From NCBI RefSeq assembly GCF_963921235.1, contig NC_086097.1, positions 126,730,001 through 126,794,000 of the forward strand: a stretch of 64,000 nucleotides of DNA. Reading direction: 5' to 3'. This document shows, one piece after another, positions 1 through 64,000 of the stretch (positions are counted from its first letter, which is position 1; each line of letters begins with the position of its first letter). The notes below the pieces were generated by a model. It was not told the origin of the DNA. It saw only the letters and a list, made by a program, of their open reading frames with translations, and made no database searches. Source of the DNA: Mobula hypostoma (Eukaryota). The position numbers and the translations under genes are program-made.

Positions 1-183
1 AATGTGCCCTTGGATCCTACACTTTTCTATTAATGGAAACATATTTAAAGATGTATTTCAAAATTTCCGACAAAGATCCATTATGGAGAAATAAAGAGAA
101 TTGCAGCTTATCATTCACGGCTTAATAAAGAATGGAATTAGTCTGAAATTAAAGTATATGTTAATAAGCAAAGATTGCTAGTA

Positions 184-1196
184 CAGTGAAACCCCGTTAT
201 AACACGATCGTTTGGGTCCATAAAATGTCATCGCGAAAAAAAGTGGGGTCGCGCTAAATCAGGGGGGTTGTTACTGCAGAAATTAGAACACAAATTAATT
301 TTTAGTAAAGCTTTTTAATACACAAAACAACAAATAAAAACATTCAAGAATATTAGCAATCTCTCTCCTCACCCTATTACTGCTATCTTTGGACTACCTA
401 AATTTCTAGTAATCTTTCCCCTTCAGCCCGTAGAATGATTGCATTTCTTACTTTAATGGCGAAAAGATGTATTTTACAACATTGGAAAGAGCTTAATGCT
501 CCAACTACCTTTTTTTGGTTTTCTCAGACGATTTTATGTTTGAATTTGGAGAAAATTAGAAGTAACCTTTATGATTCTTCATTTAAATTTGAACAGATTT
601 GGGGACCTTTTATTCGATATTTTCATTTAATGTAATATTTACCCTTGTTTTTTTTTCACTGTTTTTAATGGAGGTCGGGATTGAGGACGTGATTTTAAGT
701 TTAACTCTGTTTGGTTTCAAGTTAGCCCATTGCTTTGCTTTGCTTTTAGTTAGTTGCACGGTGGGGTTTTTTTTGGGGGTTTTTTTTTCTTTTTTTTCCA
801 TTGATATATATAAAATTTAGTATACTATTATGTTATCTTGGTTTCTTATGTTTAAATTACATTGTAGTATTTTTTTTGGTATTGATACCTTTTGGAATTT
901 TATTATACTTTAACATTGTATTAATGTTTATATGGCTTACCTTTTTTGTATACTTATTCAATAAAAAGATTTAAAAAGAAAGAAAGAATATTAGCAATCA
1001 TTTACAGTTTATTTCTTTAAAAAGTGATCGAGTGTTCCTTGTTTCTCTGCCTCATGCACATCTTCCTCTGTGAAGCGGTACAAATCTGGCTGGAGAAGGG
1101 GGGAGTATGGATTGACATAGACATGGAGTCCAATGACTCATCGTGTTATATCCAAATTTGCGTTAAATTGGGGCGCGTAAAATCAGGATTTCACTG
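184..1196. mobile_element. pogo/Tigger-like non-autonomous DNA transposon (MITE), interrupted by an L1 fragment
   Basis: Terminal inverted repeats CAGTGAAACCCCG.. (184) / ..CAGGATTTCACTG (1196), flanked by TA at 182-183 and 1197-1198. Confidence 0.7.
362..983 (+). mobile_element. 5'-truncated L1-like LINE (ORF2 C-terminus, 3' UTR, A-rich tail)
   Basis: ORF 435..635 has fish-L1 ORF2 C-terminal motifs (WK..P...W..LEKI..F..W.PF). AATAAA and an A-rich tail follow. 16-bp TSD AAGAATATTAGCAATC at 346-361 and 984-999. Confidence 0.8.
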
Positions 1197-4111
1197 TATA
1201 TGTAAACATTGGAAATATTTTAGAAACCAACAAAGAATGACTTAAAATATGAAGATCGAAAATGGAACATAAATATAATGAGGAATGTAAAACATTGTGA
1301 TAGGTTTTACAGGCATGTGAAAAAGAAGAGTCCTTCAGAAGCTGAAATGAACAATAAGGTGGAAAATGAAATGCAGAAACATTTAACATGCTTGGTGGAC
1401 TTCTAGCCTTCTGTTTCTATTCTGTTCCAGGTAGAGTATTGTGTGCAATGCCAGCTGCCACAGAATATGAAGACAGGAGATATTTTATTTGCCTGAGTTC
1501 CAATTATGAGGAGATAGTGGACAGGTTGGGTTTGGTTTCTTTGGAGTGGAGGAGGTTGTGAGAAGAGTGCTTGATAGAAGTAGCTTAGATAGAAAGTTGT
1601 CTTCCCTGCTCTCACCATAATAGAGTAATCTAAAAACAGAGGGCATGGATTTAAGGTGAACACTTTCATAGAATCTATCGAAATTTCTTTTTCACCCAGA
1701 GATTGGTTCAAATCTGGAACTCAACTTGGAGCCAAGTTGTCTCCCAGCATTTAAGAAGTATCTGGATTAAACTCTGAATTATCAATACATTGAAGGCTAT
1801 GGATCAAATGTCATAGAGTGATAGGACGTGAAACCATGCTGACGAAGGTACCTTCCTGAGCTAGTTGGCATTTGCCTGCATTTGGTCCATATCCCTCCAT
1901 CTTTCCCAACCATGTGCCCAAGTGTGGGTAAAATTTTTTAGTAGAGATTGGTCTAGAGTCCTGTTTCTGTTTAGTGTGATTCTAGAATAGACAGATTTTC
2001 TTCATTTAGTGTTGTCAGAATACCAAATGCAGGTTTCTCAAAACTTTGCGAGCTTCATGGTCACCCTCACCATCACTGGCTTGTAATTCCACATTTTGTT
2101 CAGTCATTTAAATTCCTGAGGTGCCATGTCTGTTTAGGTTTTTGTAAATAAAACAGCAGAGGCATTTTAAGTTTAAGGGAAACTGTAGCAACTAACTTTA
2201 TTGTCAATCAAATGCAGGATGTAAAGCCTGGTAGAAACCTTCAAGTCATCATGTCACCTAGTCAGACACAGCCTCTTAAAGTGAAACCCAGCTCAATGTA
2301 GGTGGTTGTGAACAATGCGTATGTTTCCACCCATTACACTCACCCCCAGAATTTACCAAACCAGCATTGTGACCTTGTCCGGAACACGGACAAGATGCCC
2401 AGTTTGGGTCCTACGTTCCGTGGGTGGAGGAACTGCAGAGGCCTCTGACTCACCTAGAGGTGTGTTGACATGCTCATTGTCAAGTCATGATACCAAGGGC
2501 ATGGTAGCGGAATCCTCCAAATCTTGGTGGGCCGGATTAAGGTGATCTACCAAAATACATTCAGGTTTACCCATCTAATCTGTGATAAAAGTCTTTTTTC
2601 TCTGTTCCAAAGCACAGAACGGGCCATCACAAGGGGACCTAGGGGGATGTTGGTGTGTATCGTGGTGGACGAAAATGAACGAGTTGGAATGTAGGTCTAT
2701 TCCAGCCCAAGAGTGCTGTATGCCGTGAGGGGGGGTAAGAATATGTGTAAAGGAATTGAGTTTACAGAGGATGTGAACACTGCTGAGAGGCCGACCAGGC
2801 GGTCATGGGGTCAGGAATAAAATAAGATGGCACTCGTAACGGCTGCCCGTACACCAACTCAACCGCGGACGACTGCAGGTCCCCTTTTGGAGCTGTCCTG
2901 AGCCCCAGCAGGACCCATGTGAAATAATCATGCCAACACTCATACTTCAGGGAAGCCGTCAGAGCAGCCTTTAATGAGTGGTGAAACCATTTGCATGGGC
3001 TATTGGACTGCAGGTGATATGCCATGGTGTGATGTAGCCTAACACCAAGATTCTGGGCCATCACAGCCCAGAGGTCTGATGTGATTTGGGGATTGTGGTC
3101 AGAGGAAAGAACAGATGGGGTGCCAAACTGAGCCACCCGGGTGCTGAGAAACATCCAAGCCATGTCTGCGGCTAGAGGGATAACCTCTGACCACCTGGTG
3201 GTACAGTCCACCATGGTAAGAAGGTGTGTGAAACCGCGGCAGGGAGGGAAGCGGACCAACAAGGTCTACATTGACACAGTCAAACCGTCACTCAGGGACC
3301 TCAAAATGTTCCAATGGAGCCAGAACATGATAGTTAATTGTCGCCTGCTGGCAGTCACCCAGGCTGTCGTCCAATCACACATGTCCTTTCTAGGGCCGTG
3401 CCACACAAACTTTAGTGCAACCAGTTTCTGTGAGGTCTTTGGGCCCGGATGTGAGAGGCCGTGAATAGAGTTGGAAACAGTAGGCCTCCAGTTTGTGGGC
3501 ACTGTGAGGCGAGGGCAACTGTTTGAGACATCGCACAAGAGAGAAACACCAGTTTCCCCTAACTTAATGTCAGCCAACCACAGGCCCATGACTGGTCAGC
3601 TGCTATGCCAGTATAATATTTTGGCCATAGTATGCACGGGGGGGCTTGTAGTCAACGTATGCTGTGAATTGGCAACCTTGTAGAAGAAAACAAAAATGGT
3701 GGACAGCCAGATAGAGACCGAGAAGCTTGTGGTCAAATGTGCTATTCTTCCTTTTGGGGGGATTGAGCCTTCAGCTGAGGAAGGTGAGCAACTGCAACAT
3801 GCCTCTGACCAACTGCTCTTCATGCATAGCGCCTGCAGCAAAGTCTGAAGCGTCAGTAGTAATGGCTATAGGTGCATTGTGGAATGGGTGCACCAGTAGG
3901 GTTGCGTTGGAAACAGCTCATGATCAGATGCTCTGGTCATGTCCGCTGACCAATCAAGCACATGATTAGGGGCATTGCCTTTAAGGGTATTATACAAGGG
4001 AAGCCTAAATACAGCAGCTTGCGGAACGAGTAGTTTTTTTTAATAGTGTGGAGTGGTGGGAAGTCCATAATAGTAGCAACTTTAGATGGGAGCGGTTTTG
4101 CACCTTCGGTG

Positions 4112-4686
4112 TGTAACGCGCTGTAAGGTTTCATTGCTAATGTAATGGCCTCTCTGTAATGTTTCACTGCTAATGTAATGATTTCTCTGTAGCAGCAGTG
4201 TTTGGGTTATGACTAGACATAACGGGAGCTTTGGAATGTGCACCATCCAATGAGAGGCAGGTTGTTTCTTTCTTGTGGGTCTGACAGAAGGGACTTTGTG
4301 GTGTTTTGTTTGGCGCAAGATGGAGAGAGAAGATGCCAGAATGGGGAAGTTATAGACTGCAGGACAGAGTGGACTTGGAATGGGGTCAGGAGTCGACACC
4401 CAGGGAGAAGGACAGACGGGAAAAACATGAGCTCCAACGTTGCGAAATTGACTGTTTAATGAGAATGGGCCAATTTTTTTTGTTTCTTTACTAATCCTAT
4501 AGACAACTTAAAGATTATAAAGCTCAATCGTTTAATTGCATATTGCGTACGGTTTGTTATTTCGTGTTACTGATTTGTAACGGGAACACATCACACAGCA
4601 TTCACCCAAACAAGATTTTTCAAGTTTGGCCGGGCCGGGGGCTGTCTTTCCCTGGAGTAAGTTGCCAGCCGAACATGAGGGTTACA
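4112..4686. mobile_element. Solo LTR inserted in the Gypsy pol region
   Basis: Begins TGTAAC and ends GTTACA; has a short internal ~31-bp tandem repeat; the Gypsy RT reading (..ISA / EGAKP..) resumes on both sides. Confidence 0.7.
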
Positions 4687-4878
4687 TGCGGAGATGCATT
4701 GGCTGAGAAAGTCAATGGTTGACAACCCAAACTGGCATTTATCAGGATTAATAACCAACCCGTGTTGGCTTAAGCACTTGAAATGTGTGCGGAGATGTGA
4801 TACGTGTTTGAATTTGGATGCACTGGCAACAAGTATGTCACCCAGGTAAACAAAAAGAAAATCTGTCTTAATACAGAG

Positions 4879-5083
4879 CAACACACACAAATTGCTGGAG
4901 GAACTCAGCAGGCCAGGCAGCATCTATGGAAAAGAGTACACAGTTGACGTTTCAGCCCAAGAACCTTCATCTGGACTGATGCAGGGTCTCTGCTTGAAAC
5001 TTCGATTGTTTACTCTTTTTCTTAGATGCTACCTGCTCTGCTGAGTTCCTTGGATTTCCAGCGCCTGCAGATTTTCTCGTCTT
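4879..5083. mobile_element. Short palindromic Penelope-terminal-repeat-derived element
   Basis: Inverted GCTGGAGGAACTCAGCAG / CTGCTGAGTTCC arms around degenerate hammerhead-like motifs; 11-bp TSD TTAATACAGAG at 4868-4878 and 5084-5094. Confidence 0.7.
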
Positions 5084-5211
5084 TTAATACAGAGTCCATC
5101 ATTTTTCAGCCCAAGCAGCATGCACAGAATCTCAAAGAGGCCGGATGGGGTTATCACAGCTGTTTTGGGAATGTCCTCTGAGCACACAGGCAACTGATGG
5201 TAGCCCCTAAT

Positions 5212-6432
5212 TAGAAACATAGAAAACCTACAGCACAATACAGGCCCTTTGGCCCACAATGCTGTGATGAACATGTACTTACTTTAGAAATTACCTAGGG
5301 TTACCCATAGCCCTCTATTTTTCTAAGCTCCATGTACCTACCCAGGAGTCTCTTAAAAGACCCTATCGTATCCACCTCCACCACCATCTCCGGCAGCCCA
5401 TTCCACGCACTCACCACTCTCTGCATAAAAGACTTACCCCTGCCATCTCCTCTGTGCCTACTTCTACGCACCTTAAAACTGTGCTCTCTTGTGCTAGCCA
5501 TTTCAGCCCTGAGAAAAAGCCTCTGACTATCCACACGATCAACGCCTCTCATCATCTTATACACCTCTATCAGGTCACCTCTCATCTTCCATCGCTCCAA
5601 GAAGAAAAGGCCAAGTTCACTCAACCTATTCTCATAAGGCATGTTCCTCAATTCAGGCAACATTCTTGTAAATCTCCTCTGCACCCTTCCTATGGTTTCC
5701 ACATCCTCCTTGTAGTGAGGTGACTACAAATGAGCACAGTACTCCAAGTGGGGCCTGACCAGGGTCCTATATAGCTATAACATTACCTCTCAGCTCTTGA
5801 ACTCAATCCCATGGTTGATGAAGGCCAATGCACTGTATGCCTTCTTAACCACAGAGTCACCCTGCGCACCAGCTTTGAGTGTCCGACAGACTCAGACCCC
5901 AAGATCCCTTTGATCCTCCACACTGCTAAGAGTCTTGCCATTAATACTCTATTCTGCCATCATATTTGACCTGCCAGAATGAACCACCACACACTTATCT
6001 GGATTGAACTCCATCTGCCACTTCTCAGCCCAGTTTTGTATCATATCAATGTCCTGCTGTAACCTCTGACAGCCCTCCACACTATCCACAACACCCCCAA
6101 CCTTTGTATCATCAGCAAATTTATTAACCCATCCCTCTACTTCCTCATCCAGGTCATTTATAAAAATCACGAAGAGAAGGGGTCCCAGAACAGATCCCTG
6201 AGGCACACCACTGGTCACCAGCCTCCATGCAGAATATGACCCACCTACAACCACTGTAGGCAAGCCAATTCTGGATCCACAAAGCAATGTCCCCTTGGAT
6301 TCCATGCCTCCTCTCTCAACAAGCCTTGCGTGGGGTAACTTATCAAATGCTTTGCTGAAATCCATTAACACTACATCTACTGCTCTACCTTCATCAATGT
6401 GTTTAGTCGCATCCTCAGAAAATTCAATCAGG
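5212..6432 (-). mobile_element. 5'-truncated CR1 LINE inserted in the Gypsy element
   Basis: RT motifs DFSKAFDK, SGVPQGSVLGP, KFADDTK; CR1 C-terminus ERVQRRFTRM..RGDLIEVYK; (TTCTATG)-type tail. Confidence 0.9.
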
Positions 6433-8056
6433 CAACTTAAAAAAAAAATTAACTTTTCAGCTAAAAGTGCTGAAAGTTCTTGGATGTGAGGGACCGGGTA
6501 ACAATCAGGGGGTGGTGGCCTCATTAAGGTGTTGGTAATCGCCACATAGGTGGCAACCAGCATAGGGCTTAGGGACAATATGGAGGGGTGAAGCCCAGGG
6601 GCTATTTGACTTGTGTATAATGTCAAGCCTTTCCACATTGGCAAACTCAGCCCTCACAGTGGCCAGCTTTTCTGGGTCCAGTCTACGCATGCAGGCAAGG
6701 ACTGGCTGATCAGGTGTAGAAATGTGGTGCTTGACCCCATGTTTTGTGACTGTAGTGGAGAATGTGGGCTCAGTGAGGTTTGGGAAATCACCCAGCAGTC
6801 GAGCAAACTCACATGCGGTGGTACATGGGCTTGACAGAGTTGTTGTGGGGAACTTACTGAGGGAGCAGGGTAATGACCCAAAGTCCTTGACATCCACAAG
6901 CCAGCAGTTCTTAAGATCAACTAATAGTCCTTGGGCACACAGGAGATCTGCATCGAGCAGAGGTCTAGCTACTTTAGCCAGGACGAAATCCCATGTGTAA
7001 CATTGCCTACTGAAGCAGAGTGTCACCCGTGGTGTCCTGCCGGCCTGGATCCTGTTGCCTCTAGCTAGGCCTTGTCACTCTTTGCCTTCTGATCACTAGG
7101 CGACGCTGGCAGTACATTCATTTGCGCACCTGTGTCACGTAATAAGCGTGGCCCTGAAAGGGTCTCCATAATGAACGGTAGACGACCCTGGAAGCTGGAA
7201 CCCACAGTACTCGCAGACCTCTGATGTTCCGATGTGCTGGCACTGACGAAGCTGGGAGGGGGTCAGCACTTCTCGGTGTTTGTACCTTAGTGAGCATGGT
7301 AAAAGCACAGACCTGGTGTCTGTTTCACAGTCATGGGTGTGCTTGGGTTGGAGGCCCAGCAGACCGGGCTTGAGGGAAAAGAGGAGGAATTATGACCTCT
7401 GGTTATCAGCCATCTTAGCAAGCTCCCTATAATTATTCACTGGTGTATTAGTGAAGGCTATGCAAATATAATCAGGCATTTGCTGTATGAAGAGTTCTTT
7501 AAAAATAAAACGAAGGTTATTTCGCAGGAGAGACAGCGTGTGGTCCATTAGCTCTGAAAACCTAGCAGCCCCCAGGCCAGGCGAAGACAGCAACTGTTTG
7601 GCACGCTCAGATTCTGTTAGTCCAAAGTCTGTAATAGGTGAGTTTTCAGTGTGCCAGAGTTTTCGTGTTCAGGCAAGTATTCAAGCACTCTCGCTGCCGT
7701 GGAAATACTGAACGATGCCACTACGTGCTAATAATCTGGGGTCACCTGCAGAGATTTCTCGCAGTGCAAATTGGCCCTCGACTTGCACAAATCAAATGAC
7801 GGTATTTTCAAAGTGACTGCGTTGGCCAACATGCTCAATAACTCTGGAAACGTCCTAGAGCATTGGGGTCACTGATGCAAGTTATCGTAAATAAAAGGCC
7901 AGAAGAATTTTAAGCTTAAGGGAAACTATAGCAACTAACTTTATTGTCAACCAAACGTAGAACATAAAGGGCGGTTGAAACCTTGACGTCATCACGTCAG
8001 ACACAACTTCTTGAAGTGAATCCCAATTCAATGTCGGTGGTTGTGAATTACGCCTA

Positions 8057-8626
8057 CGAGGAGTGATTGATAAGTTCGTGGCCTAAGGGAGAAGGAGTCA
8101 ATTTTAGAAAACCTAGCACATCTATTTTTCAACATAGTCCCCTCCTACATGTACACACTTAGTCCAGGGGTAGTGGAGCATACGGATCCCTTCTTTGTAG
8201 AAGTTCGTGGCCTAAAGTAGAAAGAGATGAGTTATTAACTTCAAACTTTCTGCATTATCATTCAAAGAGTTGAACTACACATGCATGTAACGAGAGCGTC
8301 TTGGACCTCCAGGTGGTCCACAGCAGGGGTGATTGATAAGTGTGTGGCCTAAGGTCGAAGGAAATGGGTTATACAGCTCTCGTTACATGCACATGCAGTT
8401 CAACTGTTTGAGCGATAATGCAGAAAGTTTGAAGTTTCTCTTCATCTCGTTCTACTTTAGGCCACGAACTTATCAATCACCCCTGCTGAAGAGCACTTCT
8501 GGAGGTGGAAGACGCCGACTTCTGCAAAGAAGGGATCCGTATGCGTCATGACCGCTGGACTAAGTGTGTAAATGTAGGAAAAATAAATGTGCTAGGTAGG
8601 CCACGAACTTATCAATCACCCCGTCG
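8057..8626. mobile_element. mariner-like fold-back MITE inserted in the Gypsy 5' LTR
   Basis: TIR CGAGGRGTGATTGATAAGTTCGTGGCCTA with its inverse at the right end; TA at 8055-8056 and 8627-8628; LTR sequence resumes (TATGTTTCCACCC). Confidence 0.8.
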
Positions 8627-8819
8627 TATGTTTCCACCCTTATATTACCCTCCATCTGTATCTCTTATGCAGGTCTGTTGATACCTTAGTAAAATTAAAC
8701 TCTGTAAAAGGTGTTATTTTTGCTAGTGGGAGTCCACTGAAAACGTGTCAGGCCACTTTCGAAAACGGTTGAATGAAAGGATAACCGCACTTTCCCAGGA
8801 TGATAGTGAACAGCAGCAA

Positions 8820-8935
8820 ATAATAGACCCGGAATTGACGTAGTGAAAGGGGGCGTATACAGACGGCGCACTTCCGGTCGGCGGGTCAGACGGGACGGCC
8901 TGTGGGTCACGTGACGTTAGCGGCGCCATGGCGGC
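8820..8935 (+). promoter_or_regulatory. CpG-rich, TATA-less SNRNP48 promoter / 5' UTR
   Basis: Sharp CpG enrichment; ETS-type CCGGAA (8829) and CACTTCCGG (8869-8877); CRE-like TGACGT (8836); palindromic E-box GTCACGTGAC (8906-8915); strong Kozak GCCATGG. TSS not determinable from sequence. Confidence 0.65.
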
Positions 8936-9104
8936 CGTGGAGCTGGACGAAGAGGAAGCCAACATCGAGTACTCGAAACGGTTGCAGAGCCGTTTGGAGC
9001 GAGTGAGCGAGCTGGCGCGGTTCACCCAGCACTGTGCCCGGGCCATGGAGGGCGTACTGAGCGCGCTGGGCTGGAGCAGCGAGGGCATGGATCGGCAGCG
9101 GCCG
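8928..9104 (+). CDS. SNRNP48: U11/U12 snRNP 48 kDa protein, exon 1
   Basis: MAAVELDEEE..LSALGWS resembles the SNRNP48 N-terminus (TASLGWD); 177 nt; phase-0 donor CCG|GTGAGA. Confidence 0.88.
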
Positions 9105-10244
9105 GTGAGAGGCTGGTTCAGATTCAGTGGCACGGCCCCTCCACTGAGCAGTTGGGGACCCGGGCACAGAGGCTTGCTGCTGTTGGATGGGTCACGCCTT
9201 ATCCTTGCAACTGATCTCAAAACACACAGAATCCTGAAGGAATTTAGCAGGTCATTGTTCTTTCCCTTCACTAATGCTGCCTGACCTGCTGAGTTCCTCC
9301 AGCATTTTGTGCATTGCTGAAGTCTTCTAGCATCTGTAGAATCTGTCTGTGTTTGTCTTCTATACTCCTAAACGTTTCCTATGTATTTATCCAAATGTCA
9401 ATACTGTCCCTCATTCAGATACTCCTATGCCACCTGGTTTTTTGGTTCCCTTTCCCTAAGAATTAGATTGTGTGCATTCCTTCTATCTATGCCCCTCATT
9501 ATTTTAACACCTCTAATAGGGGGTTATCTGTTAGTCTCTTAACATTCCAAGAAATGAAGTCCTTGCCTACCCATCCTTTCAGACAATTGATTCTTGGCCA
9601 CATTCTCATAAATTTTCTTTTCACTCTTTCCAACTCAGTGATACATAAACCACCTGGTACTCCAGCCTTAAAAGATGTACTATACCTCACTCATGTCTTC
9701 CCCAACTGTAATGTCACTTTCCAACCCCTGGACTCAGTACCCTGATTAAGATCAGTATGTCAAATGTTGCCTTCTTCACCTTGTCTAGCCATGACGCAGC
9801 TCTCGGTGAATTTATGTACTTGTACTCCTAAGTCTCTATTCCACATACTCCCTATGATCTTGCTATTCGCTGTATTCCCTATCATCGTTTAACTTCCCAA
9901 AAATGCAACACCTCTCACTTAACAGAATCAAAATCTACTTCCTAATCCTCAGCCTACTTGCCTAGCTTATCAAGATTTCCTGTAAATTTTGATAACTTTC
10001 TTCCCAGTCTATGATACCTCAAATTCCCTTTATTATGGAATGAGGGAATGTTTTGTAATATGGTGAAAGGTTTCAGAATTTTTGAGGATTTAACTTAAAT
10101 CCAAAGATGCAAGCAATTGTTGGGTTACGTTTATATGGTGATCTTTATATGAATTTGCCTACTATTTATGTTGTCTACTATTTTCATTGGTATTATTTTG
10201 TTAAAAATCCTGTAAGTAACTTTGGATCCCATCAACTTTTCCAG

Positions 10245-10361
10245 CCTGATCCAATGGTTATTTGTCCATTTGATGCAAATCACCGTCTTCCAAAATCTTC
10301 ACTGGAAAAACATGTTACATCTTGCAGGCTAAGAAAACTGGGATATTCTAAAGAGGAAGAG
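10245..10361 (+). CDS. SNRNP48: SNRNP48 exon 2 (CHHC zinc finger)
   Basis: TTCCAG| PDPMVICPFDANHRLPKSSLEKHVTSCRLRKLGYSKEEE |GTTTGT; this is the U11-48K CHHC motif. Confidence 0.97.
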
Positions 10362-11803
10362 GTTTGTAGTTTGTTACAGTTTTGTTAATTATATGTTTAA
10401 TATATGTTTTTTTTCTAATCAAATTTATTTTTGAAAGGGGTTTTGACTTTTTTGCATTCAGAAATATTGAAAGTACTTGGTATTTTTAGCTAACGGCTAT
10501 ATTGGTAGGATTTTTTCTTCTGTTGAAGCCGTACTTGATAAGGCCAAAACTACATGTTGTAGCAGTTAGGATTTCATCAAAGCCATATATAATTGCAATT
10601 TTATCATTTTTTTAATCCTCAAATCCTTTTTAAAAAGATGAAAATGTGGCATTAATTTATTTAGTTAACACTTGTTATTCCTGCTTGTTAAACTTCTATT
10701 TACTGAAGTGTTTTGTTCACCCTGAATAAAAATATTTTGTTGTTTCTCCTAATTTTAATAGCAGATTATTTACAAAGGTGGATAATCACATCTTTTTCCC
10801 ACATACTGTATTTTTCACAGACCTCTCTGGTCATTTTTATTTTATAGTTTCTCTACATACTCCTTGCAGGGCTACTTTCCCAGCTAGTCAGTATAAGATT
10901 ATAAGACATAGGAGCAGAATTAGGCCATTCCATCATGGCTGATTTATTGTCCCTCTCAATCCCATTCTCCTGCTTTCTCCCTGTAACCTTTGACACTCGG
11001 ACTAATCAAGAACCTATCAACCTCTGCTTTAAATATACTCAATGACTTGGCCTCCACAGCAATGAATTACACAGATTCACTACCCTATGATGAAAGAAGT
11101 TCCTACTCATCTCCATACTTAATAGTCGTCCCTCTATTCAGAGGATGTGCCCTCTAATCCTAGACTCGCCCACTATAGGAAACATCCTCACCACTCTATC
11201 TAGGCCTTTCAATATTCGATAGGTTTCAATGAGATCTCTCCCCACCCCCCCACTCATTCTCTAAGCTCCAGCAAGTACAGACCCAGAGCCATCAGCCACT
11301 CTTATGTTAACCCTTTCATTCCTGGAATCATTCTCGTGAATCTTCTCTGGACCTTCTCTAATGAATTTTCTGCAAATATGATAAAGTTGCAATCTGTCCT
11401 CTCATCTATTGTAAATAGTAAATTGTATTAGAAGTATTAGAATTGGTTTATTATTGTCACATGTACCGAAATATAGTGAAAAGCTTTTGATTGTGTGCCA
11501 TCATTGAGGTAGTAAAAAGAAAAATGGAATGCAGAATAAAGTGCTATAGTTTCAAAGAAAGTGGAGTAGAGTTAAAGACATAAAGTGCAAGATCACAACA
11601 AGGTGGACTGGGAAATCCTAAGTTAATCTTTTGGCATGTGAGAGTCCTTTAAGAGTCTGATAGGTTGAAGAGAACAATGTCAGACTTGACCTTTATAATC
11701 TTAGCTGCTCATTTTAATATCTCCCATAATAAGTCCCAGCAATTTCTGTATTACTGATGGACTTGCTTTTCAAAGACGAAAAGAGAAAAGGTCTGTTTTG
11801 TTG

Positions 11804-12375
11804 TAATGTTGAATTTGTATAAGGCATTGGTAAGGCCAAATCTGGAGTATTGTATACAGTTCTGGTCACCGAATTATAGGAAGGATGTCAATAAAATTGA
11901 AAGAGTACAGAGGAGGTTTACTAAAATGTTGCCTGGGTTTCATCTCCTAAGTTACAGAGAAAGGTTGAACAAGTTAGGTCTTTATTCTTTGGAGCGTAGA
12001 AGGTTGAGGGTAGACTTGATAGAGGTGTTTAAAACTATGAGGGGGATTGACAGAGTTGACGTGGTTAGACTTTTTCCATTGAGAGTGGGGAAGACTCAAA
12101 CAAGAGGGCATGGGTTGAGAATTAGAGGACAAAAGTTTAGGGGTAACATGAGGGGTAACTTCTTTACTCAGAGAGTGGTAGCTGTGTGGAACGAGCTTCC
12201 AGCAGAAGTGGTTGAGGCAGGTTCTATGTTGTCGTTTAAAGTTAAATTGGATAGATATATGGACAGGAAAGGAATGGAGGGTTATGGGCTGAGTGCAGGT
12301 CGGTGGGAATAGGATAGGGTAAGAGTTCGGCACGGACTAGAAGGGCCGAGATGGCCTGTTTCCATGCTGTAATTG
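11804..12375 (+). mobile_element. CR1 LINE 3' fragment (intron 2)
   Basis: ORF 11806..12312 LYKALVRPNLEYCIQFWSP..FFTQRVV..WN. Confidence 0.9.
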
Positions 12376-14350
12376 TTAAATTGTTTTATATAGTTTTATC
12401 ATCCATGGGGATTTTCCTAAAATCTAAGGAACACAGGAAGATGAAACCTGTGGTACAGGTAATGTCAGGTGTGCATTCCAAACTTCTTGGGTTATTTTCA
12501 CCAGTAACGTTTTATTACTTTTTTTCCCTTCTTCCTCCTTATTTTGCCATGTGGCTAAAATGCAAACTTTGTGAAAATGGCCCACTTGTCCTGTGCACAG
12601 TTCCTGCCTGTACTAATCTGCTCTGATGTGGAGCATCAGCCAGGCTGGTTCTCTGTACCTCAGATGAGCCCTGTGACTTGGAGAGGTTGCATTTCTGGGA
12701 GTAGACCTTAGGTGTCAGATGCTGCCAACAAAGACCCTTGGAGCTATGGCTGGAGAAATTTTTCTTTGGTGCATTGGAAGATGAGTGGATATCAGGTTCT
12801 AAAATTATGAGAGGCAAGCTGTTGGTTTTGTGAACAGGCTGCCAGAAGTGGTCATGCATCCAGCCGCCTTAAGAGGCTTTTAGATAGGCAAGTAAACATG
12901 TAGGGAATAGAGGATATGGATCGTGTGCAGGCAGAAGAGATTTGGTTTGATTTGGTATTGTGTTCATTGCAAGTTTGAAGGCTAAAGGTCCTGTCCTAGT
13001 GCTTTAATGTTCCACGCAAAAAGTTACATAATTAATAAGAAGTTTGATTGCACACATCTTTAAAGTGATAGAATGTATTTAAAAACAAAACAAATCAGTT
13101 AGATCACGACTTTATCGTAGTGCTGGTCATCTTCTAATCAATAAGGCCTCAGTTGCTTTGCAGACCAGTTGTAGGCTGAAGCCAAGGGGTTGGATATGAA
13201 TGTATCTGTCATCCATGTCCTGATGGTTCAGCTGCTGGACTTAACAGCATGTTCAGTTAGCATCTGATTTGTAACTTCCCTCAGATTTGACTGCTTATGC
13301 AGATATGTGACATGAGGTGAGCCAAGAACCTCAGATATATTGTTTTGTGGAACTACCAGCTGAAAGTAGACTCATTTTGGACCATACAGCAAGGCATCCA
13401 ACTGCTTTGCATGCCTCGGGATCAGAAGTAGAATCAAATTTATTTTCACTGTCTTATATGCTGTGAAATCTGTTGATTTGTGGCACCAGTACAGTGCAAA
13501 GTTGTAAAAATTAGTATTAATGGTAAATAGTATCTAAGACGTCTTCAAGGAGTGGTGCCTCAAAAAGGCAGCGTCCATCTTTGAAGACCCCCACCACACA
13601 GAACATGCCCTCTTCTCACTGTTACCATCAAGTGGGAGGTACAGAAGCCTGAAGGTACATACTCGGCGATTCAGGAACAGCTTCTTCCCCACCTGCCATC
13701 CAATTACTAAATGGACATTGAATCCATGAACACTACATCACAATTCTTAAAATTTCTGTTTTTGTCTTATTTAATATATATAGCCAGGTGGCTACACATC
13801 GAGGAAATGGAAGTCATCCAAAGAACGAGGGATAGATCTATCTGGAAAACCATGGTCACCACATCTGCTTCGGATATGGTACCTAGACAGACAGACACAT
13901 ATACTTAATGAAATTCGCAGTTCTTTCCTATATTTATCATGCATTGAATTATCCTGCTGCCACTAAGTTAACAAATTTCAAGACACGTGCTGGTGATAAT
14001 AAATCTGATTCTGATTCTCAAATAGAATGTTTCGATGTACATGTGACAAATAAAGCTCATCTTTAAATTTTTAATGGTAATGTTTGAAAAATAATAAGTA
14101 CTGTTCATGGACTGCTCAGAAATCTGGTGGTGGAAAAGAAGCTCTTTCTGTAAGGTGACCAGAAAATCCATGACATTGCTTGTTGCTGTGTTTTAGATTT
14201 GTGATACTATTTTAAGTGAGGAGTCACTGACTGATAATACTAAACTTCTCATGTTAACTGTGTGTCCAAGCCTTTCATTCTTACTTTCTTGTCTTAAATA
14301 CAAAGTTAAGCACTTTTTTTTAATGTTTCCTTTAATCTCATAACATTTAG

Positions 14351-14411
14351 GCAGAAATGTGTGACCCGTCATTTGCCTATGAGAACACTCTGGTACCTAC
14401 GTTTAAAATGG
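14351..14411 (+). CDS. SNRNP48: SNRNP48 exon 3
   Basis: TTTAG| AEMCDPSFAYENTLVPTFKM+G |GTAAGT; matches the DEMYNPEFFYEN region of the human protein; phase 0 to 1. Confidence 0.93.
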
Positions 14412-14639
14412 GTAAGTATAATGTCAGTGTTAAAGGAGAGTAACTTTATTGGCACAGCCATAATTTCTAAATTTAATAAGCATGTTGACAGTGTTAATGA
14501 GAATATGTTTATTGGCTTTGAGTTTAAAGATATGGATAGGTATAACTTAAGGTGATGAGTGTCAGTCTTAATCCTTCTCTGAGACCATTTCTAATGCATC
14601 CATCTGACACTTTTCTATTATGCTAGTAATCTAAAGGTT

Positions 14640-16630
14640 ATTCTCAACCACAAAAAGAGATGGGGAGGAATTGAAACATGTGCGGAGGAAAAGATCAAGG
14701 GGCTAAAGAGGAATACAGGAGAGAGCTGGAGAACAAGCTTGGCCAGAGTAGCACATGGGAGGTGTGGAGAGGCAGGAAGAACGTCACTGGCTTCAACCAG
14801 ACTAGCTGTAGAGCCTCAGAATGCAGCCGTGAATGGGCTAATGAGTTAAACCAATTCTTCAGTAGGTTTGACAATTGCCCTCCTGTTCACACCCCTCTCA
14901 GTACACCAATCCAGATGCCGAGGCACCCAGTGCTCCCTCAGCACCAACCCCTCCCCTCCTCCTCCCCCCTCCAGTTCAATACGTGGATGAGTAACACAGC
15001 TATCACTGTCTACATCCCCTCCTTACTCTGCACCTACCACCACACCTCCACATACCAATTGCTATCGTCCCATTCTTCACCTCCCCCTAGTCCCCTCCTT
15101 CTACCAACTCCCCAGTCACCATGGACTCCCCTTCACTGCTGAGCAGGTGAGAAGGATCTGGGAAACTCAGACACGGCAAAGCATTGGGACTGAGTGGTGT
15201 GAACCCCAAGGTCCTGAAGGAGAGTGCTGAGCAGTTGTGTGGAGTTCTCCAGCACATTTTCAATTGGAGTCTCAGCCTGGAAAGTGTCCTGACTCTGTTG
15301 AAGACATCATGTCCCAGTATCCAAAAAGGGCCAACCTAAAGTCTTGAATTACTACCGTATAGTGGCCCTGACCTCACACATCATGAAGACCCTAGAGAGG
15401 CTGGTCCTGGCTCACCTCCAACCCCTGGTTAGATCAGCCCTCGATCCCCCTGCATTTTGCCTACCAGCAGCACATTGGAGTTGATGATGCTGTCACCTAC
15501 CTGCTGAACAGGGTCTACTCCCATTTGGATAAGCAGGACAGCACTGAGAGGATCATGTTGTTTGATTTCTCAAGGGCCTTCAGTACCGTACAGTCCTCAT
15601 TGCTGGGTAAAGCTTTGTTCAATGCAGATTGGCACTTCCATTGTATCTTGGATAATGGACTACCTGACTGGCAGACCACAGTTTGTGTAGCTTCAGAGCT
15701 GTGTGTCAGACATGGCTATAAGCAGCACTGAGGCCCTAAAGGCTCCCTTCCTGTTTACCTGGGACTTCAGATTCAACACTGCTTCATGTCACCTGCAAAA
15801 GTTCTCTGATGACTCAATAGTAGTTGGGTGTATAAATGAAGAACAGGAGGATGAATACAGGGCCCTGGTGGAGGACTTTGCCAAATGGTGCAAGCTGAAT
15901 CATCTGCAGCTCAGCATCGGTAAGACAAAGGAGATGGTGATGGACCTTAGGAAGACTAAGCCTGCACTGCTTCCTGTTACTACAGATGGTGAGAGTGTGG
16001 ATGTGGTGAGGACCTGCAAGTACCTGGGGGTGCCCCGGATGACAGACTTGAGTGGAGCGCAAACACAGGGGCTGTGTACAAGAAGGGCCAAAGTCGCCTC
16101 TACTTCCTGAGGAGACTGAGGTCCTTTGGAGTATGCAGGCCTCTCCTTTACATGCTCTACTGGTCTGTTGTCACCAGGACAATCTTCTATGTGGTGGTGT
16201 AATGGGGAAATGGCATCAACATGGGTGATGCCAACAGGCTCAATAAACTGATTAGAAAGGCTGGCTCTGTTATAGGAGTCAAACTGGACACACTGGAGGC
16301 TGTGGTAGAACAAATGACCCTATGGAAAATGCTGAAATTCTGGACAATGTTTCTCACCCTCTGCATGCCACCTTGGCTGAACAGAGGAGCACTCTTAGTA
16401 ATAGATTAAGACAACTGTGCTGCTCCAAAGAGTGCTATATGAGATCGTTCTTACCCTCGGTCATTAGGCTCTTCTAATGAGTCAACTATAGCCAAAGAAG
16501 TGATGACCTCCTCCTTTTAGACTGTTTGAGGTAACTTGTTTATTATTCATTCTTTCTTCTAATATTTGTATATCTGTGTACTTGTAATGCTGCTATGACA
16601 CAGTAATTTCCTTTGGGGTTAATAAAATAT
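14640..16630 (+). mobile_element. Degenerate Rex/Babar-type LINE (intron 3)
   Basis: Fragments ANELNQFFSRFD, RIMLFDFSRAFSTVQ, QKFSDDSIVVG, KTKEMVMD, KYLGV; 3' AATAAA tail. Confidence 0.8.
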
Positions 16631-18488
16631 ATATTGACTTATCTATTAGAACTATATCTTTAAATTATCAGTAAACTCTTGAATTTATTGGATCAGTGTC
16701 AGGGGAAGTACTCTTTGAAGTTTGGAAAGTTGCATTTAGATAGGATGATGTGTCATTTTGAAAAGTGAGGTTGACTTTTTGCTGTCAGTAAGAGTCATCC
16801 TTTTGAATGACGGAATATGTCAAACAATCACACCCAACTTTCATTTTGGATTTCCTTAATGTCGTTGAGTGGCATGGTATGGAAAATAGTCCCTTTAGCC
16901 AAACCGGTCCACGCCTACTAAGATGCCCGCCCAAGCTAGTCGCTTCGGCAGCGTTTGGTGCATAACCCTCTAAATATTTCCTCTGCACGTTGCTAAGTTA
17001 CAATTAATTGGAGAGATGCAAGAAGCAGAAGTGCAAGTACAGATTCTATGAAATTACATACCTTGTAAAAGCTGACATTGTCTACCATTTCAAGTGCTCT
17101 GGATTTTCTTCCTTGCCTAGGCACATATAGGTAACTGAAGTGATTATGTATTTCCGATATTTATTATAAATATCAAAGGAGACTTCATTTAAGACAAAAG
17201 ACTTCAAGTTCATTTTGCATTTCATATACCTGCTTAAACAATTTACAAAGTGCGAAGCCATTACACTTCAGCATACAAAAGTGGGGATGGTGGTCAGTCC
17301 TCATTTCTTTGCACACAACAGCAAAGATATGATAATTGATGGAGGAGTATTTCACAAAATTTGCAGTATAATAGGATATTATTAAGTTCCGGAGATAATT
17401 TCGTGTCTGTCAGTACCTCAGTGAATTAGATAACGCTTTGTCTGATTACCCAGTGGAATTTGCATCCATCTGGCAAGAAATCTGATTGTCTGCCTGCCTT
17501 TATGATTCCTTCATTAGTGCAAATTCCAGTACAGTAGCTCTACTAGTCCATGCCTTGTCACGTTCTCATAAAAAACTCATGAAAATTCAGCACCATTTTT
17601 ATTTTTTCGAAGTTCTTCACAGCAAAATGAATCTGCATGAAAAGCCACTTCACAGGGTTACAATATAAACAAAGGACCACAGCATGACAAATGTAACTGT
17701 GTTATACACCAGCTGATTGTTTTGCTATTTCTGTTAAGATTCAACAACTTCTGCAACTTCAGTAGTTCTGTGTGAAGTAATATTTGACAGCTAAACCATA
17801 CATAACTGAACTACTGTTATCAATTATTAAGAGAATTTGACTCTTGCAAGTGGTGATTTGCATTTGGCAATCTGATGGGCCAGTGATACAGTGCTTGTAA
17901 TGCGTGTAATAGGTTTTCTTGGAATGCTAGTTTATCCTGCTTCCATTGGGGGAAAATCCACTTGTGCTTCTTTTAAGTTTTAGTATTTGACCTCAAGAAT
18001 ATGAATAATTTTGGAAGTTGTCATATTGTTTCATAGAATTAGATCACACAGTATGGAGGTTTGAGCTTTAACTGTTGCTTGCATGGAGCATACCTTTATG
18101 CCTTTTTGTTTTGGCTTGAGAAAGATGATCCAACTGCTTTTCACATACAGTATGGGAATAAATTTCTTGTTTAATATGCTCTTAAACTCTTAATTTCAGT
18201 TGAAAATAATGTTCAAATATAATTTAAAATAGATGGCCTAAAGCTGCACTCCTACTTCCATTCAGAAGTCTAAAAATCTGTCATTATTTTCCTTAAAATA
18301 TCTTATCAACAGTTTTTAGTCTGTTCTTATGGACTTGTAAAGCTACCATTGGGAATCTACACCAATTCACAGACCACTGTTGAGGAACACTGTTCCAGAG
18401 TATCCCTTTATGATTATCTGATTTGTTCATTTCTTGTGTTTATGTTACATGTTGTACAAAAAGGCCTTTATTATCTTGTTCTATTTAG

Positions 18489-18569
18489 ACAAAGATTTGC
18501 AAACTCGGATTATACATGAAGCAAGAAGTAAAGCTCCACTTGGAAAAGAAGAGAGAGCATATTCACAAA
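18489..18569 (+). CDS. SNRNP48: SNRNP48 exon 4
   Basis: TTTAG| (D)KDLQTRIIHEARSKAPLGKEERAYSQ |GTATGT; similar to human NKDSQFQIIKQAR; phase 1 to 1. Confidence 0.92.
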
Positions 18570-19865
18570 GTATGTGAAAAACTTTATTTTCTGCTATTTT
18601 TCACCCAACATATGATTACAATGTAAAGTTGATGTTGTCTACTGGCACTCCTACTGATAGTGCCTCTTCAAAATAATCACCTTGAAATAGTTATTTTTGT
18701 CTGTAATTTATAAACTGGAGCTTCAGTTATTTCAGTGATTATATAGTTTACTTTCAGTCACTAAATTGAATCGTGTCTGTGATATTGCACACAATGAATG
18801 AAATACCAATATGGACATTAGGAATAAAAGTACACCAGGCCCATTAACGACGAGTCTGCCCACTAGATGTAAACTGTTACGTGACTGTCGTCTGTCAGTT
18901 GAGGGAGATGAATATTGTGTATAATCAAATTTGGGAAATTTTTCTGGAATACAGGTGACTATTTCATACAGTTCGTTATTGGATTTGTGGTATACTTTTC
19001 TCCATTTTCCTCCGGGTATTAGGAATATCTAAGAGGCTTTTGATGTTGGGTCATTTGAAGCTCAAGATTAATAGATTTCTTTTGGGTTGGGGTACTTAAG
19101 AAGCAACTTTTCCAGCTGTACAGCAGAATAGGCTTGAAAGGTTAAATGATAGGCTGGTGGATCTTTAATCTCACGTGCAGAACTAGCGCCAATCTGAAAT
19201 CACCATCCCCATCTGTTACAGTGACTGCATTGGACACAGATTTCTGGCACAATTTCTGCATCCTTTCAGTAGCTTTGTCTGGAACTGAGAAATATATGAT
19301 TTTATTTGAACAATAATATCTTGAATGTCAAATATATTTTCTCAAGTATTACTGTTGTATTAAATTGAATATTATTCTAATATTCATTTTTACTATATTC
19401 CCTTGAGGGTTTAAAATGAATTGATACTTTATTGGTGACACTTAGAGGTTCAATTTTTTTCCTGATTTGAAGATCCTCGGTTTACTTGATATAATTTATC
19501 GATCACATTTAAATAACCAAAGAAGCAAATTGTAGGATTTAAAGTTGTTCACATGTAATTGCATTTTAATACTGTAACCTGTTAATGATGAACCCTTGAT
19601 AATTAATTAATCTTTGTTTTAATTTATCCTGGCTGATATTGAAGATTGCCCTTAGTATGATCTTAATTGAAATTATTAGTCTGCTAAAATTAAAATAAAG
19701 GTAACACGTGTATGCAAGGGTAAAAGACTGTTGAACTAGAATATTTTGTAATACATTTTGTTTCTTTAAAATGCCTAATGCCTTTGAACACCATGACTCA
19801 GTTTTCTTCATGAGGTGGTACAGAATGCTGTATACGGAATTTTTGCTTTCATCAGTCAGCACTAA

Positions 19866-21127
19866 CACTGGGCAGCAGCTTTTTTGAAAGTGTTGCTTCC
19901 TCAGTGGTTACAATAGACTGCTTAAAGCTGAACACAAATATAATTTCAGACTACTTGTATCATGTAGGAATTTGGAGAAACAAGAAATTAACTTTTATTG
20001 AATATAATGCATTTAACTGCGTAACAGTGCTGATGTTTTGCAGTATTCAACTAACCTAAAAAATGTTGATGATTTTCATTTGTACTCAGTGTCTGAGGCT
20101 TCTTACTTAAGTGTCCAACAATAATCAACCAGCATTGATGGTTTCCAGTTGCCCTGATGCTGTTTTTCCATGACATAAGGTCCTGGTGAAACCTTTCAGT
20201 GTGCTCGTCACTGACAGCACCAAGGTTTACAGGGAAGAACTCTAAATGGAAGTGCAGAAAATGAATCTTTAGTGACATGTTACATTTCATGGTTTTGTAT
20301 GCTTGAAGCATGTTGTCAATCAGCCGCATGTAGTTTGGTGCTCTGCAGTTGCCAAGAAAAATTTCAACTACATCCTTGGATACTTCCCCTGCGATTTTCT
20401 ACACACAGACACACTCTCTGTCTCTGTCTCTGAGACAACAAAAATGCCTGCCTTAATTTTAGCATCAGTTATTCTGGGAAACATCTGTCTTAAATATTGA
20501 AATCCTTCTTTCTTGTTCATCGCTTTCACAAAATTTTTCATAAGCCCCATTTTTGTATGATGAGGAGGCAAAAATATATTTGGTTCTACAAGTATCTTAT
20601 GTGCCACCCTTTTTACCCTGGAACCACCTTTACGGAGTGGCCAATCCTGTCCCATTTGCAAATGAAACAACAGTACTTGCTGTATCAGAGCTTCATGCCC
20701 AGTAGCAACACTGCTACTTTCAGATCACCACAAACGTTCCAGTTGTAGCTGCTGTACTATATCTATTTCAACAAGACTTCCAAATTCTGGTGGCTTTCTT
20801 TCATGTGTACTGCATTGCTGATTGGTATTGAAGGGTGGACACTGCAGCTGTGTAGCAGCTTAGCTTTCAGGCTTGACTGTGAAGAATCAATAAAAGACAC
20901 CATTGTTGTGGTCATGCTGGCAGCCCAAAGCATGACCAGGCATGCCTGGACAAGGTAGAAAACTTTTCAGCTTATATTGTGGGCAACATTTTAATTGACT
21001 TGAATTATGAATTGAAATAACAAATAGAGGCAATTCCAAAAAATTGTGCACGATGGGGAACTTTCATGGTGATTTTCATGATCAGCATCTAAAAGTATTC
21101 AGGAAGCAAAATCTTTGTTGTCCAGTG
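19866..21127 (-). mobile_element. Internally deleted CMC/Chapaev3-like DNA transposon (intron 4)
   Basis: Transposase remnants LPP.H.K.GLMKNFVKAM and MSLKIHFLH.HL.FFP.NLGAVSDEH.ERFHQD; termini CACTG..CAGTG with imperfect TIRs; 3-bp TAA TSD (19863-19865, 21128-21130). Confidence 0.8.
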
Positions 21128-21383
21128 TAAATATTTAGTGTATAGGACTGATATAATTAACAGAACAAAGATCACTTTTTCTCATTGACACTCACAGTTA
21201 AGAAAGGAGGCTCGAGATAACTGGAAATCATTGTTCTTGTAAACCTGGAACTGTTGCTGAGCCATGGTGAGGAATAAGAGTTCCTCATTTGTTCCATCAA
21301 ATGGTTTGCTTTATTGAAGGACTATAAATTTAAGTGCTTACTCAATATATTTCTTTTTAAAAAATGGGTGATATTGTTTAGGA

Positions 21384-21460
21384 CAGGGGTTCCCAACTTG
21401 GGGTCCACAAATCACTCAATGGTATTGGTCCATGGCATAAAAAAGGGTTGGGAACCTCTG
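21384..21460. mobile_element. hAT-Charlie-like mini MITE
   Basis: TIR CAGGGGTTCCCAAC; 8-bp TSD GTTTAGGA/GTTTAGAA. Confidence 0.8.
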
Positions 21461-21582
21461 GTTTAGAATAAAAATATGTAATTATTCATTTTGTTTTACC
21501 ATGTGGTATAAAGCTCCACTCCCACAATGTTCTCAATTGCAACATTTTCTCCTGAAAGTGTCTTACTTGCAGATGTAACCAG

Positions 21583-22003
21583 CAATGCTCCCTCTAAGGT
21601 GTGTATGTGTGCATGCACACATTTCTTTTGCTACTAACACACAAAGGAGTTGCACAAAGAATTTATATGGTGATGGACTTTAGGATCCAGGGGAGCCAGG
21701 GAGTTCAGGAACCACCGCCCACGGCTGCTGCTGAGTCCTGAGTCAGGAGTAAGTCGGTGTAAATATATATTTGCAGAGAGTGAAATAAACATGATTTGAG
21801 AATTATCGATCCATTAATTTTAATGTGTTAACGGCATTGCCAACTGAGCAGAAATACTGCAATTCAGCAGTAGCCGCGGGCGGCAGTTTCTGAGCACCCC
21901 CAGGTCCTGAAGTCTGTCCTCATGAGGCAAATTGTTTGTGCAATTCCTTTATGCTCTGTTAACAAAAGATGCGTGTGTGGCAAACACCTTGGAGGGAACA
22001 TTG
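21583..22003. mobile_element. hAT-like MITE with long imperfect TIRs
   Basis: CAATGCTCCCTCTAAG.. / ..CTTGGAGGGAACATTG; perfect 8-bp TSD GTAACCAG (21575-21582, 22004-22011). Confidence 0.85.
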
Positions 22004-22113
22004 GTAACCAGTTATTAACTATCTTAAAACAGCTATACATATGATATGGCATACAAGTCACTCCCTGAAATAAAGCCATGCTAGATGTTTATGTATTGGA
22101 TCTCAGTCTAGGT

Positions 22114-22192
22114 CAGGGGTTCCCAATCTGGGGTCCAAGGACACCTCAGTTAATGGTAGGAGTCCATAGGATAAAAAGGTTGGGAACCCTTG
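22114..22192. mobile_element. hAT-Charlie-like mini MITE (second copy)
   Basis: Same TIR as the 21384 copy; TSD GTCTAGGT/GTTTAGGT. Confidence 0.8.
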
Positions 22193-22488
22193 GTTTAGGT
22201 GAATAAATCAGCAATTTAAATATAGAAAATATATACATCTGTGCAAAAATACAATTGGCTTGGTACCCTTTCATTTAATGATCGCAGCTTTTGGCCATGG
22301 GTGTAATTTAACTTGTTTTATATCAGCTATTAACTTTTAGTTCCTGTAACCAATTATAAACTTTAGGTGATGCATAATAGTTACACTGTTACAGTGACAG
22401 CCAACTAAATTGTAATTATGCACGTTTCATTAAATATTTAACTCATTTTGAATATGATAATTTAAACTTTTTGGTTTTTCTCTTTCAG

Positions 22489-22496
22489 TAACAGGG
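22489..22496 (+). other. SNRNP48: 8-nt poison micro-exon in SNRNP48 intron 4
   Basis: Strong pyrimidine tract TTTTTCTCTTTCAG|TAACAGGG|GTGAGT; inclusion shifts exon 5 into a frame with TAA at 24746-24748. Confidence 0.85.
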
Positions 22497-22584
22497 GTGA
22501 GTATATTTGACAGAGGAATGATGAACATGAAAGAATGTTCTCCTCATGTACAGATTTGCACAGAATTTTACTTGATGTCATACA

Positions 22585-22612
22585 GTATCCTTTTAATATT
22601 ATTATATCCTTT
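22585..22612 (+). promoter_or_regulatory. USSE (U11 snRNP-binding splicing enhancer): tandem U12-type 5' splice-site motifs
   Basis: GTATCCTTT (22585-22593) and ATATCCTTT (22604-22612), both perfect matches to RTATCCTTT, in intron 4 of SNRNP48 where the element is known in other vertebrates. Confidence 0.93.
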
Positions 22613-24685
22613 AAAAATGAACCATAAGCGGACTGGTTAAATAAAATTTCAGATTTTCTTAAGAGTTATTGATCTTTGCTTAATGTTTTCTGAGTGGACC
22701 TTTTTAAACCCAATTTCTTTGCATTAAAATACTTCATCCTAGCAGGCCTGTACTTTGGTGGTTTGCTGTATCTGATTTCATTATCTGGGGGAATAAAAGT
22801 TGAGATTAATTACTTAATTTTCAGTGAGTTTTTTTGCTGCACAAAGCTACTGCTAAAAAATTAAAATAACTTTAAAAAGGATATCTTTAAAAGTTAGAGA
22901 AAAATGAAATTCTTATTGTGATGGAGGAGCTTAGAAAAGTACAGAGATTTAAAAACCAGGTCATTTTGGAATCAGGGGCCAGTATAGGCCAGTAAATGAT
23001 GGATGGTCAGGATATGAGCTATGAAGTATTGGGTGAATTTTCCTTTTTGAAAAAAGGAGATGCAGGTGGGGGAGAAATGGGGTACGAAATGAACAGTGAG
23101 TAATTGGATCTAGATGAGAGTTTCAGTAGCCAATGAGCTGAAAAAGGTAATAAGAAGCTGGAAGAATAATTCCTACTGGAGAAGTTAGGGGTTCAAGCTC
23201 TCCTCTAGTGTACATAGAATGCCCTAGTTGGAAACAATTTTTGTTTTATTCTGATTAAAACATCCAGAGAGATGTTTTAATAAATAAGCAATAATGAAGG
23301 TAAGTATGTCTTGCATACATTAGTGGTACATGTTTCATTGCCAGTAGTTAACAGATTGTAAATGCTTTTTAAGTAAGTAGTTAAATGTTGAGTATTTAAT
23401 CTCAATGATGCAATTCTTAAGGTGGAATATTTAACATTGTTGACTGATCTGCCATCCCAAGTGTATACCAAACCTAGTTTTAAGTTTTAGGATCAATAAT
23501 TGGATTTGCTTTTCTGTGTGACTTTTATCTCTATCTTCAGTGCTTTTTGCAGACCTTTTGTGATTTGTAATTTAATATGACATTGAATCATATTGCTCAC
23601 TTTTTAACCAGATTTTTTAAGCTTCATTTAACAGATTTGGTTTGACTTCAGTTCTTTTTTGTTCTACGAAACCTTTTGAACTTAAATCTTCAGCAATAAG
23701 ATTTTTTTATTGTGAGCTGTTTAAATTTAATTGTTTTAAATTCATTATGTAAAATGAATTGTAAAAATCTAGATTTTTTTTCAGAATGTGTACTTGCTGC
23801 ATTTCTTTATAACCACTTGTTACCTAGGCTTTCTTATGCATAGTCATGGCTACCTCTTCACTTGTCCTTTGGCTAAATTGGAAGTTGACTTAATTTTTAC
23901 CAGGTTGTAATTAATCCAGTAAAATGCTAACGTCGATGATTCTTGTATAGATGTCACAATGACTCCCAGACTTCTGAAGCAATTTGATGCATGGAACCAC
24001 CACCTCAGTACTAAATTGTCTTGAAATGATTCTCATCTGTGATACCACTGTATAAATAATGCAGAAGTTTCACTCTTGGCTGGAAAATCTAATGGCTTTG
24101 TAAAGCTGTCAAGTTTTCCTTTATTTGATTTCTGGTAAGAGCTGACCAATGCAGGCAGACCTCAGGTCAGATGTGTATCAGTTACCATCCTCAGTTTGGT
24201 CCTTGTAATTGGAAGTGTACTGACAGGAGGTTGCAGACTTCTTGCCCGCAATTTCTGAAGATGTACTCCAGGCCCCCATTAATTCTTGATGGAGTGATCT
24301 AAACTTTGAATGAATTGGGAGAAGACGTTCCAGTTGAAAATAGCATCCTAATTGAGGACCTCAAGTTGGTGGCTCTGTTCAAGAGATGACAACTTCATTG
24401 TTTTTAGGCAACTTTGTTGTTTTGTTGTTTCTAATATCCAGATAATTGTGTTGATAACACTACAAGAGTTGTGAGTTTTTTAAGATGTAGTCTTTGGAAA
24501 GATACTTATAGATAACTAGATATCTTCAGAGATATAATTCAGTAATTGCAAAAAAAAATATGAGAATTGGGGGTTTTAGCAGTACACAGTAGTCTATTTT
24601 CCAATAATCGAAGTTATATACTTGCAAATTTTTTGGAAATTATGTGAAGTTTAGGAGTAATTAAATAAATTGTTAATATGCATAG

Positions 24686-24874
24686 GTGATTATTCTTCAG
24701 TACCTCTTGAAGTTCCTGAGAATCATCAACATTCCATCTGTGACCTAACTCCTGCGGATCGCCTGGCTATTTATGAGCATGTCATCAAAGAAACCAGTCA
24801 GCAAAAAAACAAATCGAGGTCCTTTGAAAATGACAGTGATTTGTACGTGGACCTTGCTGCAAAGCTCAGCCAAG
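24686..24874 (+). CDS. SNRNP48: SNRNP48 exon 5
   Basis: (S)DYSSVPLEVPENH..CDLTPADRLAIYEHV..ENDSDLYVDLAAKLSQ |GTATGT; phase 1 to 1. Confidence 0.96.
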
Positions 24875-26059
24875 GTATGTACTTAATTTGTTATTGAACA
24901 GCTACTTAGTTTAAACCAGCTAAGCAGATGTTTCATTCAATGTTGTAAGTAAAAACAACACAAGGTCATTAGTTTCAAATGTAGGGTGAAGCTATGGAGT
25001 TTTAATCATCATTTGTACCAACTGTATTATTTAACTTTGTTACAAGTTTGATAAGGAGCTGCTTAACCATGTTTGATGATCTTCAACACACGCAAAATGC
25101 TGGAGGAACTCAGTGGGCCAGGTAACATCTATGGAAATTGAGTTTTGATGAGGGGTCTCGGCCCAAAACATTGACTGTACTCTCTTCCATAGATGCAGCC
25201 CGGCCGACTGAGTTTCTCCAGTATTTCGTGTGTGTTGCTTGGATATCCAGCATCCGCAGATTCTTCTCTTGTTTGTTGATGATCTTCAAATTAGTTGTTG
25301 CCGAAAGGTACAAAAGGATATTACCAGAATGTGGGGAAGACTAGTGCTTGCATTGCACTTTCACCTATTAGGATATTTACTTTCAATCTGAGATTAATCT
25401 TGGGGGAATTTCTAAATAGAAGGAAGTCCACATTCAGAAACTATGAAACTACTAGATATGAGACAAAAGATAATATACAAGGGTAATGAGATGTTACTCT
25501 TTAACAGCAGGAAGCTAAAGTACAATAGACATTATATGTATAAAATGTAGTGGTGGGCTCCATATAAAGCTTTGCATTTGATCCAGACTGCCTCTTTTCA
25601 AGAAGTTTATAAGTGTATGTGCAAGTTCATCAGAATACCATTTTCTAAAGATTTTCAGATAGGCTGTGTAAAATAATTTTCACTACAGGCTGGAATATTT
25701 AATAAATTGAGGTATTCAGGAAGGGGAACACATAGAAAGAGATCCTCTGTTGCAGATGTGAAGTGGGAGAAGGGGGTATTTCCTTTGTATTTTATAAAAT
25801 TAGAAATTTAAATTGATATCAAATTATACCACCAGTAGTCAATGGCCCAAATTCTTCTTGGGAGCTAGGAATGTTTTTGTTAAGTATACTAATTCTATTA
25901 AACTTAAATCATAATTAGAATACTTTGATAAAATTATAACTTAATGCCTTTCTATGGAAGATAGGATAAATGAAATAATCCAGTGTTCAAAACAAATCCA
26001 CTATTTTTTAAGGTATTTGATGTTGATGCATTTTCTTATTTTAAGTTGTCATGGTGTGT

Positions 26060-29010
26060 AAGGAAAGCTGTGGTTCAGGGAGTAATTCAAGAGGGGGGAG
26101 AGAAAAGAAATCTGATTGGGGCTAGTATAGTCAAGGGAATAGATACAGTTCTCTGTCACAGGGTTCGAGAGTCCTGAAGGCTGTGTTATCTGGCTGGTGC
26201 TTGGGTCCAGGACATCTCATCTGAGGAATCTGGAGTAGGAGGAGAAAGATCCAATTCTAATGGTCCATGTGAATACCGACAATGTAGAAAGAACAAGGAA
26301 AGAGGTTCTGCTGAGGGAATATAAGCAGCTAAGGACTAAATTAAAGAACAGAAAGAGGAATTTCTTTAGCCAGAATGGTGTATCAGAGAACCTGTTGCCA
26401 AGTCTTTATGTATATCTAAGGCAGAGGTTAATAGATTCTTGTTTGGTCAGGGCATGAAGGGATATGGGGAGAAGATAGGACACTGGGGCCGAGAGGAAAA
26501 ATTGATCAGTTGTGATGAAATGGTGGAGCAGACTTGATGGGCCATATGGTCTAATTCTGCTCCTTTATCTAATGGTCTTTTGGAATAAAGGCATAGACTT
26601 TTCTAAATGGTGAGAATATTCAAAAATCAGAGGTGCAATGGGACTTGGGAGTCCTTGTGCAAGATTCCCTCAAGGTTAACTTGCAGGTTGGGTCAGTGGT
26701 AAGAAGGCAAGTGTTACGTGAGCACTCATTTTGAGAGGACAAGAATATATGAGCAAGAATGTAATGTTGAGGCTTTATAAAGCATTGGTCAGACCTTGCT
26801 TAGAGTATGGTGAGCGGTTTTGAGTTCCTTATCTAAAAAAAGATCTGTTGGTATTGGAGAGGTTCCAGAGGAGGTTCACGAGAATGATTCCAGGAATAAA
26901 AGGTATGAGAATGTTTAATGGCTCTGGGTCTGCACTCGCTGGATTTTAGCAGGATACAGGGTGGAGGTGGATTTCATTAAAACCTATAGAATATTGAAAG
27001 ACCGAGTGGATGTGGAGAGGATGTTTCCTGCAGTGGGGTTTCCAGGACCTGAGGACACAGCCTCAGAACAGATGGAGCAGAGATGAGGAGGAATTTAGTT
27101 TTCAGAGCCTAATGAATCTGGAATTCATTTCCACAGACGACTGTGGAGGCCAAGACCTTGAACATAGTTAAAGCAGAAGTTGATAGGTTCTTGATTAGTC
27201 AGGATGTCAAAGATTACAGGGAGAAGGCAGGAGAATAGGGTTGAGAGGGATAATAAATCAGCCATTACGAAACGGCAGGGCAGACCCATTGGGCTGAATG
27301 GCCTAATTATGCTCCTGTGTCTCATGGACTACTTTGCATCACTCTTCACAGTGGAAGACACCAGCAGCATGCCATAAATTCAGGAGTCAGGAGGCAGATG
27401 AGTCCAGTTGCTTTTACTAAGGAGAAGGAGTTTTGGAAGCTGAAAGGTCTGAAGGTAGTTAAGTCACCCTGACCAGATGGACTATACCTCAGGGTTCTGA
27501 AAGAGGTAGCTGAAGAGATTATGGAGACATTAGTCATCTTTCAAGACTCACTAGATGTTGGAATGATTCCAGAGGCCTGGAAAATTGTAAATGTTATTCC
27601 ACTCCTTATGAAGGGAGAGATGTAAAAGGTGAGAAATTATAGGAGTTCGCTGGTTGGCAAGATGTTACAGCCCATTTTTAAGGATGAGATTTCGATGTAC
27701 TTGGAGGCACATGATAAAATAGGCTGAAGTTGGTATTGTTTCCTAAAAGGGAAGTCTCACCTGACAAATCTTTTGGAATTCTTTGAGGAACTAACAGGAG
27801 AATAAGCAAAGGGCTGTCAGTGGATGTTGTTTACTGGGATTTTCAGAAATTCTTTGACAAGATGCAGTACATGAGGCTGTTAAACAAGGTAAGAACCTAA
27901 GGAGTTACAGGAAGAGTTGCTAGCAAAAGATTGCTGAATGGCAGGAGCAAAGAGTGAACAAAGAAGGCCTTTTCTGGTTGGCTGCTGTTGGCTGGTGGCT
28001 AGTGGTGTTCCGCAGGGGTCGGTGTTGGGACCATTTTTTTCACAGCATATGTCACTTATTTGGATGGCAGAATTGATGGCTTTATGGCCCAGTTTGCGAA
28101 CGATACAAAAATAAGGTGGAGGGGCAGGTAGTGCTGTGGAAGCTGGGAATGTGCAGAAGGACTTAGACAGATTTGGAGAATGGGCAATAAGTAGCAGATG
28201 GAGAGTAGTGTAGGGAAGTGTATGATCATGCACTTTGGTAGGAAAAATAAAGGCATAGAATAGCCTCTTTTCTAAGTGGGGAGTGAATGCAGCAATTGGG
28301 ACTTGGGAGTTCTAGTGCTGGATTCCCTAAAGGTTAACTTGCAGGTTGAGCAAGCAGTAAGGAAGGCAAATGCAATGTTAGCATTCATTTCAAGAGGACT
28401 AGAATATTAAAGCAAAGGTATAATGCTGAGGCTTTATAAGGCATTGATAAGACTGCATTTGGAATATGGTGAGCAGCTTATCACCCCTTATCTGCGAAAC
28501 GATGTGCTGGCTTTGGAGAGGGTCCAAAGGAGGTTCACGAGCATTATCCTGGGAATAAAAGAGTAGTGTAGGGAACTTATGAAGAGCGCTTGATATCTCT
28601 GGGCCTGTACTCACTGGAGTTGAGAAGAATGAGGGAGGACCTCAATGAAACTTGTTGATTGTTGAAAGGCCTAGATAGAGTGGATGTGGAAAGGATGTTT
28701 CCAATATGAGAGTATAGGACCAGAGTGCACAGTCTCAGAATACAAGGATGTCCCTTTAAAACAGAGATGAGGAATTTCTTTAGGCAAGTATAATGTTTTT
28801 TGTGTTTTTATTTAATTGGGTTCTCTTTATCTAGTTTTAGGACTTGTGTGAAGATCTGATCACATTTTAGGTCATATTTATGCAGAAATAGGGAAAATTC
28901 TAAAGGATTCACAAACTTTCTAGCACCACTGTATTAGCCAAGATTGAATGGCTGGGCAGACTTGATGGGCCAAAAATGGCCTAATTCTGCTACTATGCCT
29001 TGTGGTCTTA
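26060..29010 (+). mobile_element. Mosaic of degenerate CR1 LINE pieces with a Tc1-like terminal fragment (~28787-28931) (intron 5)
   Basis: Repeated CR1 RT and 3' motifs; Tc1-like end ..TTCACAAACTTTCTAGCACCACTG followed by TA. Confidence 0.75.
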
Positions 29011-29141
29011 AAACCGGAATAACTTCATTGGTATGACAGTAGTGTGTGCTATTTGCTGTCAGAAATGTTATTGCACATATCATCTATACTTAGTCATAGC
29101 ACATTTTGTACGTTAAAATAAATCTCTTTGCTCCTATGTAG

Positions 29142-29263
29142 AGGAGGAACAGAAAGGACCGAAGTCGCACCTTGAAATACTTGCTGAAATGAGAGATTAC
29201 AAGCGTCGTCGCCAATCCTACAGAGCCAAGAATGTTCATATAACAAAAAAGTCATACACAGAG
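29142..29263 (+). CDS. SNRNP48: SNRNP48 exon 6
   Basis: (E)EEQKGPKSHLEILAEMRDYKRRRQSYRAKNVHITKKSYTE |GTAAGA; this is the near-invariant SNRNP48 motif; phase 1 to 0. Confidence 0.98.
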
Positions 29264-29729
29264 GTAAGAACGAGTGAGCCAGTCTATTGTATTAATAATT
29301 AGTCAATGGTACAGCACTCATCATTGGTTTTCTGTTCTTTACTTTGTACTTTAAGTGAATCTCATTAAGTATTTAAAATACAAATCGAGAGCAAAAAATG
29401 TCTAGTAGAATTATAATAATGAATCGCAATGAACTTGGCTTGCTCTTTGAACTTGTATCAGCCTAATCTTGACTGGATGCAGAGTATTGAATGAATGATC
29501 CTTCTGCATCTGTGAGACCTTGCACGGCCTCAATGGCAGCAAAGCAGTGGGCAGTGTACTGCTGAAGCCCCTCCCTAAAACACCTGGAATGCATTTTAAC
29601 AGAAAGCTAGGCTGTAGATGCAATCAGAAGTCATTTTTCAAAGTAGGCTTCTAGTATATTAAGATCTTATCATTTTGTCATTGTGCTGCATTTCACATTA
29701 AATCCTATATATTGAATCTTAACTTGCAG

Positions 29730-29857
29730 ATAATTAAGGATGTTATTAATGTGCACATGGAAGAATTGTCAAGACAGTGGAAAGACCAAAGTGATTCTGA
29801 TAATGTGGAAGAAGGCCAAAGTTCTTTATCTTTAAAAAGCTCTGCAAATGCACATAG
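29730..29857 (+). CDS. SNRNP48: SNRNP48 exon 7
   Basis: TTGCAG| IIKDVINVHMEELSRQW.. |GTATGT; phase 0 to 2. Confidence 0.96.
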
Positions 29858-31119
29858 GTATGTAGACAACATTTATGCTCATTTTAGTTTGAAATGAGTG
29901 GCAAAAATCCAGATGGATTCAATGAACTGATCTTTCAGTGAGGTTGTATACCTCTTTGTTTTTCCAAATAACCCACAATTAACATCTGTAGGCTAAATAT
30001 AGAATAGAGAAATGTTGAGAATCAGTATATTATCACTGATAAATGTGAAGTTTGTTGTTTTGTGGCAGTAGTACAGTACAATACCTAGTTACTGTAAATT
30101 ATAATAAGAATATGTTTAAAAAAAAACAAAACATTGAAGTATTGTTCACGGGTTCATGGACCAATGAGAAATCTGAAGGCAGAGGAAAAGCAACTGTTCA
30201 TAAAATGTTGAGTGTGCATCTTCAGGTTTCTGTACTACCTCCTCAGTAGTAGTAATGAGAACAGGGCACGTCCTCGATGGTGAGGGTCCTTCATGATGAA
30301 TACTGCCTTTCTGAGATGCCTTCAGTGGTGGAGAGGCTAGTATCCTTGTGGTTGAGTCTTAACCCTCAACAGCTTTTTCTGATTTCGACAGTGATGCAAC
30401 CAGTCAGAGCGCTCTCCATGGCACATCTGTAGAAATTTTAAATGTTTTTTTTTGCATATGTCTAATTGGATAGTTGGGGCAGTGATAATCTTTTCTTTGC
30501 AAAATATTCATTGTGGCCCTCCACTCTTTTATCAAGAACAAGGACATTAAATTTTGATATTTTGTTTCAAAAAAAATAACCCACCCAACCCCTTTGATAA
30601 ATGTATATATGTTTATCCAACGTTTAATCTACAAAATTAGTAACCTGTTACATATGATGGGATCATTGATCTTAAAATGAGCTTTTTCTTTCACTAACGT
30701 GCAAGCATAATTCCAAAAATATTATTGTATCCTGAACTTAAAGAAATAAGTCAGTTTATTAGTGATTGAATATGTAAAATCAGAGCATCTCAGGCAGATT
30801 TGTAAATATTGAATATGGCATTTCTTAAAGCAAGCTTCTAAGCTTAACCAGGGTAGTGTGAGGGAGAGAAAAGGCCTATCTGCTGCATTTACTCCTAGTG
30901 TGAATAGTTCACTGGGTTGTTTAAATATTGCACTTGTCAGAAAATTGTGGGGTTGATCACATCACACTGTTAGGACTGAAAGAGGCCCAGGAGTCCTTAA
31001 GGAACTGGTAGAAAATGAATATAGTTTTGCAGACTTGTGTGACTGGGAACATTGTTCAATTTTACAAGAAATGAATATACTCCTCTCATTTCTTGTACTG
31101 TGTACCCTTGTTTGTAATT

Positions 31120-31970
31120 TATATAAGCAATTTGGATATGTAAGTTAGTTGGATATTTGGTTAGTAAGCTTGTAGATGATGTGGATTGTGTAAAATTACA
31201 GGATCATGATCAGCTGTGCATGCAGACTGAGGATTGGAAATGGCTTTCAAACCAGAATGAAATGAGGTAGCGTAGGACTTGTACAGTGAAAGGTATGGCC
31301 CAGAAGTGTGTTAGGAATCAGAGGGACTTAACAATTCACATGCATGATTTGCTAAAAGTGGTGTCATGAAAGATATGAGGGTGACTAAGACATTTGGCTG
31401 GCTTTTGTCAAAGCACTGAGTATCGGAGTTGGAAAGTTGTGTGACCAGCTATTGGTGAGGCTGCACTTGGAACATTGTGAACAAATTTGGTCACCCTGTT
31501 ATAGGAAAAAATGTTATTAATCCAGAGAGAATGCAGAAAAGATTTGCCTGGATGCTGCTTGGACTTGGGGCTCTTGCGTACAAATTATAGGTTGCATAAA
31601 CTATGACTTTATTCCCTGGAACATCGGAGTATAAAATGTATAAAATCGAGGCGCATAGGGTGAATATATAGAGTCTCTTTCCCATGTAGGGGGTGTAAAA
31701 ACAAGAGAACGTAAGTTTAAGGTCAAGAGATTTAAAACAGACATCAGGAAGTTTTTTGTGCAAAGGGTGGGGCGTATCTGGAATGAGTAGCCATAGTTAA
31801 AGGTCAAAGGTGAGCACGTTATCAACATTTAAAAACCATCCATATCAGTACAAGAATAGGCAAGGTTTTGGCGGGGTTGCGGATGAAATGAGGGCAGATG
31901 GGAGTAGCTGGATGGACAACTTCAACATGGATCAGTGTGCTGAAGGATCTTTTTCCATGCTCTTGACTGT
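31120..31970 (+). mobile_element. Old CR1 3' fragment (intron 7)
   Basis: Degenerate CR1 3' motifs (GGTGAGGCTGCACTTGGA, GTTTAAGGT..AGATTTAA). Confidence 0.65.
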
Positions 31971-32039
31971 TCCAAGTTCAAGTTTAATTGTCATTCAACC
32001 ATACATGAATACAGCCAAACAAAACAGTTTTATTTTGTG

Positions 32040-32229
32040 CAACACACATCAAAGTTGCTGGTGAACGCAGCAGGCCAAGCAGCATCTATAGGAAGAGGCG
32101 CAGTCGACGTTTCGGCCTGAAACGTCGACTGCGCCTCTTCCTATAGATGCTGCTTGGCCTGCTGCGTTCACCAGCAACTTTGATGTGTGTTGCTTGAATT
32201 TCCAGCATCTGCAGAATTCCTGTTGTTTG
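32040..32229. mobile_element. Palindromic Penelope-terminal-repeat-derived insertion (75-bp perfect hairpin)
   Basis: Arms 32039-32113 and 32119-32193 are exact reverse complements; 14-bp TSD AGTTTTATTTTGTG (32026-32039, 32230-32243). Confidence 0.9.
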
Positions 32230-32711
32230 AGTTTTATTTTGTGACCTAGGTGTAAAACACAGTATCAACAGACACATGGCACAAGGCACAGAGAGCACAT
32301 GTAAGATACCAGTAAAATACAGTCACACAAAAAAATATAGTCCAGGATCCTGAGTTCACGAACATTGCTGAAATCCTGCAGTCAACCTCAGTACAGCTTG
32401 TCTTCTGCTGAGTGAACACTGGGGGGCAGCACCGACTGCAGATTGGATGTCGCACCATATCATCTCCAGTGGAGTGCACTGACTCTGCCTCTCTCCTGGG
32501 CAGCTCTCACCTGTGGCGCTGAGGACTAGGCCTTAGGTGACACTGTGGCTTGAAGCCTTGTCCTTGCTATGACCGAGGCCGTGCAGTTCCCTTGCCGTCT
32601 GCCAATTATTCAGTGAATTGGACTATTGTAACGCTATTGAAAATATTCAGGATTATTGTGCAGCAAAGGCATTATTTTTTGAATCTGGGTATATATTTCT
32701 TTCTGTTGTAG

Positions 32712-32879
32712 AAAAAGATCCATTGACAAAATATCTCCTTCATCTGAATGTCAAACTATTGGAAGTGGTAGAACTGTAGATCGTGACAACTGGAAAAGGA
32801 ATCGCAGTCGAAGTCCACGGGAGAGGAAAAGAAGTCCAGAATGGAGTAAGGAGAGAGATTCAAGGAGAAGGCAAGAGAA
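32712..32879 (+). CDS. SNRNP48: SNRNP48 exon 8 (RS/RE-rich)
   Basis: TTGTAG| ..KRNRSRSPRERKRSPEWSKERDSRRRQE |GTGAGT; phase 2 to 2. Confidence 0.92.
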
Positions 32880-32956
32880 GTGAGTGCATCATATACTGTA
32901 AAGTCATGTATTTTTGTGTCATTGATACAGATATAACATTTTATGTGCAATTTCAG

Positions 32957-33011
32957 AGACCATCACTCACGGGACGACAACCGCCATCGAAGTTACAGAC
33001 GGCGAAAGTGA
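32957..33011 (+). CDS. SNRNP48: SNRNP48 exon 9, coding part
   Basis: TTTCAG| (K)DHHSRDDNRHRSYRRRK-TGA after a 77-nt intron; similar to the human C-terminus (RHHSHKRRK). Confidence 0.9.
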
Positions 33012-33108
33012 CTTGGAACTGCTGATGGAAAGAAGATCAGAAATTAATTAAAATATACAAAATGTGTATAAACACTGAACTTTTTAAAAACTCTAAATGA
33101 ATGTTACA

Positions 33109-33495
33109 CACATAAAAGTTGCTGGTGAATGCAGCAGGCCAGGCAGCATCTCTAGGAAGAGGTACAGTCGACGTTTTGGGCCGAAACCCTTCGTCAGGAC
33201 TACCTGAAAGAAGAGCTAGTAAGAGATTTGAAAGTGGGAGGGGGAGGGGGAGATCTGAAATAATAGGAGAAGACAGGAGGGGGAGGGATGGAGCCAAGAG
33301 CTGGACCCCCTCCCCCTCCCACTTTCAAATCTGTTACTAGCTCTTCTTTCAGTTAGTCCTGACGAAGGGTCTCTGCCCAAAACGTTGACTGTACCTCTTC
33401 CTAGAGATGCTGCCTGGCCTGCTGCATTCACCAGCAACTTCTATGTGTGTTGCTTGAAATTCCAGCATCTGCAGATTTCCTCATGTTTGCGTTTT
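33109..33495. mobile_element. Inverted Penelope terminal-repeat insertion in the SNRNP48 3' UTR
   Basis: 145-nt arms 33106-33250 and 33306-33450; 15-bp TSD TAAATGAATGTTACA (33094-33108, 33496-33510); same sequence as the end of the element at 53060-56231. Confidence 0.9.
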
Positions 33496-33855
33496 TAAAT
33501 GAATGTTACAGTTGTATAGACAAAACGACGGACAAGTTTCCATGGAATATCTTTAAATATCATCTCCATATAGCTACTATCATTGGTTCCCTGATTTAAA
33601 AAAAACAAGGCTAAGACGTTTCCTATCAAAGTACATGGTTGAATATAACACAAACATTTGCTTCTTATTTCAGAAGTTTACATTGTACTTCATATTTTTT
33701 CGCATTGGTAAGAAATGTTGAAGTTTTGAAATCAATCCAAAGTGCTAATCATTCTCCAATTTCCGTCAACTGAATGTGTTATTTGAGCACTTTTCTTAAG
33801 GTTGTTTTTCAATTAACTGCTTGATGTATATAAAATGTATTCAGGTGTTGAACCA

Positions 33856-33905
33856 AATAAAGCTTCCTTGCAGACAGCTGTAGATTTTCTTAAGTGAAGA
33901 ATAAA
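33856..33905 (+). terminator. Candidate SNRNP48 polyadenylation signals
   Basis: AATAAA at 33856-33861 and 33900-33905, the first canonical hexamers I found downstream of the stop codon. Confidence 0.55.
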
Positions 33906-35362
33906 GGTTGAATTTTACTGAAGCAGGGTGTTGACCCAAAGCATTGTATGTTCCTTTACTCCAACAGAGTCTGCTTGACCAACTTAGTTCAGATTATTGC
34001 ACCAAAGGATCTTTACAGCTCTGGCACAGGTGCTGTTCATTTAGACCTCTGTGCCAGTGGCAGGTCTTTTAGCAGAGAGCTGCCCCCTACTTGCCTTAAC
34101 TCTTCCGTATGGTCCTGTCATGTTCTGTTTTGCGCAGTGTTTTATATAGCATGTTAATAGATGTGCAATACAGTGGTACTTGATCATAGTTGTGAAGAAT
34201 GTACTGGAGTAACAGCAGACTCAGGTTTAAGCTTGTATGGGTGTGACAATTTTTATTACACATCGATGTATGTCATCATCATGGCTCCCACTGTCTAAGT
34301 AGACAATGGATGCACCTGTTCGGGGGCGCAGACCTGGGCGATAAATATGGAGATCCTGGGCTGCCCAGACATCAAGATCTCCCTCTTGGCCTCACGGATG
34401 TGGTCCAAAGGAATGCAAAGCAGTACATTTGGCATCAGCTTGGCTGCAGGAGGTGTCCAAGCGCCTTAGGGGCTCCACTCCGGATTTGTGTAGGGTTTAC
34501 TCCTTAGCCTTCTCTTCTCCTGAAGATACTCACGAGGCAGTGGGATCCGTAACCCTGGATAGGGGTCCATACCGGGTACTGTCAGCCAGAGCCAGCTGAG
34601 CCCGGGACTCATGTAAGGCAGGGTTGTCACGCCCTGTAGTAGTGATATATGGAGCCACTGTCCACTACCTATTGACTGGAATTGGTATACGTATGATGTG
34701 CGATTTGATTAAGTGGCATATATAGATATTGTCAATCATGTCTGCATCCTACTTTTACAGCATTCTTTTCCTCATCTCCTTGATTCCTTTTTGGCTGTTA
34801 CAAATAACTACTGGTTTTTCTGTGGTTTATCCAGTTTTATAGGATTAGTCACCAAACCAGAATTTGTTTCCTGAATCTGGAACATCGCTGTAGTTTCTGG
34901 GCAGAGCTTATTCATTTCAAAATATTATATCATATCTTTGGGAAGGGGATTTGGAGCAGTCTGTTTCTAAAGCTGAAGAGATTTTGTTTTGGTTTTAGTT
35001 TTCCTTTATTTTATCAACCTATCTTGTAACAAGTTGCATAGTTGGGTTTTAAATTTTCTTGTGTTCAGTGCAATAAAGCAGCAAAGTAAATACTCTGCAT
35101 TTTGCTGTACTCAAAATAGCTTTTTAATTAAAAACTTAAGTAGAAGGCTACACTTGGAGCAATAGATGTGCCAGATACAAATTGGTGACTGGGTTGGGAA
35201 GAGGAATGTTTGCCTTGAAGAACTCAGGAATTTCTCACTTGGGCCTTGGAAATTACAAAGGGATTAAAGCTTGCATTGGAGCAGCCTACCACAAGAGAGT
35301 TAGATGTCTCTCGCCTTGGGAGGAGTATTTAAGAAACTGGCCACTGCTGTGGTCAATTATGA

Positions 35363-35440
35363 ATGAAGAAATTTGAATTAGCAGACAGCCATCATATTGG
35401 GACCTATTGGAAGGAACCAATGGCAGATATAAAAGTAAAG
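35363..35440 (+). CDS. Candidate first coding exon of an unrecognised secreted/membrane protein (ATG at 35363 or 35420)
   Basis: MKKFELADSHHIGTYWKEPMADIKVK then strong phase-0 donor AAG|GTAAGA; in-frame stop immediately upstream of 35363. Confidence 0.3.
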
Positions 35441-37644
35441 GTAAGAATGTTGCTATTTGCAAACAGTGAAAATTATTGTTAAAAAGTGTTGGAAGGGGAA
35501 CCAAATTAACTGTCAACGCATTATTTAGTTCCGTATAACTTGGTTTCTAAATTTAAATTTAAATTTGATATAAACATCTTTAGTTCAAAATGTCTGACTT
35601 TAGATGAAGTCTAACAACTTACTGAAGTTTCTTGTGTTGGTGTCAGAGGCTGAGGGGAGACTTGATAGAAGCTTACAAATTTACAGGAGGATAGATAGGA
35701 TAGACAAGCTTTTTACCAGGTGTTAGAAACGTAAAGTACTATATATGTTGTTAAGGTGAGTGGGAAAACTTAAAGGAGATGTGTGGGGCAAGTTTAGGAG
35801 TGGGTAGGTGCTTGAAACTGGCTGCCATGGGTAATGGTGGAAAGAAATAGGCTAGTGGTATTTGTGACTGCTGATGGTTTAATTTGGCATAGTGTTCAGC
35901 ATAGACATCATGGGCCAAAGAGCCTGATCCTATGTTCTATGTACAAGAAAGGATAACTCGGTAATAGAATGCATGACTGCAAATAAAATAAAATGCATAT
36001 TTGGGAGAAATGTTTCTACAAACGTTATACCACTTCTATCCCTCAAGGGTGAGGATAGCTGATATAAAAAGGGAAATGACTATTAATAATGTAAGTGGTA
36101 AACACCAAATGCTTTGCATTCCAAAGAAGTTTGGGACATATCACCTAAAGTAGCAGCAGTTATGTCTAGTTGTAAATTAAATTGACTGCTTTTGATACAT
36201 GCAGGCAGTTTAGCACCTCAGCAATCTTAATAGTAAACCAAATAAAGCTGGATTTGCATTGATGTTTAAACTATTAAAAATGTGTTGTACTTTCATTTGA
36301 TTAGATTACTTGAAATTTGAACATTTTTCTAAAATTACATACTTTGCAATATTTATAAAATAAAATGTTTATTCAAAGAGCAGCTAAATGCCCAGCAACT
36401 TTATGGGTGAGAGAGGATACATTTAAAATATTTGCATTGTTTGTCTTTGAAAAGAAAATCGCTGAAAAGGTGCTATGTACAACCATGCTATTTAGATTGC
36501 TTCTAGTGTTTATAATTTGTTTTAAGATATGCAGAGTTAGTGTTCATTAAAGTTAATGGATTAATTATGCACTAAATATTTTACAATGACTTCTGAATAT
36601 CCAGCAAAATTGTTGAGAATCTTAAAAGTTTAAATGACTTATAAAGACCCTTGAGAATTTATGGTTCTCATAAGGTAGATGAAAGACAATGATGTTCTCT
36701 GCTCATCTATGGACCCATCATAGGTGGGAATATTGAATTTTATATTTGGTTGTGCAGCTACAGAGTTGAGGTTTTGTTTATTTAAAAACACTTACATGAC
36801 AGGTCATTCAAAGACCTTTAGATTAAGAGTTCAGAAGAGGCCATTTTTGCCTTTAAGGCTTCAGGAAAGTGTTTATTTTGTTACTTAGATACGTTATTGC
36901 AACTGCTGACCATGAAGGTATCCATAGGCTGACTGAAACAAGGTTAAAGGGAAAGATCATTGAAGACGTTAATACTAACCAGACAAAGTTGAGTTATTAT
37001 AAATGGGGAGTGAAAGTTATTTCCTAACAAAAGCATAATGCTGGAAGTCGGGGAAGAAGAAAAGGATGGTTGCTTCCCAGAATACCTCCATTCACACCTC
37101 AGGGCTACTCTGACCTTGCAGATTGTCACTTCAATTCTCTATCTCACTCCCACTTTGAATTTTCTATCTTCAGCTCCTACTTTGTTCCAATGATGCACGA
37201 CATCAGCTTACAGAACAGCCCTCCTACATTATCACCCTCAGGACGTAGTAAATTATTGAGTTTAACAGTTTCAGTTAACCTTTTCTCCCTTTTTACACAG
37301 ATGCAAAAGTAGCTTAGTTTCAGTTTATTTTGTTTGAATTTGTTCAATTACAGCACTATTGTTCAAAGTAAGTTTTATTATCAAAGTACATGTATGTTAC
37401 CCTATACAACCCTGATATTCATTTTCTTGTGGGCATACTCTACAAATTTATAGAATCAGTGAATAGACCGTCCAACTAGGGCGTTCAACCAGAGTGCTAT
37501 AATTGAATGGATGATTGTATTCAATAGAGCTATCAAACAGCATTTGCTTAGCAACAACCTGCTCTGTGGGTCATACCAAAGTCATTCAATTCTTGACCTC
37601 GTTGTAAACTTGGTCATCGAAGACCCACTGTCACTATTGCCTTA

Positions 37645-38160
37645 ACATAGAAGAGCATGGCACGAGCAGGCCATTTGGCCCATAGTGTTGTGCCGAAACA
37701 GCTAAGAAGCAAATCTAAAACCATCCAAACAGTAATTCTTCCTACCTACACCATGTCCATATCGCTCATCTTCCTTACATCCATGTGCCTATCCAAACAG
37801 CTCTTAAAAGCGTGTAATGTATTTGCCTCTACCAGCGTATTAGGCAGCACATTCCAGGCATCCATGACTCTTGAGTAAAAGGTTTACCCCTCATATCCTG
37901 CTTGCACCTTCCCCCACTCGTATTGGACATTTCAACCCTGGGAAACAGATACTCTCTGTCCGCACTATCTATGCCTCATAATCTTGTAAACTTCTATCGG
38001 ATCTCCCCTCAGCCTCCAATGCTCGAGAGAAAACAACCCGAGTTTATCCAGTTCCTCATGATAGCACATGCCCTCTAAATCAGGCAGCATCCTGGTGAAC
38101 CTCTTCTGCACCCTCTCCAAAGCCTCAACATCCTTCCTATAGTGGCAGAACCAGAAATGA
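37645..38160 (-). mobile_element. CR1 3' fragment
   Basis: Reverse-complement CR1 3' motifs (CCTGGTGAACCTCTTCTGCACCCTCTCCAAAGCC). Confidence 0.8.
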
Positions 38161-39839
38161 AACTAGCTTTCTATGTCTTGTTAATTCAGGTACAGATCTT
38201 TTCTAAATGTTAGGGGAGTTTCTCACTCATTCAAGCAGTGCATTCTGGATCCTAACAGTTTTCCTCTTTAAAAAAAAAACAAACTGAGAAACTCTGGGAC
38301 AGATAGCATCTGTTGAGGGAAATGGACAGTGGACATATTGTGTCGAGACCCTTCATCTGAACTGAAAGATAAAGACCATAAGACAAGACAAAGGGGAAAA
38401 TGGCCAGTCGAAAGAGGTACTCAACCCTCATCAACACCCTTTGTGCAAGCTACCTTCCCTCTACATTTCAGTCCAGATGAAGAATCTCAACCTGAAATGT
38501 AGACCATCCATTTCCTTCCACAGTTGCTACTTGACCCACTGAGTTCCTCCAGCAGTTTCTCACTGCAGATTCTGGCATCTGCAGTCTCTTAATCTTCCAG
38601 TCTTTATTTGCTTGCCCCTCCTTCCTTACTGAAGGACTTGATTGTGCCGAAGCATAATTCCCTGGGGTTTGAAAAGCCTTGCAGTCAGTGTACAAAGTTT
38701 GCATCTTAAAATGTATTCTTCCTGCAAGGGTAGAATAATAACTGGAAGTACTTAATTTATCCCCTCTCAAACATATTGCAAAGCTTAATCAGTATAAGTA
38801 AATTTTAGGCGTGATTTATGCATGGAAAGACTGCAATATCTGGAAGAGTACTTTCAGTTCTTAGTAGGTGTATGAAAGTCACTTGTATATGAAGTGTAAC
38901 TAGTACAAAGGAGATGCACATTACATGAAAGAGAGGCTATCTCTTTGTATTTGCACTCAAGATGGAGTGAAGGAGCCAAACCAAACAGGCTGAGTGATGC
39001 ACAGATATCCCATTCATCCCTGTGTACCTGACAAAATGTTCGTAACTTTATGTGGAATGTCTCTCCTGCAGTGGGAAATGCTTCTGGTCTTAAGTTTTAT
39101 CCAAATTCAGCAGATTCACTTTGCTGCTGCTTATCTGAATTAGCTTGTACAACTTGATAAATGTTATCTGGCATTTGTTCAGCACGATTTAGAAATTTTT
39201 AAATTTGAAGGGGCAACATGTTCAAGCTTTGAAGATGTCCACTACCCAGTGAAGAAAATATTATTATTTTTCACTATACAGATTGAATATCATTCAGCTG
39301 TTCCTTTTGCATTCAAAATGGCATCAACTTTGATGCATGTTGGTGTTTATTTTCTTACTGATTTTAATTCCATCTCACTATTGAAAGTGTTATGTCCATG
39401 CTGGGTACAGTCCAGAAAGGTTTTGCCCCAGTGCACAATGTGTGGAAAGAGAAACAGTTAACATGTTCAGCCTATCTGAGAAAGAAAGAAAATGAGTTTT
39501 GTATTTTTTTTCTCCCACAGATGCTACCTAACCTGGTGAGTGTTTCCAGCCTTTTCTGGTTTTATTTCATACTGTTTAGAGCATACTTCCAGCAGAAGTC
39601 ACAGAGTAATTCAGAAGCATCCAAATGTTTTCTTCCTCAAATTCATTCTATATGCAATATGTGAATGCTGTGCCACTCTTATACAAATGGTGACTATTTC
39701 TAGATCAATTGCTGGTTTCAATTATAAAGTCAGCAGACTCAATTTAAGGTAAGGTACCAATGAATATTGGGCAATAGCAATATATGAAGTTATGACCTCA
39801 TTGAGTTAGAACATACTGTTCTGGTTGCCACACTAGACT

Positions 39840-40745
39840 AGAGATAGATAAATAGATATACTTTATTAATCCTGAGGGAAATTTGGTTTCGTTACCGCCA
39901 CACCAACCAAGAATAGAGCATAAATATAGCAATACAAAAAAACCCCAACAATCAAACAACTAAATGCAAAAATATGCCAGATGGAAAATAAGTCCAGGAC
40001 CAGTCTATTGTTTCAGAGTGTCTGACCCTCCACGGGAGGAGCTGCATGTTTGATGGCCACGGGCAGGAACGACCTCCCGTGCCCCCAGGTGTTGTACCAT
40101 GGTGGAATCACGGAGGAAGGATGTAGTAACAACAGAGAATTCCCCACGACATCTAAAATAGAGGTCTGTAGTTATAAGAGGAGATTAGACAGCCTGGGTT
40201 TATTCTTACCGGAGAATAGGAGGCTGAGGGTGATTTTATGGGGGTCTACACACTTATGAGTGGTGTAGATGGGATGGACAATCAGAATATTTATCCCAGG
40301 GCAAGGGAATCCAGAACTAGAGGGGACAGAATTGAGGTGAGGAGAGAAATTTAATGGAAATCTGACAGGCAAGTTTTTAGGTGGTGGTTATTTGAAATGA
40401 GCAGCTAAAAGCCGAGGCAATTGTTACATTTAAAAGGAGATTGGTTGGGTACTTGGATAAGAAACGTATAGAGGGATAGGGGCCTAATTCATGAAAATGG
40501 GGTTAGGATAGATGGATAGATATACTTTATTGATCCCGAGGGAAACTGGGTTTCGTTACAGTTGCACCAACCAAGAATAGAATATAAATATAGCAATACA
40601 AAAACCACAAACAATCAAACAACAAAATGCAAACTATGCCAGATGGAAAGTAAGTCCAGGGCCAGCCTATTGGTGCAGGGTGTCTGACCCTCTATGGAAG
40701 GAGCTGCAAAGTTCGATGGCCACAGGCAGGAACAACCTCCCGTGA
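39840..40745 (-). mobile_element. Two short copies (~39840-40110, ~40508-40745) of the same LINE 3' end with (TATC)n tails, inserted in a CR1 fragment
   Basis: Near-identical ~240-bp direct repeats starting GATAGATA..TACTTTATT; + strand CR1 sequence lies between and around them. Confidence 0.65.
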
Positions 40746-43157
40746 TAGATAGACAAGGTTAGCTTGGTTAAGGTGGGCTGAAAGAACTAATTCCTGCTCT
40801 GTGCATTTCTAGATTCTATCAGTGCCAGAATGGACTTGAAGGTGATAGCTTGCTCTTAATACTGCATTAATCCATTATTGTTAACTGGGCAAAGAATGGG
40901 ACTACATTTGCAATCGAGATTTATGTGGTTCTGTTATTTGCAATAAATTTGGGTGCCCCCTGTGATGATCATTCATTGTGTTTCTTGCATTTTCTGTGAA
41001 TGTCTGCGAGAAAATTAATCTCAGGGTTGCATATGATATATGTTCTTTGATAATAAATTTACTTTGATTATAGCTCAAAATATTCACTTCCAGTAGTGCT
41101 TGTGGGGAAAATGTGTTAAATTATAGATGACAAGGAAAAAAGCCCCCTTTTAAAAAATGATTCTACAATGCCTCACAACAGATTGTGAAGTTAACAGAGT
41201 TGTGAATGATATGCTCATTTCTGTATTTATTTGGAGGCTTATCTATTCCACAGTAATGTAAATTGATCATCAATGAAAGGTATTCTAAAGCAGTTTTGTT
41301 TTTAAATCAATGCTAATTATTATTTGAAGATAAGACACCAGTTTAATTTCTCATTACTCTGATATTTTGAGACAAAAAGTTAACATGATTTTTTTTTATC
41401 CAATCCCTTTACAACTGTGACTGAATAGCAATACATTTTAATATATGAAAGGGCTTTGCATATGGGTGAAAGAGTGTTTCATCTATGGCACCATTGGAAT
41501 CCAACAAGGATGAAAGGTCCCTCTGTTTGTTGGCATATGTTAAGTATTCGTGAGTGTTTGTATTGAGTATGCACCAAGACACTGATGATGCTGAAAAAGG
41601 CGGTCTCAAGGGCACTGGCCAATTAGTGCATATGTTCAGTTTGTGTTGGTGGTGAATGACAGGCATTTCTGAAGGTAAGAGGTACTGATGGTAAACAGTG
41701 CATTACTCTACACCTAATCCATCAGTCAGTTTATTATCTCACTACTTGCATCGCCATCATGGGCTACAAATATACATGGATGCTAGAATTACTGTAGTAA
41801 GTGCACACCTGGAGTGGAGGCAAAAAGTGATTGGAGTTGTTTGACTTGGATAGAAAGAGCATAGAAATGCTGAGAGCTGGGACAGACTAGATCATCATTT
41901 TGCTCACCTTGGCCATCTACGGAGCTCCATACTGCAACTATTCAAATTTGCCTTCCCACTACCATGTCCGCCCCTGGCCTCCCCTATTGTCGTCCTGAGG
42001 CTATGTGCAAACAAGAGGGAAAAACTTCCTATACCACCTGGGTGATCTATAACCGATGGAATAAACATTGAATTTTTCTTCAATTTCAAGTAAACTGCTC
42101 CCTCTCTGTCCCTTTTACTTTTCTCTCACCTCTAATCTACTCAGTTCCTCCTACACCCACATAGCCCTCTACATCATCCTGTCTCCTTCCCATCTCCCCA
42201 TCATCCATACACATCATCTACTGGATTCCTATTTGCCTAACGTATGTTCCTGATTTGGTTCTATGCTCCACCTTCCTTTTCCATTATCTGCTGGCCTTTA
42301 TTACCTCCACCTACCACTCCCCTCACCCCTGCACTCTTTCTGTCCATTTCCACTCTTCCCTCCTCTATCTGCATATCGCTCCTCAGCTGGATCACCCTCT
42401 GGTTTGGCAGTTGTTGGTCCTCCCCTTGCCCCTAACTACTTTTTACTGGCTATATCCCTTCTACCTCTCAGTCCAGATGAAGGGTGTCAATGCAAAATAT
42501 CGACTGTCCACTCCCCTGAGTTCCTTCAAAGTTTTGTGTGTTGATGGAAATACCAAATAAGTTCTTTCTCTCAACCAGGTCGTCACCCTCCTAGTTCATG
42601 TCAACCGTAATTACCCATTAATAGTAACTGTAAACTCAACTCATTTTATTTACATCACCTTGCCCCAGACTATACCATTCATCTCCCCATTGGGGGAACT
42701 TTACAGTACAATAGCCCCGCCTTTGAGACTTTTTTTTTACCATGCCCATGGTCTGCTCTTTATCAAATTACGGTATTGCTTTGCACTGTTGTAACTATAT
42801 GTTATAATTATGTGGTTTTTGTCAGTTTTAGTCTTGGTCTGTGTTGTGTTTCTGTGATATCATACTGGAGGAGCATTGTATCATTTCTTAATGCATGCAT
42901 TAATAAATGACAATAAACGAGGACTGAGTGTCCTCGTAATGTAAATAGCCAATTATCTTGCCAATGTACAAGTCTTTAGGATGTGGAAAAAAAACAGGGA
43001 ACCCTGGTTACAGGGACAGCATGCAAACTCGACACAGAAGGCAGCACAAGTCAGGAATGAGTCCCAGGATGCTGGGGCTGTGAGGCAGCAGCTCTAAAGA
43101 TATTTCCTTATCCTACAGTCATTAATTTATTAATTTCTTTTTAATTCAAACTTGCAG

Positions 43158-43266
43158 GTTTCTTTTTCGTCACCAAGCTGCTGTGTGCTGTGGCTTGTTA
43201 CTCATTTTCTAATCTCTCACTATTCACTTGACACTTACTGTCAGGAGTATTCAGGCTCTGTTTCTG
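43158..43266 (+). CDS. Candidate exon encoding a signal-peptide-like segment
   Basis: TTGCAG| VSFSSPSCCVLWLVTHFLISHYSLDTYCQEYSGSVS+G |GTGAGT; only the phase-0 frame is open, and it ends in phase 1. Confidence 0.4.
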
Positions 43267-44984
43267 GTGAGTAGGATCTGAGAAGATAGTTTAATATTAA
43301 ATGATATATGCCTGCTTCTTCCACCAGCCTGTATGTCTATTGTAGTTTTACAATTTGACGGACATCTTTTCAAAGGTTAAAACTTGATAGTTTTCCAAAA
43401 CAAATGAAAACAAATAATTCTATAATACCTCTATTGTGATCAATTTTGATAATCTGTTGTTCTTATTGTATACATGCAGCACCTAAACAGTTTTTATGCA
43501 GCTACAATATGCCTGATGTTAAATATTTGGTGAATTGATTACACTCCTGTGATGCATCTTGAGTGGTTTTGCACCACAATGTCTTTCATAAAAGGGAATT
43601 GTTGATGTGTACGTACTTTGTTTAGTTTCATTTCGTAAGTTAGCTTATTTTTCTTAAACGTCCTGAAATACTCTGAAAAATTTGTCTTGTGTACCATCCG
43701 TGCAGTTCATTTCATTACAACACCACGTTGAGATTTACAATAACGGAATGCAGAAGGGAGGATTACAGTTACAGAGAAAGTGCAGTGCAGAAAGAAAAAC
43801 AAGGTGCAAGACTGTATTGAGGTGGTTTTAGAGGTCAATAGTCCATCTTATCTTACTAAGGGTCTGTTCAATGGTCTTAAAACAATGGGATGGAAGCTGT
43901 CCTTGAGCCTGGTGGCATGAGCTGTCAGGGTTTTTTTTTCTTTTGCCCGATGGGAGGGGGAGAGAAGAGAGAGCTTTACCAAGGCAGTTGACAGAGTCCA
44001 TGTGAGAAAAGCTATTTCTCTATTCTGCAATTTGGACTTTCTGTAGGATAATCTTAATTATCATTTCTAATATCTCTGGCAAAATTAAAACACCTATATT
44101 TTTGTTTATTTTTCAAAAATAGCTGCCTGTGTTACAGACTTTTTTTTCTGTCTGCAGCTTATTTTCTGACCTTTTGCCAACATTTTACTGTGTGTAAAGT
44201 GCATAGCTCATTGTACAGTTAATTGTTTCAGGCTCACAAAAAAAAATGCAATATTCTTAAAAAGTCAGAATTATTCCATGAAGTCAAGCTGGAAACATAA
44301 AAGCTTGCATTTTGCTTTGTTGCAGCGGTTTGCTCTGTACACTCCTTAATGACCAAGAATGCATTGATACATTGTGAATCCGGTATTAATGATTTCTCAT
44401 TCCTGCTTATATACTGCATGCTTTCTGTAGAAGTACTATGAAATGAACTTATGCTGTTGTATCTCATTGCTGGTGTTAGTTGAGTATGAATCAGGGCACA
44501 GTGTAAACGTCCTGAAAATACATGTGATTTATATAAAACTTCCACTGTAACTGTCCACAGAAGTAGTTTAGTGCCAGGCAGATGTACTAAATAAAGAAAT
44601 GAGAGAAGTTAAAGGTTCCATATAAAATGTAGCATTTATTTAATATTTTTCTATGAAGATGCATTATTTGGCGTTACATTGTAAAATTATGAAATCCTCA
44701 AGGACATGCATACAATTAGCGAAATAGTGGGAGGAAAACAATTGCGGACATTGTGTCTTTGATCTCTGAATTTCAAAGGGGACATTTGTTTTGAGATAGT
44801 TCCAGATGACTGCATTGCTCCCTTTAATATCAGTAATTTTGAAGATTCTTAAATTGTTGTGAGGTAATAAAGTGTAATTAAATTGGAAATGTTTAGTAAC
44901 TGTCAAAGGCTTCAAAACCTCCAATTGGCTTAAACATAGAACAATACAGCACTGGTCAGTCCGTTCAGTCTATGATGCTATTTA

Positions 44985-45446
44985 CGAGGGGTGATTGATA
45001 AGTTCGTGGCCTAAGGTAGAAGGAGATGAGTTATTAACTTCAAACTTTCTGCATTATCACTCAGTGTTGAACTGTAGGTGCATGTAATGAGAGCACCTTG
45101 GACCTCCAGGTGGTCCACAGCAGGGGTGATTGATAAGTTTGTGGCCTACGGTAGGAGGAGATGATTTATACAGCTCTCGTTACATGCACGTGCAGTTCAA
45201 CTCTGAGTGAAAATGCAGAAAGTTTGAAGTTTCTCCTCATCTCCTTCTACTTTAGGCCACAAACTTATCAATCACCCCTGCTGTGGACCATTTCTGGAGG
45301 TCCAAGACGCCGACTTCGACATAGAAGGGACCTGTGTGCTCCATGACCGCTGGACTAAGTGTGTAAATATAGGAAAAATAAATGTGCTAGGTTTTCTAAA
45401 ATTGACTCCTTCTACCTTAGGCCACGAACTTATCAATCACCCCTCA
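44985..45446. mobile_element. mariner-like fold-back MITE, same family as 8057-8626
   Basis: TIR CGAGGGGTGATTGATAAGTTCGTGGCCTA; TA flanks. Confidence 0.8.
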
Positions 45447-46794
45447 TATACTAAATGTATTCCTGTTTATCATCCACTCCCTCATTCTTATATGGAGTTA
45501 AATGCATCTTAATTAACCTGCCTACTTCCTGCACTATCCCTGGTAACCTCTTCCAGGCAGCTACCACACTCTGTTTTAAGAAAAAACAACTTGCCCTCAC
45601 GTTACTTTTAAACTTCTACCCTCTAACCTTTATTGGAAAGTACTTATTTAGTACTAAGGTCTTCAGTCAGCCTTGACACTCTCGAGAACAACCCAAGTTT
45701 GTCCAGCTTTCCCTCATAGCTCATACCTTCTAATCTGGGCAGCATCCTGGTAATCCTCTTTTGCATCCTCTCCACAGTCTCTGTAGAAAAACTAGAATTA
45801 CACGCAATATGTAGTCAGACTGAAGTTTGTATACGTAGCTGCAGCATGACTTTGCTACTCATAGTCAGACTCCTACCGATGAAGATAAGCATGCCGTATG
45901 TCGTCTTCATCATCTTATTCACTTGCATATATGGACCAGGACCACAAGATCCCTTTGTACCTGAATACTATTAAGGGGCCTACCATTAACTGGAAATTTT
46001 CTTCTTTCATTTGACTTCCCAAAATGTGTCACCTCCCCCCTCGCGCCCCTCCCCCACCCCCCGGCTTTCCTGGATTAGTCTGTCATTTCCCTGCCCATAT
46101 CTGTATCTGGTCTATATCCTGCTGTATTCTTTAATGGTCCTTTACACCATCCACAACTCCACCGATCTTCGTGTCATTCTGCAAACTTGAAATCCATGCA
46201 TCTCCACTTTCATCCAAATCATTGCTAAGTGTCAGAAACAGAGGTCCCAGCACTAATACTTGCGGACACAATCGGTCACAGACCTCCAGCCAAAATGACA
46301 GTCTTCAACCCCTACTCTGTCTTTATGGGCAAGCCTGTTCTGAACCCAACTTACAATTCACTCTGGATCTCATGCATCTTTACCTTCTGAATCAACTCAC
46401 CATGAAGGACCTCATCAAGTGCCTTTCTAAAGTCCATGTAAATGATATCCACTGCCATAAATCTCAAGCTCCTTTGTCATCTCAAAAGATTGACGAAAAC
46501 TTCATAGTTCAATGTAGTGATCCTGGCTCTAAGTTAATCCTCTTTCCCCACAATAGTCCTAGCATTGAAATAAACAGTGTTCTGCCCAACACTCCCACCA
46601 TGTTTATTAGCTTGCCCCTTGCTGTCCATCCTTTCAGTCTTGCTTGTCATACTGTCCTTCTTGCCCTCAACCCTACTACCCGTTGCCATGTTTCTGTGTT
46701 TCCCACTCCTCTGCCACTCTAGTTTAAATTCTTCCAAGTAGCACTAGTAAACTTCCCAGCGATATTGACTCCCCTATAGTTCAGATGCAAACCA

Positions 46795-47344
46795 TGTTAC
46801 ACGGAAGTGGATTCAGTAAGTGGGACAAAAGACACTGATTGTGAGTAAGCACATTAGCTATTTACAAACAACAAAACACTCAGCTAAACATCTATGTCAA
46901 AGAAGTACTTATCTAAACTCTTCCCCCAAGTTACAAAATTGCGATACTAAGCATTCAATAACACTTCTAACTTAAATAGGAACTTCGTTAAATCCCCCTA
47001 CACCCCCCCCCCACACCAAGTTACACAGCTACAACACTAAACATTTAACAAACAGGTACTTGCCTAAGTGTGCATGGGGGCCCTCCTTTCTGCAGCACAC
47101 TTTCCCAATGGTCCTTCAGCTCTGGTCACGACCCAGCCTGACGGGGAGCCCTTGACAAAAAGGGGCAGAGGGTATCGCACTCGCTATTCATGTGCCTCTG
47201 GGGTGCCTGAAACCAGAAGCCGGTGCCATGGCATGAAAGCCAGCCAATGGGAGAGAGCTGCCACATCCTTCAGATGGGCCAATCAACTACTGGCACGGTG
47301 GAAGCAGCTTTCAATCGGCAGGTAAGTTAGCCCTTCACTTTACA
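46795..47344. mobile_element. Probable solo LTR inside a degenerate minus-strand CR1 (~45450-49100)
   Basis: TGTTAC...TTTACA ends; imperfect 4-bp flanks ACCA/GCCA; CR1-like sequence is continuous across it. Confidence 0.5.
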
Positions 47345-47559
47345 GCCATCTTGTTTGTACAGGTCTCATTTGCCCAGCAGGAGAACCCAAATGATGCATA
47401 AATCTGAAGCCGCCTGCACCAGCTCCTTCACCAAGTGCTACATATATATTTCTCACCTCAGTAGCACATGGCCCAATGATCGATATATCCAAAGCCCTCC
47501 CTTCTGCACCAGCTCTTTAACAATGTACTGAACTGCACTATTTCTTACCTCATTAGCAC

Positions 47560-48805
47560 ATGGAATTGGTCGTAGTCTTGAGCTTTTGAGATTTTCTTTG
47601 TCTAGTCCCATTTGTTATATTTTTTTAAAATCTTCAATAACCGATTCAGTATTAAATCCTTCCAGGATTTGCTTACTGGAGGAAGTCTTCTTTTGTTTGA
47701 GCAAATGTCAGCTAAATATAGTTTACCCAAAACTCACTTTTTTTTGTTATTTACAAATTAGAGACTTTCTGCGTTCTCAACTATATACATTTCCTATACG
47801 TTACGATAAGGACTTATTAGATGTAATTTTTAATTTTAAACCTTTTTATAATGGTTCAATATCCAATAGTTATAGTACGTTGCTAGGAATGAGAAATGCT
47901 CCTATAGACAAAATTAAAAATCTTTGTGAACAAGATTTACAGACTTCAATCTGAGGAAACTTGGAATGAAATTTTTAAATTGGTTAACACTTCATCATTA
48001 TGTGCCCGTCATTCCCTCTTACAACTTAAAGGGCTCACATATCTGAAGATAAGCTATCTCATTTTTATTCGGATAGATCTCCTTTCTGTGATAGATGTAA
48101 TAATGGAAAAGCTTGATTAATTCTCATGTTTTGGATATGTCTGAGCATTGAAAGATACTGGAAGGAAGTATTCCAAACTTTTTCGGTACTCTGCAAGGTA
48201 AATTTTAAGCCTAACCCTTTGTCCACATTATTTGGTATTGCTGGAGGAAAAGACTTTATTTTGGAGATACCTGATTTGCATATTTTGGCTTTTATCTCTC
48301 TTATAGCTAGGAGAGTGCTCTTGCTAAAATGGGAGGATGCTGTTCCGTCTACTCATGCTCAATGGTTACGTGATGTTATGTCATGCTTAAATTTAGAGAA
48401 GATCCGTTGTTCAGTTTTTGAATCATTTTGTTGAAGTCTTGAATCTAGCCAAGACATTTGTACATTTTGGGGACCATTTTTGAGTTATTTTCAAAACCTT
48501 TGATTTGTTGTAAAAGTACAGATGGTGGTTAATAATATATTTTATTATATGATAAGGGTTTTTCCCCCATTTTTCTTGCTTTTCCTAACAGCTCTGACTT
48601 TGGTAGTGGGTTTAGATTTTTTTCTGTATAACAAAATGATTATATTTCAATATTACAATTTAATTTAATTTTTATGAGTACAGGGTTTTGTGAATGTAAC
48701 ATAATACAATGTATTTGGTACTATTTTATTTTTTATTTTGACTTATAATGTATCTTCTTGTAAACTGTATTCTTCTATGGAAAAACTAATAAAAATATTG
48801 AAAGA
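47560..48805 (+). mobile_element. L1-like LINE 3' fragment
   Basis: ORF2 C-terminal motifs (MFW.C...YWKEVF, LLLKWE..P....WL, LEKIR); AATAAA and A-rich end. Confidence 0.8.
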
Positions 48806-49639
48806 GATTCTGAAAGGTCACATTGCCACCCCCACCAACCCCTCCCAACAGTACCTGCCTACTTTCCTTACTTCTGGTGGTCACCTATCTGGCTGTAGCC
48901 TGTACTTGCTACAACCACCTCAGGAAAACTCATCTATGATATCCCCAGTCTCCTGGATGATCCTGAGTATATCCAGCCGCACCTCCACTTCCTTGACCTG
49001 GTCTTTCATGAGCTGCAGCTGGGTGCACCTGACTTCCCAAATCTTAAAGGAGGAGTATTCCATTGCTCTGACTGGCATTTTGTCTACACTATCAAAGGTC
49101 ACAGATAAAAAGGAAATTAAACGAAAAACTCAGCCTTGCCTTCCCACCAAAGCCTCTTTAGCCGAAGTATCAGCTCAGCTTCTCACTCTCAAAATGGCCA
49201 TTCTGCCCAACCCTACCTTCTTTTTATTGGCTGAGTTGGCACACACTTAACCAATTTTAATAAAGCTGTTGGCTCCTCCCATCTATTCTAGCTGGAAAAA
49301 TAAGCTCTCAACTGAAAAGTTAACTGCTATAAAGCTGCTGGCTAATCCCCTCTGCTGCTCTGGCTGAACCTCTTTGTCACAAATCCCTTTAGCTGTTCGG
49401 GGTGGAATGTTGAAATCCTGCTGAGTAGATATTAGAGAGGGACAGAATATATTTTGCTCCAGACCCGTGTCAGAACTTCGCTTATACAGCACGTTATAGA
49501 TGTTAGCCTTGCATGTCACCTTTGAAATACTAGATCTGGTGGAACATCACTTCTCCATTCTATAGCAATCGAAGTTTGTGCAAATGCCAGCAGCAAACCT
49601 TCTCTTGGATTGACCTTCCCATGCAATTATCACCCAAAA

Positions 49640-49850
49640 TGCACAGCACAGTGGGAAGAGATTTGCAGCTGCTGCCTCCCAGCTCCAGACACAGGGGTTC
49701 AATTCTGATCTCCAGTGCTGTCTAATTGGAGTTTGCACATCTTCCCTTCTCAATGTGGCTTTCCCCCATGTTCCCTGGTTTCATCCTACATTCCACAGTT
49801 GTGTGGGTATGTAGATTGATTGTCTATTATAAAATTAACCCTATTGTGGA
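49640..49850 (+). mobile_element. HE1/V-SINE-like element (other copies ~42925-43095 on -, ~59714-60050 on +)
   Basis: B-box-like GGTTCAATTC followed by V-core-like GGAGTTTGCACAT..TTTCCCC..GGTTTCATCCTACATTCC. Confidence 0.65.
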
Positions 49851-50105
49851 TAGGTGGGGAACTGGTGGATGACTGAGAGGCTATATAGTAGAATAAAGAG
49901 GTGTACTGAAAGCCTCAAAAGGATGGCATCAACATAATAATCCAAATGGCCTCTTCTGTTCAATAAGGAAATTGGAGAGTATGAGAACTATATCAAATAT
50001 ATATACAGGAGAGGTCTACCATGCCCAGTTGTCTAACTCTCTGGGGTGGGTTGGTACCATGGTAACAGTCAGGGTGATGGTTCAAAAACATCAGTTCTTT
50101 CTACT

Positions 50106-51384
50106 CAAACACAAGGAAATCTGCAGATGCTGGAATTTCAAGCAACACACATCAAAGTTGCTGGTGAACGCAGCAGGCCAGGCAGCATCTCCAGGAAGAG
50201 GTACAGTCAACGTTTCGGGCCGAGACCCTTCGTCAGGACTAACTGAAAGAAGAGCTAGTAAGAGATTTGAGAGGGGGAGGGGGAGATCCAAAATGATAGG
50301 AGAAGACAGGAGGAGGAGAGATGGAGCCAAGAGCTGGACAGGTGATTGGCAAAAGGGATATGAGAGGATCATGGGACAGGAGGCCTAGGGAGAAAGAAAA
50401 GGGGGAGGGGAGAAAAAGCCCAGAGGATGGGCAAAGGGTATAGTGAGAGGGACAGAGGGAGAAAAAGGAGAGAGTGAAGAATGTGTGTATATAAATAAAT
50501 AAATAACGGATGGGGTACGAGAGAGAGGTGGGGCATTAGCGGAAGTTTGAGAAGTCAATGTTCATGCCATCAGGTTGGAGGCTACCCAGACGGAATATAA
50601 GGTGTTGTTCCTCCAAACTGAGTATGGCTTCATCTTTACAGTAGAGGAGGCCATGGATAGACATATCGGAAAGGGAATGGGACATGGCCACTGGGAGATC
50701 CTGCTTTCTCTTGCGGACAGAGCATAGGTGTTCAGCAAAACGATCTCCCAGTCTGTGTCGGGTCTCACTAATATATAGAAGGCCACATCGGGAGCACCGG
50801 ATGCAGTATATCACCCCAGCCTACTCACAAGTGAAGTGTCACCTCACCTGGAAGGACAGTCTGGGGCCCTGAATGGTAGTGAGGGAGGAAGGGTAAGGGC
50901 TTGTGTAGCACTTGTTCCGCTAACAAGGATAAGTGTCAGGAGGGAGATTGGTGTGGAGGGATGGGGGGGACGAATGGACAAGGGAGTTGCGTAGGGAGCG
51001 ATCCCTGAGGAAAGCGGGGGTGGGGGGAAGAAAAGATGTGCTTAGTGGTGGGATCCCATTGGAGGTGGCGGAAGTTACGGAGAATAATATGTTGGACCCG
51101 GAGGCTGGTGGGGTGGTAGGTGAGGACAAGGGCAACCCTATTCCTAGTGTGGTGGCGGGAGGATGGAGTGAGAGCAGATGTGTGTGAAATGGGGGAGATG
51201 CATTTGAGAGCAGAGTTGATGGTGGAGGAAGGGAAGCCCCTTTCTTTAAAAAAGGAGGACATCTCCTTCGTCCTGCAGATGCAGCAGAGACGGAGGAATT
51301 GCGAGAAGGGGTTAGCATTTTTGCAAGAGACAGGGTGAGAAGAGGAATAATCCAGATAGCTGTGAGAGTCAGTAGGCTTATAGT
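50106..51384 (-). mobile_element. 5'-truncated Penelope-like retroelement
   Basis: GIY-YIG remnant IYCIRCSRCGLLYISET..RFAEHL; RT thumb YYKPTDSHSYLDYSSSHP; 13-bp TSD AGTTCTTTCTACT (50093-50105, 51385-51397). Confidence 0.9.
50205..50240 (-). ncRNA. Minimal type I hammerhead ribozyme motif (GUU triplet)
   Basis: Minus strand reads AGTC-CTGACGA-AGGGTCTCGGCCC-GAAAC-GTT-GACT: stem I AGTC/GACT, core CUGANGA and GAAA, stem II hairpin. Confidence 0.7.
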
Positions 51385-53449
51385 AGTTCTTTCTACTGCT
51401 CACTCCTGCCCATGCACTGACCTGGATACAGAGAGGAAAAAAATGGTGTAAATCAAAATTGATTTGGCATCTCCTGAGAGCAAGGGGTGTAGATGGGGTG
51501 GAGTTTGTTAGGTGTGTTCAGGAAGGTTTCCTGACACAATATGTAGATAAGCCTTCAAGAGGAGAGGCTGTACTTGATCTGGTATTGGGAAATGAACCTG
51601 GTCAGATGTCAGGTCTCTCAGTGGAAGAGCATTTTGGAGATGGTGATCATAATTCTATCTCCTTTACCATAACATTGGAGAGAGATAGGAACAGGCAAGT
51701 TAGAAAAGTGTTTAATTGGAGTAAGTGGAATTATGAAGCTATCAGGCAGGAAATTGGAAGCTTAAACTGGAAACAGATGTTCTCAGGGAAAAGTACGGAA
51801 GAAATGTGGCAAATGTTCAGGGGATGTTCTGCATAGATAGGTTCCTATGAGATGGAAAGGATGGTAGTGTACAAAGGCTGTTGAAAATCTAATCAAGAAG
51901 AAAAGAAAAGCTTACAAAAGGTTCATAAAACTAGATAATGGTAGAGATCTAGAAGATTATAAGTCTAGCAGGAAGGAGTTTAAGAATGAAATTAGGAAAG
52001 CCAGAAGGGGCCATGAGGAGGGCTTGGCGGACCGAATTAAGGAAAACGCCAAGGCATCCTACAAGTATGTGAAGAGCAAGAGGATAAGACATGAGAGAAT
52101 AGAACCAATCAAATGTGACAATGGAAAAGTATGTATGGAACTGGAGGAGATAGCGGAGGTACTGAATGAGTACTTTGCTTCAGTATTCACTATGGAAAAA
52201 GACCTTGGCGATTGTAGGGATGACTTGCAGTGGACTGAAAAGCTTGAGCATATAGACATTAAGAAAGAGGATGTGCTGGAGCTTTTGGGAAGCACCAAGT
52301 TGGAGAAGTTACTGGGACCGGATGAGATATACTCCAGGCTACTCTGGGAGGTGAGCTGAGCCTCTGGTAATGATCTTTGCATCATCAATGGGGATGGGAG
52401 AGGTTCTGGAGGATTGGAGGGCTGCGGATATTGTTCCATTATTCAAGAAAGGGAGTAGAGATAGCCCAGGAAATTATAGACCAGTTAGTCTTAATTCAGT
52501 GGTTGGTAAGTTGATGCAGAAGATCCCGAGAGGCAGGATTTATGCACATTTGGAGAGGCATAATATGATTAGGAATAGTCAGCATAGCTTTGTCAAAGGC
52601 AGGTTGTGCCTTACGGGCCTGATTGAATTTTTTGAGGATGTGACTAAACACATTGATGAAGGTAGAGCAGTAGATGTACTGTATTTGGATTTTAGTAAGG
52701 CATTTGATAAGGTACCCCATGCAAGGCTTATTGAGAAAGTAAGGAGGCAAGGGATCCAAGGGGACATTGCTTTGTGGATCCGGCATTGGCATGCCCACAG
52801 AAGGCAAAGAGTGGTTGTAGACGGGTCATATTCTGTATGGAGGCTGGTGACCAGTGGTATGCCTCAGATCTGTTCCCTTCTCTTCATGATTTTGATAAAT
52901 GACCTGGATGATGAAGTGGAGGGACGGGTTCGTAAATTTGCTGATGACACAAAGGTTGAGGTTGTTGTGGATAGTATGGAGGGCTGTCAGAGGTTTTGCA
53001 TTGATAGGTTGCAAAACTGGGCTAAGAAGTGGCAGATGGAGTTCAACCCAGATATGTGTCCGCCATCTCCGTCTCCAAGGCCATGACGTGGAACTCTTTT
53101 TCCGACGGCTCCGTCTCCGAGCCTACTTCTTCAGCAAGGACTCTCCCACCCCCACCGATGACCCCTTCTCCCATCTTCAACCCTCCTCCTCTTCATGGAC
53201 ACCTCGCTCTGGTCTTCTGCCTGCTCTGGATCACTTTATTGCTAACTGCCGACGGGACATCAACCGTCTCGACTTCACCACACCTTGTCCCCATTCCAAC
53301 CTCACTCCTTCCGAACGCTCTGCTCTCCACTACCTCTGCACTAATCCTAACCTTACTATAAAACCCGCCGATAAGGGGGGTGCTGTTGTAGTCTGGCGTA
53401 CTGACCTCTACCTTGCCGAGGCTCAGCGACAACTCGCTAATACCTCCTC

Positions 53450-54078
53450 TTATTTATTTATTTATTTATATTATGAAGACATGTAGTCCTCTTTTATTGT
53501 CATTTAGTTATGCATGCATTAAGAAATGATACAATATTTCCTCTGGTGTGATATCACAAAACACAGGACAGACCAAGACTGAAAAAACTGACATAACCAC
53601 ATAATCATAACATATAGTTACAACAGTGCAACAATACTGTAACTTGATGAAGAAGTCCATGAGCATAGTAAAAGTTCAACGTCTCTCAAATGTCCCACAT
53701 CTCACACAGACAGGAGAAGGAAGAAAAACTCTCCCTGCCATGCCGACAACAATCCGACTCTGAGTCATCCGAAAACTTCGAGCTCTGATCAGCTCTCCGA
53801 CACCGAGTACTGAGCGCCATCTCTGTCCGATCGATTTGACCTCCTTCTCGGTCGCCAAAAGCAGGCAAGGCTGGGGATTTTGAGGCCTACCCTCTGAAAG
53901 ATTCCCTACCACGCAATAAGGACAGCAGTGAATGAGCGTTTCAGAAATTTCTCCAGATGTTCCTCTGTGCTTTCACGTCCATTCTAAATCAAATCAGAAT
54001 TGTCCACGGCCCCTATTTAACAGATACGATATCATTTTTCACTGGAGGGCTGCGCCTATGCAGGCGCACCACCATCAT
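53450..54078 (-). mobile_element. Non-coding SINE-like insertion with (TAAA)n tail inside the Penelope element
   Basis: Interrupts the Penelope ORF; its tail region matches 42740-42920 in the opposite orientation. Confidence 0.65.
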
Positions 54079-56100
54079 CTCCTCCCACCCTGTCGTGACC
54101 TCACTAAGGAGCACCAGGCCGTTGTCTCCCACACCATCACCGACTTTATCCACTCAGGGAATCTCCCATCCACTGCTACCAACAGTATAGTTCCCACACC
54201 CCGCACTTCCCGTTTCCACCTCCGACCCAAGATCCACGAACCTGCCTGTCCTGGCAGACCCATTGTCTCAGCTTGCTCCTGCCTCACCGAACTCATTTCT
54301 GCATACCTCGACACAGTTTTATCCCCCCCTTGTTCAATCCCTTCCTACCTATGTTCGTGACACTTCTCACGCTCTGAAACTTTTCGATGATTTTAAGTTC
54401 CCTGGCCCCCCCACCGCTTTATTTTCACCATGGATGTCCAGTCCCTATATACTTCCACCCCCATCAGGAAGGTCTCAAAACTCTCCGCTTTTTTTTGGAT
54501 TCCAGACCTAACCAGTTCCCCTCTACCACCACTCTGCTCCGTCCAGCGGAATTAGTCCTTACTCTTAATAATTTTTCCTTTGGCTCCTTCCACTTCCTCC
54601 AAACTAAAGGTGTAGCTATGGGCACCCGTATGGGTCCTAGCTATGCCTGCCCTTTTGTTGGCTTTGTGGAACAATCTATGTTCCAAACCTATTCTGGTAT
54701 CTGCCCCCCACTTTCCCATTGCTACATCGACGACTGCATTGGCGCTGCTTCCTGCACGCATGCTGAGCTCGTTGACTTCATTAATTTTTTCCCCAACTTT
54801 CACCCTGCCCTCAAGTTTACCTGGTCCATTTCCGACACCTCCCTCCCTTTTCTAGATCTTTCTGTCTCTATCTCTGGAGACAGCTTATCTACTGATGTCT
54901 ACTATAAGCCTACTGACTCTCACAGCTATCTGGACTATTCCTCTTCTCACCCTGTCTCTTGCAAAAATGCCATCCCCTTCTCACAATTCCTCTGTTTCCA
55001 CTGCATCTGCTCTCAGGATGAGGCTTTTCATTCCAGGTTGAGGGAGATGTCCTCCTTTTTTAAAGAAAGGGGCTTCCCTTCCTCCACCATCAACTCTGCT
55101 CTCAAACGCATCTCCCCTATTTCACGCACATCTGCTCTCACTCCATCCTCCCGCCACTCCACTACGAATAGGATTCCCCTGGTCCTCAGCTACCACCCCA
55201 CCAGCCTCCGGGTCCAACATATCATTCTCCGTAACTTCTGCCACCTCCAACGGGATCCCACCAATAAGCACATCTTTCCATCCCCCCCCCCCCGCTTTCC
55301 ACAGGGATCGCTCCCTACGCAACACCCTTGTCCATTCGTCCCCCCATCCCTTCCCACCGATCTCCCTCCTGGCACTTATCCTTGTAAGTGGAACAAGTGC
55401 TACACATGCCCTTACACTTCCTCCCTTACCACCATTCAGGGCCCCAGACAGTCCTTCCTGGTGAGGCGACACTTCACCTGTGAGTCGGCTGGGGTGATAT
55501 ACTGCGTCCGGTGCTCCCGATGTGGCCTTCTATATATTGGCGAGACCAGACGCAGACTGGGGATCGTTTCGCTGAACACCTACGCTCTGTCTGCCAAAGA
55601 AAGCAGGATCTCCCAGTGGCCACACATTTTAATTCCACGTCCCATTCCCATTCTGATATGTCTATCCACGGCCTCCTCTACTGTAAAGATGAAGCCACAC
55701 TCAGGTTGGAGGAACAACACCATATATTCCGCCTGGGTAGTCTCCAACCTGATGGCATGAGCATTGACTTCTCAAACTTCCGCTAATGCCCCACCTCCCC
55801 CTCGTATCCCATCCATTATTTATTTATATACACACATTCTTTTTCTCTCTCTCCGTTTTCTCCCTCTGTCCCTCTCACTATACCCCTTGCCCATCCTCTG
55901 GGCTTTCCCCCTCCCTCCCTCTTTCTTTCTCCCTAGGCCTCCTGTCCCATGATCCTCTCCCTTCTCCAGCCTTGTATCCCTTTTGCCAATCAACTGTCCA
56001 GCTCTTAGCTCTATCCCTACCCTTCCTGTCTTCTCCTATCATTTTGGATTTCCCCCTCCCCCTCCCACTTCCAAATCTCTTACTAGCTCTTCTTTCAGTT

Positions 56101-56136
56101 GGTCCTGACGAAGGGTCTTGGCCCGAAACGTCGACT
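56101..56136 (+). ncRNA. Minimal type I hammerhead ribozyme motif (GUC triplet, predicted cleavage after 56132)
   Basis: GGTC-CTGACGA-AGGGTCTTGGCCC-GAAAC-GTC-GACT; palindromic ACGT stands in place of a full stem III. Confidence 0.75.
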
Positions 56137-57073
56137 GTAGCTCTTCCTAGAGATGCTGCCTGGCCTGCTGCATTCACCAGCAATTTTTATGTGTGTTGCT
56201 TGAAGTTCCAGCATCTGCAGATTTCCTCGTGTAAGTGTGAGGTAGTTCATTTTGGTAGGTCAGATGTGATGGCAGAATATAGTATTAATGGTAAGACTCC
56301 TGGCAGTGTGGAGGATCAGAGGGATCTTGGGGTCCGAGTCCATAGGACACTCAAAGCTACTGCACAGGTTGACTCTGTGGTTAAGAAGGCATACGGTGCA
56401 TTGGCCTTCATCAACCATGGGATTGAGTTCAAGAGCCGAGAGGTATTGTTGCAGCTATATAGGACCCTGGTCAGACCCCACTTGGAGTACTGTGCTCAGT
56501 TCTGGTCGCCTCACTACAGGAAGGATGTGGAAATGATAGAAAGGGTGCAAAGGAGATTTACAAGGATGTTTCCTGGATTGGGGAGCATGCCTTATGAGAA
56601 TAGGTTGAGTGAACTCAGCCTTTTCTCCTTGGAGCGATGGAGGATGAGAGGTGACCTGATAGAGGTGCATAAGATGATGAGAGGCATTGATCATGTGGAT
56701 AGTCAGAGGCTTTTTCCCAGGGCTGAAATGGCTAACACAAGAGGGCACAATTTTAAGGTGCTTGGAAGTACGTACAGAGGAGATGTCAGGGGTAAGTTTT
56801 TTACTCAGAGAGTGGTGAGTGCGTGGAATGGGCTGCCGGCAATGGTGGTGGAGGCGGATACAATAGGGTCTTTTAAGAGACTCCTGCGTGGCTACATGGA
56901 GCTTAGAAAAATAGAGGGCTATGGGTAACCCTTGGTAATTTCTAAAGTAAGTACATATTCGGCTATCATTGTGTGCTGAAGGGCCTGTATTGTGCTGTAA
57001 GTTTTCTATGTTTCTGAAATTCAAGTTGACCTGAATAAAGGTTGCTACTGAAGATAACTATTGTTTCCTTTAG

Positions 57074-57316
57074 GAGATGTCAGTTCACCCTCCTTGGAAG
57101 CGTCTGCCACTGAAGATTTTCACAGACAATCATCAGAAAGAGGATCGGGAAATAGTTCCCCTGAAATATCTGGTGATCTGCATATAACCACACCAAGCAT
57201 TTCCAATATCATTGAAATCCCACTGGAACTTTATCCTGAAATATCAGTTTCTGGAGAATCTGACCAAGAGGGAAGTGGGTCTCCCATGGGAAGTGTGCAA
57301 ATGCTGACAAATGGAG
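57074..57316 (+). CDS. Candidate symmetric (phase 1-1) exon encoding an acidic Ser-Gly-rich, proteoglycan-like segment
   Basis: TTGTTTCCTTTAG| (G)DVSSPSLEASATED..ERGSG..EISGD..VSGESDQEGSGS..TNG+G |GTAACG; 243 nt, open, not recognisably repeat-derived. Confidence 0.55.
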
Positions 57317-58384
57317 GTAACGTTTCTCCTGGCAGATGGTTCATCACCCTTCATTTCCCACCCCCTTCAAATCTTTCCATTCCAGCCAGAAGAGTTGTTA
57401 ATCTCAGTCAGAATCTCACTGAACACTGGATGTGGAGATGGAGTTGCTTCCATTCTGGGGATCTGGCTGTTACACTGAGGCCAGAGTCCATCTCCACAAT
57501 GGTGAGTGTTGTGGAATCGAGGGATTGGGATTGCAAGGGCACAGTTTGCTGAAAGCAGCCACACAATGTTTAAAAAAAAGAGTTTAGCATGCTACCTTTC
57601 ATCAGTCAGGCCATTGGGTATCGGAGCAAGGACATTATGTTACAAATGTACAAGTCATTGGTGAGACTGACTTTAAGTTGAATTGCCCAGTTGGCCTCAG
57701 CTGGATCCTGCCGAATGTTCTCCAAGTTGGCCCTGCTCCAGTTCAGGATTTGTGGATCAGTTCTATCTTTTTCCCTAACTATTTTAAAACTAAGAGTAGA
57801 TGGTATAGGTTAAATTGTTCCTTTAGTTCCTGCTGACTAATGGGGAGGGTGTCTACCAAGGTGACCATCCCTATTTCTAAGTTCAACCTAAATGGAATTA
57901 AGCATTTTGAGATGATACACAAATCTTAAATTTTAAATCAAAGCCAAGTTGCCTACACATTTCAATCTTAATAAAATTGCTTTCTAATGAGATAGTATTC
58001 TGTGTAAACATTGTAACTCTGTTATCAACTTTCCCAAATGTAAGTTGCTCAGTTTAAAGTACCCAGTTGCATTTCTTCATAACAGAACAGCATTTTGCAC
58101 AAAACACTTAGCACAGTGACCACACAATGTAGTATTTTCAATAAGACCAATGAGCAGCATTATCCTACATTAATATTTCAGCACTAATACCAACTCATGG
58201 CACACCAACATTTATATCACTCATGGCCTTGCTCAAACTCTTTGAAATCCTGCCCAGTGCTCATTTACTTGTTGTACTCTGTTCAAAAATGTTGGATGAG
58301 AAATTTCTGCAGAATTTCTGGTGATTTTGTATAGAGAGTGAGAGAGAATAAGAGGGGTTGAGAGGGAAGCAGAAGGGTGGGGAT

Positions 58385-58842
58385 TAAGGTGAGAGAGAGA
58401 GTGACTGAGATTGAATAGGTTAGGAGTGTATACCCTGAAGCTTAGAAGAATGAGGGGGTAGTTGATAGAAATATACAAAATTGAGGATTTTCGATAGTGT
58501 AAATACAAGCAGGCTTTTTCCACTGAGGTTGTTTGAGACGAGGACCAGAAGTCATAGGTTAAGGGTGAAAGGGGAAGTGTTTAAGGGGAACATAAGGCAG
58601 AACTTCTTCGCTCAGAGGGTGGTGAGAGAGTGGAATGAGCTGCCAGCCCAGCAGAAGTGGGGTGGGGGGGGGGTGAAAGTTTGATTGCAACATTGAAGAA
58701 AAATTTAGATAGGTACATGCATGGGAGAGGTATGGGGGGCTATGATCGAGGTGCAGGTCCATGAGAATAAGCAGAATAATAGTTCTGCATGGACTAGATT
58801 AGCAGAGGGGCTGTTTCTGTGCGGTAGTGCTCTATGACTCTA
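58385..58842 (+). mobile_element. CR1 3' fragment
   Basis: RLFPL..TRTRSHRLRVKG..NFFAQRVVREWNELP; CTCTATGACTCTA tail. Confidence 0.8.
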
Positions 58843-60911
58843 GGAGCAAACAAGATAGAGAGCGAGACGGACAGACAGAGACTTACATGGGTGCATGGTC
58901 TTGGCTTCTGAATATTTTATACCATACCTTCACTACACCTTACCACGTTGCAATAATAGACAAAATAACTGATGCCTAAGGGCTCAGTTATTTGTTTCTA
59001 AATCTTCCAACTTGGTTTAGTTATTCATATTATTTGTTGTGAAGAAATCAAAAGCACTCCAGCATGTTCCATGCTCTGGCTCCCTTTTCTTTAAAATTCA
59101 GTGAATGCAGCAATTAATGGTTGTCCTTCTTCTAGCCGTCAGTGATGGGTAGTGTCCAAGGGCAGATTACTACAGACAATTGAAATGCTCAGTAGCTCAT
59201 GCCATCTGTGGAGGAAGAATCGTTGTGTTTTTCCTTCGACTGCTATTTTAAGAAAACAAAACTGAAATGAAGCATTTCTCATCCTTTCAAACTAAAACAA
59301 CAGTACAACCCTCAAGTGATATGCAATATGCATAACTAAGGCAATTCCACGCAGAATGTTTGTATCACTTCCCATCACTACTGCATTTCCAGGCCACTTT
59401 CTGCCTCGCACTGTGCTAATACAATGGAAGTGACAACAGTTAATGCTGAAGTTTGCAGTATTGTTGCGTGATGTGGATAAACAGCCAAAGTCCTGGTGCT
59501 AAATATGCTTCTGCTGTGTTCTAGTTATTAACATGTTGGATGCATTAAGAGTAACCACTGCAGCTGGAGTCCATGAAGTGGAAGGACCACAAGCTGACTT
59601 AATGGCCTATCGCTTAGAACCAGGACTGCAGATTAGGAGAGAAACAAGGTACATAATGTCACATAGGATGGTGAATTGTATCCTCTGATCATCAGGACTA
59701 TTAAATAAAAACGACGGCATGATAAAGTAGCAGTTTGCATAATACTATTCCAGTGCCAGTGACCCAGGATCAATTCCACCATTGTCTGTAAGGAGTTTGT
59801 ACAACCACACAAAATGCTGGAGGAACTCAGCAGGCCAGGCAGCATCTATGGAAAAAAAAGAGTACAGTCGACCTTTCGGGCTGAAACCCTTTGGCTCTCC
59901 CCGATACTGCGTGGTTTTCCTTCGGGTGCTCCAGTGTCCTCCTACATTCCTTGAGGTTAGTAGGTTAATTGGTCACATGGATATAAATTGGGTGGCATAG
60001 GCTCATTGAGTGAGTAGGGCCTGTTAATCTGCTCAATCTGAAAACAAATAAATAAACAAACTATCTTGAAATAACACTAATACATCATGTACCTTTCCAA
60101 CATCCCATTCTCAGTACAATCTACTTCTTTATGGTAGAAAACAATCTATATTGGTGGATTTTTCCCATCATGACATAAACTATTTCATTCCCAAATGACG
60201 TCGTTACTGTGTTTTGTAGTGCTGAAGAAATACATAAATACTCAAGATGTCCCAAAACAGAATTCATGTCAATGGGTTCAATGCAATTCTGTTTTCTCTA
60301 TTGGGATTACATCCATAAATAAATCCCCAGAATTACAATAAAGTGCTTAGTGGTTGAGCACCACTCTTATGATCCTGGTACATCTGCCTCCTGAACTTCT
60401 CTGGCCTTACTTGATGAAAATGATTGTTGCCAAAGATACAAGAGTTCCTCTAGTAATTAATGCACCACTAACTCTTTTATTTTGAGGCCGAATTTGAACC
60501 AAAAAAATGTGTGTTTAATAAAAATGTTTGGATTCTGGCAATCAGCTAATCTCTTGTTAAAACTATAGAATTCAATTGTCTACAGTTTTTTAGGGGAAAG
60601 ATTGTATATTTCTAGCAATGAATGCATGAGTCAGATTTCCCTCATGAATATTAAATTCTGGCAGAACTGAATGCAGTTATCCGGAGAAGAAAGGCCTTCA
60701 TTTATATAGCATCTTTCATAACCATATGCCAAAGTGCGCAGAATTTTGCATTTGTACAAATGAAAGAGCAAAGGCCTTGAGATTCAGTCACATAATCCTG
60801 TATTTTTCAGCATTACGCAATAAAAAATTGATTCAATACGGAGTGAAATAAAGTATAAAAGAACTTCCAGTTTGTTTCACCCGTGAAGAAGTTCAATCCG
60901 GCTAATGCTCA

Positions 60912-60930
60912 GTGTGTGTGTGTGTGTGTG
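60912..60930. repeat. (GT)n microsatellite
   Basis: Direct dinucleotide run. Confidence 0.9.
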
Positions 60931-61309
60931 TCTGAGACCAATACCCTCATCCGTCATGTACAGGGTGTTGCAATTCCTGTGCAACAGTGCTTATGTAGCA
61001 TTACAGAATAACGTGGTTGAAATTGTGCTGGGAATGACTGTTGCTAGTCACTCCCACATTGCAATCTTTTAGGGACACAATGCTCCCCTGCAAGGTAAGC
61101 AAGCCTCTTATCGTTCATCCTTCTGGCTGTCCTCTGAAGAAGACTGACCACTGTCTCCCTCTGTATCCCAGATCCGGCTTCTAATCTCCCCAAAACAACC
61201 ACCCCATCCTATCACTCCAAGGTCCTGTAGTCCTCAGTTCCCTCTCCTTTGTCATCAATCCACTGAGAAAATATAAATAACTCTGGGGTTTTGTCCAAAG
61301 TAAAAAAAA

Positions 61310-61920
61310 AGTCAAAGTTGAGTTTATTGTCTTCTGCACAAGTAAGTGTATGCACAGGTGCAATGAAAGATTGACTTGCAGCAGCATCACAAGGATGCAG
61401 CATCAGACAAAATGCATTTACGAGAAAAAAGATAGATTAAACATAAATTATATGTAGTTCTTTACAAGACCGAACACAACTAGAACAAGCAAAAATCCAA
61501 AGTCCATTGTGGTGTAAAGTAGTACAGTTGACCGGCCGAGGTACTGGTTAGGCCTGTGCTGGTTTGTTCAAGAACCAGATGGCTGAAGGGAAGTAGCTGT
61601 TCTTGAACCAGGTAATGTGGGACTTCAGGCTTCAGTGCTTCCTGCCTGGTGGTAGCTGCAGGAAGCTAGCATGGACCAAATGGAGGGAAACTTTTGCCAT
61701 AGATGTTGCCTTCTTGAGGCAGTGTTTCATATAGATACTAACGATGGCTGAGCGGGATGAGCCCATGATGTGACTGTGACTGCTACTTTCTGCAGCTTCT
61801 TACATGACTAAACTTTCAAATTGCTGCACTAGGCTGTTACGTGACCAGTCAGGATATTTCCAGCAGTACACCTGTAGAAGCTTGTTAGTGTTCAATGACG
61901 TGCTGAACTTCCTTAATCTT
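61310..61920 (-). mobile_element. LINE 3' fragment (L2/Rex-like); related pieces at ~13540-14010, ~30010-30440, ~62200-62510
   Basis: Shared motifs GAAGWAGCTGTTCYTGAA, GCCTTCTTGAGGCA and the TTTATTGTC tail junction. Confidence 0.6.
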
Positions 61921-64000
61921 GTCCTTGCATTGACTCTCCCTCCCAGCTGATCATCTGCGGTGGGCCTCAATCCAGGGTGGCACATTTTCCATTACTGGAA
62001 AGCCCATGACCAAAACCATAAGTAGTGATTATTTGGAGGTCTCATTCCTACAGCTAGAGTTGATATGGGCAAATCTGCCACCCCAAGTCAGAGGGTTTAC
62101 TGTAGTATTTCCATCCATGTTCTTCTAATGGACTTGGGAAAGGGAACAGAAGGGAAGAGTTTCAGATGGAATGGCTGTAGTGAGGAAGCTATTATCCACA
62201 TTCAGATTAGTTTATTGTCATATATACCAGGCTGCAATACATTTCTTTGCTCAGATGAAAGAATTGTGTGTGTACGTAACACACATAACAACTTGTGCAA
62301 AGATAGAAATTGGAAAAGTCGTGAGGTAGTGTTCATGGATTCAATGTCCATTCAGAAAATGGATGGCAGAGGGGAAGAAGCTGTTCCTGAATCGCTGAGT
62401 GACTGCCTCCTTCCTGATGGTAGCAAAGAGAACAAGGCATGACCTGGGTGATGGGGGTCCTTAATGACTGACGCTGCCTTTTTGAGGAATCGCTCCTTGA
62501 AGATGTCCTGGTAAAGAGTATGCATATTAATGAATACATCAATAAATACAACACCGAGTGCAAAAACAACGCGATATAGTAGAATGATTTGGTGCAAAAA
62601 AACAATGCTGAAGTGGCAATAAAGATTTTCTTGTACCTGGGTCTTCAGAACACAGAACTATAAAATTGTATCAGAAAACAACTTTAGTGCATAATGTGAA
62701 TGAAATGATCAGCTCCACAGGAACTAGATTTCAACTGTGTAATAGGCTTACTCCCTGCTGATAGTGTTTGTATCTATTCCCGGTGGCACTCTGTATTGTT
62801 TGCATTATCTGTGCTAGTGCTTGGCTGCTCAGTGGTATCTTTCCATCAATGAGTGGACAGTTTGGTGTCCAGGAATAGAATGGGAAGAAAGGAGTTGTGA
62901 AATGGTGTGGATATACCACTTAGGCTTGTTCATGGATCTTGAGCAGGCAATGATCAACAGGGGCATGACTTGACAGTATTCACTAGATCCTACCGAGCTG
63001 GTTTCCCATGGTTCATTACTTTCTCCAAACAGTCTTTCAAAGTCTTATGGGTGCAATCACTTTGGAAGTAATAATTAGTCTGGGCTCATGCATTTCTGTT
63101 ACAATAAATAATGCATTTGTTCACAAGGCCTTCATTTGCTCCAGATCCTGCTGCAATTTTCCATGCTTCCTCATGACTAGTAATGAAGATAACACTGTTC
63201 CCTTACCATTCAAGCAAGCTGGACAACAGGGATTTTGGGAAAGCCTAGTGGGACAAGGTGAGGGCAGAGCCGCAGGTACTGCTATCTACAGGCTTGGGAT
63301 CGTAAAGGCTCTGAAGAGGGAGTCCTTGATTTCCCTGCCTTGGTCCCACATCCACTCGACTCTCCTGGCTTGAAACATGGTACAAAATCACTTTGGTGAC
63401 AGATTTTATTTTAATATATTTGAATTCGTAATGTACTAAAAACAACATTTTGCTCTTTATTTGCTTCTAAGATGTAGTAGTCTTTGGCAATTATTGTCCA
63501 TTCCATATTATCCACAAACCAAGGAACAGTTAAGAATCAAACACATTGGGCGCCGGGGGGGGGGGCGTGGGCGGGGGGGGGAGCGGGGAGGGAGGGATGG
63601 GGTCACATATAAGCCAGACATGTTATGGACAAAATATTTTCTTCCATTAAGAAGGCAGTGAAGTAAATTGATATTTACAACCATCCAATAGGTTTCCTAG
63701 ACACCACTGCAGACATGTTCTTTTAAGTAATGAGCTGAACTTAAATGTCCTTCTTGTGTTCGTTCCACAGTAAGACTGTGTAAAAAGTGAATTATTGGTG
63801 GCCTATCCTTGCAAACCTTCCTCTTCTTTCAGCAGCTGGAAGTCATTGAGTCATTGCTCTTTGGTCATAGATCTAAAGTGGTGACAACTATCTGCCACTC
63901 ACAGTACAGACAAAGTGAATTTCAATTTGATTAGCTTCACTGGAGAGTACAATGCAAGGGCTGCTCTTCAACACTTAATTAGCATTACTGACTGATTCCT

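Follow-up and report, generated by a model that had tools for sequence, protein, structure and literature searches.

The question raised by this locus is whether a pair of U12-type 5′ splice-site motifs in an intron of a ray gene forms the USSE feedback switch, in which such tandem sites activate an upstream U2-type acceptor (as defined in excerpts of PMC5473595, PMC3584512, and PMC8329584). An initial annotation, made from the letters of the window (the whole 64,000-nucleotide stretch of Mobula hypostoma DNA analyzed here), had placed the motifs in intron 4 of SNRNP48 (U11-48K) and had proposed a cartilaginous-fish origin. Both assignments were confirmed by a nine-exon gene model, the translation of which is identical to a Mobula ray protein (P0002) at 365 of 365 residues. 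In window coordinates, the parts of the model are as follows:

8928..33011, + strand: SNRNP48 coding span, with nine exons and all eight introns GT..AG
8928-9104, 10245-10361, 14351-14411, 18489-18569, and 24686-24874, + strand: exons 1-5
29142-29263, 29730-29857, 32712-32879, and 32957-33011, + strand: exons 6-9
18489..18569, + strand: exon 4, 81 nt, phase 1 end, whose donor serves the poison acceptor as well as exon 5
24686..24874, + strand: exon 5, 189 nt, containing the poison-frame premature TAA at 24746-24748

The CHHC zinc finger (zf-U11-48K) occupies residues 63-87 of this model, and the ray protein can be aligned over its full length with orthologues from chimaera to mouse. The peptide encoded by exon 5 matches the solved U11-48K structure (PDB 8r7n_F) with an E value of 1.2e-19; when longer sequences were searched with the same peptide, 13 proteins were recovered, 12 of them named U11/U12 48 kDa (rays, sharks, and chimaera). 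The USSE-like element lies in noncoding sequence of intron 4 (18570-24685), which at 6116 nt agrees with the 6 kb estimated earlier, and the element stretch is single-copy, having one match in the genome. Its parts are arranged as follows:

22438..22446, + strand: likely U2-type branch-point region (TTAAC-like), predicted from sequence, inside an AG-free stretch extending from 22401 to the acceptor
22471..22488, + strand: pyrimidine tract and CAG acceptor (CAG at 22486-22488), used in four of four runs
22489..22496, + strand: 8-nt poison exon TAACAGGG, with contig joints in X5, X6, X7, and X8
22494..22502, + strand: GGGG run (22494-22497) overlapping the U2-type donor GTGAGT (22497-22502), read from the sequence
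22585..22593, + strand: U12-type 5′ splice-site motif 1, GTATCCTTT, a perfect RTATCCTTT match
22604..22612, + strand: U12-type 5′ splice-site motif 2, ATATCCTTT, a perfect RTATCCTTT match

Motif 1 starts 96 nt from the first base of the 8-nt exon, and the two motif starts are 19 nt apart. The CAG acceptor, the 8-nt exon, the GGGG/GTGAGT overlap, the tandem motifs, and both spacings were therefore all found exactly where the initial annotation had put them. In mammals, the SNRNP48 mini-exon is 8 nt long, and a G-run occurs at the SNRNP48 mini-exon in fishes. The earlier claim that the layout fits the published USSE definition likewise holds for the excerpts cited above. Pyrimidine tracts of the nine acceptors scored range from 7 of 15 positions at exon 5, the worst, to 13 of 15 at the poison acceptor, the best; because a strong poison acceptor faces a weak exon 5 acceptor, it is proposed that the switch is easy to throw. 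A nested CAG/AG (AG at 22493-22494, within 22492-22496) would define a 2-nt frameshifting exon, for which no use was seen among the joints listed.

Use of the 8-nt exon was assessed from four runs (X5-X8) of the same organism and a single study, placed on 18300-25100; these consist of contigs rather than reads, and their RNA-type status is a guess, none being recorded as RNA. Contigs drop variants, and their depth does not correspond to isoform ratios, while the uncovered parts of the upstream intron, as well as the productive joint unlisted in X6-X8, were not counted as absence. Part of the stretch is also present in runs from three to four further organisms (shares of 0.11-0.61), which were not counted as evidence. 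In all four Mobula runs (X5, X6, X7, and X8), contigs join 18569 to 24685 with TAACAGG between them, the final G being placed on 24685. Since TAACAGG and an eighth base, G, sit between exon 4 and exon 5, the 8-nt exon is spliced in, and since its junction is seen in contigs, the GTGAGT donor at 22497 is in use. The two junctions that the initial annotation had suggested looking for, 18569>22489 and 22496>24686, are thus represented in four of four RNA-type runs, as contig joints.

Joining exon 4, the 8 nt, and exon 5 shifts the frame and leads to a TAA at 24746-24748 (codon 169), with the next junction (the exon 5 end) 126 nt downstream and the last junction 544 nt downstream; translation thereby upheld the premature stop, and its distance of about 126 nt, that had been predicted from the sequence. 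A stop located more than 50-55 nt upstream of a junction leads to decay, and by this standard rule NMD of the 8-nt form is predicted. The poison junction is nonetheless readily seen in these steady-state samples, which efficient NMD does not obviously predict. Among the joints listed, the direct exon 4-exon 5 joint appears in X5 only (one of the four runs), and the way contigs end in X6, X7, and X8 is compatible with assembly graphs lacking a productive path.

The 8-nt form of the poison product was anticipated by the initial annotation, but a second, intron-keeping form was overlooked:

22489..24874, + strand: inferred extended exon 5, with 2197 extra nt and its first stop, TAA, at 22638-22640

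Successive contigs of X5 end at 22518 and start at 22489, respectively, while in X7 a 1354-letter contig aligns over 1336 letters from 22489, with 18 letters remaining upstream. The contig carrying the poison junction includes 18 letters of exon 4 in X5 and X7, compared to a shorter side of 30 letters in X6 and X8. Eight isoform mixtures were simulated as k=31 graphs, with the data supplying the 3′ end of the 1354-letter contig. The 18-letter overlap arose in all four mixtures that combined exon 4>22489 with a kept downstream intron and in none of the four others; the same simulation with the extended form also yielded the 22518/22489 break. The intron-keeping form exactly predicts the overlap and the break as well as the contigs of 1354 and 804 letters. 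From these contig breaks, in two of the four runs, we infer rather than observe a second form in which exon 4 is spliced to 22489 with the intron downstream left in, because its junction is absent among the joints listed. This form could instead be a half-spliced intermediate, with exon 4 joined to 22489 first and the remainder removed later, since contigs can neither separate an intermediate from a product nor give the library type. However, contigs cover most of 22489-24685 in four of four runs, and excerpts of PMC5473595 describe a stable, nucleus-retained 48K long isoform in mammalian cells, where the S8 Fig legend names an extended exon 5, E5E. The intermediate is accordingly considered possible but rather unlikely.

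The U11 partner expected of such a switch is present in the genome, where a U11 snRNA search returned four matches, including one strong gene (123 bits). Among the corresponding U11 snRNA-like loci (L032-L035), L032 looks intact, and L033-L035 are each degenerate at the 5′ or the 3′ end. Pairing of the U11 5′ end, AAAAGGG, is possible over positions +4 to +10 of motif 1 (7 bp) and over +4 to +9 of motif 2 (6 bp). Both motifs are also perfect matches to the U12-type 5′ splice-site consensus, as they would be if the minor spliceosome used them as genuine donors for an alternative intron of U12 type; regulatory minor introns of this kind exist, according to excerpts of PMC3584512 and PMC7244321, in Srsf10 and in the Drosophila dUrp twintron. 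Like the switch proposed for the ray, the Srsf10 and dUrp introns, as those excerpts describe them, place an unproductive isoform under the control of minor-spliceosome level, but the U12-type site there is a real donor, whereas in the ray neither a partner branch point nor a junction was found. Specifically, a CCTTRAY U12 branch point was sought in 22585-24685, between the motifs and exon 5, and not found, so that neither motif can be paired into a U12-type intron on that basis. Contigs also run unbroken across both motifs in four of four runs, and no joint leaving 22584 or 22603 occurs among the joints listed, although unbroken contigs do not prove that a donor is unused, because contigs drop rare variants. 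Use of the motifs as donors is thus very improbable, and the data fit tandem binding sites that are not donors.

Tandem motifs of this type could also arise by chance beside an unrelated, noisy microexon. Single RTATCCTTT-type 9-mers are not enriched in the window, where 4 were seen against 1.63 expected and 7 of 100 shuffles reached 4. Across the 3.48-Gb genome, the strict tandem has 84 matches, compared to 58 for a reversed control; because these numbers are near chance, the tandem alone is not special. At its place inside SNRNP48, however, it is very unlikely: the strict tandem appeared in none of 3000 shuffles of the intron and in none of 20000 shuffles of the 200 nt downstream of the acceptor, and the genome rate translates to about 0.0003 strict tandems expected per 24-kb gene. 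Furthermore, of 30 tandem loci inspected (the first of the 84), this one alone combines, in its upstream 150 nt, a pyrimidine-rich acceptor with a short exon and GTRAG. SNRNP48 is, moreover, one of only two genes, along with RNPC3, in which a USSE is known according to excerpts of PMC8329584 and PMC6865273. A coincidental pair is therefore barely credible here, and the tandem is taken as part of the SNRNP48 element. Separately, a satellite at G000:C36:69780328-69822569, the unit of which contains a tandem ATATCCTTT pair, contributes 15 of the 84 genome-wide matches.

Taken with the gene in which it resides, the element is very probably the known USSE feedback switch, which puts an 8-nt frameshifting exon into SNRNP48 mRNA. 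Primary studies of the vertebrate SNRNP48/U11-48K USSE are reportedly those of Verbeeren 2010, Turunen 2013, and Niemela 2015. In the ray, the gene, the motifs, the use of the 22489 acceptor and the 22497 donor, and the premature stop come from the data described above, and the rest of the mechanism is drawn from other species. By analogy, U11 (or U11/U12) carrying the 48K protein would pair with both motifs, with no splicing there, and bound U11, acting through exon definition, would recruit U2-type factors to the upstream acceptor. NMD would remove the resulting 8-nt transcripts and the extended ones would stay in the nucleus, such that more 48K-containing U11 would result in less productive 48K mRNA. 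Binding of hnRNP H to the G-run, and of U1 to the donor that overlaps it, might tune the choice; both factors are described at the G-run/U1 site of the SNRNP48 mini-exon in an excerpt of PMC13140579.

The ray element is an expected copy of a published mechanism. In fact, its retention is to be expected because reviews (PMC3584512, PMC8329584, and PMC6865273, in excerpt) describe the USSE mechanism as conserved across plants and animals, most strongly so in vertebrates. As far as the excerpts of these sources describe it, the vertebrate SNRNP48 USSE resembles that of the ray in its gene, its position upstream of exon 5, its tandem U12-type 5′ sites, its used upstream U2-type acceptor, its poison mini-exon with a premature stop, and its extended exon 5. 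The ray differs in being a cartilaginous fish and in having a 96-nt spacer with a predicted hairpin, a spacer that is possibly longer than in the species studied. The present results extend transcript-level support for a U11 feedback switch, with both unproductive forms, to a cartilaginous fish and are compatible with a full layout that has been kept since jawed vertebrates last shared an ancestor. A literature search linking SNRNP48, shark, and minor spliceosome returned nothing, which does not show that the ray element is unpublished.

The other known case, RNPC3 (U11/U12-65K), has a USSE in which tandem U12-type sites also activate an upstream U2-type acceptor; in excerpts of PMC5473595, the USSE-blocking morpholino spans two GTATCCTTT motifs that are 15 nt apart, compared to 19 nt for the ray pair. 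Unlike the ray SNRNP48 element, that of RNPC3 is described in the same excerpts as residing in a 3′ UTR intron and giving a long, nucleus-retained 3′ UTR with no frameshift. The looser tandem pattern has 300 matches in the ray genome against 269 for its control, and the RNPC3 element was not identified among the 100 matches listed. The ray RNPC3 USSE was not located in 400 kb at an amylase C-terminal match on C18, presumably a different enzyme, and no convincing tandem or exon for RNPC3 was found in 800 kb next to a COL11A1-like gene (C50).

The spacer of the ray element may be unusually long. Reviews report, in excerpt, that the acceptor-to-USSE distance is under selection (PMC3584512, PMC8329584, and PMC6865273). 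In the ray, a hairpin was predicted within this distance:

22505..22555, + strand: predicted hairpin in the spacer, with pair probabilities of 0.6-1.0, not significant compared to shuffles

The spacer hairpin has a z score of -1.66, with 15 of 200 shuffles equally stable; when intron windows were scored in another round of shuffling, 8 of 88 had a lower z score. Niemela 2015 is said to give an acceptor-to-USSE spacing of 25-50 nt, so that the 96-nt ray spacer may be longer than in the species studied; if formed, the modeled hairpin would cut the acceptor-to-motif path to about 47 nt. This raises the question of whether exon definition involving U11 and the major spliceosome can operate across a 96-nt spacer, be it folded into a hairpin or not.

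The same features bear on whether the 8-nt exon, although real, is independent of U11, with an acceptor that is strong by itself and motifs that, at 96 nt, are a relic or weakly acting. Such an arrangement would be consistent with the contrast between the gene's best pyrimidine tract at the poison acceptor and its worst at exon 5, with a spacing that may exceed the range reported as optimal, and with a poison junction found in four of four runs compared to one of four for the productive junction, among the joints listed. It is harder to reconcile with two perfect 9-mers, since motifs that had become a neutral relic would probably not have stayed intact, and the predicted hairpin, though not significant, could bring the motifs within the shorter path. 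U11 independence is thus regarded as unlikely, and the U11-driven switch remains the preferred reading. A more speculative extension of that reading, put forward here as a doubtful proposal, is that the switch in the ray is thrown much further than in mammals: the poison mRNA would be a major form at steady state and would partly escape decay, a 168-residue protein would be possible, and the hairpin would bridge the 96 nt. This is hinted at because the poison joint occurs in four of four runs and the productive joint in one of four (among the joints listed), and because of the contig ends in X6-X8. If true, the 168-residue product would keep the zinc finger that binds the 5′ splice site (residues 63-87) and lose the rest of the protein, and the hairpin over the 96-nt spacer would let U11 still reach the acceptor.

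The surroundings of the element are less repetitive than first described. The initial annotation had depicted it as an island in a "transposon-filled" intron, which was an overstatement: measured against a background of 1.36 Mb from the same genome, repeats account for at least 912 of 6116 bases (at least 15%, a lower bound), all at 19865-22187, upstream of the element, with none past 22187. A transposon-filled intron 4 is ruled out on these numbers. Within this repeat-containing part, an interspersed repeat in two pieces occupies about 19860-21145, and a short interspersed element is present as two direct copies (21376-21472 and 22106-22207) that are 77% alike over about 100 nt and on which many unrelated contigs pile up. 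A-to-G differences at 21633, 21951, 21961, and 21962, each in single low-depth contigs of X5 or X7, could be alleles, errors, or RNA editing. An Rfam search of the window gave no match. Elsewhere in the window, RVT_1 retroelement fragments are located at 5949-6650 (- strand) and 52355-53083 (+ strand), and two long stop-free frames at 54378-55760 and 55768-56928 (+ strand), of 460 and 386 amino acids and with no Pfam match, lie in a GC-skewed stretch and are possibly repeat-derived.

What the first reader, a model, noticed from the sequence alone, without database searches (positions are those of the whole stretch)
35363..57316. Unrecognised multi-exon gene downstream of SNRNP48 encoding a putative secreted Ser-Gly (proteoglycan-like) protein
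Seen: three non-repeat segments with good splice sites and matching phases (0/0, 1/1) join into (MKKFELADSHHIGTYWKEP)MADIKVK|VSFSSPSCCVLWLVTHFLISHYSLDTYCQEYSGSVSG|DVSSPSLEASATEDFHRQSSERGSGNSSPEISGD...VSGESDQEGSGSPMG...TNG. This reads as a basic n-region, a hydrophobic h-region and a possible cleavage near TYC|QE, followed by six Ser-Gly dipeptides in acidic context. Established: acidic Ser-Gly motifs are glycosaminoglycan attachment sites, and phase-1 symmetric exons are typical of extracellular modules. In human I recall SNRNP48 being followed by BMP6 with no such gene between them. Inference: this may be a lineage-restricted matrix or cell-surface proteoglycan whose 3' exons lie further on. 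The 57074 exon is the best supported; the joins are my hypothesis.
Basis: inference. Interest (0 to 1): 0.75.

Follow-up and report, generated by a model that had tools for sequence, protein, structure and literature searches.

The report
Unnamed fibril-linking collagen with sugar-attachment arm
The three segments are the first exons of an intact collagen gene of a likely stingray-type fish, with auto-annotated relatives in sharks, sturgeon, amphibians and reptiles; its front end likely carries sugar chains, and it and a sister gene on another chromosome have both been cut back to the same stretch of helix, so the two may assemble together.

Summary
The three segments are exons 1-3 of an intact 21-exon, 721-codon gene that runs 29 kb past the window. 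It encodes a FACIT collagen: predicted signal peptide, acidic Ser-Gly arm, thrombospondin-N domain, two triple-helical domains and the GxCxxxxC end motif. A relative's contig shows the 43266>57074 splice (one contig, 11-base overhang). Exon 1 rests on orthologue N-termini only. The gene is neither unrecognised nor lineage-restricted: databases hold orthologues, mostly labelled 'collagen IX-like', in rays, sharks, sturgeon, amphibians, turtles, gharial and geckos. It is not zebrafish col9a1c, and it lacks the vWA domain of COL21/COL22. Its sister paralogue lies beside a COL21A1-like gene on contig C2. Four Ser-Gly sites are among the best-conserved features of the arm, so glycosaminoglycan attachment is likely but unshown. 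New here: this gene and its sister both keep the same last 56 helix triplets, hinting at a heterotrimer. The scan had already noted this gene's helix decay from the adjacent window (e1-9037664). Ten literature searches found no paper on the gene.

The parts
35420..35440 (+). Coding part of exon 1 (7 codons, MADIKVK), n-region of the predicted signal peptide
   Evidence: Skate, whale shark and turtle orthologues begin MAD and, like catshark and Discoglossus, reach the QE at residue 36 as this model does. Junction not seen in reads. One of 6 short candidate first exons in 33027-43158, and one of 2 that are 21 nt long.
35363..35419 (+). In-frame upstream extension from a second ATG; more likely 5' UTR
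   Evidence: Most orthologues start at the MA/MAD position; some skate models also use an upstream ATG. Not resolved.
43158..43266 (+). Exon 2: hydrophobic core and predicted cleavage site of the signal peptide, first Ser-Gly sites
   Evidence: 94% identical to the stingray protein P0001 over 34 residues. Its last bases appear spliced to exon 3 in one contig of run X5.
57074..57316 (+). Exon 3: acidic, Ser/Thr-rich arm with four Ser-Gly dipeptides
   Evidence: 89% identical to P0001, E 7.6e-35. Open in the 4 of 4 runs laid (X5 covers only part); pN/pS 0.26-0.44 on 7-13 substitutions.
57355..57455 (+). Frameshifted intronic remnant of a ~50-residue segment that sharks, sturgeon and tetrapods still encode and batoids skip
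   Evidence: TLDVEMELLP at 57423-57452 matches shark orthologues, in a different frame from the upstream IPAR motif. Related runs carry frameshifting indels here.
59525..59648 (+).
   Evidence: 91% identical to P0001, E 6e-18; AG/GTACAT, phase 1/2.
59649..64000 (+). Intron 4, running off the window's end. Exons 5-21 lie beyond it at G000:C1:126,794,347-126,822,975: TSPN core, a decayed helix front, 56-triplet COL2 block, 41-residue NC2, COL1 and the GICESRNC end motif
   Evidence: All 20 introns are GT-AG and there is no internal stop in 721 codons.

Best explanation
These segments are exons 1-3 of an intact 21-exon FACIT-type collagen gene (gene A) lying between SNRNP48 and a vWA-bearing COL21A1-like gene, and the chain is predicted to be secreted, to trimerise, and likely to coat collagen fibrils while projecting an acidic arm that likely carries glycosaminoglycan chains. 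Shown: exon structure, open frame, domain order, orthologues, one spliced junction in a relative. Inferred from FACIT biology: a 35-residue signal peptide is removed; three chains are selected and registered by the helical NC2 domain (shown for collagen IX, PMC5126661); the GxCxxxxC motif locks the C-terminus; COL1/COL2 lie on a fibril while the TSPN domain and Ser-Gly arm face the matrix. In this ray lineage the front half of COL2 has lost exons and glycines, leaving a 56-triplet rod joined to the head by a probably flexible linker. Odds by step: identity as a FACIT chain about 0.97; functional protein in this species about 0.85; glycosaminoglycan on at least one Ser-Gly about 0.6; heterotrimer with the sister paralogue about 0.3.
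For: Exon 3 hits Hemitrygon XP_072907157.1, clustered with Hypanus 'collagen alpha-1(IX) chain-like'. The 721-residue model is 89.9% and 88.6% identical to these, 71% to skates, 62-65% to sharks and 45-49% to turtle and frogs. Pfam Collagen E 3.9e-43 on P0001. The TSPN exon matches human COL9A1 NC4 (2UUR) at E 9e-25. COL1 is 20+6+10 triplets with two short breaks, ending in GICESRNC; GXCXXXXC is given as the FACIT mark in PMC10381214 (passages). The gene A clade has 21 rows at 100/99 support and is sister to the C2 paralogue clade at 97/94. Ser-Gly 76, 103, 43 and 39 are kept in 14, 12, 11 and 9 of 15 non-batoid orthologues, against a median of 0 of 15 over 88 dipeptides of the arm. In run X6, exon 3 has 13 substitutions in 243 nt and no indel; the next 149 intronic nt have 16 substitutions and 3 indels.
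Against: The splice evidence is one contig at depth 2.2 with an 11-base overhang, from a run whose kind is not on record. The exon 1-2 junction was not observed. SignalP was not available; the hydrophobic core is the weakest of 9 sequences compared (best 11-residue mean 2.25 against 2.38-3.25). The Pfam LamG match is under its cut-off (19.8 against 27.6 bits). pN/pS rests on few sites. The Ser-Gly conservation count uses an alignment that the motifs themselves help to anchor. About 38 triplets and the cysteine linker after TSPN were not found in the genome, which fits partial decay. The AU test did not reject grouping gene A with the col9a1c-like clade (p 0.057). No protein-level or localisation data.
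Confidence: 0.85

Rival explanations
1. Gene A and its sister paralogue on C2 (gene A') are two chains of one heterotrimeric collagen, as the three collagen IX chains are; their helices must stay in register, so both were cut back together in stingray-type rays. This refines the best explanation and does not replace it.
For: Both genes have the same exon sizes for the retained block (54, 54, 54, 72, 36, 45, 33, 147, 177 nt), a 41-residue NC2 with the same three cysteines, and a 20+6+10 COL1. COL2 is 112-113 triplets in shark and frog gene A and in chimaera A'. In this genome both keep the last 56 triplets and have lost or degraded exons in front. The Hemitrygon models of both are also short there (P0001, P0067). 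The neighbouring COL21-like genes keep long runs of helix exons.
Against: Helices fold from the C-terminus, so the N-terminal half is the loosest in any chain; turtle, gecko and caecilian gene A, and skate and turtle A', also show breaks or shortening there. With about a dozen upstream exons, a shared boundary has roughly a 1-in-12 chance (my estimate). One fully intact 54-nt exon survives upstream in each gene. No binding or co-expression data.
Confidence: 0.3
2. The gene is transcribed but decaying in this lineage, on its way to becoming a pseudogene along with other fin-fibre matrix genes.
For: About 7 exons are absent and two retained exons have lost glycines. The col9a1c-like paralogue carries an in-frame stop in its NC2 exon. 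Batoid pectoral fins lack ceratotrichia (PMC13543312, passages). The one spliced contig has low depth.
Against: 721 codons with no stop and 20 of 20 canonical introns. The last 56 COL2 triplets and COL1 keep every glycine. pN/pS is below 1 in 4 of 4 runs. The same shortened form is open in two stingray models. Frogs and reptiles, which have no fin fibres (recalled), keep the gene.
Confidence: 0.1
3. One reading: a lineage-restricted, stand-alone secreted Ser-Gly proteoglycan.
For: Six Ser-Gly dipeptides in an acidic, Ser/Thr-rich stretch (16% D/E, 28% S/T). The arm alone found only 2 proteins at E up to 1e-10 among 1.84 billion representatives, a stingray and a skate.
Against: The frame runs on through TSPN and collagen exons, and the full-length orthologues read here join the arm to these domains. 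The arm's narrow hit list reflects fast divergence; the TSPN domain finds orthologues out to geckos.
Confidence: 0.02

Closest known systems
RefSeq/UniRef auto-annotated orthologues labelled 'collagen alpha-1(IX)-like', 'alpha-2(IX)-like', 'alpha-1(XXII)-like' or uncharacterised (Hypanus XP_059828305.1, Hemitrygon XP_072907157.1, Amblyraja XP_032874910.1, Rhincodon XP_048452216.1, Xenopus laevis XP_018124912.1, Chrysemys XP_023958630.1)
   Same: One clade; same domain order, NC2, COL1 and Ser-Gly arm.
   Different: Names are by similarity only. The two stingray models miss exon 1 (the Hypanus model reads into intron 1, where this genome has a stop) and end at the second cysteine. Shark and frog forms have a 112-113-triplet COL2.
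Collagen XXI (COL21A1) and XXII
   Same: TSPN followed by collagenous domains and a FACIT end; gene A sits directly upstream of a vWA-TSPN collagen that groups with sturgeon COL21A1 at 100/100. The Bmp5-Col21a1-Dst block is conserved in human, turtle and zebrafish (PMC9928969, passages).
   Different: No vWA domain in gene A or the orthologues scanned; the acidic arm stands in its place. Grouping with the COL21-like rows is rejected narrowly (p 0.032).
Collagen IX alpha 1 and zebrafish col9a1c
   Same: TSPN without vWA; the TSPN core lies in one open exon in both gene A and the col9a1c-like gene; collagen IX is a heterotrimer selected by NC2 (PMC5126661) and carries chondroitin sulfate on alpha 2 (recalled).
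   Different: Gene A has two collagenous domains; collagen IX has three (recalled). Human COL9A1 NC4 scores 90 bits against gene A but 154 against another ray gene, L023. The col9a1c primer ends in PMC10119692 match the L023 family (P0084, P0085, P0087), not gene A.

Membership tests
FACIT collagens | GXCXXXXC at the COL1/NC1 junction | tested here: met
   GICESRNC at residues 695-702; definition from PMC10381214 passages.
FACIT collagens | N-terminal thrombospondin-N (LamG-like) domain | tested here: met
   E 9e-25 to human COL9A1 NC4; Pfam Laminin_G_3 weak, under cut-off.
FACIT collagens | Short triple-helical domains separated by non-collagenous domains; COL1 with two imperfections (this detail recalled) | tested here: met
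   56 triplets, 41-residue NC2, then 20+6+10 triplets.
FACIT collagens | Secreted through a cleaved signal peptide | tested here: inconclusive
   Hydrophobic stretch from residue 16 and QE at 36 as in 5 of 8 orthologues; no signal-peptide predictor available.
FACIT collagens | Binds the surface of collagen fibrils | not testable with these tools
   Needs localisation or binding assays.
Collagen IX alpha 1 / col9a1c orthologue | Three collagenous domains (recalled) and a place in the COL9A1-like clade | tested here: not met
   Two domains in the full-length orthologues examined; a different ray gene is the col9a1c match. The TSPN tree separates them, though the AU test alone does not reject one clade (p 0.057). 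No named COL9A1 from a tetrapod was in the tree.
Collagen XXI / XXII orthologue | vWA domain before TSPN | tested here: not met
   No vWA in P0001, P0034 or P0012; the nearest genomic vWA match is 57 kb past the stop, in the next gene (150 of 208 candidates scored).
Proteoglycan (part-time) | Ser-Gly dipeptides in acidic context | tested here: met
   Six sites, four of them conserved beyond batoids.
Proteoglycan (part-time) | Glycosaminoglycan chain actually attached | not testable with these tools
   Needs lyase digestion or glycoproteomics.

The most novel reading that the evidence does not exclude
Jawed vertebrates have an undescribed heterotrimeric, glycosaminoglycan-bearing FACIT collagen built from two duplicated genes, one beside BMP6 and one beside COL21A1/BMP5, lost in mammals; in stingray-type rays both chains, on different chromosomes, were trimmed to the same 56 helix triplets, a genomic footprint of their partnership.
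Probability: 0.25. Interest if true: 0.65.

Novelty: new member of a known kind. Interest (0 to 1): 0.4.

Why it matters
The collagen family list is built on mammals. This is an old FACIT lineage, kept from sharks to frogs, turtles, gharial and geckos, that carries misleading 'collagen IX-like' labels and for which 10 literature searches found no paper. Naming it properly would correct matrisome tables for Xenopus, reptiles and sharks, and Xenopus offers a direct knockout test. If the matched truncation of the two paralogues reflects a heterotrimer, matched exon loss becomes a way to read collagen chain partners from genomes. As a single gene in one ray it is ordinary: databases already hold it.

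Tried and rejected
Sequencing runs: no RNA holder was listed for exon 3, which says nothing on expression. Laying 4 runs on 43000-59800 was swamped by repeats and its tables were cut; no exon joint was listed, and only the X5 contig edge was useful. Zebrafish col9a1c as the orthologue: rejected. Fin-specific gene lost in tetrapods: rejected, since frogs and reptiles have it. Absence from mammals, birds and teleosts: none of the 46 hits is from a mammal or bird, and its three teleost hits fall in paralogue clades. But only 7,995 candidates were scored and even mammalian COL9A1 and COL21A1 did not appear, so this is not a test. The ESM Atlas search returned only generic TSPN, pentraxin and LamG clusters. 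The idea that the col9a1c-like gene is a third, equally truncated chain: not supported, as it keeps a long run of COL2 exons and has a stop in NC2. A recalled zebrafish name (si:dkey-65b12.6) gave one passage calling it uncharacterised (PMC12826582); no link to this gene was tested. No structure or complex prediction was run: a pass on NC2 would not tell homo- from heterotrimer. Literature searches found no paper on this gene; most subscription journals are not in the library and no supplements were read, so matrisome tables may list it. A sequence look-up in earlier findings returned nothing.
Full report
Observation. The window is G000:C1:126,730,001-126,794,000. The upstream gene carries the U11-48K zinc finger (E 1.3e-11), which supports the SNRNP48 label; its last exons lie near 32.7-33.0 kb as read by eye. 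Two TGF-beta domain exons lie about 570 kb downstream on the same strand; calling them BMP6 rests on the recalled human order.

What it is. The 80 residues of the 243-nt exon found one protein among 118 candidates: Hemitrygon akajei XP_072907157.1, 682 residues, 89% identical, with collagen repeats. It clusters with Hypanus sabinus 'collagen alpha-1(IX) chain-like'. Mapping these proteins on the window plus 200 kb downstream gave a fourth exon inside the window (59525-59648) and 17 more beyond it, at C1:126,794,347-126,822,975. The 21 exons give 721 codons with no internal stop and 20 of 20 GT-AG introns. The order is: predicted signal peptide (35 residues), acidic arm (89), TSPN domain, a decayed helix front, 56 uninterrupted Gly-X-Y triplets, a 41-residue NC2 with three cysteines, COL1 of 20+6+10 triplets, and GICESRNC. 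The last motif is the FACIT mark GXCXXXXC (PMC10381214, passages). From 89-90% identity to two stingrays and its place in the tree, the genome is likely a stingray-type ray.

The joins. In run X5 (a related organism, kind not on record) one 202-nt contig of depth 2.2 begins at the exon 3 acceptor with 11 loose bases equal to the end of exon 2; that 11-mer occurs once in the window. This is below the tool's 31-base bar for a bridge, but a chance match at the predicted place is about 4^-11. It rests on orthologues: skate (an assembled contig, P0034), whale shark and turtle start MAD, and 5 of 8 orthologues place the QE at residue 36 as this model does. Six short candidate first exons lie between SNRNP48 and exon 2; two are 21 nt long, and only 35420 starts MAD. 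Exon 3 is open in the 4 of 4 runs laid, with pN/pS 0.26-0.44 on 7-13 substitutions; one run has an in-frame 12-nt deletion. Just downstream in the intron is a frameshifted remnant of a segment that sharks and tetrapods still encode.

Range. The TSPN domain found 24 proteins among 1,342 candidates and a profile found 46 among 7,995 scored. A tree of 42 TSPN domains (34 database domains chosen to span taxa, the window model and seven ray paralogues; partial and near-duplicate hits left out) puts the window gene in a 21-row clade at 100/99 with rays, skates, sharks, sturgeon, caecilian, frogs, turtle, gharial and geckos. No mammal, bird or teleost row falls in it, but the search also missed mammalian COL9A1 and COL21A1, so loss is untested.

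Paralogues. The next gene downstream has vWA, TSPN and collagen exons and groups with sturgeon COL21A1 (100/100). The same tandem pair recurs on C2: gene A' upstream of a COL21A1-like gene. A fused sturgeon model runs A', COL21A1 and a BMP domain in that order (P0065), and Bmp5-Col21a1 adjacency is published (PMC9928969, passages). A and A' are sisters at 97/94. AU tests, set after seeing the tree, rejected A with the COL21-like rows (p 0.032) but not A with the col9a1c-like rows (p 0.057). Zebrafish col9a1c belongs to a third family, L023: the primer-derived mature N-terminal and C-terminal peptides in PMC10119692 (whole text read) match its members. The simplest reading is an ancestral tandem pair copied by genome duplication; this is inference.

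Ser-Gly arm. Four of the six sites rank among the best-conserved dipeptides of the arm: kept in 14, 12, 11 and 9 of 15 non-batoid orthologues against a median of 0. The other two are batoid-only in this alignment (2 and 4 of 19). The alignment is partly anchored by these motifs. Glycosaminoglycan on FACITs has precedent (collagen XII large form, PMC2199960, abstract start in a search listing; collagen IX alpha 2, recalled). Attachment here is likely, not shown.

Helix truncation. Shark and frog orthologues have 112-113 triplets in COL2 and a skate 108. This genome lacks about 7 exons of the front part, with no N bases in the region, and two remaining exons have lost glycines. An earlier agent reported this decay from the adjacent window (e1-9037664); I had found it before reading that note, and my count (about 38 triplets plus the linker) agrees. 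What I add: A' on C2 has the same retained exon sizes and also keeps the last 56 triplets (one imperfect triplet, shared by the A' rows examined), with about four exons missing and others degraded in front, whereas both COL21-like neighbours keep long exon runs. Since NC2 selects and registers chains in collagen IX (PMC5126661, passages), matched trimming is what a heterotrimer would leave. Against this, N-terminal helix halves are loose in several lineages, and the coincidence is only about 1 in 12.

Verdict. A real gene, correctly spotted and largely correctly joined, but a FACIT collagen already held in databases under borrowed names. It is a new, unnamed member of a known kind. Ten searches of the open library found no paper on it. 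Interest 0.4, carried by the conserved Ser-Gly arm and the paired truncation. Papers seen: PMC10119692 whole text; PMC10381214, PMC7034273, PMC12826582, PMC13543312, PMC7932699, PMC9928969 and PMC5126661 passages; all others search listings only.

Noticed in passing
G000:C1:126,880,472 to about 127,101,000 (loci L010-L088), + strand: A second collagen gene (vWA, TSPN, many 54-nt helix exons) that groups with COL21A1 at 100/100 but lies on the BMP6-like side; likely a COL21A1 duplicate without a human counterpart (the latter recalled). It has a long branch in the tree.
   Followed up: partly
G000:C2:87,445,000-87,505,000, - strand (loci L034-L040): Sister paralogue A' with a long Ser/Thr-rich arm in other species; the chimaera model P0070 has a vWA domain between arm and TSPN, which the shark and skate models lack.
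   Followed up: partly
L128 (G000:C1, near 154,696,190): The col9a1c-like gene has an in-frame stop at the end of its first NC2 exon, agreeing with two earlier notes that call it a pseudogene.
   Followed up: partly
window 57355-57455: Decayed remnant of a coding segment lost in batoids; whether it was the tail of exon 3 or a separate exon in sharks is open.
   Followed up: partly
G000 whole genome: No second COL9A1-like TSPN exon was found besides L023, so the true COL9A1 N-terminal domain was missed by the search, is withheld, or is absent in this assembly.
   Followed up: no
window 50900-56930: Nested retroelement stack in intron 2: a Penelope-like reverse transcriptase frame (54378-55760, 460 aa) and CR1-like LINE pieces (labels from recalled motifs), very high-copy in related runs.
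   Followed up: no
L004 (G000:C1, near 126,822,950) against P0005, P0034, P0030, P0001, P0002: Skate orthologues have a different, longer C-terminal tail, and the stingray models stop at the second cysteine; the window gene keeps the shark-like tail. The NC1 end is labile in batoids.
   Followed up: no
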